From the NCBI RefSeq assembly GCF_030028105.1, contig NC_092388.1:9448508-9512507 (forward strand): a stretch of 64,000 nucleotides of DNA, written 5' to 3'. Below are positions 1 to 64,000 of this stretch, piece after piece. The translations under genes and the position numbers were made by a program. Numbering within the stretch: position 1 is the first letter of the stretch; every line of letters begins with the position of its first letter. This stretch comes from Mobula birostris. Taxonomy: Eukaryota. The notes under the pieces were generated by a model. It did no database searches, was not told the DNA's origin, and saw nothing but the letters and a program-made list of their open reading frames with translations.

Positions 1-316
1 TGTTGCAAACTGCAGTGAGCAACACTGTCATTATTTTTGACCCCTATTAGGCAGGGGTACACTTTAGGGTAGTCTGGGGTGACGTACGTTTTATATTTTC
101 TTTTTTTTTGGAACACTCTGCCATGGCGTGTGCGCTCTCTCTCTCTCTTGCTCTCTCACTCTCGCTCTTTCTCTTGCTCTGTTGCACTCTTGCTTGCGCG
201 CTCGCTGTCTCTCAAAAAATTGATTTCCAGGATATTGTATGTAATTTGTGGGCATCAGGGAGCCACTATCTATATGCAGGAGACTCCCGGAACTTCCAGG
301 AGAGGTGGGATGTCTG
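1..316. mobile_element. Right end of a non-autonomous hAT-like DNA transposon (truncated by window start), containing a CT-rich microsatellite
   Basis: Ends in ggagactcccggaacttccaggagaggtgggatgtctg, resembling CAGACATCCCA-type hAT termini. The other terminus is not in the window, so TIR/TSD cannot be verified. Confidence 0.35.
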
Positions 317-829
317 CACACAGACAGGCCTCCAACCCCAGGAGGTGACCTCCGGGCCTCCACCTTCCAGTCCCTGGCCCAGACTCGCAGGCACTGGGCC
401 TCTGGAATCCAGACAGGCCAACCCACGGGCTTTAACCATCGGGCCTCAAGCTGTGGACTCACCAATAGCTGCACTGTAGATAGAACAGTAAAGCACAGAA
501 ACAGGCCCTTCAGCCCAAAATGTCTGTGCTGACTGATGTTAAGCCAAGCCAATCATGTCTTTTACACATGGTCTATCTCTTCATTCTGTGCCTCTCTTAA
601 ATGTAGTTATTGTATCTGCTTCCACTAGCTCCACTAACAGTTCATACCAAACGTACTCTGTGTAAATTAACTTAGCCACATAAATCTCATTTAAACTTTA
701 TCCCTCCCACCTAGTATTTGACATTTCCATCCCTGGGGGAAAAAAACTTTTACTGTCTACTCTGTCCATGATTCTCATAATTTTTGAGCGATTGCAAAGT
801 GAACGTAGAGTGTTTTCATAAGCATTGGC

Positions 830-1052
830 CAGCATGATATTGGGGTTGCTAGAGCAACGCTATTGTAGCAACAGCACCTGCGGTTCAATTCCCACCACTG
901 TCTGTATGTTCTCCCCCATAACTCCGGGTGCTCCAGTTTCCTCCTACTTTCCAAAGACATATACGTTTGTTAATTGGTTACAAAGATGTAATTGGGCAGC
1001 GGGGTCTCATTTGGCCAGAAGAGCCTGTGACCGTGCTGTATTTCTAAATAAA
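830..1052 (+). mobile_element. tRNA-derived V-SINE (HE1-like); representative of about 16 copies in the window
   Basis: B-box ggttcaattccc followed by the V-domain gtttgtacgttctccccgtg...gggtttcctccgggtgctccagtttcctcccaca. Other copies at ~1395-1670(-), 4485-4710(+), 5918-6170(+), 7135-7290(+), 15360-15655(+), 24735-24970(-), 30830-31095(+), 32020-32285(+), 39195-39335(-), 41710-41890 plus 42478-42547(-), 42560-42815(+), 43775-44050(+), 47740-48010(-), 55040-55260(+). Confidence 0.8.
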
Positions 1053-2055
1053 TAAATGTCTAGAACAAGAACATAGTACAGCACAGGACCAAGCACTTCA
1101 GCTCACAACATTGAACTGAACTAACTAAATTTGTAATCAAATGCCCAACTAACCTTATCCCTTCTGACTACATCATGTCCACTTCCTTCCATTCTCACAC
1201 AAAAGAACCTCGATCGTCTCTGCCTCTATCATCACCCCAGGCAGCACATGCTAGGCACCCACTACTCTGCATAAAAGAAAACTCACCCCTCACATCTCCT
1301 CTAAACTTCCCCCTCTCACCAAAAATGCATGCCCTCTGGTCTCTTTGCTGCCTTTGGAGATTTTGTTTATCTATTTGTTTACTTGTTTATTTATTGAGAT
1401 ACAGCCCTTCTGGCCCTTCAAGCTGCACTGCCCAGCAATCCCTCAATTTAATCCTAGTCAGGACAATTTACAATGACCAATTAACCTAACAACCATTATG
1501 TCTTTGGACTGTGGGAGGAAACCAGAGCACCCAGAGGAAACCCACACATTTCATGGGGAGAACGTACAAGCTCCTTAGAGAACAGAGAACAGCGCTGGAA
1601 TTGAACTCTGAACTTCAGAATGGCCCGGGCTGGAACAGTGTTGCGCTAACACGACACTACCATGGCACCCAACTTGGTATGTAGAATTACGAAATGCACA
1701 GGACTTATCAATGAGGAAGATGCGAAGAGTCATTTCTGAAAGTTGTTAGGATATTTGTGCTTTTGGGAAGTTTCTTCCAAATAGATAACTCCTCTCTCTT
1801 TCTGAGCGGGAGATGAATCTTATAATTGTTATAAGATTGTTGCAGGCAACTGCACAATTTCCACGAGGCATTGATTTTAAAGTTCAAATTAAATTCATTA
1901 TCAAAGTAAGTTTATATCATCATATACTACCCTGAGACTTCTGTACCTTCTTCCCAATGGCAGCAGCGAGAAAAGGGCATAGCAATTACTACCAAAATGT
2001 ATTTAATTTTGTTGTTCTCACCGTAATGAATTAAATTTCATATTTTCTTTTCAAG

Positions 2056-2157
2056 GTTATTATTCGAAATGGAGGACACATTCTGCCATATGATCAACCC
2101 GAACGTGCATTTGACATGATCGACCGCTTCATCTCCAGAAGAGGATTTTTCCTATGA
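2056..2157 (+). CDS. CPVL: Last coding exon of carboxypeptidase vitellogenic-like (serine carboxypeptidase S10)
   Basis: Polypyrimidine acceptor ttttcttttcaag ends at 2055. The exon reads VIIRNGGHILPYDQPERAFDMIDRFISRRGFFL*, containing the catalytic-His motif GGHxxPxDQP of S10 carboxypeptidases and closely matching the CPVL C-terminus as I recall it. It lies upstream of TRIL on the same strand. Confidence 0.9.
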   Translation, partial: VIIRNGGHILPYDQPERAFDMIDRFISRRGFFL

Positions 2158-2420
2158 ATGATGTTTTGGAATGAATTCTGTGGAGCAGGGTGGGGAGAGA
2201 ATAATGAGATAATTAAGTATAAACATTTTTTTTGCAATGGGATGAAGACTTTTTGAGCCACTTGTCAAGAGGCACAAGAAGTGAATGGAAAAATAACTGT
2301 TTTATATTGTGGATTTATGACCTGTAAACCATTTCCTATTGCCTTGTGTCAAATATTAACAAGGTCTTATGCCTTATCACTAGATGTGTTAAAAATGTCA
2401 GTGAATATTTCATCAATGGG

Positions 2421-2426
2421 AATAAA
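2421..2426 (+). terminator. Candidate polyadenylation signal of CPVL
   Basis: First AATAAA seen after the CPVL stop (264 nt downstream), in non-repeat AT-rich sequence. Confidence 0.45.
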
Positions 2427-2724
2427 AATTAAGTTGACTTTGAGCAAACTAATTACAAATTCACAAGGAAGCGTGTTTTTTTAACTTTATATACAAGGAT
2501 GTTTCTCATTTGGAGAAAGCTCCTCATTTAAGAGTCAGTCACGTTAACCCATGGCTTGCCAAAACTGCTCATTATTCTGTTTAATTGTGAAGCAAAAGAG
2601 GTGGTCAAGTTTGACATTAAAAAGTGTGTACAAATCATAGTGAGCTGGCTTTTCAAAAGATTTGATTTGTCAAGTGATGTGGCCATGAGACATTGCCATC
2701 TGCATCAGCCAAGCATTAGACAAG

Positions 2725-3110
2725 GTACAAGGTAGATTTATTATCAAAGTGTATTTTCTTGCAGGCATTCATGGTAGAACTAAGAAATACATTAGAATCA
2801 GTGGAAAAATACACACAGTGACAAACAACCAATGTGCGAAAGAAGACAAACTGTGCAAATACAAAAAAAGCAGAAGTAATAAAAAATAAATGTTAATAAA
2901 TAATATTGAGAACATGAGTTGTAGAGGCTTTGAACGTGAGTACATTGGTTGTGGAGTCAGTTCACTGATGAAGTGAGTAAAGTTATGTGTGTTGGTTCAG
3001 GAGCCTGATGGCTGAATGGTAACAATTGTTCCTGAACCTGGAGGTGTGAGACATTGTACCTCCTTCCTGCTGGCAGCAGAGGAGAACAAGAGTGCAAGAG
3101 TGCAAGGTGC
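2725..3110 (-). mobile_element. Rex1/Babar-type LINE 3' fragment; representative of about 15 fragments
   Basis: Minus strand encodes the conserved C-terminal motif (GRRY..)HTSRFRNN.Y.SAIRLLN followed by an AT-rich 3' UTR with gataataaa. Related pieces at ~7960-8225(+), 22300-22870(-), 23545-23800(-), 25925-26235(-), 26500-27190(-), 33145-33540(-), 38400-39000(+), 45130-45570(-), 45780-46590(-), 51920-52190(+), 57270-57830(-), 58050-58330(+), 60500-61870(+). Confidence 0.7.
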
Positions 3111-3139
3111 AAGGCTTGCCAGCAAACCAGCCAAGAATG

Positions 3140-3545
3140 GACACAAGAGATTCTGCAGATGCTGGAAATCCAGAGAAACACACACAAAATGCTGGAAGAA
3201 CTTGGCAGATCAGACAGCACCTATGGAAATGAATAAACTGTCGACACTTCAGGCTGAGACCCGTCTTCAGGTCTGGAAAGGAAGGAGGAAGATGTCAGAG
3301 TGAGAAGGTGAGGGGAGGGGAAGTAGTACAAGCTCACAGACGCTAGGAGAAACCATATGAGGGATAAGGTGGGTGAGTGGGGGATGGATAGTTAGAAGAG
3401 GTGAAGAGCTGAAGAAGAAGACATCTAACAGGAGAGTGGACCATGGGAGAAACAAAAGGAGGAGAGGCACCAGAGGAACGTGATGGATCGGTGAGAAGTG
3501 AGAGGGGGCGAGAATGACGAATAGAAGAAGAGAGAAGGGGGAAGG
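3140..3545 (-). mobile_element. Penelope-like element 3' end (pLTR) with degenerate hammerhead motif
   Basis: Same pyrimidine-rich tract, ctgaaga...gggtctcagcctgaag and gatgctg...gagttcttccagcattttgtgtg tail as found downstream of the GIY-YIG fragment at 41891-42477. Similar pLTR pieces at ~5220-5310, 5423-5515, 5645-5745, 10745-10870, 11880-11970, 48100-48235, 49530-49930, 50210-50305, 51390-51515, 54055-54190, 56415-56740. Confidence 0.7.
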
Positions 3546-4723
3546 TTTCTCAATGCCTGGTGTCCATATGTTTCTTATCTCTTTTTGTGGCACTCACTAT
3601 TTGGGCAAGGTGTTGTCGTGCAGGATCTTGCCACAAGGTGTGGAGCTGACCACAGAATACAAGTTTCCATACAAGTTATTTCAGTCAGTAAATCCAAACT
3701 TTCACTTGCAACTCAGTGGTGAAGAAAGATAATCATTGCTGGTTATATATTCAAGGCCATTGAGTCATAGCACAGGATCAGGCCCTTCAGCCCATCTAGT
3801 CTGTGTGAACTATCAATCTAGGTAGTCCCGTCCACCTGCACCCAAACCGTAGCCCCAATTCCCCTCCCATTCATGTACCTATCCAAACTTCTCTTAAACG
3901 TTGAGAGTGAACCGGCATCCATCACTTACACAGGCAGCTTGTTCCACACTCTCACCTCCCTCTAACTGAAGAAGTTGTCTCTCAGGTTCCCTTTTAACAT
4001 TGTCCCTCTCACCCTCAACCCTTGACCTCTAGTCCTAGTCTCACCCAACGTCAGAGGAAAAAGCCCGCTTGTATTAACCCCATCTATACCCCACCCCCAT
4101 AATTTTGTATACCTCTATCATATCTCCCCTCATTCTCATATGTCATATACTGTGCACTTAAGAATTTATCATTTGTAAGCGAATGAGAGGCAAGCTTTCA
4201 AATGTTTTTCTTCTCTCTTTTGGATTCTTTTTGGAATGGACTACCAGGCTGGGGGGGTGGGGGGGTGTGAATAAACAATGTTTTCTGGAGTACTTTACCG
4301 TGAAGATTTTTGCTTGGTTCCATGTGGGAGAAATACAGAAAATGATGTTACTGTTTAGTGGCTCAGTGGGCTGGGCTGCTCTTGTTCTTAGATTTTCAGT
4401 ATTGGCATTTTTTGTTTGTTTTTCAGTCCCCTGGCTCGCGCTGACGTCTTTCTGCCTGTCCTCAGCATTCTCTTCCATATCGGGTGGCACAGTGTTGTAG
4501 TAGTTTAACAGTGCCAGCGACCTGGGTTGGATTCCTGCAGCTGTCTGCAAGAAGTTTGTACACATTCCCCGTGACCGCTTGGGTTTCCTCCAGATGCTTC
4601 AGTTTCCTCCTGCATGGGTTAGTCGGTTAACTAGTCACACGGGTGTAATTAGGCAGTGTGGGTTCGTTAAGAGGGATGGGCCTAGTACTCTGCTGCATCT
4701 CCAAATTTACAAAAAAATAGAAT

Positions 4724-5150
4724 GGATTAATGGATTATGAGGACATGTAGTCCTCTTTTATTGTCATTTAGTAATGCATGCATTAAGAAATGATACATTA
4801 TTTCCTCTGGTGTGATATCACAAAACACAGGACAGACCAAGACTGAAAAAAACTGACAAAACCACATAATTATAATATATAGTTACAACAGTGCAACAAT
4901 ACCATAACTTGATGAAGAAGTCCATGAGCACAGTAAAAAGTTCAAAGTTTCTCAAATGTCCCACATCTCAGGCAGACAGGAGAAGGAAGAAAAACTCTCC
5001 CTGCCATGCCGACCACAATCCGACTCTGAGTCATCCGAAAACTTCGAGCTCTGATCAGCTCTCCGACATCGAGTACTGAGCGCCATCTCTGTCCGAACGA
5101 TTCGACCTCCTTCTCGGTCGCCAAAAGCAGGCAAGGCCGGGGATTTTGAA
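4724..5150 (-). mobile_element. 5'-truncated copy of a non-autonomous retroposon (subfamily A, see 27635-28258)
   Basis: Near-identical in reverse complement to the 3' part of 27635-28258; shared spurious ORF MQQYHNLMKKSMSTVKSSK. Confidence 0.75.
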
Positions 5151-6224
5151 AGACAGAGAAATAAAATAAATATTTCAGATTTCCAGAAACTGCAATGTTC
5201 TGGACCTTAAAGTTCTAACAAGTCTCTCCATAGATATTGCCTGACCTGCGGAGTTCCCCCAGTACTTTGTGTCCCTCAAGGTTGCCTGCACCTGCAGAAT
5301 CTCTTCTGTTTATAAAAAGTCTAAAGCATTTGAGAACATTTTGATAAGAAAAAATCAGAACTAACACATTAAGGTTACATCTCTGCGCTAGTGGTTAGAA
5401 TGCATAATAGTTTCCAGAGTAGCCTGTGATGAAGGGTCTCAGCCCAAAAGGTCGCTGTCTATTCCTCTCCGCAAATGCTGCCTGACCTGCTGAGTTCCCC
5501 CAGCACTGGCATCATTTTTTCTCAAGTATTTCACATCCTTACTGAGTTCCTCATCTATTTCAAATAAAGCTGAACACCTTACAAAATAAGTAGGCAAAAG
5601 AGTTTTTGTATGATATGTTGAGTTATCATAATGAAACATTAAATGTTTATTCCTCTCCATGGATGCTGCCTGACTTGCTGAGTTCCTCCAGCATTTTGTG
5701 TGTGTTGCTCTGAATTTCCGGCATCTGCAGAATCTCTTGTGTGTGTCTATGATGTGTTGTACAGGTTACCCACTGTAATTAGTGGGAAATTACTGCAACT
5801 TTATGTTCATATACTGAACTCCATAAAAATTCCTGCATTACATGGCATTCCAGAAGTGAACAACAGAACGCCGATTAAAATTTCCAGACTTTCCTTGGGC
5901 AGAATTCTGCTGGTTAGGGCGCCACGGTAGTGTAGCGGTTAGCGCGATGCTATTACAACTCGGAGCGTTCAGAGTTCGAAGGTCATTTCTGTAAGGAGTT
6001 TGTTCATTCTTCCTGTAGGCACGCAGTTTCCTCCGGGTGCTCCGATTTCCTCCCACAGTCCAAAGTCGTACTGGTTAGAAGGTTAATAGATCATTGCAAA
6101 TTGTTCTGTGATTGGGCTACGGTTAAATACGTGGGTTAGTCTATTCTGCGCTGTATCGCTAAATAAATAAATTGATTAAACGGCCATATTCCTGATTTTT
6201 TTTTACCTTTCTACTCACTCCGAG

Positions 6225-6735
6225 TTTCGGGGATTGTGTTGATTGTCCATCACATCAACAATAACAGGAGACCCGTGCACGAGAGTTTTTAAAGTGGAAA
6301 ACCCAACTCACTCTCTTGACCTCAGAGGACCGGGTCCAGTGGTACGGGTACGAGTAATCATCCTTGATTGCAGCGGATGACCATGACTTCTGTAGCTCGT
6401 CATACCCTTCCCCCTCCATGAAGTGTTGCAGAACCGCCTTCCTGGCTGTTGGATGTGTTACTGTAGATCTCATCCGCACAGTCTGCCAGAGCTGACTTCA
6501 CATGCTAGAACAGGCATATCTCTAGCTGACCGGGGTATGAGACCCGACGGTTGAAGCGGTGTCCTGGGGTATGGCTGCTATCGCACAAACAGCTACTTGG
6601 AGCCACAGCGGAGGGCTGTGTGATTGGTGGGGCCAAAGCTGAGTCAGCGGCCCCAGTATGGACATAACAAGCCCCATTCACCAGAGGCGCTACCCCTCCC
6701 TGGACACGACCTACACCCCATACATCAATGATCAT
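6225..6735 (-). mobile_element. Putative non-autonomous RTE-related element (5' UTR-like sequence)
   Basis: GC-richer island. The minus strand begins ...gggaggggtagcgcctctggtgaatggggcttg, similar in style to RTE-clade 5' UTRs. No ORF or TSD confirmed. Confidence 0.35.
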
Positions 6736-9700
6736 TACTAGACAAAACTAGGCGTAATATTCAACATTTAGGACAGAACTACCATCCAGGTTTTGCACAT
6801 CTTATGGATCCAATTAGCACACATGGGAAACATTTTCAAGTAGGAATTTCCTTTGTCTCTCAGGGAAGCTAGTCATCCTGTGAGCTGATTCTGCGGGGTG
6901 CCCGGGGCCAAATATCTGAGAATTGGTTGAGGACCACAGTTACTATTAACCATAAAATTCTCTTCCTTCCTGCAAAGGTAACGAGGATTAGACGATCTTC
7001 CCTCTAAAGTAGTAAATTGTCTAAAACGAATCTCTGAACTAGTTTGAACTTCAACTGTTTTAGGAAGGTGCATGAATTTCTTTTGATTTTGTTTTTGGTC
7101 AAACTGTTTAAAACATGCGGCATAGTAACGTAATGGCGGCAATGTGGCGCAGCGGTTATCGCATTACTGTACCTCAGATTACCAATGAGGGTTAAATTCC
7201 CGCCACTGTCTCTGTGAAACATTTTACGTTCTCCCTGTAACCATGTAGAGTCCATATTTTAAAAAAAACGTACAGATTAAGGTTAGTAAACGACACTTGC
7301 GGGTTTCCTTTCATTCTAAAATACACCCTTTCAATCCTTTCTTTCTAAACAGCAACCTTTCTTTAAGAGTGATTAATGTTTGTGTTTGAGTCAGTTGTAC
7401 TTTTTGACCACCCAGATTGAATTGAGGCAAACGGGTGACTGGTTTTGGATATTTAGGAGGCCAGGTAAGATTTTCCTCAGCCGACTGCTGCCAGCTACGG
7501 AACAAGAAGGGTTAATGTCTCTGGCTCTGGACTGCTGGTACATATAACTCCACCCTCTGAGGGAGTCAAACCCCTCTCGCCGTGTTTTGCTGGCAATACT
7601 ACTACTCCCTCTGAGAGGGGCGAGCTTGTCTGGACAGACAAACTAACGGTAAGTTTTCATTTAATGCACCCTGCTTCCCTGAGCGGCTCGACTGGGAAAC
7701 AATAGCTTTCCTTGCCGGAGAAAGAAACACAAATAGTTTCGTGCTTGCTTTGTGCTGACTCCTCAATATCCCGTTTTCCCCTCACCTGTTTTCATTTAAG
7801 TCATTCTTGCCATTACTTGGCCATTTTCAACTTCCAGCTCTTTATCTCTGCTGCATCATACTGTGCTGGCTAACGAATAACTGAAATGGAAGAGGCTACC
7901 CGACTTATGAATGATATTGCTGTTTTGTCAACCATCACATTTTACATCTGTGAATATTTCATTCTAATGACTCATTTACTTTCAATATTCTGCATATGTT
8001 GTCAATATTATTTATTACTTTTTTATTATTGTTTTTGTATTTCCACATTTTGTCCTCTTTTGCACATTGGTTGTTCGTCCGTCTTTGTGTGTAGTTTTTT
8101 CCCCCCATTAATTCTATTGTGTTTCTTTGCATCTACTGTGAATGCCTGTAAGAAAATGAATCTCAAGGTGGTATATGGTGACATATACGTACTCTGATAA
8201 TAAATTTACTGTGAATTTTGAACTTTTTGGTGCATTACTTCCAACAGTGTCAACACGCCTGAGCCCACATTCACCAAGATTAAAAAATACTTCCCTCGTT
8301 TTTGATGCAGTTATATTATTCTGTATAATCTCTAAAGTATTTTCACTCAAATGCTGACAACTCACCTCTGAAGAAAGCTGAGCAGATTGTCTTTGCCTCA
8401 GTTTAAACCAAATCTTCCATTTAACTGGACATTTGTTCCTATTGTGATGGCATTTTTGTGTGTGATCTCTCATTTAAAACGGGGATTGCTCTTTTGTTAG
8501 CGGTCTGTCTTCCTCGTGAAGTTTGCTGCTGAAGTTGGTTTACGCCCCTGATGGATTTCAGTTTCTAACTACGAACGTGCTGCACCTAACTTTTGAAGTG
8601 CATTAAACTGTTAGGGAGAATGCAATTCATGAGAGAACAAATTGTGTTTGCTTTGTATTTCTGCTTCCAGATTATTCAAAACCAGAATTTTGGGCATTGC
8701 CCACTCTCCCTCTATAATCCAAATCTCTGTTAACTTTCACCAGTCTCCCATTATTCCCGTGTTCATTTGTACCAGCTCTGGCCTCAGTTTGAAGACCCTC
8801 GTTCTTGTTCTAAATCCTGCCGTGATCCCACAGCTAACTCTGGAACCTTTGACAACTCTCCAAGATATCTGCACTTGTTATATCACCTTCATTTTAAATC
8901 GCTTCTCCGTTAGTGGCCCTGCCTACAATTTTTCCCATACTCTGGGATTCCCTCCTTAAAGCATCGCCCTCTCTATCACATTTTTTACCTTTTAAACTTT
9001 TACTTGTATCTTGCCTCTTTGACCATATTTTTAGTCTGCGTTGCGTAATCACACGAGGATCTGCAAATACTTTTGATCTTGAGGAATACAAAATGCTGGA
9101 TGGAGGAAATTGGCACCTCGGTCAGCATCGCCGGAAGCCCACGCTTTAGGCTGAGAAGTCTCTCCATAGATGCTGCCTGGCCTGCTGATTTCCTTCAACA
9201 CTGTGTGTGCGTGTTGCTTTTTATGTTGTGTGGTGTCAAACCTTTGCCTGTTGTCACTCCTGGTAATTGCCGCTTTAAATACGCGAAACTGTTAACAAGT
9301 TATTGTGGTTTCCTGTACTTCAATAATAAAGACACATTTTTTTTAAATTCCGGAGATGCCAGAGAGAGGGGATTATGCGTACAAGAACGTGCACGTGTAT
9401 GTGCATTTGCTTAAGCGCGTACTTGATCTTGCCCCTGCAAAACCAATAACGCAAAGGACGTATTTCTGTATGTTTCGATGTACAGTACATGTGATAAATC
9501 TGAATCCGATATGATCTCTAATTGAAAAGGACATGATGAACTCGTCAGATAAACTGGCTGAGAAATATATTTAAGGCTCACGTCAAAACTATCTTTGAGT
9601 AGCTAAGTGGACTGTCTCTTTAAAATTCCTCGCAAGTTGCCGGAGTTCTTGCCTTTTTGTATCTCCGCCCCCAAGAGTCAATCTGTTTGCAGCCGTTAAC

Positions 9701-10773
9701 CCTTGAGTGAAGCAGGCATGATCTTACAATGCCCAGCACTGCAATAACACAGGCAAAAATTTCTTAAAATATTAACAAGTTTTCAAATGTACTGATTTGA
9801 TCTTTGCTAAGTTCCTGCACGGAATGGCCTTGGTTGGCACAAGATTCCAACTGCGATTTCTGTGAATTTTCACTTTAACAATTACCAAAGAAAATCTTAA
9901 AATTCAAATCACAGCTCACGAGTACACAATCATTTTAAATATTTAATTCTGTTTGTTGTATGAGACGAGTTGTGTTCGGCATATTATGCAATCTATAATG
10001 TGTAAAATAGCTGCACAAATACCTTTTTTTCCCCCCTTTATAGGAGGGCTGGATTGGGAACTACCATTTCGCGGTTTTACTATTTCCTTAAGTTCCTAGT
10101 TCGGCAGACCTTATCTATCCCATTCTCAGTAAAGGCAGTGACTAGCTCAGCCAAGCCGATCACAACAGAAATGCAAGCAAGGTTCAAGATTGTGTAATGT
10201 CATTTCCTATACACAGGCGAAAAAGAACACGAAATAATTGTTACTCCGGATCCGATGCAGCACCAGAAAAAAACATAGGAGAAAGAACACAATAATAACA
10301 CACAATAAATATAAATACATAGGATAGCTTGTATACCTAGATACTAGCGTCCATAAAGTGATGCTAAGCACGGGAGTGTCTGTGCATAAGGTGACTGACA
10401 GGAAATAAATCGTGTGCTGGGTTAGTGGGCGGAGGTGTTGACTTGCCTTGCTTCTTGGAGTCTGGCCGTCCTGGCGTGGATGCTGTGTAGCCTCCTCGCT
10501 GAAGGAAATGGGACAAACATTCCATGAGCAGCGTGTGTGGGATCCTTCGTGATGTTACTGGCCCCTCTTCCGATGGAGCTTACAGATGGAGATCTTCATA
10601 ATCAGACACCATTACATGAAGTAAACGTTCTTGGAGATTTTTATTGCGGCGTAAAATGTATAATCAGTTCAAATGGGATTTGGGCTGGAATTTCCAGTGT
10701 AAGTTTGAAAAGCAGGTAAATCCATACTAATGGATACCATAGACACACGAAATTCTGTAGATGCTGGAAATCC

Positions 10774-10780
<7 letters not shown>

Positions 10781-10832
<52 letters not shown>
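10781..10832. repeat. (AC)26 microsatellite expanded within a Penelope pLTR tail
   Basis: Pure AC run replacing the short acacacaca seen in other pLTR copies. Confidence 0.95.
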
Positions 10833-10835
<3 letters not shown>

Positions 10836-10884
10836 GCTGGAGGAACTCAGCAGGTCAGGCAGCATCTCTGGCTTCTCCCCACAG

Positions 10885-11875
10885 CCATTCACGAAAGTGA
10901 TTCCAGGATTGAATGGTTTGTCATATGAAGAGCGTTTGATGGCTCTGGGCCTGTACTCACTGGAATTCAGAAGAATGAGGGGTGACCTCATTGAAACCTA
11001 TCGAATGGTGAGATAGAGTGGATGTGGAGAGAATGTTTCCTGTGGTGAGAGATGTTAAGACCAGAGGACACAGCCTCAGAATAGAGGGCGTCCTTTTAGA
11101 ACGGAGATGAGGAATTTCTTTAGCCAGAGAGTGACGAATTTGTGGAATTCGTTGCCACAGGCAGCTGTGGAGGCTGTCTTTATTTACGAGGGGTGATTGA
11201 TAAGTTCGTGGTGGCCTAAGGCAGAAGGAGTCAATTTTAGAAAACCTACCACATTTATTTTTCAACATAGTCCCCTCCTACATTTACACACTTAGTCCAG
11301 CGGTCGTGGAGCATACGGATCTTGGACCTCCAGAAAGTGGCCACAGCAGGGGTGATTGATAAGTTCGTGGCCTACGGTAGAAGGAGATGAGTTATTAACT
11401 TCAAACTTTCTGCATAATCATTCAAAGGGTTGAACTGTATGTGCATATAACGATAGCCGTATAACTCATCGCCTTCTCTCAGGCCATGTAACGAGAGCTG
11501 TATATAACTCATCGCCTCCTTTCAGGCCACGAACTTATCAATCACCCATCTGTGGACACTTTCTGGAGGTCCAAGATCTGTATGCTCTACGTCCGCTGGA
11601 CTAAGTGTGTAAATGTAGGAGGAGACTATGTTGAAAAATAAATGTGCTAGGTTTTCTAAAATTGACTCCTCCTACCTTAGGCCACGAACTTATCAATCAC
11701 CCCTCGTGTATTTAAGGTGGAGGTTGATAGATTCTTGCTTGTTCAGGGCATGAGGGGATACAGGGGGAAGGCAGAAGATGGGGTCTAAGATGAAAATTGG
11801 ATCAGCCACGACGAAATGGCGGAGTAAACGCCATGGGCCAAATGGCCTAATTCTGTTCCTATAGTATGGTCTTGT
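10885..11875 (+). mobile_element. CR1 LINE 3' fragment interrupted by a mariner-type MITE
   Basis: Encodes FTKVIPGLNGLSYEERLMALGLYSLEFRRMRGDLIETYR (CR1 ORF2 C-terminus). The 3' UTR resumes at 11707 and ends with gggccaaatggcctaattctgttcctatagtatggtctt. Confidence 0.85.
11187..11706. mobile_element. Tc1/mariner-type non-autonomous element with long inverted repeats
   Basis: Termini cgaggggtgattgataagttcgtgg / ccacgaacttatcaatcacccctcg. TA on the left (11185-11186), TG on the right. The ~210-bp arms are inverted copies of each other. Confidence 0.85.
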
Positions 11876-13017
11876 AGATCCTTTCCAACATTGATGAAGA
11901 GTCTTGGCCCGAAACGTCGACTGTTTATTCCTCTCAATAGCTGCCTGATCTGCCGAGTTCCACCAGCACTTAAAGATACAATTTATGCTTATTATTTGAT
12001 GAAACATTGTTAATATGTGGAAGATTCTCCTTAATCATATTTTAGCATTATATTGTACAGAAACATAGAAAACCTACAGCACAATACAGGCCCTTCGGCC
12101 CACAATGCTGTGCCGAACATGTCCTTACCTTAGAAATTACCTCGGGTCATAAGTTAACTATTCGTTTTACTGGCTTGCATTTCGATCAGTAATGTGCATA
12201 TTCAATTTGATGTTAAAATTGACGGCCATCCGCATTTGTCCTATCTGTTACAACGTACAACAGTGATAATACAACCTTCATAATCTTTCTTGATCTTTAA
12301 TTAGAGACTCCTAAAGAGCATTAACTTTGATTGCAATGATGCATTATTGAGGGGAAATGTCTTCACTATTTTCAAACGGACGAGTTAAGGTTTTAAAGAA
12401 AACATATATGTGAATGAGAATCACACGTGTCTTGCTCTAACTGAAGCACGCTATTGTGTGTTCGCAGATTCCTTGAAGCTACCGGCAGTGAAAGTGTCCT
12501 GGATAATACGTCTCAATATTACACCACTCCCACTCCCTGCTCGACCTCTGCATAAACACATCTGCGTTTTTGGCTGAAGTCTCTTGAGGGAAATGCGGGG
12601 AAGTACAAATTTCCGGCTGTTTTCCTGGCATATATTTATGCTTTTTCTAAATCGGTCCCTATCCAAAGTTCCTTGTTTGCGTCTTGGCGCTTTCGGCACT
12701 GTGAGCCACCGATAGGGTCACGGTTTTACTGCTGTTCTTAGTAGGGGGCGTTAGGGCAGCGATCGTTGCTGACGTTGGCCTACTCTTCACTGCCAGGGGA
12801 ATTTTAATTGCATTTCCAAATGAAATCTGCGAAAGAAGTTAACCGGGAGATTTCATTCTCGGGCATGTATTTAGAAAAGCATTGATCCGAAGGGCCGTGT
12901 TGTTCATATCACCATCGTCCGTTCTCCGTCTCCGCCGAAAGGTTCACGTCAGGCAAAACCCTTGCATGGAAGACGGAATGCAAAAGATAATAATATCCAA
13001 AGCCGCTGACCACTGGA

Positions 13018-15276
13018 ATGGAAAATTTACGGATGGTCTGGCTGATGTTTCTTTCTTTGATCGGTTCCGCCAACTCTTTTTGTCCTGAACAATGTGACTG
13101 TCAACATCGCCATGTGCTCTGCGCAAACCGAGGTCTCCGGGCTGTCCCGGAAGCGCGGCAAAATGTCGTGGATGTCCTTACTTACAGCCTCGGGGGCAAC
13201 TTCATCAGCAACATCTCCGACGTGGATTTCACTAGCTTTAGCAAGTTGCTTCGATTGGACTTGCAATACAATAAGATTGAACACATTCACCCGAAAACTT
13301 TTGAGAAACTTTCGAGGCTGGAGGAGCTGTACTTGGGTAACAACATCATCTCAAACATACCTGCCAATGTTTTCAATTATCTCCGGCGATTGAGGCTTCT
13401 AAATATGAATAACAATAGATTAACGAAACTGAATCACAACGTGTTTGCACGCCTAGAAAACTTAGTTAAATTAAGACTAGATGGGAACTCTTTAGAGGTT
13501 TTGCAAGATGCGATTTTCAAACACTTGGTTAATCTCCATTACCTGCAGTTGGAGTCCAACAAGATCCATGCTGTTAGTGGGAGTACCTTTATAAATTTAA
13601 GGAACCTTGTATATTTAAACCTCGCCAAGAATAACCAGACTTCATTACAGAACAGTGCCATGTTTACACACCTGACATCACTGGCAACTTTAGTCCTAGA
13701 TGAAAATAATATCAAATATGTTGGAAACCGGGTTTTTGAAACGCTACAGAAACTCTCTAGTCTCTCCCTCAGCAAGAACAAGATTTCTTACCTCGGTTCT
13801 GAAGTCTTTGGAGGCCTCCATGGGTTGAAGGAACTGTTTATTGATGGTAACCTACTGAGGGAAATCCCAAGTAAGCTGCTGGACCCTCTAGTAAAGTTAG
13901 AACAATTAGATCTCAGTGACAACCAGATCACCACTATCCATCCATTGGCGTTTAAACACCTGACGGTTCTCAAAGTACTGAAGCTGAAAAGCAATCGTTT
14001 GACCTACTTACCTGGAGAAACTTTTGCGTTTACCAACTCTATATACAGCCTTGATCTAAGCAACAATAATTGGACGTGTAACTGCCGGCTGACAGGCTTA
14101 AAGCGGTGGATGAACCTAGCTCATGCTCAGGGCAGGCTGCTCACCATGTTTGTCCTGTGCAATAACCCCCTCAGTTTGAAGGGAAAGTATCTGGATTACT
14201 TGACGGACTCTGAGATGTGTTATCCTCGTAAGGCGCAGTCGCTGTTAAATTCTTCCAAAGGCTCTATGGTCGATGGAGCCCTGAGTGTGGACCAAGTCAA
14301 CATTCAGTCAGACCAAGAACGTATCTTGGATGAAGACAACTTGCACACTGTTGGGAATACAGGCCTGCAGCAGAAGCCATCACCTCAACCTATTACAGTC
14401 ACTAGCCCGCCTAAAGACAAGCATCTCGTTCTAGAGCCAAGGCCAACCAAACCAGTTACAGTCAGCGCAATTCAACGGGAATCCCCAGTATCTCTAACCA
14501 CAGCTCGGGATTCCTTGGATGTTTTGACTCCTTACACCACTTTCCCAATATCCTCGAAATCCGAGCGGTATTATCTCCTGAAGGCCAAGGATAAAGTGGT
14601 GCAGAAACCATTGATAACCGATCCCTGTGAGTTCAATAAGCTCTACATTGCCAACCTGACGGTGGGCGAGGTGAGCTCATCCACCGCTACCATCCGGTGG
14701 AAGGTGGCCCACCCGGGTTTCCGGAACGCCGTGCATTTCCGTGTGCTCTTCGACAGGTTCGGCCAGCCGGTGACATTCCACCGCTTCATATACGTCAAGG
14801 ACAAGTCGGAGTGGGTCACCTTGAGGGAGCTGCGGGAGGAGACGCCTTATATTGTGTGCCTGGAAAGTGTCATTGCTGACCGGGTGTGCCAGATAGCATC
14901 CCGTGACCATTGCCTCGGTGTCCTTACGTTGCCTCTAAAGCGAGGTCCCCTGGATGTGCAGCACTTCATTTTGATTCTGTCGGGCATCAATGCTTTCCTA
15001 GTTTTTCTGGGACTACTCATCTGGACGTCGAAGGTGCTGAGGAAGCTACGGAGGAAAAGAACCCCAGTCAGTGTGCGGCGGATGTACTCCACGCGCCGTC
15101 CCCTGCGCTCCATGGGCTCCGGGGTCTCGGCAGGAGACTGTACAGGCTTCCAGACCAACAGATCACGATCAGTCATGTATCAACTCAACGAGGCAGATCT
15201 GATGGACTTCCAGTCTGACCGACTCATGGACATTAATTTAAGGAGGGAAGATATTGGGCAACGATATGGTGATTAG
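13018..15276 (+). CDS. TRIL: TLR4 interactor with leucine-rich repeats; single-exon type I membrane protein, 752 aa
   Basis: Signal peptide; LRRNT CPEQCDCQH..LC.NRGLR; about 12-13 LRRs including the TRIL-typical YSLGGNFI and HPKTFEKLSRLEELYLGNN; LRRCT WTCNCRL.GLKRWM...QGRLLT.FV.C..P..LKGKYLDYL; FN3 domain (DPCEFNK...FRVLFDRFGQ...RFIY); TM segment from ~aa 650 followed by a basic stop-transfer RKLRRKR. Strong Kozak context ggaATGg; adjacent to CPVL. Confidence 0.96.
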   Translation: MENLRMVWLMFLSLIGSANSFCPEQCDCQHRHVLCANRGLRAVPEARQNVVDVLTYSLGGNFISNISDVDFTSFSKLLRLDLQYNKIEHIHPKTFEKLSRLEELYLGNNIISNIPANVFNYLRRLRLLNMNNNRLTKLNHNVFARLENLVKLRLDGNSLEVLQDAIFKHLVNLHYLQLESNKIHAVSGSTFINLRNLVYLNLAKNNQTSLQNSAMFTHLTSLATLVLDENNIKYVGNRVFETLQKLSSLSLSKNKISYLGSEVFGGLHGLKELFIDGNLLREIPSKLLDPLVKLEQLDLSDNQITTIHPLAFKHLTVLKVLKLKSNRLTYLPGETFAFTNSIYSLDLSNNNWTCNCRLTGLKRWMNLAHAQGRLLTMFVLCNNPLSLKGKYLDYLTDSEMCYPRKAQSLLNSSKGSMVDGALSVDQVNIQSDQERILDEDNLHTVGNTGLQQKPSPQPITVTSPPKDKHLVLEPRPTKPVTVSAIQRESPVSLTTARDSLDVLTPYTTFPISSKSERYYLLKAKDKVVQKPLITDPCEFNKLYIANLTVGEVSSSTATIRWKVAHPGFRNAVHFRVLFDRFGQPVTFHRFIYVKDKSEWVTLRELREETPYIVCLESVIADRVCQIASRDHCLGVLTLPLKRGPLDVQHFILILSGINAFLVFLGLLIWTSKVLRKLRRKRTPVSVRRMYSTRRPLRSMGSGVSAGDCTGFQTNRSRSVMYQLNEADLMDFQSDRLMDINLRREDIGQRYGD

Positions 15277-15684
15277 AGCGCATCAATAAGAAAGCCGTTG
15301 CTCAAGGCTGTTCAGCACGTCATTCTCTGTAACTTTTGCCACCTTTGTCTCTACGTCCATCTTTACAGAGATCAGTGACTGGAGTTCTAATCCCTCCACT
15401 GTCTCTGGGGAGTTTGTACATTCAACCCATGACCCCGTGGGTTTCCTCTGAGTGCTCCAATTTCCTGCCACATTCCAAAGGCATACGGCTTTGGGTTAGT
15501 AAGTTGCGAGCAGGCTATATTGGCACTGGGAACAAGGTGACACTTGCGGGCTGCCCTAGCACATCTTCAGACTGTTTGTTGTTGAATGCAAGCAGTGCAT
15601 TTCACCGTATGTCTCGATGTTTCAACGTACATGTGACAAATAAAATTAAAAATTAAGATTACTTTATTGGGATCCTACCACTAA

Positions 15685-16520
15685 GCACACCTTCTCTTTT
15701 CTTCCTCCCCCCACGCCCCCCCCACTTTCCACTCTGTGATTCCCTTGATCACTGATTTCCTTGCCACTCCTCTGATCTCCCTCCTGACACTTGTCCCTTC
15801 AGACATTGCAAGTGCTACGCCAGTCCCTACATCTCCCTCTTTGCCACCGTTCAGAACCCCAAGCAGTCCTTTCAGGTGAGGCGAGTCTGTGGGGGTTAAC
15901 TATTGAATCCTGTGCTCCCGGTGCAGCCTCCTCTACATCCGTGAGACTCTCAGATCAGAGGACTGCTTTGTCAAGCTCCTTCGCTCTGCCTGGTGGCTGG
16001 TCATATCAGTTTGGCTTCCCATTTCCCATTCTGACATGTCCGTCCATGGCCTTCTTGCTGCCAGGATGAGGCCAAGCTCAGGTTGGAGGTGTAACACCTC
16101 ATATTCCATCTGAGTAGCTCCAACTTGATGCCGTGACCTTCAACTTCTGACAATTTCTCCCCTCCCCCCACTCTGTTTCCATTCTGGTTACCTTCTTGCC
16201 CCTTCTCATCTGCTTATTACCTCCCTCTGATGTCCCTCCTTTCCTTTTTTCCATGGTTCTTTCCTTGGTTTTTCAGCCTTTTCCCTCTTCTATTACCTCC
16301 CAGCTTCCCACTTTATCCCTGTCCCTCACCCACCCACCTTTACCTGTCTCACCCATCACCTGCTAGTTCATACTCCGTTCCGCACCCCCACCTTACTGTG
16401 GCTTCTGCGTTCTTTCTGCCCTGTCCTGATGAAGGGTCTCAGCTCAATACGTTGACTCTTTATCCCCCTCCGTAGATGCTGCCTGACCTGTTGAATTCTG
16501 CCAGCATTCTGCTTGTGATG
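15685..16520 (+). mobile_element. Degenerate Penelope-like element 3' fragment (GIY-YIG remnant plus pLTR)
   Basis: Homologous to 41891-42477 (gagtctgt...tgctcccggtgcagcctcctctacatc...gatgaggccaagctcaggttggagg), with a degraded hammerhead core cctgatgaagggtctcagctc at ~16425-16445. Confidence 0.8.
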
Positions 16521-16959
16521 TTTCATTATTAATTTGACTTGTTAATTCTGATTGACAAAATGTTATCTTATCTGCAGAGTGCTGTTGGGAATTGCCCACA
16601 GCTTATGTCCAGCTAACCTATGGTTTCAGTCTTTAGGGTCGAGATCAAATCTGTCTATCAAAATGTAATAATATTGCTTGACAATGTCTGCTACATTTGG
16701 GTAAGGATGAAGAAAGAATTTGCCTCAATGTTTTTTTTCCCAGTGACTTCAGTACATGCAGACACTTCAAAGCCAATGTGAATTGTAAATGTTTATGGTT
16801 TGCATGTAAGGCAAATAGCAGATAATTTATGCATAAAGACAGATTAAGTAACCAGTTTATTTGTTTTCTTATTGTTGATTGAGGGACTAATGTTGGGCTG
16901 GACAGCAAAATGACACTACTTCTTTGATAAGGAATGTATGATATAGTCCAGATGTGGGT

Positions 16960-17250
16960 CAATGGGATAGGTTGGGTGAGTCTAGAACTAAAGGTTATAG
17001 GTTAAGGCTGAAAGGGGAATTTGAAGGGAGCTCTTCGCTCAGATGGTGGTGTGAGTGTGCAATATTGTCAGTGTAAGTGGTGGATACAGGTCCAGTTTCA
17101 ACATTTAAGAGAAGTTTGGATCCATGTATGGATAGAAGTATGGAGGACTATGGTCCAAGTGCAGGTCAATGGGACTAGTTAGAACAACAGTCCAACACGG
17201 ACAAGATGAGCCGAAGGGCCTGTTTCTGTGCTATAGTGCTCCATGATTCT
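16960..17250 (+). mobile_element. CR1 LINE 3' end; representative of short CR1 tails
   Basis: tctagaactaaaggttataggttaaggctgaaagggg...ggccgaagggcctgtttctgtgct tail. Similar tails at ~470-780(-), 1065-1340(-), 3760-4140(-), 18710-19110(-), 24140-24365(-), 27395-28330(-), 50440-50760(+), 53015-53320(-), 59995-60200(-). Confidence 0.7.
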
Positions 17251-20200
17251 CAGATACTTTTCCATTCATCTGAACAGATAGATGAAGCCATCATGTAATA
17301 CCCCAACTATATGGTGGCGTTTCAGATAAAGCGGAGCTTCCCCCATGTGTACTGCACTGTGTTTGTAAATTCCTCTACTCAAGTATTTCAATTGGAGGTT
17401 TAAACTTCCAAATCATCTGACTCAGAGGAAAAAAGATGTAAAAAAAAAGCTGACAAATCTGGCTCAGTTACCACAAGATAACCATGCTAATTTTGCCTTG
17501 TGTCAAATCTTAAACTATGTGTCTCTCACTTTATTCAGTGTTCCTGGGATTACTCACTTTTCTACATGGTGGAATAAAGGGCACTTCAAAGCAACATGCA
17601 GTATTTATCATTTCAGAGTCCCTTGGAGAGCAATGCACTGCTATTTCAAAATAGTAACGACTGTCCCATAATGTGTATTTTTTTTTGTGATTGGCTAGAA
17701 CATTTGGTAAAGTAAAAGTTATAATCTCTTCGAAGTAGAGCCGGTGGATTTGCTCTATTGAACATTTCACCTGGTAGAAGCTGAGTGATTGGTATTGTAA
17801 GACACTAAGGTATATTACAATTAATGTCTCTATTGAAAATTCCTGCATAGTACTTGTGTATCTATTTTTGATGCATCTGGTCTCCTGATGATTTCTTAAT
17901 TAACTATCATATTTCAACACAGTGATAAGAACGAAAAATAATTTTCTGTCGCTTAATATATAAAATGCCGGAGGAACTCAGCAAATAGAGAGGCACCTTA
18001 AAAAAAAGGCAATTAAGACTGAACAGTCAACGTTTTGGGCTGATACCCTTCATTAGGATTCCTGCTGAAGGGTCTCGGACCAAAATATTGAGTGTTTACT
18101 GCCTCCATGGATGCTGCTTGGCTTGCTGAGTTTCTCCAGCATTTTGTGTGTGTCGCTCAACATTTCCAGCACCTGCAGAATCTCGTGTATTTATGATTTT
18201 CTGTTGTTCGCTGACATGGAGCTAAACTATTGTCTTCTGTTTCATATTTTCTTTACTGAGTTGTACCTAGGCTGATCCACTTTGAATTCTTTTGAAGGAT
18301 AGCCAGTGGAAGCCATTCCTTTGCAGAGTCAGGAAGTTTAAATAGGTTCACTTTAGCTCAGAATGCAATTGTACAATGGAGAAGACGGCCATTTGCTCCA
18401 TCAAAAGTCATAGTCATAGAAAAATTCAGCACAGAAACAGGCTCTTCTTTGGACTCAGTAGCCATGCATTACATAGTTCTGTGTCATGGACTGAAAACTA
18501 ATGTACCAGATGCAGCATTAGGATGTTTGTTTGTATAAACGGTTTATTTGCCATTGTCAGTCAGTGTCACCTTTACCTTCAGAAGGATGTTTTCTCACTG
18601 TTCACTCAGAAATTCAGGGGTAGATCAGAAATTGCAAGCTATTAGACAGATTAGTGAAAACCGTTGTAAATTTACCTAATTATAAATGGTATTTCAGCAA
18701 TGTATGCATAGAGTCAAAGCCCATCTAATCTGAACTGAGTATTAACTTGCCTAGTCCCATCAATCTGACCTGGACCATAGCCCTCCTAACCATGTACTTA
18801 TCCAAACTTCCCATAAATGTTGCAGGAAACAGTCGAATCTGCATCCACTGCTACCACTGCCTGCTCATTCCACACTCCGACCACCCCCTCAGTGATGAAG
18901 TTACCCCTTAAATATTTCTCCTTGCATCCTTAACCTAGTTCTAGTCTCACCCACCCTCAAAGGAAAAAAAGTTGCTTGCATTTACTCTATCTATACCCTT
19001 CAAAATTTTATATGCCTCTATCAAATCTCCCTTCATGCTCCTATGCTCCAGGGAATAAAATCCAAACCTATTCAAACTTTCCCTAAACACACGCCCCAGC
19101 AACATCCTTGTAATTTGGTTTTGCTACATTCAATGTTCTCCGTAGAAGGAGGCAGAAGATGAATGATTTTCTTTCTTTTTTTAAAAAAAAACTTTTTTGC
19201 TGATAATCACTAAGAACGTTGTTTTGAATCATTCCATTTCATTAAATTTCATTAGCATGTGGGCAACTTGCTGAAGATCCATAATTGAATTAGTTAGCAA
19301 ACGTCAGTAGGATTCTGTTTATCAGTTCATTTAGCAGAATTTCAAAAACTCCACTGAGTTTCAAAGCAGTTGCTTAGAGTAAACCACTAAAGAAATGTAA
19401 TTTCTCTAATTGGCATTGATAATTTTTAATTATTTTCAAATCCGCTTCAAATCAGCTCACATTGAAAGCATCAAAGAGGGCAAGGGAGATGAACCTAAAT
19501 AACTTTCAGTACTGAAAGTGAATTTTGGGCAAAATAATTCAGTCTAGTCATGTTAGAGACAATTAATTAAACAATCAGGGAAATACAGCGATCAAACTAA
19601 TAATGTTTTTATCTTTTTAGATGTCTAATAACATTCTTTTTAAGATTTTAAAAGACTGCTAACTAAAATACAGATATTTTCAGTAACTCATTTCTGTGAT
19701 AATTAGTCTGAAGTTTGTTCTAATGTGGCATTTGCTACATTTGAGAATCTGAGACATTGACTCATAGAATTTTAAATATATCCTACATTTATGGAAATTT
19801 TCATGCTTGTTCAGTACTATGCTTCCTTCCTAGTAGACACTTACCTGCACTGTATATCCCCCGAGTTCGCCAACCCTCCAGTTAATGCCTTGTGAAATCC
19901 TTGCTCCAGGTTGCTCGATCATTGGTGATTGTCCTGTCAGGTACCACGTCCCAAACTCTGGAGTATTTTTGCTAAAATTCACTGCCTCTCCATCTGCTGC
20001 TCTTCAAGATTATTCCTAATATCGATCTAATACTTTTTTCATTTGTATTTAGTTTTTCCTCCATGAGCACCTTGGGCAATGACGCAGATAGATAAATGCA
20101 TATTCTTGTAGACATGCGGATTGGTTTTACTGTTATCCAAACTGTTACCTTTTGTTCATCTACTTGGATCTGCAGATAATCCCTGCAGTTGGAAATGTGC

Positions 20201-20583
20201 TCTTTTCATATGCTTGCATTTTAAAAATCAAATACAATAACAACTAATTGGAGCTTTTCTTATCCAGTTAATCTTTTCAGGAAATTTCATCAAGTATGTA
20301 CTCTTTATGGTATATCTTAAGTGTTTTGAAATGTGTACTTTTCCAACTGGAACATCTGTTAAATATTAGTCAAAGGATGCAAGAGACATGAGAACAAAAC
20401 TCCTAACTGTCTATCAACTCAACTCAAACAGGAAGAGTTTGAATCAAACAAATAATCAGTTTTCAGGAAATAAATGAGTAACATCAGAAACCTTGATTTA
20501 TGGATACATCTACATCCTTTGCTGATGATAAACATAAACAGCTGGAAGTATGGGCAGGTTTCAGCCAATTAGAATAAAACTTT

Positions 20584-22151
20584 TTTTAAAAAATCTTTTT
20601 ATTGAATAAGTATACAAAAAGGTAAGCCATATAGGCACTAATACACTGTTAGAATATAATAAAATTACAGAAGATATTAATACAAAAAAAATGATACAAA
20701 CAATGTAATTTAAACATAACGTACCAAGGTAACATAATAGTATACTAATTTTTATATATATATCAATAGAGAAAAGGAAAACAAAAAACCCCAAAAAAAA
20801 CCCACCGTGCAACTAACTAAAAGCAAAGCAAAGCAATGGGCTAACTTGAAACCAAACAGAGTTAAAAAAACTTAAAATCACGTCCTCAATCCCGACCTCC
20901 ATTAAAAACAGTAAAACAAAACAAGAAGGGTATATATTACATTAAATGAAAATATTGAATAAAAGATCTCCAGGTCTGTTCAAATTTAAATGAGGAGTCA
21001 TAAAGATTGCTTCTAATTTTCTCCAAATTCAAGCATAATATCGTCTGAGAAAACCAAAAAAAGGTAGTTGGAGCATTAAGCTCTTTCCAATGTTGTAAGA
21101 TACATCTTTTCGCCATTAAAGTAAGAAATGCAATCATTCTACGGGCTGAAGGAGAAAGATTACTGGAAATTTTAGGTAGTCCAAAGATAGCAGTAATAGG
21201 GTGAGGAGAGATATCTATATTCAATACCTTTGAGATAATATTAAAAATGTCTCTCCAAAAAGTTTCCAGAGTAGGGCAAGACCAAAACATATGAGTTAAA
21301 GAGGCTATCTGCCCCGGACATCTATCACAAAAAGGATTAATATGAGAATAAAAGCGAGCTAATTTATCTTTGGACATATGTGCTCTATGAACAAATTTAA
21401 ATTGAATTAGGGAATGTTTAGCACAAATAGAGGAAGTATTGACTAATTGTAAAATCTGCCCCCAGTCATCCACGGAAATGATAAACCCCAATTCCTGTTC
21501 CCAATCTACCCTAATCTTATCAAATGGAGCTTTCCTAAGTTTCATAATAATATTATAAATCATAGCCGATGCATCTTTCTGACATGGATTAAGGTTAATT
21601 ATAGTATCTAAAATGTATGTAGGAGGAAGCATTGGAAAGGAAGAAAGTATAGTACTTAGGAAATTTCTAACTTGTAGATATCTAAAAAAATGTATTCTTG
21701 ATAAATTATATTTATTAGATAATTGTTCAAAAGACATAAGGGAACCATCTAAAAATAAATCCAAAAACCATGAAATACCCTTAGTCTTCCAAATTTGAAA
21801 AGCACGATCCGTAAAAGAGGGAGGAAAAAATATGTTACCTAAAATAGGAATCGCTAACCCAAATTGATTAAGATCAAAAAATTTTCTGAATTGAAACCAA
21901 ATACGTAAGGTATATTTAACTATCGGGTTAGACACCTGTTTAAGGCGTTTCAAATCAAAAGGAAGAGAGGAACCTAAAATAGAGCCAAGTGTATAACCCT
22001 GAACAGATTGTAATTCCAATGCTACCCATTTAGGAATGGATAGTATATCCTGGTCAAGTAACCAAAATTTCATATGTCGAATATTAATTGCCCAATAATA
22101 AAATCTAAAGTTAGGTAATGCTAAGCCTCCATCTCTCTTAGCTTTCTGTAA
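20584..22151 (-). mobile_element. 5'-truncated L1-clade LINE with uninterrupted ORF2 C-terminus
   Basis: Open frame from ~22150 (QKAKRDGGLALPNFRFYYWA) to the stop at 20937, with the L1-type Cys/His motif CDRC...HMFWSC. AATAAA and A-rich tail at ~20584-20605. 11-bp TSD aataaaacttt at 20573-20583 and 22152-22162. Confidence 0.9.
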
Positions 22152-25100
22152 AATAAAACTTTAGAAGTAAATAATGGAAAAATATTTCTGTAAAGCTGCA
22201 TCACTTGCCAAGGCTGGTCATCAAACTGTCCACATCACTGAGAACTCCAAGCCCCAGCTACCCTCTCAGATGAATTCACCCATCATTTAAACATCAGAAA
22301 TGGGGTTAATAACACTGGCATAATTTATTGGCTGCAGTACAGTGAAATACATAATAAATTACAATAAATCAATTTTAAAAAATAAGCAGTGCAAAAAGAG
22401 AGGAAGAAAAAGTAGTAAGGTAGAGTTCAATGTTTTAGGAACAGCTTCTTTCCCTCTGTCATCAGATTTCTAAACAGACAATGAGCGGTTCATTGCCTAT
22501 TCAGAAATCTGATGGCAGAGGGGGAAAAAGCTGTTCCTAAAATCATTGAGAGTGCGTGTCTGCAGGTTCTTGTACCTTCTCCTTGATAGTAGTAATGAGC
22601 AGAGGGCATATCCTGGGTAATGGGGATCCTTGAGGATGGATGTCCCCTTTTTTGAGGCATGGCCCTTTGAAAACATCCTGAATGCTGGAGAGGCTAGTGA
22701 CCGTGATGGAGCTGGATGAGTTTGCAGCCCCCTGCAGTTTCTTCTGATCCTGTGCAGTGGTCTTTCCATAGCAGATGGTGTTGCAATCAGTTAGAATGCT
22801 CTCATAGTACATATTGTATGTAGAAATTTGCTAGAGTCTTTAGTGACACAACAAATCTCCCCAAACTCCTAAATCCTCCTTTAGTCTGATTCTAAACTGT
22901 AGCCACTCACTGGATGAATAGTTATTCACTGAGCTGTTAATCCTTACGGGTTTAACTAATTCACCAAAATTTAAGAGAACAAGTTTGGCTATAAATGTCA
23001 GAAAAAGAAATGAGTCATGGATTGGACTTAAACCATTTGGAAGAGTTTTTTGTATAAATGCTTTAGTTCTGATGTGTTTTGTGAAAGAAGTTTGGGTTGC
23101 TGCGTGATTCAACGGAGTCCTCAGATTCTTCCCTTTTGTTTAACAATGTTTACTCTCCATTTCGTAAACTGACCCCTCAGTGCTACCTAATCACTCCAGC
23201 TTGCTGATTTACCGGATTTTTTTTTGTTTGAGGATTGGAGCTCACCCAGTGATTGTGGGGAATAGTGGATGGAAATAAAGGCCAGGTGTGGATCAGAGAG
23301 AATGGTGGTTTTAAAACACACACAAAATGGAGGAACTCAGCAGGTCACGCAGCATCAGCGGAAATGAATAAACAGTCGACACTTTGGGCCAAGGCCCTTT
23401 CAGGACCCGTGAAGGGCCTCTGCCTGAAATGTCAACTGCTTATTCCTCTCCATAGATTCTGCTGAGTTGTTGTAGCATTTTGTGTGTTACTCTGGACTTC
23501 CAGCATCTGCAGAATTTCTTGTATTACTGGATATGGAAGGATGAAATAAATAAGTAAATAAATAATACAGAGAACGAGTTGTGGAGACCTTGAAAAGTGA
23601 GCCTGTAGGTTGTGGAATCAGTTTGGTGATGTGGAGAGTAAAGTTATCTATGCCAGCTCAGGAGCCTGATGTTTGTAGGATAATAACTGTTCCTGAACCT
23701 GGTGGTGTGGGACCTAAGGCTTCTGTACCTCCTGCCTGATGATAGCAGGGAGAAGAGAGCTTGGCCTGGATGGTGAGGGTCCTTGATGATGGATGCTATC
23801 ATTAGGACCACCCATTTCCAGCTCTGATCTTGCCTCATTTCAGATATAGTTGAATCCTTTATCCACACCTTCATAACCTTCGGGCTAAACTATTCCAACT
23901 CTCTCCAGCCTAGCCGTATTCATTCTGTTCTCTGTAAGCATGAACACATCCAGGACACGTGCAGGTTTAACTTGTATGAAGTCTCATTTACTCTGTGCTT
24001 GCTGCTCTCTTTTGGCTCTCTGTTAAACATTACTAAAATTTCATCAAATCCTTCTATTGCCTCACCCTGTAAATCTCTCGCCAATTTTTGTTTACTGTCT
24101 ATCTCTCCATGTTATATGAATTCCTCCAGTTTTGGTCAGAGAGTCATAAAATCAGAAAGAATTGCAGAGCAGAAACGGGTCCTCCAGCCCATCTAGCCCA
24201 TGCCAACTTTCTCTTCTGCCTAGTCCCATCTACCTCCACACGGACAATACTCCTCCTGTCCATGTAGCTATACAAATGAACCCGCATCTGCCATTTCCAC
24301 TGGAAGCTCAGTCCACATTTACACCCGTCTCTGAGTGAAGAAGTTCCTGTTCAGATTCTCCTTGAGTAAGGATTTTTGAATTCACTGATGATGTGACGAT
24401 TTTGTATTTTCTTTCTGGCAACTGCCGAGTATGGTTACCTAAGTAATGAAGTCAGTGGCAACTTTGGTTTGTGTGAAATTGCCTTGCTACTGGATAGCAG
24501 CTTTGACTTCAGCAATCTGATTTTTCCTGACTTGGGTTTTGTATTAGTTTTAGTTATAAGTACCAGTTATTTTAAAGATTTCTTTTAAATACATAAATTA
24601 TTCAGGTGAAAATAGCATTGTGACACAGGATGCCTGGAATCAAAAATTGTATGTACAATTAATAAAATACTTTTCATACTTGGTTTTGTTATTGTTCTTC
24701 ACTTTCCAAAATAAACAATATCTTTATTTTATTTAGAGATACAGCACGGTAACAGGCCCTTCCAGTTCAATGAGCTCTCACCACCCAAATACACTTAAGT
24801 AGCCAGCTAAAGTTCTAACCTATAAGCCTTTGAGATGTGAAAGGAAAGCAGAGTCTTGGGAGGAAACCCTTGTGGGCTTGGGGAGAACGTACAAACTCCA
24901 AACAGATTGCAGTGGAAATTGAACCTGGGTCACTGGCACCGTAAAGCAATTGTGTTAACAGCTACATCTCAGCTTACCGACTTGCTGTAACATTTTGGTA
25001 TGTTTGAATCAGTAAATAACCACCGCCAAAATCACATCTTGACTTAGTTGTAACTAAAGAGGGACCAGTGGGTGGGGGGTGTTGGTGGTGAACCTCTGGA

Positions 25101-27634
25101 AATGCAGAATGCCATGAATGTTGAAAGATGTTTGGGTGAGGATATTCCCTTCATCAAGAATTTGTGACTAAACTAAAACTGAGCCATACAAGAGCTATAA
25201 CTGGGGAAAAATTTAAGAGTAACACACAAAAAGCTGGAGAAACTCAGCAGATCAGGCAGCATCTCTGGAAAGGAATAAAGAATTGACATTTCAGTCCTGG
25301 ACCCTTCATCAGAAGCAAGAAAGCTGGCTTCTTCCCCCTTCATTTCTAGTCTTCATGATGAGTCTGTCTGAAATGTCAACTGTTTATTCCATAGGTATCG
25401 CCTGACCTGCTGAGCTCCTCTGGCATTTTGTGTGTGTTACCTTGAACTTGCAGCATCAGCAGACTCTCTTGTGTTTGATTTACTGAGAAATACAGTATAT
25501 AAGTTCTTATTCGCACAGCAAACCTTCATGAGAAAGAGTCCAAGACAATTTTTACTCTCCTGATGCAATTTTTTTTAATAAGTATTCAACACACATTTAA
25601 CATTAAATAATTAACTGCAGTTTCAATTACTATGCTTCCCTACTTAACTTGAATATAATCAGGTAGATTTGCATAATTACATATTTATAATGGTAACACA
25701 TCCCATCTAGCAGAACCTCTTTGAATATTCAATACTGGTGTCTGTTCCAACAACCAGACACCCAAAATATACCTCTTTGTAACAGTGAGGAATGGCTCCA
25801 TGAATAAGCATCTAACTAGAAGGTGCAGTGATTTAAAAACAGACCTGTCCTGAACTGGAACTTTTTCAATGTGCCAGTAACAGCAACATTTGTCTATTAA
25901 CTTCCCCTATGTCCAATGTAAATCTATTATCATAGTATGCCATGTCACCATATACAACACTGTGATTCATTTTCTTGTGGGTATTCACAGAAGAAAGAAA
26001 TGCAATAGAGTCAATGAAAAACTACACACAAACACTGATGAGTAACGGATGTGTAAAGGAAGATGCAGTGCTGTTGTACTGTACCAATTTAAAAAACCAC
26101 AAATAATAATACTGAGAACATGAGTTGTAGAGTCCTTGAGAGTGAGTCCATAGGCTGTGGAATCCGTTCAGTATTGAGGTGAGTAAACTTGTCCACACTG
26201 GTTCCAGAGCCTGAAGGTTGAAGAGTAATGACTAGTTTCAGTAAGACATAATCTCATTGTTAAATTGTGTACAGGTTTTATTTCTTGACTGATTATAACA
26301 ATTATAAGAAGTTTAAAGGTTAACGGATGAATTTGGAATAAAATGTGCGTAAATTCCTAAAGACCGGCATGTAAACAGCATTATAAACAGTGGTTTAAAG
26401 TGTTTACAGTGCAGTGACTGGGTAATAGATAGAGGGGGTGGGGTGGCTAACGAGAATGGTTGATCAGATTAACTGTCTGGGGGAAGAAACAAAGTCCATT
26501 TTTGGTATAAAATAATCAAAGTGATCATAGTGTTGCTCAGCTAGTTATTAAGGTTTTGCCGGTTGGTTTAATAACCAGATGATTGAAGTGAAGTAACTGT
26601 TCTTGAATCCGATAGTGAAGGACTTCAGGCTTCTGTACCTCCTGCCCAATGGTAGCTGTGAGAAGATGGCATAGCCTGGATGGTGGGTATTTTTTGATGA
26701 CAGTTATTGTCACCTTGAGGCAGTGCCTCCTCTAGAAACAACCAGCGGTGGAGAACGCTGTACCCATGCCTATCATGAACTACTCCCTACAACTTCCTAT
26801 GATTCTGTATTGCCCAACCAGACCATGATGTAACCAGTTAGGATATGTTCGACAGTACATCTGTGGAAGTTTGTTACTTGGTGACAAGCCAAACCTTCTT
26901 AACTTTCCATGAAAGCAAAGACACGGATGTGCCTTTGTTATGATTCTATCCGTGTGCTGGGCCCAGAACCGATCATTCAATATGTAAACGCCCAGGAACT
27001 TAAAGCTGCCAATACTCTCCACCCCCAACCCTCCAACGTAGGCTCTGCATGTCCCCCCCCCCCCCTTCCCCTTCCTGAAGTCAACAATTGGTTTTGCAGA
27101 TGTTGTGTGAGAGGTTGCTACAACACCATTGAGTCAGGGCATATTATCCTGCTCCAGTAAGCAGACTCACCGCCACCAGTGATTCATCCAACAACAGGGG
27201 AGGGGGTTGATTTAGTGGCAACAGGCCTATTGGTTTTAAGGAATGTAATAGGATAATGCTGAAAGCATTGGCCATAAGACAAAGGAAGCACAGGTTTCCA
27301 GCAGATGGGCAGTTATTAATATTATAATACTGAATTAAATGATACTACACTTCTAGCAAGAAACCAGACTCAAAGGAAAAGGATTTTAGTGTTATAAGAC
27401 ATAGGAGAAGAATTCAGCCATTCAGCCCATTGTGTCTGCATTATGGCTGACCTACAAATGTTCGTATTTTTCCTCTGAACTCCAGACTTCTCTCCGTGAC
27501 CTTGCACGCCCTGACTAATCAAGAACCAATTTGCTTTAAATCTGTCTTAAATACACCTAATGACTTGGTTTCCACAGCTGCCTGTGGTACCAGATTCACC
27601 AACCTCTGGCTAAAGAAATTCCTCCTTATCTCTG

Positions 27635-28258
27635 CAGGAGGAGAGATAGCAGCACGCCGCGTGTGCACAGCCCTCCAGTGAAAAATGATATCGTATCCGT
27701 TAAATAGGGGCCGTGGACAATTCTGATCTGATGGAGACAGACGTGAAAGCACAGAGGAACATCTGGAGAAATTTCTGAAACGCCAGTTCGCTGCTGTTGT
27801 TACTGCGTGATCTGGAATCTTCCGGAGGGAAGGCCTCAAAATCCCTGGCTTTGCCTGCTGTTGGCAACCGAGATTGAGGTCGAATCGTTCGGATAGAGAT
27901 GGCGCTCAGTACCCGGTGTTGGAGAGCTGATCAGAGGCTCGAAGTTTTTCGGATGACTCAGAGTCGGACTGTGATCGGGCATGGCAGGGAGAGTTCTTCT
28001 TCCTTCTCCCGTCTGCGTGAGATGTGGGACATTTGAGAGACTTTGAACTTTTTACTGTGCTCATGGACTTCTTCATCAAGTTATGGTATTGTTGCACTGT
28101 TGTAAATATATGTTATAATTATGTGGTTTTGTTAGTTTTTTCAGTCTTGATCTGTCCTGTGTTTTGTGATATCACACCGGAGAAAATATTGTATCATTTC
28201 TTAAGGCATGCATTACTAAATGACAATAAAAGAGGACTGTGTGTCTTCATATTCTAAA
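27635..28258 (+). mobile_element. Full-length ~620-bp non-autonomous retroposon (subfamily A) inserted in a CR1 fragment
   Basis: Splits a CR1 3' region at atctctg|ttctaaatgg. Ends aatgacaataaaagaggactg...cttcatattctaa. Homologous to 4724-5150, 55277-55931 and 61150-61834. Confidence 0.8.
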
Positions 28259-30011
28259 CTTCTAAATGGTCGTTCCTCTATTCTGAGGCTGTGCCCTCTG
28301 GTCCTAGACTCCTGCTCTATAGGAAACATCTTGGTAAAAGGAATGAAAGTGTAGACTATTTTCTAAATGACTCATAACCAGATTTGATCGAGGTACTTCA
28401 GTGCAGAACTGGCTCTGTACGCTGTGGCCTGCAATCTGACTGTCTCAGTGGCTATGGCTGCTGGACTGTTTCAGAGGCTCTGAGGTTTGATGTTTCATGT
28501 TCGGTGTGTTATTTGCTCACTTTTTTTCTGTTTGCATGATTTGTTATTTTTTGGCGTGAGTTGGGTGTTTGATGGTCTTTGTTTAAAGAGGTGCTATGCT
28601 GTTTCTTTGTTTCAAGCTGCAGTTGCCTGCAGGAAGATGAATCTCAGGGTCCTATACTGTATACATACTTTGATAATAAATGTACTGTGAAACTTTGAAA
28701 GTATCCAGTTTATGAATTAATGATTCTTCGCCCAAACAATGGATTGTGGCGATGTCACAAGCAGTCACAAGGAGTGGAAGTTTTTTTGCTTTGACATTGT
28801 GCAGAGTTTGCAAGCAGTGGATTTTTTTTTACATATCTCTTTCCGTGCTTTAGGACTCTTAAGGTCCCAGAGGAAGTCACCATAACAAGTACTTAATTCA
28901 TCTTTAAAAACCATGGAATTTATAATTTTTCTTGGTTAATGATTTCTGCAATTACCAGTCTAGACTGAGTTCATCATCGCTATTGAGTCAGTTAATCTGA
29001 TCTGGGTTGTGTTCAATTGTGAAGCTTCTGAAGCCAAATAGACAACTAATGATTAGAAAAACATGCAGCATCTGCAGAATCTCTTGTGTATCTGCTTATT
29101 CGAATACTTTTGTTTTGAATGAGCTATCAAGGGGATCCTGCCTCTGTGAAATTTTCTTACTAGCACGGTCAGTACTGTTGAAGATCTGAATTGTTCAAGT
29201 TTATTGTCATTCAACCATACAGATGTGTACAGCTAAATGAAACAATGTTCCTTTGGGACCAAGGTGCAAAACACAGTGTGTATACAAGTAACATAAAGCG
29301 CATTATATGACATGTAGCTAAATTTACAAAGTATTATGAAAGTGGCATTGTCATAAATAATGTGTACAGGGTGGTAGGGTGTTCAGAAGTTTCACAACTT
29401 GGGGGAAGAAGGTACATGAAGAATTGTATCAATAATAGTGTTGGCTTCAGCATTTCTTGTATGCTTATTCACATTTGAGTTCTAGAGTAGGAAGGAGATC
29501 ACAATTGCCTAAAATCTCAAGCCTGATTCTTTGGACCTTTAATATTGCAATTATGAAAATCATTTTCTGTGAACACTATATAAGAACATAAAACGGTGCA
29601 TCACAGTAACAGGCTTTTCAGCCCATGGTGTTGTACAGACCTATGTAAACCTACTCCATGATCAATCTAACCCTTCCTCCTACACTGTCCGTATTCCTTG
29701 TTGGCAACAGGTTTTCAGAGATGATTTCCAGAATACATGGAATTTGTTCAGCATTCCCCTGCTGTCCCTCATCTTCCTTTTACACCCTCTCTGTAGTCAG
29801 TTCCTTCATAACATCGAACTATTTTGCAAGTATCATTACTGCTACAGCAGCACACAATTTGCACGCTGCTAACCCGACAAGCAGCAAATTGCAGTTGAAC
29901 ACAGAAGAGTAAAACCATCAAATTTATCCCTCACATAAACTGTCCTCTACTCAAATTCCAAACCTTCCTCCCTCCCTAAATATGATATTACACTATACCT
30001 TTAAAGGGCAT

Positions 30012-30234
30012 GTGGCCAAGTGGTTAAGGCGTTCGTCTAGTGATCTGAAGGTCGCTGGTTCAAGCCTCAGCTGTGGCAGTGTGTTTGTGTCCTTGAGCAA
30101 GGCACTTAACCACACATTGCTCTAGTGTCTGTGCGAGGAGTGGCACCCCACACAGACTTCCAATCTGTGCCTTGTAAGGCATGAAAATGCCCGACACAGG
30201 CCTCTCATGGCCTGAGTCGACGTTCCCTCCCCTC
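30012..30234 (+). mobile_element. tRNA-derived SINE (second family)
   Basis: A box tggccaagtgg, B box ggttcaagcc, core tgtgtccttgagcaaggcacttaaccac. 14-bp TSD cctttaaagggcat at 29998-30011 and 30235-30248. Confidence 0.85.
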
Positions 30235-30249
30235 CCTTTAAAGGGCATC

Positions 30250-30639
30250 AGCACCGTCATTATGTGTCATGTTATACAATGTAGGTGACCATGATCTTTC
30301 CATGACCATGATTGTTTTGGTAAATTGTTCTATGGAAGTGGTTTGACATTGCCTTCTTCTGGGCAGTGTCTTTAGAAGACGGGTGACCCCAGACATTACT
30401 GACACTCTTCAGAGATTGTCTGCCTGGCGTCAGTGATCACATAACCAGGACTTGTGATACACACCAGCTGCTCATATGACCATCCACCACCTGCTCCCTT
30501 GGCTTCACATGACCCTGACTGGAAGCTAAGCAAGTGTTACACCTTCCCCAAGGGTGACCTGCAGGTGAGTGGAGGGAAGAAATGCATTACACCGCCTTCA
30601 ATAGAGACATACTTTATCTCAACCGTACCTTCCAGAGAA
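30250..30639 (-). mobile_element. RTE-dependent SINE-like element
   Basis: Contains gaagaaggcaatgtcaaaccacttc, resembling the RTE/BovB-type motif gaagggaatggcaaaccactcc. Second copy at 53405-53980(+). Flanked by cctttaaagggcatc at 30235-30249 and 30640-30654. Confidence 0.65.
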
Positions 30640-33600
30640 CCTTTAAAGGGCATCTTTCCATGAACCTCATTGAGCTACTTTTTGACATTGAAGTTGCTAT
30701 TACAAATGCTGTAGTTCCATGCATACTTGCTTGAGTTGCCTAGTGGCTTATGATTGCATGTATTATTCGTGAGGGTGATATTTGAATGGTAAAAGGTAGC
30801 TCTCATCATTAATGCTCAGCTGAAGCTCACACGGTACTGTTGACTAGTGGTTGGTGTAATGCTTTATAATGCCAGTGATCAGCGATTGGAGTTCAGTTCC
30901 CACCCCTCCGCAAGGAGTTTGTACATTCTCCCCAACCGTGTGTGTTTACTCTGGGTGATCTGGTTTCCTCCCACATTCCAAAGGCATACAGGTTAGTGTT
31001 AGTAAGTTGTGGGCATGCTTTGTTGGGGCTGGAAACACAGTGACACTTGCAGGCTGCTCCTGCACAAATTTGGATGCTGTTGGTCATTGACATGGGGGGA
31101 ATGATACAAACACTTCAGACAAAGTGCAAAAACAGATCTACCGAATGCTTCTTGGAATGTGGGTATTTTGTTACATAGAGGGACAGGGGAGGCTGGTATA
31201 GCTCTCAATAAAACAGATGGGATTTGCAAGGTCATCTGACTGTGGTATTTATAATAATGAAGGGGGGAGGTACCCAGATCTGGATACAGAGCACATTGCT
31301 GCTGAACCAATGTTCAATAAATACAGACCACAACTTTCTTGCTTTTGTAACTCCTTGACGTTTTGTAAAGCCCAGGATCCTGTCTGCTTTCTGAACCCCT
31401 TTCACAACCAGTCCATCTGTTCTTCACTAACTCTGCTCGTATACTTCTAGATGCCAATCATTTGGGGGGGGGGGTCAAAACTTGTGCATTGAGTTGCTGC
31501 CCCATGATTGCCTGATTAGAGCAGATGTATTTAATAAAGTGGCCACTGAGTGCAAACGATTATTTCTATTGTTCTCTACATAGTAGTTTGAGTGAATTTA
31601 TTTTTATGAGTGCACGTATTGATCACCTGTAGCTATTCAGTTTCTCAACAAAGCTTTCTCAGGTGTAATACCTTAATTGTCCCTGCAGCATCTGTTACCT
31701 AGTCTTTCCTGGTCTCCTTGTTCTGTTGATAATTATTGAGTCTGTTCATATGTTCACATTTATAGAAGTTTGATTATTGACCTTTGTGCATGTGACCATC
31801 CTGCTAATTGTTGATTGCTCACATCTATTATCTTGTAAATTGTTGGTTGCTATTGTGTTGTCTGTTATGGTATTGTCCTGTGTTTTATGCCTGGCATCGG
31901 ACCACAATCAATTCTGGCATGTTTTGCATACTGGCAATATATTGATTCTGACTATTTGTGAGGGTAATATTTGAACAGTGAAAGATAACTCTCATCATTA
32001 ATGCTTGGCTAAAGCACGCACGGCATGGTAGTGTAGCAGTTATTCTAATGCCTTACAGCACCAATGAATAGTAATTAGGGATTAATTCCCACTGCTGTCT
32101 GTAAGGAGTTTGTATATTTTCCCAGTGATCACGTGGGTTTCCTCTGGGTGCTCTGGTTTCCTCCCACATGTCAAAGATGACAGGTTAGGGTTAGTAAGTT
32201 GTGGGCACACTATGTTGGTGTCTCAATCATGGTGACACTTGCAGGCTGCCCCCAGTACCTATTCGGATTGTGTTGGTCATTGACGTCATTGTACCATGTG
32301 GTGGAAATCATGCCAATCCTTGAGACAGATTTGCTGAATGATTCTCAAAATGTGGGAATTTTGTTACATAGTGGGACAGGAGAGGCTGGTATTTCTCTCT
32401 ATAGAACAGAGGGGATTTGCAAGGTCATCTGATAGCTGTATTTATAATCATAAAGGTAAGAGTAGGAAGGTAGACATTATCTGCTGGAGGAGGTCACAAA
32501 TGTGGGGACATTGAATGAAGGCAACTGTCAAGAGAACCCAAAGTGGTGAGAAATATTTTTTCACTATTGGTAGATTGTTCTTGTACTCATTGGAGATGTG
32601 CTTAGACTGAATAATCTCCTCCCATGCACCAACCATTCTGTGATTCTAATTAAGTGGTTTTTCACTGCCAAATTCAGGGTTGTTTTTTTTCAGTCAGAAC
32701 ATTCAAGGTTTATGAGAGATATTCAGAGAAGACAAAAGTATATTCGTTCCTTGGGATTGATGGCAAGTTGCAAATATAATCAAAGGTTTCATAGCATTGA
32801 ATATGATCTGTTGTAATTTACACAAGACATTTGATGCCTGAGAGCAAATTATTGCCTTGAATTTACTCCGGGATCTTCTATTATGTTTAATACAATTATA
32901 ATACTGAGAGTTAATATTGTGTTTTTGTTCTATTTTGACAGACCATATCCACTGAAGACTGCACCGAATGCAACAATCCCAAATAATAATGGCTTGAGGC
33001 CACCCCTAATGGAGAGATGTAATTACAGCACAAAGTATTCAATTTTCCTTTATTATTCCAATGTACTTACAGTATGTATGGCATGATCTGCCTGGATGGT
33101 ATGCAAAAATCTTTTTCGCTGTACCTTTGTACATCAAAAGTCAAAGTAAATTTTATAATCAAAGTACATATTTGTCACCATATACAACCCTGATATTCAT
33201 TTTCTTGTGGGAATACTCAATAAATCTATCGAATAATAACCATAACAGAATCAATGAAAGTCCGCCCAACTAGGGCATTTGGCCAGAGTGCAGTAGACAA
33301 CAAACTGTGCAAGTACAAAAACAAGAAATAATAAACAACTAAATAAATAAGCAATAAATATTGAGAACATGAGATGAAGAGTCCTTGAGAGTGAGTCCAT
33401 TGGTTGTGGGAACATTTCAATGATGGGGCAAGTGAAGTTGAGTGTAAGTTATCTCCTCTGGTTCAAGAGCCTGATGGTTGAGTGGTAATAACTGTTCCTG
33501 AACCTGGTGGTGTGAGTCCTGAGGCTCTTGTACCATCTTGTGACAAAACCCATATTGTACCCTTCAAGACCTTCCATTTAAACTATAGATTTTTAATGGG

Positions 33601-33657
33601 AAATTATAAGAATATGAAGAACATGTAACACTAAAATAGAATCTTAATTGCAACTTG

Positions 33658-34060
33658 CACTCCTCAGTAGGCTCTTTATTAAATACACTGGCTCATTACT
33701 GCAAATATTTAATCAACTAATCACGTGGCAGCAATTCAATGTATAAAAGCATGCAGAAATGGTTGTTCAGACCAAACACCAGAATGGGGAAGAAATGTGA
33801 TCTAAGTGACTTTGACCGTGGAATAATTGTTGGTGCCAGATGGAGTGGTTTCAGTATCTCAGAAACTGCTGTTCTCCTGAGATTTGCATATGCAATAGTC
33901 TCTACTGTTCAAAGAGAATAGTGTTAAAAACAAACAAAAAAAATCTGTTGAGTGGCAGTTGTGTGTGTGAAGACAGCTTGGTAATAAAGAGGTCAGAGGA
34001 GAATGGCCAGACTGGTTCAGGCTGACAGGAAGGGCAACAATTACACAAATAACTACATGT
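33658..34060 (+). mobile_element. Tc1-like transposon left end with transposase N-terminus
   Basis: Translates MGKKCDLSDFDRGIIVGARWSGFSISETA (Tc1 HTH domain), preceded by a degenerate cactcagtggccactttattagg-type TIR. An isolated right TIR-like taataaagtggccactgagtg occurs at ~31532-31552. Confidence 0.75.
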
Positions 34061-34322
34061 TAAGTAAGTCTGAGCGCACTAACCCGACCCCTCTCTCCTG
34101 GGCCGCTGTATACACATGACAATGTGGCTTGAGGCCCTAGTACTTGCTATGACCGAGGCCACGAGGGTACCCCACCATCCACCCTTGCTGACCGCCCATA
34201 AATCAGTGAATTGGACTTGCAACATTCCTCGTTAACAATGTCCAACAGGGTCCTGCGATCACAAGGGAAGTGACTAAGATGATCACTCACTGATAGACTG
34301 CAGTGATGTGTCATACTGCAAT

Positions 34323-35890
34323 GACCATAAGATATAGGAGCAGAAGTAGGCCATTCGGTCCATTGAGTCTGCTCCGCCATTCAACCATGGGCTGATCCAA
34401 TTCTTCCAGTCATCTCCACTCCTCTCCCTTCACCCCATACCCTTTGATGCCCTGGCTAGTCAACAACCTATCTATCTCTGCCTTAAATACACCCAATGAC
34501 CTGGCCTCCACAGCCACTCGTGGCAACAAATTCCACAGATTTACCACCCTCTGACTAAAGTAATTTCTCCGCATCTCAGTTCTAAACGGACGTCCTTCAA
34601 TCCTGAAATCGTGCCCTCTTGTCTTAAAATCCCCTACCATAGGAAATAACTTTGCCATACCTAATCTGTTCAGACCTCTTAACATTCGGAATGTTTCTAT
34701 GAGATTCCCCCCCCCCCATCCTCCTGAACTCCAGCGAATACAGACCAAGAGCTGCCAGACATTCCTCATCCATTCCTAGAATCATTCTCGTGAATCTTCT
34801 GTGAACCCTCTCCACTGTTCTTATATCCTTTCTAAAATAAGGAGCCCAAAACTGCACACAATACTCTAAGCTTGTTCTCACGAGTGCCTTATAGAGCCTC
34901 AACATCACATCCCTGCTCTTGCATTCTATACCTCTAGAAATGAATGCCAACATTGTATTCGCCTTCTTCACAACTGACTCAACCTGGAGGTTAATCTTTA
35001 AGGTATCTTGCATAAGGACTCCCAAATCTCTTTGCATCTCTGCATTTTGAATTCTCTCCCCATCTAAATAATAGTCTGCCCGTTTATTTCTTCCACCAAA
35101 GTGCATGACCGTATACTTTCCAACATTGTATTTCATTTGCCACTTCTTGGCCTATTCCTCTAAACTATTTAAGTCTCTCTGCAGGTTCTCTGTTTCCTCA
35201 ACACTACCTGCTCCTCCACCTATCTTTGTATCATCAGCAATTTAGCCACAAATCCATTAATACCATAGTCCAAATCATTGACATACATTGTAAAAAGCAG
35301 CGGTCCCAAAACTGACCCCTGTGGAACTCCACTGGTAACTGGCAGCCAACCAGAATAGGATTCCATTATTCCCACTCTCTGCTTTCTGCCAATCAGCCAA
35401 TGCTCCACCCATGCTGGTAACTTCCCTGTAATTCCATGGACTCTTATCTTGTTAAGCAGCCTCATATGCGGCTCCTTGTCAAAGGCCTTCTGAAAATCCA
35501 AGTACACCACATCTACTGCATCTTCTTTGTCTACCCTGCGTGTAATTTCCTCAAAGAATTGCAATAGGTTTGTCAGGCAGGATTTTCCCTTCAGGAAACC
35601 ATGCTGGCTTTGGCCTATCTTGTCATGTGCCTCCAGGTACTCCATAATCTCATCCTTAACAATCGATTCCAACAACTTCCCAACCACTGTTGTCAGGCTA
35701 ACAGGTCTATAGTTTCCTTTCTGCTGCCTCCCACCCTTCTTAAATAGCGGCGTAACATTTGCAATTTTCCAGTCATCCGTTGCATCATCAGAATCTATCA
35801 ATTCTTGAAAGATCATTGTTAATACCTCCGCAATCTCTCCAGCTACTTCCTTCAGAACCCAAGGGTGCATTCCATCAGGTCCAGGTTTAT
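34323..35890 (-). mobile_element. CR1 LINE (HER1-like) 5'-truncated copy with frameshifted reverse transcriptase
   Basis: ORF pieces 35220-35924, 34624-35136 and 34410-34769 give PGPDGMHPWVLKE, NYRPVSLT, YLDFQKAFD, SGVPQGSVLGPLLF and LEYCVQFWAP; the FADD motif is broken by a frameshift. 3' tail cctatatcttatggtc. Confidence 0.93.
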
Positions 35891-35959
35891 CCTGTATTGC
35901 ATCAGTTGGATTAATGTTACACACTAATCCTCTGAGATATTCAATTTTGGCCTCCTAAG

Positions 35960-36202
35960 TGTTGTGTATTTAATACTTCAGTAATATTTGAGTAATGTTA
36001 TAAGTATATTGTTTTCTTAAGCATTCTTGTTTAAATAATCCATTATGGGTTATATGTAAAGGTATATGAATTGCATAAGCCGTCACACCTCCCTATCATA
36101 TGTGCATGGCTCAATTAAAGTAAAAATAAAACAAAGACACAATTTCCAGACTCCCTTGTTTTTCTTTCAATTAGCTTTGTTTTGAAGTTACAAAACATAA
36201 CA
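35960..36202 (+). mobile_element. Solo LTR (243 bp)
   Basis: TG...CA ends with inverted termini tgttgtg / cataaca, 5-bp TSD ctaag at 35955-35959 and 36203-36207, and an internal aataaa. Confidence 0.75.
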
Positions 36203-36373
36203 CTAAGCACTTTCAATTTTAGATGTCATGGGATCTTGTGGCTATGCCTTCTGCTGCCAAGGCCTTAAACCCCAAAATTCTCTCTCTAAATCTCCCTCCC
36301 TCTTTTCCATCATTTATTACACTCTTTTAAAAAGTGTTATCTTTCTCCAGACTTCCAATTATTTGCCCTAATG

Positions 36374-38355
36374 CAAGGGTCCCCAACCTTTTTTGCACCG
36401 CGGACCGGTTTAATATTGACAATATTCTTGCGGACCGGCTGACCACAGGGGGCGTTAATCGCGACCGGAATATAGGTGATAAGTCAACTATAAGTCACTT
36501 ATCCGTGGCTAATACTCAATTTTGTTTCTAAAAGGGGTTATCTAATGAATTTAATATTAAACACACAGTGCATATTTTCCTGGCATGAATATAGTGATAA
36601 GTCAATTATAAGTCATAAGGGGGTTCCTAATGTCTAGTCTATTCCACAATTTAGTTTTCATTGCGTTCATTGCAGAAAACTCCACTTCACAGAGATATGA
36701 TGTTGGAAATGGAAGCAACGTTTTCAGTGCTTTCGTGGCTATCTCAGGATACTCAGCCTTGACTTTGATCCAGAATGCCGGCAGAGATGTTATGCCAAAC
36801 ATACTTCTCAGCCCACCGTCATCTGCAAGCTCGAGGAGTTGATCTCCTTCCCGCACTGACATGGATGATTCACCGGGACATTCACAAATGGGTCACGGAC
36901 CCATTCCTTTGCATGTCTTGGGTCATTTGCGGTTGGGAAGTAACGCTCGAATTCTGTCGACAGCGAAGACAGGTGTTCACGCACCAGCTATGTGCCGCAG
37001 TCTCTCCCAAATTCCCACTAATGTTGGGAGCATGTCAAATATGCCCTTGTCCACTCGCCGTCCCCACAGTTCCAGATTGGCTGTGAAACCAGACACTTTA
37101 TCTGCCAAGTTGAAGACAGTTGTCATTCTCCCCTGAAGTGACAAATTGAGTTCATTGGGCAGGTTGAAGATGTCATACAGATAAGCGAGTTTTGCTATCC
37201 ACTCCTCATCACTGATTTGTGCTGCCATTGGTGACTTTTTCTCCTGGAAAAAAAATCTCTGTAGCTGCTCTCTTAACTCAAAAACCCTGGCCAGGGCTCT
37301 CCCCCTTGATAGCCACCTGACTTCAGTGTGTAAGAGAAGGCGTTTGTGCTCTGCATCCATTTCCTCACAGAGCTGCACAAACAGACGTGAGTTAAGGGCT
37401 TTTGCTTTGATGTGATTGATAACTTCAACAACGTCACTCAATACGCTGTTAAGATCAGGTGACATTTTTCGGCTAGCCAGCATTTCCCAGTGTGTGACAC
37501 AGTGTGTAGACTGGCATTCGGGAGCAACCTCTTTGACTCGGGTAGTGAAACCAGACTCGTTACCGTTCCAACAGCTGTGCTTTGATGTCCTGTACTATGT
37601 CATCGATTCTCCTTGAAACCGTGGTAGCTGAAAGAGAAACCTGTGCCACCTTGTTAGCTGCAGCTTCTCCCAACAGTTCACGGCACAAGTCCTTGGCAGC
37701 AGGCAGAATCAATTCTTCACCCAGTGAAAGGCTTCTTAGCCTTAGCAGTACGGTTAGCCACTAAGTACGATGCTCTCAGAGCAGCAGCATTTGTGGAGGT
37801 GGTGGCTCTCAGCACTTGCTTCTGTCCCGCTTGCTCACGTTTTTTTCTGCTCAAAAAACCCAACGGGTTTGTCTTTAAGTGCAGGGTGCTTGGACTCAAG
37901 GTGCCGAAGCAGTTTTGAGGGTTTCATTGCCTCGTTAGACAGCTTGTTTCCACATTCACACACAGGGGGCTTGGAGCGTGCGAGTCACCGGTCGCAATAA
38001 AGCCAAAATTTATGTACGACTCGTTGTATTTTCTGTTGAAGGAAGCTTTCATTTTTTTGCAGTCTCGGCCTCAGCTGTCTCTGCGTTATCATCATCGTTA
38101 GGCCTTTTATGTCCCCTACCATCTCTTCCAAAGAAACTCTCAAGCAACTTTTGTATTTTACTCATCGAGTAGTTGTAGGTTAATGACTGACTGATGTCCT
38201 CGCGTGAGTAATGACCTCGCGTGCGTTCAAGTTCAACAGTGGACGTGACAGGGAATGAGGAAAGGTGCAGTTGACTCATATCCTTTCCTCACGGCCCAGT
38301 AGCACACGCTTTGCAGCCCAGTACCGGTCCGTGGCCCAGTGGTTGGGGACCACTG
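36374..38355 (-). mobile_element. hAT DNA transposon, Buster/Charlie group, internally deleted
   Basis: TIRs caagggtccccaacc / ggttggggaccactg (13/15 match). Perfect 8-bp TSD ccctaatg at 36366-36373 and 38356-38363, fitting the nnnTAnnn Buster pattern. Confidence 0.95.
36602..38165 (-). pseudogene. Disrupted hAT (ZBED5/SCAND3/Charlie-like) transposase
   Basis: Starts MSKIQKLLESFF at 38165; BED-finger remnant (GFIATGDSHAPSPLC, EAMKP); LLLHTEVRWLSRG and LAYL.DIF..NELNLSLQG motifs; dimerisation motif FW...KAEYPEIA..ALK.LLPFPTSYLCE..FS. Several frameshifts and a central deletion. Confidence 0.9.
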
Positions 38356-39429
38356 CCCTAATGGTAGAAGCGACTTGGGACTTTTGGGATATTAAAACTC
38401 CACATCCCGGCTATGTTCTCTTCTCACTTCTTGGGCAGAAGGTATAGGAGCCTTGGGACCCAGCGGGTTCAGGAATAATTACTACCCAACAACCATCGTT
38501 CTCCTGAACCAATGTGAATAACCTCATTCACCTCAACGCTGAACTCACTCAACAACCCACAGATGAGGAAAAACTGCAGATGCTGAAAATCCATGCAACT
38601 TACACACAAAATGCTAGAGGAACTCAGCAGGCCAGGCAGCATCAATGGAAAAGAGTAAACAGTTGACGTTTCGGGCCTGAAATGTCGACTATTTACTCCT
38701 TTTCCATAGATGCTGCCTGGTCTGCTGAATTCCTCCAGCATTTTGTATGCGTTTCCACAACCTATAGGCTCATTTTCAAGGAATTTACAACTCACGTTCT
38801 CAATATTATTTATTTATTTCGCTCAATTTTTCTTCTTCAGCATACTGCTTATTTGTCAGTCTTTGTTTACATATAGTTTTTTCACAAGCTCTGTTGGGTT
38901 TCTTTATTTTCCTGTAAATGCCTGCAAGAAAATGAATCTTAGGGTAGTATAAGGTGACATTAAAGGACTTTGATAATAAATTTACTTTGGCTTTGATTTC
39001 ATTATTAAGTGTATTATGGAAGTACAATTGTGGTGTCTCACTGTTTCAGGTTTGTTGGAAATCTCCAAAGCAAGTTAACATTCTTAAGCCTTCCTTATTC
39101 CATTTGTTCCCTCATTTTTTATAATTGATATAAGATTGGATTCATAACTTTGATTTACACATCAGCCATAAATAACTTATTTGTTTTTTTAAATTTAGAT
39201 ATACAAAGTGATTACAGTCCCTTCTGGCCCAACGAGCTCATACTGTCCCATTATATCCATGTGACTCAGTGTAATTGCCAGTATATCTTTGTAACATAGG
39301 CGGAAACTGGAGCACTAGAGGGAAACCCATGCAGTTTTACATTAAGCTGAGCTTCAAAGCTCTTCAGTCTGATTGGTTCAAATTTCAAAGTACAAAGACA
39401 TTTATTATCTAAGTATGTATACTTTATAC

Positions 39430-40027
39430 CAAGAAGGCAAGACTATACTTCATTAGGAATTTGAAGAGATTTGGTATGTCAATCGAAACAGTCAAAAACT
39501 TCTATTGTTGTACCATGGAGAGCATTCTGACAGGCTGCATCACTGTCTGATATGGGGGGGAGGCTACTGCACAGGACCAAAAGAAGCTGCAGAGGGTTGT
39601 AAATTTAATCAGCTCCATCTTGGGTACTAGCTTACAAAGTACCTAGGACATCTTCAAGGAACGGTGTCTCAGAAAGGCAGCGTCCAATATTAAGGACCTC
39701 CAGCACCCAGGACATTCTCTTTTCTCACTGTTACCATCAGGTAGGAGGTACAGAAGCCTGAAGGCACACACTCAATGGTCCAGGAACAGCTTCTTCCCCT
39801 CTGCTATCCAATTCCTAAATAGACATTGAACCCGTGAACACTACCTCATTTTTAAAATATACATTATTTCTGTTTTTGCATGATTTTTAATCTATTCAAT
39901 ATACATATACTGCAATAGATTTATATATTTATTTATTCTTCTAGATTATGTATTGCATTGAACTGCTGCAGCTAAATTATCAAATTCCACGACACGTGCC
40001 GGTGATAATAAACCTGATTCTGATTCT
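39430..40027 (+). mobile_element. Rex1/Babar-type LINE 3' fragment with ctgatt tail
   Basis: Encodes RNLKRFGMS...ESILTGCITV and SLLPSGRRYRSLKAHTQWSRNSFFPSAIQFLN; ends aataaacctgattctgattct. Confidence 0.8.
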
Positions 40028-40038
40028 CCTTGAAACTC

Positions 40039-40605
40039 TTCTTTCTTTCTTTTTTCTTTTCAAATCTTTTTATTGTTATACTATACAGGAAAAATAACAT
40101 GAGTACGTTGAAGTAACAACACTTATAATGCCTCAAAAAAAACATTATCTTAAAGATTGAAAAAAAAATTGTGACAACAAAAAAAACCTACTAAGCAGAA
40201 AAGTGAGAGAAAAAAAAAAGTCCATTAGGTGTACAACCCCGGAGTCATGCGTCATAGAAAAAGCTTCTAAAAATAAACATCAAACCGCCAGCAAGAAAAG
40301 AAAATATACTAAAAAATTTACAACTAGATCGTGGAAAAATTATATCAATTAACTCAAATGATAATAACGAGCAAATGAGTCCCATCTTTTCTCAAAATCA
40401 AATAAACGTTCAAGGGTTCGACTTCTAATTTTCTCCAAACTAAGACATAGCATCACTTGAGAGAACCATTGTGACAAAGTGGGAGCTGATGTATCCTTCC
40501 ACTTCAACAAAATGGCCCTCCTAACAAATGCAATAACATGTTGGTCAGACACAGAAATACCATGAATATTTTGAGGAATTATTCCAAAAAGCACAGTTAA
40601 TTTAG
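40039..40605 (-). mobile_element. Short 5'-truncated L1-clade LINE
   Basis: ORF 40349-40594 (LFGIIP...RRAILLKWKD..APT..QWFSQVMLCLSLEKIRS) is paralogous to the C-terminus of the 20937-22151 L1. A-rich tail; imperfect TSD gaaactc / gagactc. Confidence 0.85.
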
Positions 40606-41890
40606 AGACTCATCTCCTTAAAGGCAGCCACAAAACAAAGAAACTCAACAGAATCAATTAAAACGAAAGAAGACCGCTGAACCAACAAAGTGCAGAGCAA
40701 TAAAATTAAGCAAATAGTGTTCAGAACTGAAATCCATGAAAGTAAATCTACCAGAGCCTGTTAGTTGCAGGCCACAGCCTCAGATCTGTGCAGAGACGAG
40801 TAAACCTCATGGTTAAATTGAGGCATAGTAGTCTGTCCAATGTATTCAGACCTTGGTGTACCTTATCTCCCTCAGTGAGACCGTAGCAGTTCATACTCTC
40901 AGCAGCCTGTTAAAAATTCATGTGCGCAATGTCATGTATAAGTCATTGCAGGTATTGTTAGATGCCTTGTCGCACTAAATCATGGACAAATAATTTAGTT
41001 CAGCACCTGACAATAGCTTCTTTTACAGAAATGAAATTTATGCCATTGCATCAGTAACAGGCTTGAAACAGTAGGTAGTCTACATAATTTAGAATATAGT
41101 GTCTGCATATCCTTTATTTATGTACACAATATGACAAATTCATTTAAGAATGAATTACATTGTCTCTTCCTGATTTGTGTCGACTGATTTAACAAGTTAA
41201 GATGACAGCTTTCACTGCACATCCACATTTACACAGTAAGATTTTTCAAGATTTCAAAGTACATTTATTATTTAAGTACATGTACTATATACAACCTTGA
41301 GATTTGTCTCCTTACGGACAGCCACAAAACAAAAGAACCCATAAATAAAAAGAAGGCTATCGAACACCTAATGTGCAGAGAGGGGAAAAATCATGCAAAC
41401 AGTAAAAGTAAGCAAATAGCATTCAGAACAAAAGTGGGAGTAGGTTGCGGCCTCAGTTCAGCGCAGAGCCGAGTAAACATCGCAGGGCAGCAAGCAGAAC
41501 CAGATCAACCCTCGCCTCTGGTCCCGACACCCTGTCCTTTCAATCTGGCTTGGTGTTTAAGTCATCCAAACATCGGATCATTCCTCGCTCTGGGACCCAG
41601 GCGCTGTCGCTTCGATTCTCAGTATTATTTATTTATTTTGCACATTTGTCAGTCTTTGTTTATGTAAAAATGAACCTTTGAAATTCTATTGGAATTTTTA
41701 TTTATTTGCAGGTACAGCGCAGAACAGGACCCCCTGGCCCTTTGAGCTGTGCTATCCAGTAACCCACCTGTTTAACTCTAGCGCAATGAGAGGACAATTT
41801 ACAATGACCTATTAGCCTACTCACCACATCTTTGGACTGTGGGAGGAAACTGGAACATCCAGAGAAAATCCGCAGGAGAACATACAAACC

Positions 41891-42477
41891 CTTGTGAGTC
41901 TGTTGGGGTCATCTATTGCATCTGGTGCTCCCGGTGCGGCCTCCTCTACATCGGTGAAACCCGATGCAGATTGGGGGACCGCTTCGTCGAGCACCTCTGC
42001 CACAACAGGCAGGTTCTCCGGGTTGCCACCCACTTCAACTCTGCTTTCCATTCCCTTTCGGATATGTCCATACATGGCCTCCTCTACTGCCATGATGAGG
42101 CTAAACTCAGGTTGGAAGAGCAACACCTCATATACCGTCTGGGTAGTCTCCAGCCCCTTGGTATGAACATCAAATTCTCCAACTTCCGGTAATTCCCTCC
42201 TCCCCGCTTCCCCTATCCCAATTTTACTCTGCCCCCTCCCCCAGCAGCCTACTACCTCCCTTATGGTTCCGCTTCCTTCTACTACCCATTGTGCTTTCCC
42301 CTATTCCTTCTTCACCTTTCCTGCCTATCACCTCCCCCACCCCTTTATCTTTCCCCTTACTGGTTTTTCACCTGGAACCTTCCAGCCTTCTCCTTCCCAC
42401 CTTCTTTATAGGGCCTCTGCCCCTTCCCTCTTCAGTCCTGATGAAGGGTTCTGGCCCGAAACATTGACTGATCATTC
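41891..42477 (+). mobile_element. Penelope-like retroelement 3' fragment: GIY-YIG endonuclease end plus pLTR, inserted in a V-SINE
   Basis: Translates CESVGVIYCIWCSRCGLLYIGETRCRLGDRFVEHL...VATHFNS..HSLSDM...RLEEQHLIYRLGSLQPLGMN (VIY-CxxC-YIG GIY-YIG signature), stop at 42192. The host SINE resumes at ccttaaaga ~42478. Confidence 0.92.
42433..42470 (+). ncRNA. Minimal type I hammerhead ribozyme motif (CpG-decayed cleavage triplet)
   Basis: cagtc-CTGATGA-a-gggttctggccc-GAAAC-att-gactg: stem I cagtc/gactg, stem II gggt/gccc. Confidence 0.65.
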
Positions 42478-42889
42478 CCTTAAAGATGGTGGCCGAATTG
42501 AACTCTGAACTCCGATGCTCTGGGCTGTAATAGCATCACGCTAACCATCAGGCTCTGTGCTGCCTGAGATTGGGGTACAATTGCCGATGTTGTTTGCAGG
42601 GAGTTTGTACGTTCTCTCCGGTGTTTCCTCTGGGCGCTCTGGTTACCTCCCATGTTCCAAGAACATACAAATTAGGGTTAGTAAGTTGTGGGCATGCTAT
42701 ATGCAGCAGAAGCATGGCAAAGTTGCCGGTGGCCCTCAGCACATCTCTGACTTTGCTGGTCATCACAAAACAATTCTTTTCACTATATGTATTGATGTAC
42801 AAGCAACAATAAAGATAACCTGCACATTTACTTTGGATGTCTCTTATAACTTTTTTAGTGTGAATTAAAGTTAGCAACTGTACTCAGAG

Positions 42890-43570
42890 TCAGCCAGAGA
42901 AAGACTGAGACCATGACCCTCAGCGTAAAGTCTCCTCCTTCCGCCAAGGCATATGGTGTCAACTTATCCAGTTCGGAGGGATTCACCTAGCAGGGCAGCA
43001 TCATTCAGCAGGATGGTGGGACCAAGGACAACATTCAGTGCAGACTCAGCAAAGCTGGAAACATCTTCAGATCAGTCAGCAACGTATGGAGATCAACCAG
43101 GTACAGAGTCCACACCAAGGTGAAGCTGTACCAGAGCCGTATTCTGTCCACACCCTTGTACGGGTCAGAATGCTGGTGCTTGACAGCGAATGATCTTGCC
43201 AAGCTGTCACCATTCCTCACCGTGAACATCTAGAAGATCCCCGGTATTTTCTGGACAAGAAAGATCTCCAACCATGCCCTACTCGTTGAGTGTCATCAAG
43301 AGCACAAGGCCTCAAACATCATGAGGAAATGGATATGGACTGGGCACGTGATGAGAGGAGAGGCCAGCTCCATCACCAGGACAGCACTTCACTGGACCCC
43401 TGAATGGCGGAGGAAACGTGGGAGACCAAAGACAACGTGGCACCATGCCATAGGGGCAGAAATGAGGGCTCTGAACCACACCCAGGGCACAATAGAGAAG
43501 GTGGTCAAGGATAGGCGGAAATGAAGGACCTTCATTGCTGCCCTAAATGCCACAACTGACTGACTGAACT
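42890..43570 (+). mobile_element. RTE-clade LINE 3' fragment
   Basis: Translates DIQCRLSKA..IFRS..NVWRS...TKVKLYQS..LS..LYGSECW and W.GHVMR...ITRTALHWTP..RRKRGRPKTTW; (gact)n tail. Confidence 0.85.
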
Positions 43571-46182
43571 GCTGAGTAGAAGTTAATATAACCTCATTTG
43601 TGATATATAAATGTGAGTATGACAGTCTGAATAATCCTGAAAGCTAAACACACCTTTTAAAAGTATGTGCTTGATTTGAGTACCTAAGCAATTACGCAAA
43701 CTTCATAGTCCATAACTAAACAGCATGAGTGAAGCAAACTCATTTATCCAGTCATCAGTGCCCAGTAAAAACAGGCAACACAGTAGCATAGCGGTTAACA
43801 TAATCGTTTACAGCCTGCCAGCTGTAAAATTGGGGTTCAATTTCCAACGCCGCCTATAAGGAATTTGCATGTTCTCCCTGTGGGTTTCCTCCCACATTCC
43901 AAGGACCTACGGGTTAGGGTTAGTGAGTTGTGAACATGCAATCTTGTTGCTCATAGCAAGTCAACACTTGCAGGCTGACACGCACAGTCCTCGCTGACTT
44001 TATTTGACACAGGATGCATTTATTTTAATGTACATGTGATGAATAAACCTAATTGTTTCTCTTTAAAGAGCCTGAATCATTGCTATTGAGAACCTCAGGT
44101 TTTTTCAGATCTCTCCTTTTCAAAAGTGGTCACATCACATTCCGCTGTGTCCTATAAGACTAAGGAAATGGATGAACAGAAGTGAAGCCACTGAAGTGAA
44201 AATAAATACAGACGAATGGGGGAATGTGCGGGATGCAAATAGTGCAGTAGTTTCTAACGGCCATACCAAATAACCTCAATCCATAGCAACTCACAAAAAA
44301 AATGCTTGAGGATTTCAGCAGGTCAGGCAGTACCTATGGAAAGGAATAAACAGTCCACATGTCTGGGCCGGGGCCCTTCATCAGGACTGGAAAGGAAGGG
44401 GGAATTAGCTAGAACAAGAATTTGGGGGGAGGGGAAGGAGTTCAAGCTGGAAGGCAATAGGTGAAACCAGGTGAGGGGGTAGGTATGCGGGTGGGGGAGG
44501 GAGGATGAAGTGAGAAACTGGGAGGCGATAGGTGGAAAAGGTGACGGGCTGAAGAAGAAGGAATCTGATTGGAGACAAGAGTGGACCATGGGAGAAAAGG
44601 AAGGAGGAGGCGGACCAGAAGAAGGTGAGAAAAAGAGAAGGGGTAAGAGAGAAGCCGGAAGGGGGAATTGAAAAAAGGTGGGGGCTGACTTCCTCCAGTA
44701 TTTTGTCTGTTACTCCAAATTTCCAGCGACTGAAGAACCTCTTGTATTTATTCTATATGTTGTTTGGTCACCATTTCAGGAAGAGCTGATTGTAATCCAC
44801 ACACCAGCTCAGCACATTTCTCTTCCTGTCAGGAATACCGACCTGACAAGAGTGAGTGATTTTATTTATGTTATGCATACTCCAGCTGCATCTCATCAGT
44901 GGTGTTACTCGCACATTGGATTCATTGTTCATCTGTTTATTGTTTTAGCAGTGACAACTTTCCTATCACTATCTTAAACTGGTTCAGGTTTCTCAATTGC
45001 ATTCTCAAATGCTTTCTGCATAGTCCTGACCTCTGGACCCATGTGTGAAAATATTTCTTGTTATCATCCAGCATTTCTGTAAGTTATAACAGTGAACAAT
45101 GAGAGCTAGCAAATGTTCAAAAATAATCAAATCAGATTTAATATCAATGACTTATGTTGTGAAATATGTTTTTTATGTGGCAGCAGTAAGTGTAATACAA
45201 AATTAAAAACTATAAATTACTAAAAGAATATATATGTATATATGTGTTTATTTATAAATTAATATATATTTAAATTAAGTTAAGTAAGTAGTGTGGTAGC
45301 AGTTCATTGCCCATTAAGAAATTTGATGGCAGAGGGGAAGAAGTTGTTCCTAAAACATAGAGTGTGTGTCTTCAGGTTCCTGTACCTCCTCCTTGATGAT
45401 AGCAATGAGAAGGGGGCACATCCTGGGTGATGGGGGCCCTTAATGACGGACGCCATCTTTTTGAGGTATTGCCTTTTGAAGATGTTGTGGATGCTGGAGA
45501 AGGCTAGTGCCCATGATGGAGCTGACTGAGTTCACAACTTCCCGCAGCTTTTTCCGATCCTGGTTTGCATGTACCTCAAATGATCACAGTTGTTGTTAGC
45601 CAGACAACAATGTCTTTGGCCTTGGTATTTGTCTCCCAAGGCAGGAGAGAGTGAGTTGATAGAATTGCCCCTAACCCTGGACACATCTGGTTGCCATTTC
45701 ATAGTGATCTGTTCTGAGGCCACGGGAGAGGTGGAAAAGCTCATCAATATAAATAAATCCCGCGAGCTTCGCAGTTGAATCAGAACCTGCTTCATTATCA
45801 CTAACACATGGCATGAAATTTGCTTTGTGGCAGCGAGACACTGCAAGATAAGATCATTACTATAAGTTACAATAAAAATAAAGAAATTGATAGCACAAAA
45901 GATGAATAGTGCAGTAGTATTCTAGGACCAAACAGAAATCTGATGGTGGAGGGGAGAAACTTTTGCTAAAACATTGAGTGTGGACTTCAGGCTCCTGTTC
46001 CTCCGCTCTGATGGTAGTGATGAGAAGAGGTCATGTCCTGGGTGGTGAGGAGCTTTAATGATGGATGCTGCCTTCTTGTGGCATCACCTTTTGAAGATGT
46101 CTTTGATGGTGTGGAGGGTTGTGCCCATGATGGAGCTGGCTGAGTGTACAGCGTTCCGCAGCCTCTTTCGATCTTGCACATT

Positions 46183-46493
46183 TTTTTTAGGCATCCGTTA
46201 GTCTTGTGAGACCATGGATTTGCACCTTGGAAGGTTTCCAGGGCGCAGGCCTGGGCAAGGTTATATGGAAAACCAGCAGTTGCCCATGCTGCAAATCTCC
46301 CCTCTCCACGCCACTGATGTTGTCCAAGGGAAGGGCACGAGGGCCGATACAGCTTGGCACCGGTGTCATCGCAGAGCAATGTGTGGTTAAGTGCCTTGCT
46401 CAAGGACACAACATGCTGCCTCAGTGAGGCTTAAACTAGCGACCTTCAGATCACTAGACTGACGCCTTAACCACTTGGCCACACGCCAATACA
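46183..46493 (-). mobile_element. tRNA-derived SINE (same head as 30012-30234) inserted in a Rex/Babar fragment
   Basis: Head tggccaagtggttaaggcg...gatctgaaggtcgctag, core gtgtccttgagcaaggcacttaaccac, A-tail. 12-bp TSD atcttgcacatt at 46171-46182 and 46494-46505. Confidence 0.85.
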
Positions 46494-48339
46494 ATCTTGC
46501 ACATTGGAGCCCCCATAACCAGGTATTGATGCAAGCAATCAGAATGATCCCCATAGTACATCAGTAGAAATTTGCTAGAGTCTTTGGTGACTCTTCGGGG
46601 CTTTTTGGGGTTTGCATATATAGCAAACAGCTTCAGCAACTGATTTCAGCCACCAACCTTCAAATATGAATATAGACAGTAGATTAAATGTAAAATGCAG
46701 TTGTGAACAATGGGTTTCTAAAAGCTATGAACCACAGTTAAAGGGAAGATCAGACAATGCTGATTAGAATGCATTTGGATGTCTGGTGTGATTACGAAGC
46801 GGAAGGTTTGAAGTACGTGTGTGTTTCAAAGGAAGCATTGAGGATGCGTTGTAAATATGGAATTGCCCTTTGATCTTTAGCACCTAAAATGCTGTGTAGT
46901 GTTGTATTGAGCAGACTTTTTTTTCCTCCCAAAGAGTCTCAATTATGATGCATGCTGCGTCCACTTAGTCAAATAAAGAGACTATCTACCAGTACTTCTC
47001 TCCAGTGACTTTGCTCACGCTTTAAGAGTGACACACAAAATCTCCTTAAACTCCTAATGAAATATAAGTACTGGCATGCCTCCTTTGTGATTGGTTCAAT
47101 GTGTGTTCTCAGGATAGATCATCTGAGATATTGACGCCCAGGAACTTGAAGCTGCTCGTCCTTTCCAATGAGGACTAGAGTGTGCTCTCCTGACCTTCCC
47201 TTCCTTAAGTCCACAATCAGTTCCTTTGTCTTGCTGACACAGAATGCAAGGTTATTATTGCGACACCACTCAAATGGATGAAAGTCCGCATCCCTGCTTC
47301 CTGAGCACTTCGCGGGTGTTGCACAGAGGAGGGAAGGTCAAGTCAAGGGGAGCAGAAGGCATCACAGGGTGGACTTTCATCTCCTCTTTGTGGCCACTGA
47401 CCTCCTGCAACCAGCCGCCATGTCTCTGTTCTCCCTGTAGCCAATCACGTCGGAACCCATTACCCTTCTGACCCTCCATTCATGGAAACCTTCATATCCA
47501 TCGTTGGGACTGACTAAACTGAGCCAAATGGAAGCTCTGCCTGGGAAATATGGACATCTTTATGCACACAGCAGACCTTCAGAAGAGAACGTCTGTGAGA
47601 CTCTCACTCTCCTGTCACAGTGTTTTATACTTTGCAACATTTCAACGGTTAAGTTCACCTGCTTAGCCTTAATACCTTGAATACAACAGAATTCCATATT
47701 TACAATGGCAGTAAAGATAAAGTGATCTTTAAAGATGCACTTTATTTGTTACATTTACACCAAAACATCGGAACACACAGAGTCAAAGGATGTGCCGGGG
47801 GCAGCCTGCAAGTGTCCAGTGCCAACATAGCATGCTGACAATAAGCCTCACACGCACGTTTTAAGAACGTGGCAGGAAACCAGAGCACCCAGAGAAAACT
47901 CATGCAGTCACTGGAGGAACGCACAGACAGACAGAGGCGAGATTCAAACCCCATCGGTGACTGCTGCCGCAGTAAAACAATTGCGCTAACTGTTACACGT
48001 CTATGCCGCCCCCATGTGCTGTTAGGTATGTCCCCCAAGCAGTACCTCTGAATATTTAATTCTGGTGTCTGTTACAAAAGCTTCTAAGCATAAACTACAG
48101 AACAACACACAATATGCAGCAAGACCTCAGCAAGGTGAGGCAGCATCTATGGAAGTGAATAAAGAGTTGCCATTTCAGGCCAGGACCCTACATCAGGACT
48201 GGAAAGGAATGAGGCAGAAACCAGAATAAGAAGGTTTTTGTAACAGCGTTGAGATACGGCTTCCTGAATATATAACTAATCAAAATGTTAAGTGAGAAAA
48301 CAGATCCTGTCCTGAACTGCGCACTAAGAGACAGGGATA

Positions 48340-49485
48340 CACTTTTCAGGTCGAACTTTGGAGTATTGCGAACAGTTTTGGGCCCCTTATCTAAGAAAGG
48401 ATGTGCTGACATCGGAGGGGGACAAGAGGAGGAGAATGAATCTGCTTTCATAAGTTTAGCTTTCATAAGTCGAGGGATAGAGTTTAAGAGTCGCGAGGTG
48501 ATGATGCAGCTCTATAAAACTCTGGTTAGGCCACACTTGGAGTACTGTGTCCAGTTCTGGTCGCCTCACTATAGGAAGGATGTGGAAGCATTGGAAAAGG
48601 TACAGAGGAGATTTGCCAGGATGCTGCCTGGTTTAGAGAGTATGCATTATGATCAGAGATTAAGGGAGCTACTTTTTGGAGAAAAGGAGGATGAGAGGAG
48701 ACACGATAGAGGTATACAAGATATTAAAAGGAATGGATAGAGTGGATAGCCAGCACCTCTTCCCCAGGGGAAGCTAAGGGGTGGGAAGTTCAAGGGGGAT
48801 ATTAGAGGAAGGTTTTTTACTCAGAGAGCGGTTGATGCGTGGAATGCACTGCCTGAGTCAGTGGTGGAGGCAGATACACTAATGAAATGTAAGAACTACT
48901 AGACAGGTATATGGGGGAATTTAAGGTGGAGGGTTATATGGGAGGCAGGGTTTGAGGGTCGGCACAATATTGTGGGCTGAAGGGCCTATACTGTGCTGTA
49001 CTATTCTATGTTCTATGAATGAAAGGGTTACCATCTGAGGATTGATTGATGGCTCTGAGCCTGTACTCACTGGAATTCAGAAGAATGAAGGGTGATCTAA
49101 TTGAAACCCCTTGAATATTGAAAGGCCTCAATAGAGTGGATGTGGAGGGGATGTTTCATGTGGTGGGGAGTCTAGAACCAGAGGGCATAGCCTCAGAATA
49201 GAGGCAAGTCCATTTAGAATGGAGATGAGGAGGAATTTCTTTAGCCAGGGAGTGCTGAATCTTTGGAATTCGTTGCCACATATAGCAGTGGAGGCCAAGC
49301 CATTGGATATATTTAAAGCAGAGGATAATAGGTTCTTGATTAGTCGGGGCATAAAAGGATATAGAGAGAAGGCAAGAGATTGGGGCTGAGAGAGAAAATG
49401 AATCAGCCATGATGAAAGGCCGGAACAGACTTGATGGGCCAAATGGCCTAATTGTGCTCATATACCTTATGGTCTTATGATCTAT
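48340..49485 (+). mobile_element. CR1 fragment with a second CR1 subfamily copy nested at 48442-49014
   Basis: The inner copy encodes LAFISRGIEFKSREVMMQLYKTLVRPHLEYCVQFWSPHYRKD and ends ttctatgttct, flanked by atgaat at 48436-48441 and 49015-49020. The outer copy resumes and ends ccttatggtcttatg. Confidence 0.8.
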
Positions 49486-51446
49486 AGACTTAGTAATGTG
49501 CTAATCCAGGAAATGGTCACCTAATAGTAAACTCAAGAGATTCAGCAGATGCTGGAAGGCCAGACCAACACACGCAAAATGCTGGAGGAACTCAACAGGT
49601 CAGGCAGCATCAACGAAAATTAATAAACTGTCAAAGTTTTGGGCCGAGACTCCTTTTCAGGACTGGAAAGGAAGGGAGGAGACGCCAGAATATAAAAGGT
49701 GGGGGAAGGGAAGAAGGATAGCTGGAAGGGGATAGGAGAAGCTGGGTGGCTGGGGAAGGTCAAGGGCTCGAGAGGAAGGAATCTGATAGGAGAGGACAGT
49801 GGACCTTGTGAGGGGCACCAAGGGGAGGTGATAAGCAGATGGGAAGAGGTAAGAGGCCAGAGTGGGGGATAGAAGAGGGGAGGCAGAGGGAAAGATTTTT
49901 TTACCAGAAGGAAAAATTGATATTTATGGTCACCTATTGCCTTCTCCGATCTCATCCTGAAGTTTTCAATGGCTACCAATTAATGAGAACATTCATCTAC
50001 TGTTTTCCCCTGTGTAGTTTCAATGTGACAGAATCAGAATGCTGCACTAGCCATAGAGTATCATCGGAAGTTAATTTACTTTTTATTTATTTTATTCAGT
50101 GATACAGCACGGTAACAGGCTGTCTTGGCCCTACGAGCCCCAGATAAATTGGAGTTCGATCTTGACCCATTCAGAGTTGTAAACAGGGAGGCAGAGAGAC
50201 ATAAAGTGAAGTAACACACACAAAATGCTGGAGGAACTCAGCAGGTCAGTCAGCATCTATGGAGAGGGATAAACAGCCAATGTTTTGGACCAAGACCCTT
50301 CTTCAGAGACTTCTCCCAGGGCAGAAGTGATAGTAATTCACTCCAAATGTGACTGGAGTAAAGAATAAGGTGGAATTTGCACACTTTTCTGCAAGTTCAG
50401 ATTGGTGCCACCATAGTTTTATGGCTAATACAATGGGGAATGTCAGGGGCCATTTTTTATTAAGAAATTGGTGTGTGCATGAAACGTACTACCAGGGGTG
50501 GTGATACAGGCAGATACATTAGGGACATTTAAGACACTCGTAGATAGACATATGAAGGATAGAAAAATGGAGGGCTAGGTAGGAGTGAAAGCTTATTGGG
50601 GTTTCCAACCTTTTTATGCCATGGACCAATACCACTAAGCATTAGGTAGGTTGGGAACCACAAGGTTAGATTGACTTTAAAGAAGGTTAAAATGCCGGGA
50701 CAACATCGTGGGCCAAAGGGCCTGTACTGTGTTGTGCAGTTCTATGTTCTATGTTCTATCAGGAGTCTTGGAGACTTGCCGAGTTCCTCAAGCGTTTTGT
50801 GTGTGTTGTTGTTCAAGATTTCCAGCATCTGCCGAATCTCTTGTGCTTATGAAGTTAAATAAAACAGCTGTGGACTTGCTGCTGGAAATGTGAACTGTTC
50901 AGCTGTGACCTGACTTGAAGGCCCACTACACCCATTGGAAACGAACAAGGGATTTGTTAACATTCATAAGATCCTGCTCATGATCTTGCCCTTACCTTTC
51001 TTGCTGCTGGTTCATCAACCCTTCTACTAATCATTGTTGGCAAAAAATCGGAAATAGCCGCTTCCCAGATGTAATTCAAGAAACCCTCAGCGTCAGGTCT
51101 GGGAGTTACTTTTCATGCCTTTAGGCAGCTTGGCTACATAGATGATTTTAAAGGTCTTCCAATGTGTGTACAATGTCTTGCACTCTTAAAGGGTCCCGGC
51201 AGCAGAGCATTTCTCCTTTTATCAATGTCTTCTCGGTTCCCCCATGGCTAGAGAAGCAGAGGCTGGAGGAGCAAAATAGGAATACATCTCTGCAGAGCCT
51301 ATTACATTTGCAGGACTGCTGTTGCAAAACTAATTACAGCCAATGAAGTACAGTTGTGAAATATATAGTCATTTTGCTATGGAACAACATGCACAACATG
51401 CTGGAGGAATTCAGTAGGTCGTGCAGCATCTATGGAGGGGAATACA

Positions 51447-51484
51447 CAGTCGACATTTCGGGCTGAGACCCTTCATCAGGACTG
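51447..51484 (-). ncRNA. Minimal type I hammerhead ribozyme, near-intact
   Basis: Minus strand: cagtc-CTGATGA-a-gggtctcagccc-GAAA-t-GTC-gactg. All core nucleotides are present, with a GUC cleavage triplet. Confidence 0.75.
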
Positions 51485-52056
51485 GAAAGGAAGGGGTAGA
51501 AGTCAAAATAAGAAAGTTGACATCCATAGTGAAAATGAAGCAATCAGGGCCAGGGAACTGAAAGTGGTTGAAGAGACTGAGGTTGTCTGAAGTGTCACGG
51601 ATGTAAGTGGGAGGGTTTGATTCAAAGGGGACAAAATGGAGCCAAGGTAAGCGGACACAAGCTCCGTGGGTCAGGAGCAGGCAGAAACAATGGGCCCACC
51701 TGGACAGTCAGTTCAGTGGATCCTGGGTAGAAGGTAGAAACAAGCAGTGCAGGGCAAGAGAACAATGAGGTTGGTGACAGTGGATGGGAGATCTCCAGAG
51801 GTGATAAGGTTGGCCTAATGCACTTTAGTAGGATCCCACTCTTTCAGTTCTATTTTATGATGAAAATCTTGTCAGCCAGTTTTTGCAAGGGGATTCAGAA
51901 CCAGAATCACATGTATGGAGCTCAAAGGCACATTCAACGATTCAGGAATAACTCCTTCCCCTCTGCCATCTGATTTCTGAATGGACATTGAACCCATGAA
52001 TACTATCTCACTTTTTTTTTCCTTTTTTGCACTAAATTTTTAACTTAAATTTTAAA

Positions 52057-52080
52057 ATATATATATATATATATATATAT
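52057..52080. repeat. (AT)12 microsatellite
   Basis: Pure AT run inside a LINE 3' UTR. Confidence 0.9.
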
Positions 52081-53404
52081 TTATTCTGATTTACAGTTAT
52101 TATGTATTACAATGTACTGCTTCCACATAACAACAAATTTCACAACATATGCCAGTGATATTAAACCTAATTCTGATTCTGAATCTGACATTTCACAACC
52201 ATACATTTCTTGATGTACAGTGACCAGAACGATACACATATATGTAGATATGTCACAAAATTTGTTGTTCTGCAGCATGCAATACATAAAATATACTATA
52301 AATTACAATTTATATGATTGCCATTTGGGATAATGTTGCAACTCAGTGATTTCTGAAGCTGTTTGGGTTTTTGGATGTTGGAGCGGATGGAGCTGGGGGT
52401 GTGGTGTGCCAGGAGGATGGGGTGATAGGCAGCAGCAAGTTGACATTATTTTACTTTTTACAATACACACTTTAAATTACAATAAGAAATATAAAAAATA
52501 ATTATATAGTGAAAAAGAGAGGAAAAACGCATAGTGCAAAAGAGAGAAAAGTATATAAAAGTAATGCAGAAGAGAGGATTCACCTACAAGTAGTAATGTG
52601 ATGACATAAGATAGCTGGAAACATTCGGTATGTAAGAGAGCGCCTGGGGGAAGAGAAACAGCGTTAACTTTTTTAGGTTAAACTCCTTTGTAAGAATTCT
52701 GACTAAAGATCTTCACCAGAATTTGCTCCAGCATTTGGTGTGTTGTTGAATCAGAAATGTTCACTCTGTTTCTTTTTTACAGTCCCAGGGTTTCAGGTTC
52801 AGAATCAGAAACAGGTTTATTATCACTAACATTAAATTTGTCACAAAATTCGTGGTTTTGTAGCAGCAGTACAGTGTAATATATAAAATTTGATTTATTA
52901 TTGTCATGTATACTGAGGTACAGTGAGGAGATTGTCTTGCATACTTTTCAAAATTATTAGACCATTATACAGAGTGTAAAAGCTACAGAGAAAAAGCAGT
53001 GCAGGTAAACATTAATACCATGAGACACAGGAGCAGAATTCGCACATCCAGTCTGCTCCGCCATTCCATCATGGCTGATTTATTATCCTCCTCAACCCCG
53101 TTCTCCTGTCTTCGCCTCATAACCTTTGATGCCATGACTAATCAAGGTCCTGTCAACCTCTGTTTTAAATATACCCAATGACTTGGCCTCCATAGCCATC
53201 TGTGGCAATGAATTCCACAGATTCACCACCCTCTGGCTAAAGAAAATCCTCCTCATCTCAGTTTGAAATGGACCATTCCTCTATTCTGAGGCTGTGGCCT
53301 CTGGTCTGAGATTCACCCAAGGTGCAAGCTCATAACGAGGTAGATTGTGGGGTCAAAACTCCATCCTATCATACTAGGGAACCATTTAAAAGTCGTATAA
53401 CAGT

Positions 53405-53980
53405 GCTGGCTGGGTGGGATACGTCTATCCCAGAAGAGGTGTAAGGCACTCCTTCCCTCTGCTAGCCTGCAGGCCACCTTTGGGCAAGGAGTATCACCTG
53501 CTTAGCCCCTCGGTCAGGGTCATGTAAAGCTGTGGGAGCAGGTGGTAGATGCTGGCACGAGCAGCTGGTGCATATCATAAGTCCTGGTTATGTGACCACT
53601 GACACAGACAGATAGTCTCTGAAGAGCATTGATAATGGCTGGTCACAAACAAGAGAAAATCTGCAGCTGCTGGAAATCCAAGCAACACCCACAAAATACT
53701 GGAGGAACTCAGCAGGCCGGGCTGCATCAATGGAAAAGAGTAAGCCGTTGATGTTTCAGGCCGAGACCCTTCATCAGGAGTGTTTACCCTTCTCCGCAGA
53801 TACTGCCTGGCCTGTCGAGTTCCTCCAGCATTTTGTGTGCCTCACCCCCTCTTGTAAAAACACTGCCCAGAAGAAGGCAACGGCAAACTACTGGAGAAAA
53901 ATTTGCCAAGAACAATCGTGGTCACGGAAAAGACGGTGACAACCTGCGTCATACGACAGGGCACATAGTGATGATGATGT
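53405..53980 (+). mobile_element. RTE-dependent SINE-like element interrupted by a Penelope fold-back insert (~53647-53841)
   Basis: Homologous to 30250-30639. Breaks at ggtcac and resumes at ctcacccc; (gat)n tail. Confidence 0.7.
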
Positions 53981-55276
53981 CAACGGTGGAGTAGAAGCAG
54001 GTCCTGGGTCTGGTGTATCTTCTGACTGATGAAAGAGGGAAGAAGAAAGAATCTTAAACACAAGAGATCCTGCAGTTCTGGAAATCCAGAGTAACAGACA
54101 CAAAATGCTGGAGGAACTCAGCAGGTCAGGTAGCATTTATGGAGAGGAATAAAGAGTCGATGTTTTGCCCCAAGATCCTTCATCAGGACCCTGACAATCA
54201 AAGGTGTATCCCTGCCAGTTCAGGACAGGTCTGTTTGGTCACTTAATTTTATGGATAGTTGGATACTCACGGAGCCATCCCTCAACACTGTAACAAAATG
54301 AGTATATTTGTACTCAGAGGCTTTTGGAACAGGCACCAGTATTGAATATTCAAAGGGATTCTGCGATTTGGGATCTGCTACCGTTGCAAATATGTAATTC
54401 TGTAAATTTACTGACTATATTCAAAATGTTAAAGTTATATAGGTACTTATAGCAATTGAAACTGTTAATTGTTTATTGTTATCTTTTTCTCGAAGAAGTA
54501 TAAAATATTGTGTCAGGAGAGTAAGAATCCCTTGGATTTTCCTGAACTCACTCTCTCCTGGAGGTTTGCTGTGTGAATAAAGACTTTTATATTTCCCAGT
54601 TACCTCTTCCATGTGGCTCAATTTTAGTCAGTCACATGAAAGTTCAAGGAACATTTATTATACAACCGTGAGATTTGTCTCCTTACAAGCAGCCACAAAA
54701 CAAAGAAACCCAAAAGAACCAATAAAAAAAGACTGTCAAATACCTAATGTGCAGAGAGAAAAGAAATTGTGCAAATGATACAAGTAAGCATATAGCAATC
54801 AGAACAAAAGTGATGTTGAAGGCACTCTTCCCCTAGTGAGACTAGAGAGGTCAGTTCAGAATAGGGGGCATCTATTAAGGTCAAAGGTGAGCAAGAAGCT
54901 GTCTTCTCAGAGCAGTCACAAATGTCTACGCCACAGGGCCACTGAGGTAAAGTCACTGAAAATATTTATGGTGGAGTTTGGCAAACTCTTGAACTACATG
55001 GGAGTCAAGGAATATCAGACAAGATTAGGTGATGGGTCCTGGTAGCATAGCAGTTGCAGCACTAGTGATCAGGGTTCAATTCCACCACTGTGTGTAAGGA
55101 GATTTTTCGTTCTCCCTGTGATTGCATGAGTTTCCTCTGGGTGCTCCAGTTCCCTCCCACATTCTAAAGACATTCAGGTTAAGATTAGTAAGTTGTGGAC
55201 ATGTTATGTCAGCACTGGAAGAAAGGTAACACTTGCGGGCTGCCTCCAGCGCATGTTCTGATGTACATATTTTTTT

Positions 55277-55931
55277 TAGATTATGCGGACCCTCAGTCCT
55301 CATTTATTGTCATTTAGTAATGCATGCATTAAGAAATGATATAACGTTCCTCCAGTATGATATCACAGAAACACAAGACAGACCAAGACTAAAGCTGACA
55401 AAATCCACATAATTATAACATAGTTACAACAGTGCAAAGCAATACCGTAATTTGATAAAGAGCAGACCATGGGCATGGTAAAGAAAAGTCTCAAAGTCCC
55501 AATAGCCCCATCATCTCACGCAGACTGTAGAAGGAAGTAAAGCTCTCCCTGCCATGAACCTCCAGTGTCGCGATGCAGCACCCTAGAAACACCCGACCAC
55601 AGCCGACTCTGAGTCCCTCTGAAAACTTGGAGCTTCCGACCAGTCCTCCGACACCGAGCACCATCTCCGCCGAGTGCTTCGACCCTGGCCATAGCTGCCA
55701 AGCAACAGGCAAAGCCAAGGATTCGGGGCCTTCCCCTCCGGAGATTCTGGATCGCACAGTAGCAGCGGCAGCGAAACAGGCATTTCAGAAGTTTCACCAG
55801 ACGTTCCTTTGTGTTTCTCATGTCCGTCTCCATCAAATCAGGATTGTGCACGGCATCCTACTTGACAGATAACAGATATCATTCACCGGAGTGGCTGCTG
55901 CGTGCTGCATCGTGTCACCATCTTCTCTTCT
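55277..55931 (-). mobile_element. Non-autonomous retroposon, subfamily B
   Basis: Colinear with 61150-61834 over its whole length. Confidence 0.8.
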
Positions 55932-56601
55932 ACGATAAGTAAAGCTAATCTTTATAAAGTTTGGATCAGCCATGATGTTATTGAGAGCAGAAAAAGCTCA
56001 AGAGAGGGAGAAGCCTAATCTTGCTGCTGCTTTTTCTGTTTATATGTGACACTGTTAATGCTATTTATCTGGGCCGTTCATTAGTCTAGGTCACCACTCG
56101 TGTATTTGGGCTCAGACATGCAACATTATCTGACAATGTAGTAAAGGAAGTACAGGTTTCCAGCAGATGGGAAGTCCATAATGTTATAACTCTGAATTAT
56201 ATGACCTTGCACCTTTAGCAAGAAATCACTCTCAAAGGAAAAGGATTTTAATGTTATGACTACAACACTGCAGACATATCCATCCTGTGACAGGGAATGT
56301 AAAAATATTGAATTGAAATTGTACACCTAATCCTGATTGTTTTTAATTCTCATATTCCAGACTAATTTTGTTGAAACATTTTTCAAAAATATGTTTCTCC
56401 AATGGTCCACTCTTCCCTCCTATCTGATTAATTCGTCTTCAGCCTTTTCCCTTTTCCACCTATCACCTCCCAGCTTCTTACTTCATGTCCCCTCTCCACC
56501 CGCCCACCTTCCTCCTCACCTGTCTTCACTCATCACTTGCCAGACTGTACTCCTCTCCTGCCCTGCCCACCTTCTATTCTGGCATCTTCCCCCTTCATTT
56601 C

Positions 56602-56639
56602 CAGTCCTGAAGAAGGATCTCGGCCTGAAACGTTGACTG
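56602..56639 (+). ncRNA. Minimal type I hammerhead ribozyme, near-intact
   Basis: cagtc-CTGAAGA-aggatctcggcct-GAAAC-GTT-gactg: core CUGANGA/GAAA, NUH triplet GUU, palindromic ACGU stem III. Confidence 0.7.
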
Positions 56640-58539
56640 TTTATTTTTCTCCATAGACGCTGCCTGACCTGCTGAGTCCTCCCTAGCATTTTGTGTGTGT
56701 TGCTCTGCATTTCCAACATCTGCAGAATCTCTTGTCTTTGCATTGTTAAAATAATGCTTTTTTTTGGAAAAGTTCAACAACTAAAAGCAAAGTGCTTCTA
56801 AAAGGCCATTAAGATGCAACAAATTTAATATTTTTTTCATTGAACAATTCACTAGCCTGGTTTCAATTGAAAACTCTGTTTTTGGTATCAGTTACTCATT
56901 ATTATAATTATAGTTGAATTTGCCTTGCTTTGTCTAACCACATTATTGATTTTTGCTTTGGACCTCCAAGTTTATCTGAGGTTTTGTATTTCAGGTGGGT
57001 GTTGGACTGATATCCGAACACATTGATTCTTTTTTCATGTCTAGAAATAAATACTACTGTTCATGTGTAAAGGAATGCTTTTCCAAAGAAAATGAAATGC
57101 TGTTTCTTACATAAAAAAAGGATGCAGCTGTTCTGTCGGCTTTAACTTTAATTATCCCATGGTTTCTTTTACAATGACTAACTTATTTGCCAGCTTGTTA
57201 AAGATTCAAGTTGCAAACCTATTAAATGACTTGGATTTTAAATACATTCCTTACAAGAAATGGAACTGGAATCAAAATCAGAATTAGAATCGGAATCAGG
57301 TTTAACATGTCTGGCACAAGTCATGAATGATGCCGTTTTGCAGCAGCAGTACATTGTAATACATCATTTTTAAAAAACTATAAATTACAATAAGAAATGA
57401 GTATATAAAAATAAATTAAATAGTGCAGAAAGAAAGCAAAAAAGAAAAAAAAAGTGAGATAGTGTTTATGGATTCATTGTCCATTCAGAAATCTAAATGG
57501 CAAAGGGGAAGAAGCTTAAGATGCTGAGTGTGTGTCTTCAGGCTTCTGTATCTCCTCCTTGGTGAGAAGAGAGCATGTTCTGGCTGATGGGGGTCTTTAA
57601 GGATTGGATGCCACATTTTTGAGGCAAAGCCTTTTGAAGATGTCCTTGATGCCGGGGAGGCTAGTGTCCATGATGGACCGGGCAGAGTTTGCAACCATCT
57701 GCAGCTTTTTCTGAACCTGTTCAATGGCTTCTCCATACTAGACAGTGATACAACCAGTTAGAATGCTCTCCACAGTACATCTGTAGAACTTTGCGAGAGC
57801 CTTTAGTGACATACCGAGTCATACTAATGACACAAACAAGGTCTGCTTATTGCCAATCCACAATGTGTTCCCTGTTCCTACTGAGGGCAGCAAGAATAAG
57901 CCTGAGAATTCCCGAGCTTTGGAAAGAACAAGGTGAGAGTTGTTCCACAATGACTCCAGCTGGAAAAGGCTGTTCTCCAGATTTAGAGTTATGATTGGGC
58001 CAATTATCCTTGCAACTCCTTCCACAGTTGAAATGCCAAATGCCATTAAGGTGAAAGGTCCTCACCATTAGGTCATGGCCTTGTCTCAGTACTACCATTC
58101 AGGGAGGAGGTACAGGAGCCTGAAGACTCATGCTTGATGCTTCTTCTCTTCCATCAGATTTCTGAATGGCCTATGAACCCATGAACACTACCTTGCTATT
58201 CCTCTCTCATGCCATCTATCTGTCTCTATTGTGACTTAAAGTGATTTTTATGTCCTGCACTGTACTACTGCCACAAATCAACAAGTTTCATGACATATGT
58301 GAGTGATAATAAACGTGAGTCCGATTCTGCCCTTTATTAATAAGATCACTGTCTCCTTTTCCCGCTGCTGAAATTTTTGTGACTGCAAATAGTTAGTTAG
58401 CTGGAATGTTCTGGATTAAAGCCAAGTTTCTATTGACATTATAAAATTGTGTGTTTTGTTCTAATAGCCACTCATTAAAAAAAAATTATTTCTAATAATC
58501 TGCAGGTTGATACACTAACAAGCTCCTTAAGGTCATGGG

Positions 58540-59077
58540 GGGTGGGGGAACAGCAGTGTGTGGGTAGTGGCGATAAGCTCCCACTATTTATTAAATGCTC
58601 CCAATGGCAAATGTCTCAAATAGCCTCTGACAACCAAGTCCAGCTCCTGGCCTTAACGTGTGGCAGAGCCGTTTGTACTGACAGGAGAAGGGGCAAAGGA
58701 GGATTACGGGCGTCTTAAAAGCGGTCGCTTCAGGCAGATGGAGCTCATCAGCTATGGTGGCAACTCCTCTGGGAGAAGAAAAACTCTGATCTCAAACCTC
58801 TGCTGCCTTAAGGCTATACCCACTGATGGGCAAGGCTGCAGGAGTAAACCCCGAGGAAAAACCAGGAGCTGGAGTCCGGAAGCAATCCTACCTTGAGTTC
58901 AAACACTGACTGGCAACTCCTTCCAGTCTTTTGGACTCACCAGCTGCGTGGAGAAGGGAATCCTGCTTGGCAACAGTCTGCTCTACATGTCCTACTGGTC
59001 TGGCTTGTGTATCGATGAACAGCAAGAATGTAGGCAGCTAAGATGCAACGTCCATGGTCGACCCTGGACTGACTGAG
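58540..59077 (+). mobile_element. Non-autonomous RTE-related element (5' UTR-like)
   Basis: Contains ggagaagaaaaactctgatctcaaacctc, resembling the RTE 5' UTR motif ggagaaggaaaactctgaattcaaacc. Ends with ggactgactga, the same tail type as the RTE at 42890-43570. Confidence 0.55.
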
Positions 59078-59296
59078 GGCCCCAAATGGTATGCTAACAT
59101 CATGGCAAGGCAGCTTAATTAAAAAGCATCCTACATGTCCATATGTGTCCACTGACCCACTGTCAATTTTTCCCAAGTGAGTAGGTGATTAGTCAAAGTG
59201 GGAGCATGTTGGTGGGGAACACTGGGGAAAGTACAACACGAGAAAGGAACGTTGTCAAAAATAAAGAGGAGTTGGATGGTTTGATTGTAGAGAATA

Positions 59297-59705
59297 CACT
59301 CAATGCCCACTTCATTAGGTACAACTGCTGATTAATGTAAATATCCAATCAGCCAATCATGTGACAGCAACTCAATGCATAAGAGCAATCAGGCATGGTC
59401 AAGAGCTTCAGTTGTTGTTCAGACCAAGAAATGTGATGATCTAAGTGACTTTGGCGGTGGAATGATTGCTAGTGGCCAGACAGGGTGACCTGAGTATCTC
59501 AGAAACTGTTGATCTCTTGAGGTTATCACATACATCAGTAGTTGACCGTGGAATGATTTTTGGTGCCAGATGGGGTGGATTGAGTATCTCAGAAACTGCT
59601 GATTTCCTGGGATTTTCACACACAACAGACTCTAGAGTTGTGCTACAGCAGCAGAAGGCCACAAGCATACACTCTGTTGTCACTTTATTTATTAGGTACT
59701 GGAGG
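59297..59705 (+). mobile_element. Tc1-like non-autonomous derivative with internal tandem duplication
   Basis: TA + cactcaatgcccacttcattaggtaca TIR. The transposase N-terminal segment (DRGMI.GAR.GGLSISET.D.L) is present twice. Homologous to 33658-34060. Confidence 0.7.
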
Positions 59706-61149
59706 TAACTAACTGACTGACTGTAAGTGTTTGTGCTCTGATGCTCATCCTGGGTTAAGTATAACATCAGGGTTGATCTAGTCCAGTTCAGAATCAGATA
59801 GATTCCAGGGAGAAGGTTACATCAATGACTAGAGAATAAAGCTTGGTCTTTATGCTTTTTAGTATCTTGGAAAAGGAAGGGAGGATATCTTTAACAGGTG
59901 AGAAAATACTTTTAACTTAGTGCACACATACTGTATAGTTGCAGTCTCTTGGATTTAAAAAATTATCAGGTTGTCCATAACAGCACAAGTATTAAAACAT
60001 AGTTAGGCCATTCGGCCCATCAAATCTGCAACACCATTCCATTCATGGCTGAATTACCATCCCTCTCGACCCTATTCTCCAGCCTTCTCCTAATAACTAA
60101 TCAAGAACCCATCTACCCTTGCTTTAAATATGCCCAATGGTTTGGTCTTCACAGCCATCTGTGGCAATGAATTCCACAGTTTTACTACGCTCTGGCTAAA
60201 AAAAAAATTCACCTTCTTTAAGTATTCTTTGGATCAAATATAAAGAATTTGTTTGATTTTATGAATATTTATGTAGAATTCTGCCACCTTGTGCTGCATG
60301 TGTTTTATTACACATTAAGCTGACATATAGTCCGCCTAGAAACCCGCAAGTCTGGAAACTGTCGATAAAGTTACTTCCTGGTAGCAACCAAGTAAGATAA
60401 TGGGGCACAAATGTCAGAAGCAATCAGGTGACGTATCTTCCTAAGCAAAGAATAGACTGCTGTATTCATAGAACACAGAACAGCACAGTACAGCTGACAC
60501 TGCAGCTTTAAATTCCTTGGTATTAACATATCAGAGGATCTGTCCTGGGACCAGCACAAAAGAGGCTTCACAAAGGAAGCACAGCAGTGCCTCCACTTTC
60601 TTAGAAGTTCACATAGATTTGACATGTCACCAAAAATTTTGTCAATCTTCTCTTGATGCACAGTATGTTAACTGGTTGCACCACAGCCTGGTATGAAACC
60701 ACCAATGCTCAGGAATGGAAAGGGCTATAGAAAGTGGTGGATACAACCCAGTCCATCACAGGCAAAGTCCTCCCCTCCACTGAGCACGTCCGCATCATCA
60801 AAGACCCCCGCCATCCAGGCCACGTTCTCTTCTCACTACTGCAATCGGGCAGGAGGTAAAGAAGGTTTAGTTCTCACACCACCAGGTTCGGGAACAGTAA
60901 TTACCCTTCAACCACCAGGCTCCTGAACCAGCGTGGATAACTGCACTCACATCAACACTGAACTGATTCCACAACCTAGGGACTAGTGTTATTTACTTAC
61001 TTGTTTGTTATTATTATTTTTGTATTTGCACAGTTTGCCTTCTTTTGCACATTGGCTGTTTGTCAGTCTTTGTGTGTAGTTTATCATTGATTCTATTGTA
61101 TTTGTCTGTTTCACTGTGAATGCCTGCAATTAAGACAATCTTGGGGTAG

Positions 61150-61834
61150 TAGATTAGATTATGAGGACACTCAGTCCTCGTTTATTGTCATTTAGAAATG
61201 CATGCATTAAGAAATGATACGATGTTCCTCCAGAGTGATATCACAAAAAAAACAGGACAAACCAAAGACTAACACTGACAAGACCACATAATTATAACAT
61301 ATAGTTACAGCAGTGCAAAGCAATACCATAATTTGATAAAGAACAGACCATGGGCACGGTAAAAAAAAGTCTCAAAGTTCCGATTGACTCCCGATAGTCC
61401 CCGATAGCAGGTGACAAAAGTGAGAAACTCCCTGCCATAAACCTCTAGGCGCCGACAACTTGCCGATGCAGCACCCTGGAAGCACCCGACCACAGCCGAC
61501 TCTGAGTCCGTCCGAAAACTTCGAGCCTCCGACCAGCCCTCCGACACCGAGCACCGAGCACCATCCTCAACCGAGCGCTTCGATCCCGCTCTGGCCGCCG
61601 AGCAACAAGCAAAGCCAAGGACTCGGGGCCTTCTCCTCTGGAGATTCTGGATCACGCAGTAGCAGTGGCAGCGAAAAAGGCATTTCGGAAGTTTTACCAG
61701 ATGTTCCTCCGTTCTCTCACATCTGTCTCCATCAAATCAGGATTGTGCACGGCACCCTACTTGACAGATTACAGATACCATTCACCGGAGTGGCCGCTGG
61801 GCGCTGCGTCGCGTCGCCATCTTCTCCTCCTCCT
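61150..61834 (-). mobile_element. Full-length ~680-bp non-autonomous retroposon (subfamily B) inserted in a Rex/Babar 3' UTR
   Basis: Minus strand starts aggaggaggagaagatggcgacgcg and ends aataaacgaggactgagtgtcctcataatctaatcta. The host tail resumes at acatatgtacttgataataaa. Confidence 0.8.
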
Positions 61835-62967
61835 AACACATATGTACTTGATAATAAATGTTGAACTTTGATTATGGAGGGTCAGCTCACTGATGCCTTA
61901 CCCTGACATGAATGCGCCCTGCACATATACCTACCACACAAGCAGTGGAAGGGCAAGATTCCGCTTGCATTCTCTTCCTTTGGACTCTGCACTGGGATCT
62001 GAATGCAATATTGTTAATTTTAATTTTAAGCACCATATTATAAATTATTTAGTAAAGTTAACTTGTTTATCGTATAATATATTTATTTCTGGGAAATCTT
62101 TTGGAGATCGCTTAGCAAATGTAAAGGTAAAGTCAAAATTTTTCTGCGACCTGCTGATTTTAAGGGCACCAAATTAGTTGAAATATCTGCAGATGAAGAG
62201 CAGAAATGAGAAAAAAATGCTTCAATTATCCTGATGTGTATTATGTGAATGTACTGTGGAAATACATAGTTAAATAAAAATTGTAGTTCTTATTACACGT
62301 GTGAAGGTATTATTATCAGAACGACCTTGGGTTTTAAAGAAAATAATTACTGTGAAAGATTGCCTGAAGCATTTATACAATAGTTCAAAGGACACTTATT
62401 TGTTTCATTTTCCAGATCACCCATTTGATTAGCACGTGAGCAGATCTTGTGAGCCTAAGGGTGGATTGTATTTTTAATTAATTAATCTGATCAGAATCCC
62501 ACTGAAGGTGTAGTTCCCATTCCCTGGGATTCATCAGCACTGACCAATAAGTTAGCCAAGCGGAGAGTGAAAAAGCAGGGACACAATCTTTCAGCAACTT
62601 GTAACCCATAATTTCTATATTGCCAATAATTTCAAATGGTTCAACTAATGACCAGAGAATATATAGAATATAAAACTTGAAATTCTTACTCTTCACAGAC
62701 ATCTACAAAACAAGAAACTCCATTAAATGAATGATAGAAACATCAGAACCCTAAAATCTCCCTCCCCCCTTCCACAGTAAATACTTAACCATACTGTGTC
62801 TACCTCTTGTAAATGCAGTCAAAAGCCAAAAGCTATTAATGTTGGGTAATTTATAGTAAATTCTATGTATTGCACTGTATTTCTGTGCCTGTCGAAGAAT
62901 TTACCCTGATTTATGAATTTTACTGTAAAAGAATTTTGTTGCCAATTTACTGTGAGAGACTTTACTC

Positions 62968-63432
62968 TGTTAGGGAACAGAAATAAAGACGCAGACCTTG
63001 GTATAACGTTAACCCTTTAATACATGATCACGGGGAGCCGTTGCCTTACAACTCTGCCAATGTCAGGTTACATCTTAAACTTATGCAGTAAATTTTGGGC
63101 GAAAGCCAATAGCTAAACACACTCGGTCAGCGATTTCAAGAAACACTTGTTAGGCATCAGCAAGTCTACAAACATTCCCGCGCGATACACAACGTTAGAA
63201 TTGCACGCCTCCACTCAGTTCCTCTATTATCTAGACAGTCTCAGACAAAGGTTAACAATACGTCATCGCTGGTATGATCTATTTCTAGCTATTGTTAGCT
63301 CGCACAAGCAAGGCAGCATCTGCATCTTATCCTGTCACCTTCATGACCCAAGTCTCAAGCAATACTTAACTAGCCAAGCTTGACAACAAGATTTAATTGA
63401 AAATTTAATTTTCTTCTTAATTTTCTTCCACA
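62968..63432 (-). mobile_element. Putative solo LTR (~465 bp)
   Basis: CpG-richer block bounded by TG...CA (tgttaggg / ttccaca). The minus strand has attaaa near its 3' end followed by a U5-like tract ending taaca. No clean TSD seen. Confidence 0.4.
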
Positions 63433-64000
63433 GTCGCAAAGCAACTAATTTCGTGACATATAGTATACATGATCCTGATTCTGAAATGTTAGGATCTCGA
63501 AACTGGACACCATCGAGCTGTTTTTTCTCAAGTTTATGGTTTCTGATTTGTGCATTGTCTCTTGCTCCCCCTTCTCACGTTCCATCTCCTCATGTTTGGC
63601 TACTGCTGGATCTGTCATTGTTGCTGCTTTCAGGATCCCGCCACTGGCTATTCTGGGGATAGATACCAAAGTTTGAAGCCTGAGGGTTAATTGGAAGTCC
63701 AGAAATTGAAGCCAATGGCCGAACCCTGGAGACAGGACGATTGGGTGCCTGGGGTTGGAGGATCGGCCATATGTGTGTGGGTGGAAGGGAAGAAAAGGGC
63801 TGGCTTTGCTGCTGTTGTTTTGATGCTTGTCATGTTCAATTTCATTGCGCCCTGTGTTGTTCTGCTGAGCACTGTGAGCATGCTGTGCTGGCGATGGAAT
63901 GTATGACAGCACACATGGTTTGCCTGCAGCACATCCGGAGGAAATGGTGCATTTCACTGTATGTTCCAATGTACATATAATAAATAAACCTGAATCTGAA

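Follow-up and report, generated by a model that had tools for sequence, protein, structure and literature searches.

Penelope-borne hammerhead motifs in Mobula birostris: decayed stubs whose insertion ends point to a mostly uncut RNA template

The 38-base motif scattered throughout a 64,000-nucleotide stretch of Mobula birostris DNA, here called the window, is probably the hammerhead ribozyme carried by the pseudo-LTR (pLTR) of a Neptune-type Penelope-like element (PLE), with decayed and likely inert stubs as its copies in the window. Reverse transcription of the element would likely start about 68 or 102 bases downstream of the cut site and usually pass through an uncut hammerhead. As roughly 0.7 million relics were estimated in the genome, insertion ends could be counted base by base, and the end counts agree with an in vitro study of a green anole element (PMC11167929) with regard to an uncut template, two starts and priming on both strands. 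From the same counts it is predicted that the RNA begins at the ribozyme's front edge; the role of the hammerhead in PLEs has been described as "still unclear" (PMC8557442).

The hammerhead motif and its copies in the window

The sequence check of 51447-51484(-) returned CAGTC CTGATGA A GGGT CTCA GCCC GAAA TGTC GACTG, confirming the motif and the coordinates proposed in a first-pass annotation, and the majority sequence of the family, in the nhmmer matches as in the subfamily references, was identical to the consensus written there. A nhmmer profile built from the window copies yielded 28 matches in the window, which included all sixteen positions that had been listed, four as best copies and twelve as decayed ones. 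By strand, the window copies were divided into 14 plus and 13 minus. Genome-wide, the exact 31-nt motif was matched 1,184 times against 0 with a reversed control, and with a structure descriptor 4 matches were obtained in 790 kb of genome samples, shuffled DNA giving 1 in 3.95 Mb; within the window the descriptor was passed by the copies at 51447 and 42433 only. An Rfam scan of the window returned no hammerhead matches at E<=1, as expected since the motif is devoid of a monomeric stem III.

Five subfamily references share the motif, the old A and A2 and the younger B, C and D. The core CUGANGA and GAAA with a NUH triplet occurred in the majority references A, B, C and D, while stems I and II, the G10.1-C11.1 pair and an unpaired base after A9 were present in all five, and the differences among references were confined to N7, loop II, the outer stem I pair and sites of CpG decay. 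The ACGU palindrome (15.1-16.1), with no stable monomeric helix III, was found in references A, B, C and D and is broken in the copies at 51447 and 42433. The references and the full-length copies support a minimal type I hammerhead borne by a Penelope-like element, stem III being palindromic and without a loop, and the hammerhead is located in both pLTRs of two long loci, L226 and L232.

The class itself had been called known, and minimal type I hammerheads of metazoan PLEs are indeed published (PMC4209133), as are their presence in fish Neptune and Poseidon elements, their thousands of copies and their opposite-strand pairs. The ray motif resembles them in being of type I without monomeric helix III, in its palindromic 15.2-16.2 positions, in the extra unpaired base before stem II and the G10.1-C11.1 pair, and in occurring mostly as single truncated copies with some opposite-strand pairs; stem II, however, measures 4 bp here and 7-8 bp in the schistosome motifs of the same source. 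The term shark was not found in one searched supplement of PMC4209133, and a literature search that took in part of the supplements found no report on ray motif counts or on the front-edge pile-up described below.

No intact hammerhead was found among the window copies. The four copies regarded as the best are all present, but each is damaged. The one at 51447-51484(-), a subfamily A relic with intact core and stems I and II and a predicted cut between 51452 and 51451, carries U at 15.2 (C15.2>U), by which AUGU replaces the ACGU palindrome and a homodimer would form tandem U-G; the entire 5'-truncated insertion around it extends over 51381-51519(-), about -69 to +70 from the cut site, and belongs to the short-tail class. 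The relic at 42433-42470(+), of a younger, C-like subfamily, has A at 16.2 (G16.2>A), which breaks stem III. In the relic at 56602-56639(+), within the insertion 56525-56737, stem II contains an A-C mismatch and the triplet reads GUU, and the copy at 11891, whose relic covers 11886-11923(+) within the insertion 11878-11971, shows C3>U and lacks stem I's 5' strand.

The expectation of a pLTR placed after a GIY-YIG fragment held in part. A sizeable fragment lies upstream of 42433, where an open frame at 41830-42192(+) corresponds, from about 41890 up to its stop codon, to a PLE C-terminal GIY-YIG endonuclease and is followed by a pyrimidine-rich pseudo-LTR (42193-42432, +) running from the ORF stop to the hammerhead and ending in polypyrimidine-CAG. 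The copy at 16423 also carries a decayed piece of the endonuclease C-terminus, situated immediately upstream of the pLTR relic at 16203-16521(+) with its decayed hammerhead near 16425. Most other copies are short stubs. Decayed hammerheads also occur in pLTR relics at 3141-3497(-) (a solo pLTR, hammerhead near 3240), 44276-44467(-) (hammerhead near 44355, with an inverted tail piece at 44683-44749) and 49528-49846(-), and in a stub at 48088-48237(-). Two stubs start at the hammerhead front edge (50210-50307 and 54056-54190, both on the minus strand). Three separate short relics (5202-5311, 5426-5507 and 5632-5742) lie on the plus strand within 5202-5742, an old pLTR/tail relic occupies 10741-11072(-), and 50771-50848(+) is a tail-only fragment. 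Head-to-head stub pairs were recognised at 17958-18192 (one short and one long tail, with a 12-bp target-site-duplication candidate), 23315-23524, 25215-25476, 38567-38756 (junction inside the hammerhead) and 53647-53840 (junction via stem I microhomology), together with an old pair of tail fragments at 9086-9218.

Non-LTR retrozymes, reported in one chondrichthyan, likewise carry a type I hammerhead derived from PLE pLTRs (bioRxiv 10.64898/2026.07.22.740005). However, they are tandem arrays of a fixed unit, whereas the stubs in the window lie dispersed, singly or head-to-head, and differ in their 5' ends, and no retrozyme-type tandem repeats of a fixed unit were found among them. The window copies are ordinary decayed repeats, likely inert, and a host-regulatory role is not indicated.

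Carrier element, copy number and decay

The element comprises a pLTR, a single ORF encoding a reverse transcriptase, a CX3CXXC linker and a GIY-YIG/CCHH endonuclease, and a second pLTR, in a unit of about 3.5 kb. Its ORF likely begins with an ATG some 140 nt beyond the cut site, whereas in the green anole element Poseidon_Ac the ORF starts inside the hammerhead (PMC11167929). Long copies showed the reverse transcriptase motif FLRYIDD, the linker CKRKCYTC, which was found in most of the long copies listed, and two cysteines between GVIY and YIG. Pfam analysis of three long ORFs detected RVT_1 in all three and GIY-YIG in two, mostly under the curated cut-offs, and in the 41830-42192 frame of the window it scored GIY-YIG at 21.9 bits (E 2e-4), just below the cut-off of 22.6. 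The closest named proteins were from Hypanus (81% identical), Mobula (74-76%) and Chiloscyllium and Rhincodon (66-69%), while a PDB sequence search with the element ORF gave 0 matches. A genome-wide first look with the GIY-YIG frame upstream of 42433 returned 168,105 candidates, a figure that does not represent a copy number.

Among 28 long loci examined, direct pLTRs about 3.5 kb apart were observed in L220, L226, L232 and L236. L226 carries two identical intact hammerheads on the same strand at this distance, and a cis dimer is therefore possible in full-length copies; L184 and L185, which also contain same-strand pairs of intact motifs, are not full-length elements. In the published definitions, a CX2-5CxxC linker occurs in Neptune and Nematis and is absent in Penelope/Poseidon (PMC8557442). 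Since linker and domains fit these definitions, the element would belong to Neptune or Nematis, not to Penelope/Poseidon, and Neptune is the clade reported in vertebrates (bioRxiv 10.64898/2026.07.22.740005). The carrier thus appears to be an endonuclease-positive, Neptune-type PLE, with the clade assigned by motifs only. Likeness to the Neptune clade (PMC8557442) extends to the domain order, with the reverse transcriptase followed by the CX2-5CxxC linker and, at the C-terminus, GIY-YIG with CCHH, and to pLTRs, 5' truncation, an inverted 5' copy and an optional tail of 30-40 bp; direct or inverted pLTRs, the optional tail and 5' truncation were all observed in the ray element.

In the pLTR of all subfamilies, helix I shares its 5' strand with a polypyrimidine tract followed by YAG, as for example at 42415-42437 in the window, and this splice-acceptor-like site could capture host splicing. 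Some ray database proteins bearing host-gene names match the element ORF at 74-81%, which hints at exonisation or mis-annotation.

Copy number was evaluated on evenly spaced stretches of large contigs amounting to 880 kb, one of the 89 stretches, made up of N only, being excluded. The sample contained 156 tail-bearing copies, or 177 per Mb, and extrapolation to the 4.0-Gb genome gives the roughly 0.7 million relics mentioned above. The window, located inside a 70.7-Mb contig, and its 200-kb flanks are denser than the sample, with 27 and 64 copies respectively. A genome-wide pattern scan requiring full core, stems and palindrome found 15,665 pattern-intact motifs, about 2% of the relics, in agreement with the very large number anticipated by the first-pass annotation. 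For comparison, about 9,000 copies in Xenopus and 4,000 in coelacanth have been reported (PMC4209133), with a descriptor of that study's own and hence by a method differing from our one-family pattern.

All core tests were passed by 4 of the 160 sampled copies covering the hammerhead and by 0 of 83 in subfamily A. Non-CpG core positions were mismatched in 185 of 1,552 cases (11.9%), compared with 1,182 of 8,836 (13.4%) in the tail, and CpG positions in 34%, showing that inserted copies decay about neutrally and faster at CpG. As CpGs occupy essential positions (C11.1-G12, C15.2-G16.2 and C17-G1.1), copies are disarmed quickly. Between subfamily references, on the other hand, the hammerhead was 87-92% identical, compared with 46-68% for the part upstream of it and 68-90% for the tail. 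About-neutral decay of the copies and conservation of the motif between subfamilies together indicate that selection acts on the replicating element and not on inserted copies.

Insertion ends

The 3' ends of the copies peaked at +65..+72 and +99..+103 from the cut site, defining two tail classes of about +68 and +102, which match the optional tail and the two internal reverse transcription start points of the anole element (PMC11167929). The 5' ends fell at -11..-50 in 125 of 247 copies, with a peak at -31..-40; among non-inverted copies the figure was 73 of 171, the automatic ends of inverted copies being over-extended by the self-similarity of the motif. The 5'-end hazard per nt was 0.031 at -31..-40, 0.004 at 0..-10 and 0.003-0.005 at -51..-200. 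The pile-up is broad (-11 to -50), and a further increase in hazard, to 0.010, was seen at -201..-240, where alignments are terminated by indels of the reference. As the peak fell at the identical sequence position in both tail classes, it is not an effect of length, and 400 simulated uniform truncations, 381 of which were detected, gave no front-edge peak. About 90% of the sampled 5' ends lay 5' of the cut region, and 7 of 30 pattern-intact copies ended exactly at -31..-33. In subfamily B, 88 starts at -31 were counted genome-wide among about 5,800 undecayed copies, corresponding to about 6% after correction, where the denominator is extrapolated from the first 100 matches listed and the capture corrections (0.25 and 0.35) are estimates. 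No shared upstream exon was found at the -31 starts in 20 of 20 loci.

The front edge at about -31/-32, YYAGTCC, resembles the initiator consensus, and its sequence and position suggest that it is likely the element RNA's 5' end. If so, many stubs would represent run-off cDNAs for which no jump to the remainder of the element took place. The D. virilis Penelope is known to have an internal promoter (PMC2377424).

Head-to-head pairs accounted for 76 of the 247 sampled copies and are thus very common here in comparison with the Neptune clade as described in PMC8557442. Analysis of 40 pairs resolved 38, of which 34 paired a long tail with a short one and 21 showed a candidate target duplication of 9-19 bp, while the junction ends of the arms were widely spread, from -72 to +57. 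These pairs suggest that both strands of the cut target were primed, one from each start point. An in vitro precedent is offered by the anole element, which uses two internal sites of its unprocessed RNA to prime both strands (PMC11167929). Poseidon_Ac resembles the ray element in its two internal reverse transcription starts, downstream of the hammerhead and bounding the tail, and in insertion from unprocessed RNA with both strands cut and extended, but belongs to another clade and is devoid of the linker zinc finger (PMC11167929).

Two insertions on different contigs, L109:233-464 and L151:1524-1756, share the same head-to-head junction (arms at -31 and -23, one inserted base) and differ in their target duplications, as would result from a recurrent join or a re-mobilised stub. 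At L251/L252 (G000:C1, about 192.95 Mb), a 31-nt piece beginning from the exact cut site is tandemly duplicated within a head-to-head insertion.

Competing explanations and a proposed mechanism

The ribozyme might cut the element RNA in the animal, a minority of copies then starting after GUC from the cleaved 3' product as fossils of the event, an explanation that we find rather doubtful. Starts in subfamily B were compared at five positions with matched 25-letter patterns, giving 234 at the cut site, 201 at -3, 62 at +3, 169 at +6 and 158 at +10. The cut site was the highest of the five, with no clear spike: its count is 3.8 times the +3 control but merely 1.2-1.5 times the other three, one of which (201 at -3) is inflated by the palindrome centre. 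Set beside 46,920 read-through copies, the 234 starts represent about 1.4%, barely above neighbouring positions. In the first 30 matches at the cut site, G0 is linked to differing partners in about 18 cases, with <=2 nt microhomology, and the opposite arm, too, stops at the cut site in two, whereas about 10 are explained by 3-4 nt microhomology and one by a substitution. Moreover, position 0 was found in only 2 of the 76 resolved head-to-head arms, and in the anole, RNA-seq reads neither started nor ended at the site (PMC11167929). The few cut-site starts and the front-edge pile-up therefore indicate that templates were mostly uncut, although a cleaved and re-ligated (circular) RNA template would look uncut as well. 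The main rival for the pile-up itself is hairpin-driven release, in which the cDNA, after both strands of stem I have been copied, folds into a 38-nt hairpin and either comes off or changes template. The lowest-energy fold predicted for the monomer of an intact copy (-12.7 kcal/mol), an imperfect, long hairpin that stem I closes, speaks in its favour, as does the clustering of ends where stem I is completed and the use of microhomologies inside the motif by many head-to-head junctions; nevertheless, the -31 ends fall two bases short of the full stem I and a sizeable share of ends lies at -11..-28, ahead of any possible hairpin closure, which makes this account unlikely.

A further proposal, put forward by the first-pass annotation, was that near-intact copies contained in host transcripts could associate in trans by their ACGU, host RNA then being cleaved. 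The 15,665 pattern-intact copies and a palindrome that allows an intermolecular stem III would provide the means. In the predicted monomer hairpin, however, the core GAYG pairs with CGUC and the fold is inactive, and predicted energies were -19.9 kcal/mol for the active dimer, as against -25.4 for a pair of inactive monomers and -33.7 for an inactive duplex. The active dimer is thus predicted to lie 5.5 kcal/mol above the two monomers in a nearest-neighbour calculation without tertiary contacts, and trans-cleavage of host RNA is accordingly improbable. These values fit the published activities, as weak cleavage has been described for minimal hammerheads even in tandem-dimer form (PMC4209133) and cleavage by the anole hammerhead is protein-assisted (PMC11167929). 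Considering also the about-neutral decay of the core, the 4 copies in 160 that keep it in full and the lack of intact copies in the window, the proposal is not sustained and we give it very little credit. We are equally sceptical that the stubs form a separate non-autonomous retrozyme or SINE family, or derive from spliced RNA via the acceptor-like site at helix I. Many copies are indeed 105-140-nt hammerhead-plus-tail units, polypyrimidine-YAG overlaps helix I in the subfamily references, and a D. virilis intron ends at helix I (PMC4209133), but the stub 5' ends vary with no common upstream exon, both in the 20 loci considered above and in 30 loci of a further set, and the stubs carry the subfamily tails of full-length elements. 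One splice junction was tried, a self-splicing event that would join a donor-like site where the ORF begins to the helix I acceptor; its one genomic match, with one mismatch, was a chance head-to-head join. In contigs of four sequencing runs guessed to be RNA, 30 of 30 bins were covered and the proposed splice was absent from the joints listed. For this junction, the spliced-RNA reading is largely refuted.

Our preferred reading remains reverse transcription from the two downstream start points through a mostly uncut hammerhead. The element protein would bind the pLTR RNA and cut the target, as suggested by the anole study (PMC11167929); cDNA synthesis would begin at +102 or +68, where the ends are observed, read through the uncut hammerhead and often run off at the front edge, the putative RNA start. 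Priming on both target strands would produce the head-to-head stubs. The ribozyme would serve the element's own RNA, either in cis, dimerising within tandem copies, or with the help of the protein, while monomers would sit in the inactive hairpin.

More speculatively, and with considerable reserve, we suggest that the front strand of the hammerhead doubles as transcription start, the hundreds of thousands of stubs being abortive, strong-stop-like cDNAs, that a dimeric enzyme primes both strands at two points on uncut RNA, and that the small cut-site class reflects occasional cleavage in vivo. If this were true, the genome would preserve a fossil record, readable at base resolution, of how Penelope elements transpose and of the timing of ribozyme firing.

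With regard to host sequences, 134 of 196 candidate frames in the window were scanned, returning a leucine-rich-repeat gene as the sole clear match, and no multi-exon host gene was identified among them. It is represented by one 760-aa open frame at 12994-15276(+), with TRIL (TLR4 interactor with leucine-rich repeats) as best atlas match (score 0.99), and this frame contains no hammerhead copies. A long inverted repeat (hairpin) at 22435-22541 gave weak matches to microRNA families, far under the gathering scores of Rfam, and is probably a transposon remnant because it adjoins a dispersed repeat family. Two tRNA-like stretches, at 46416-46488(-) (28.0 bits) and 7138-7211(+) (25.3 bits), scored just below the Rfam cut-off and are possibly heads of tRNA-derived SINEs. 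Finally, 4733-5149 and 27836-28254 form a young inverted repeat pair, 90-96% complementary and about 23 kb apart, outside the hammerhead family.
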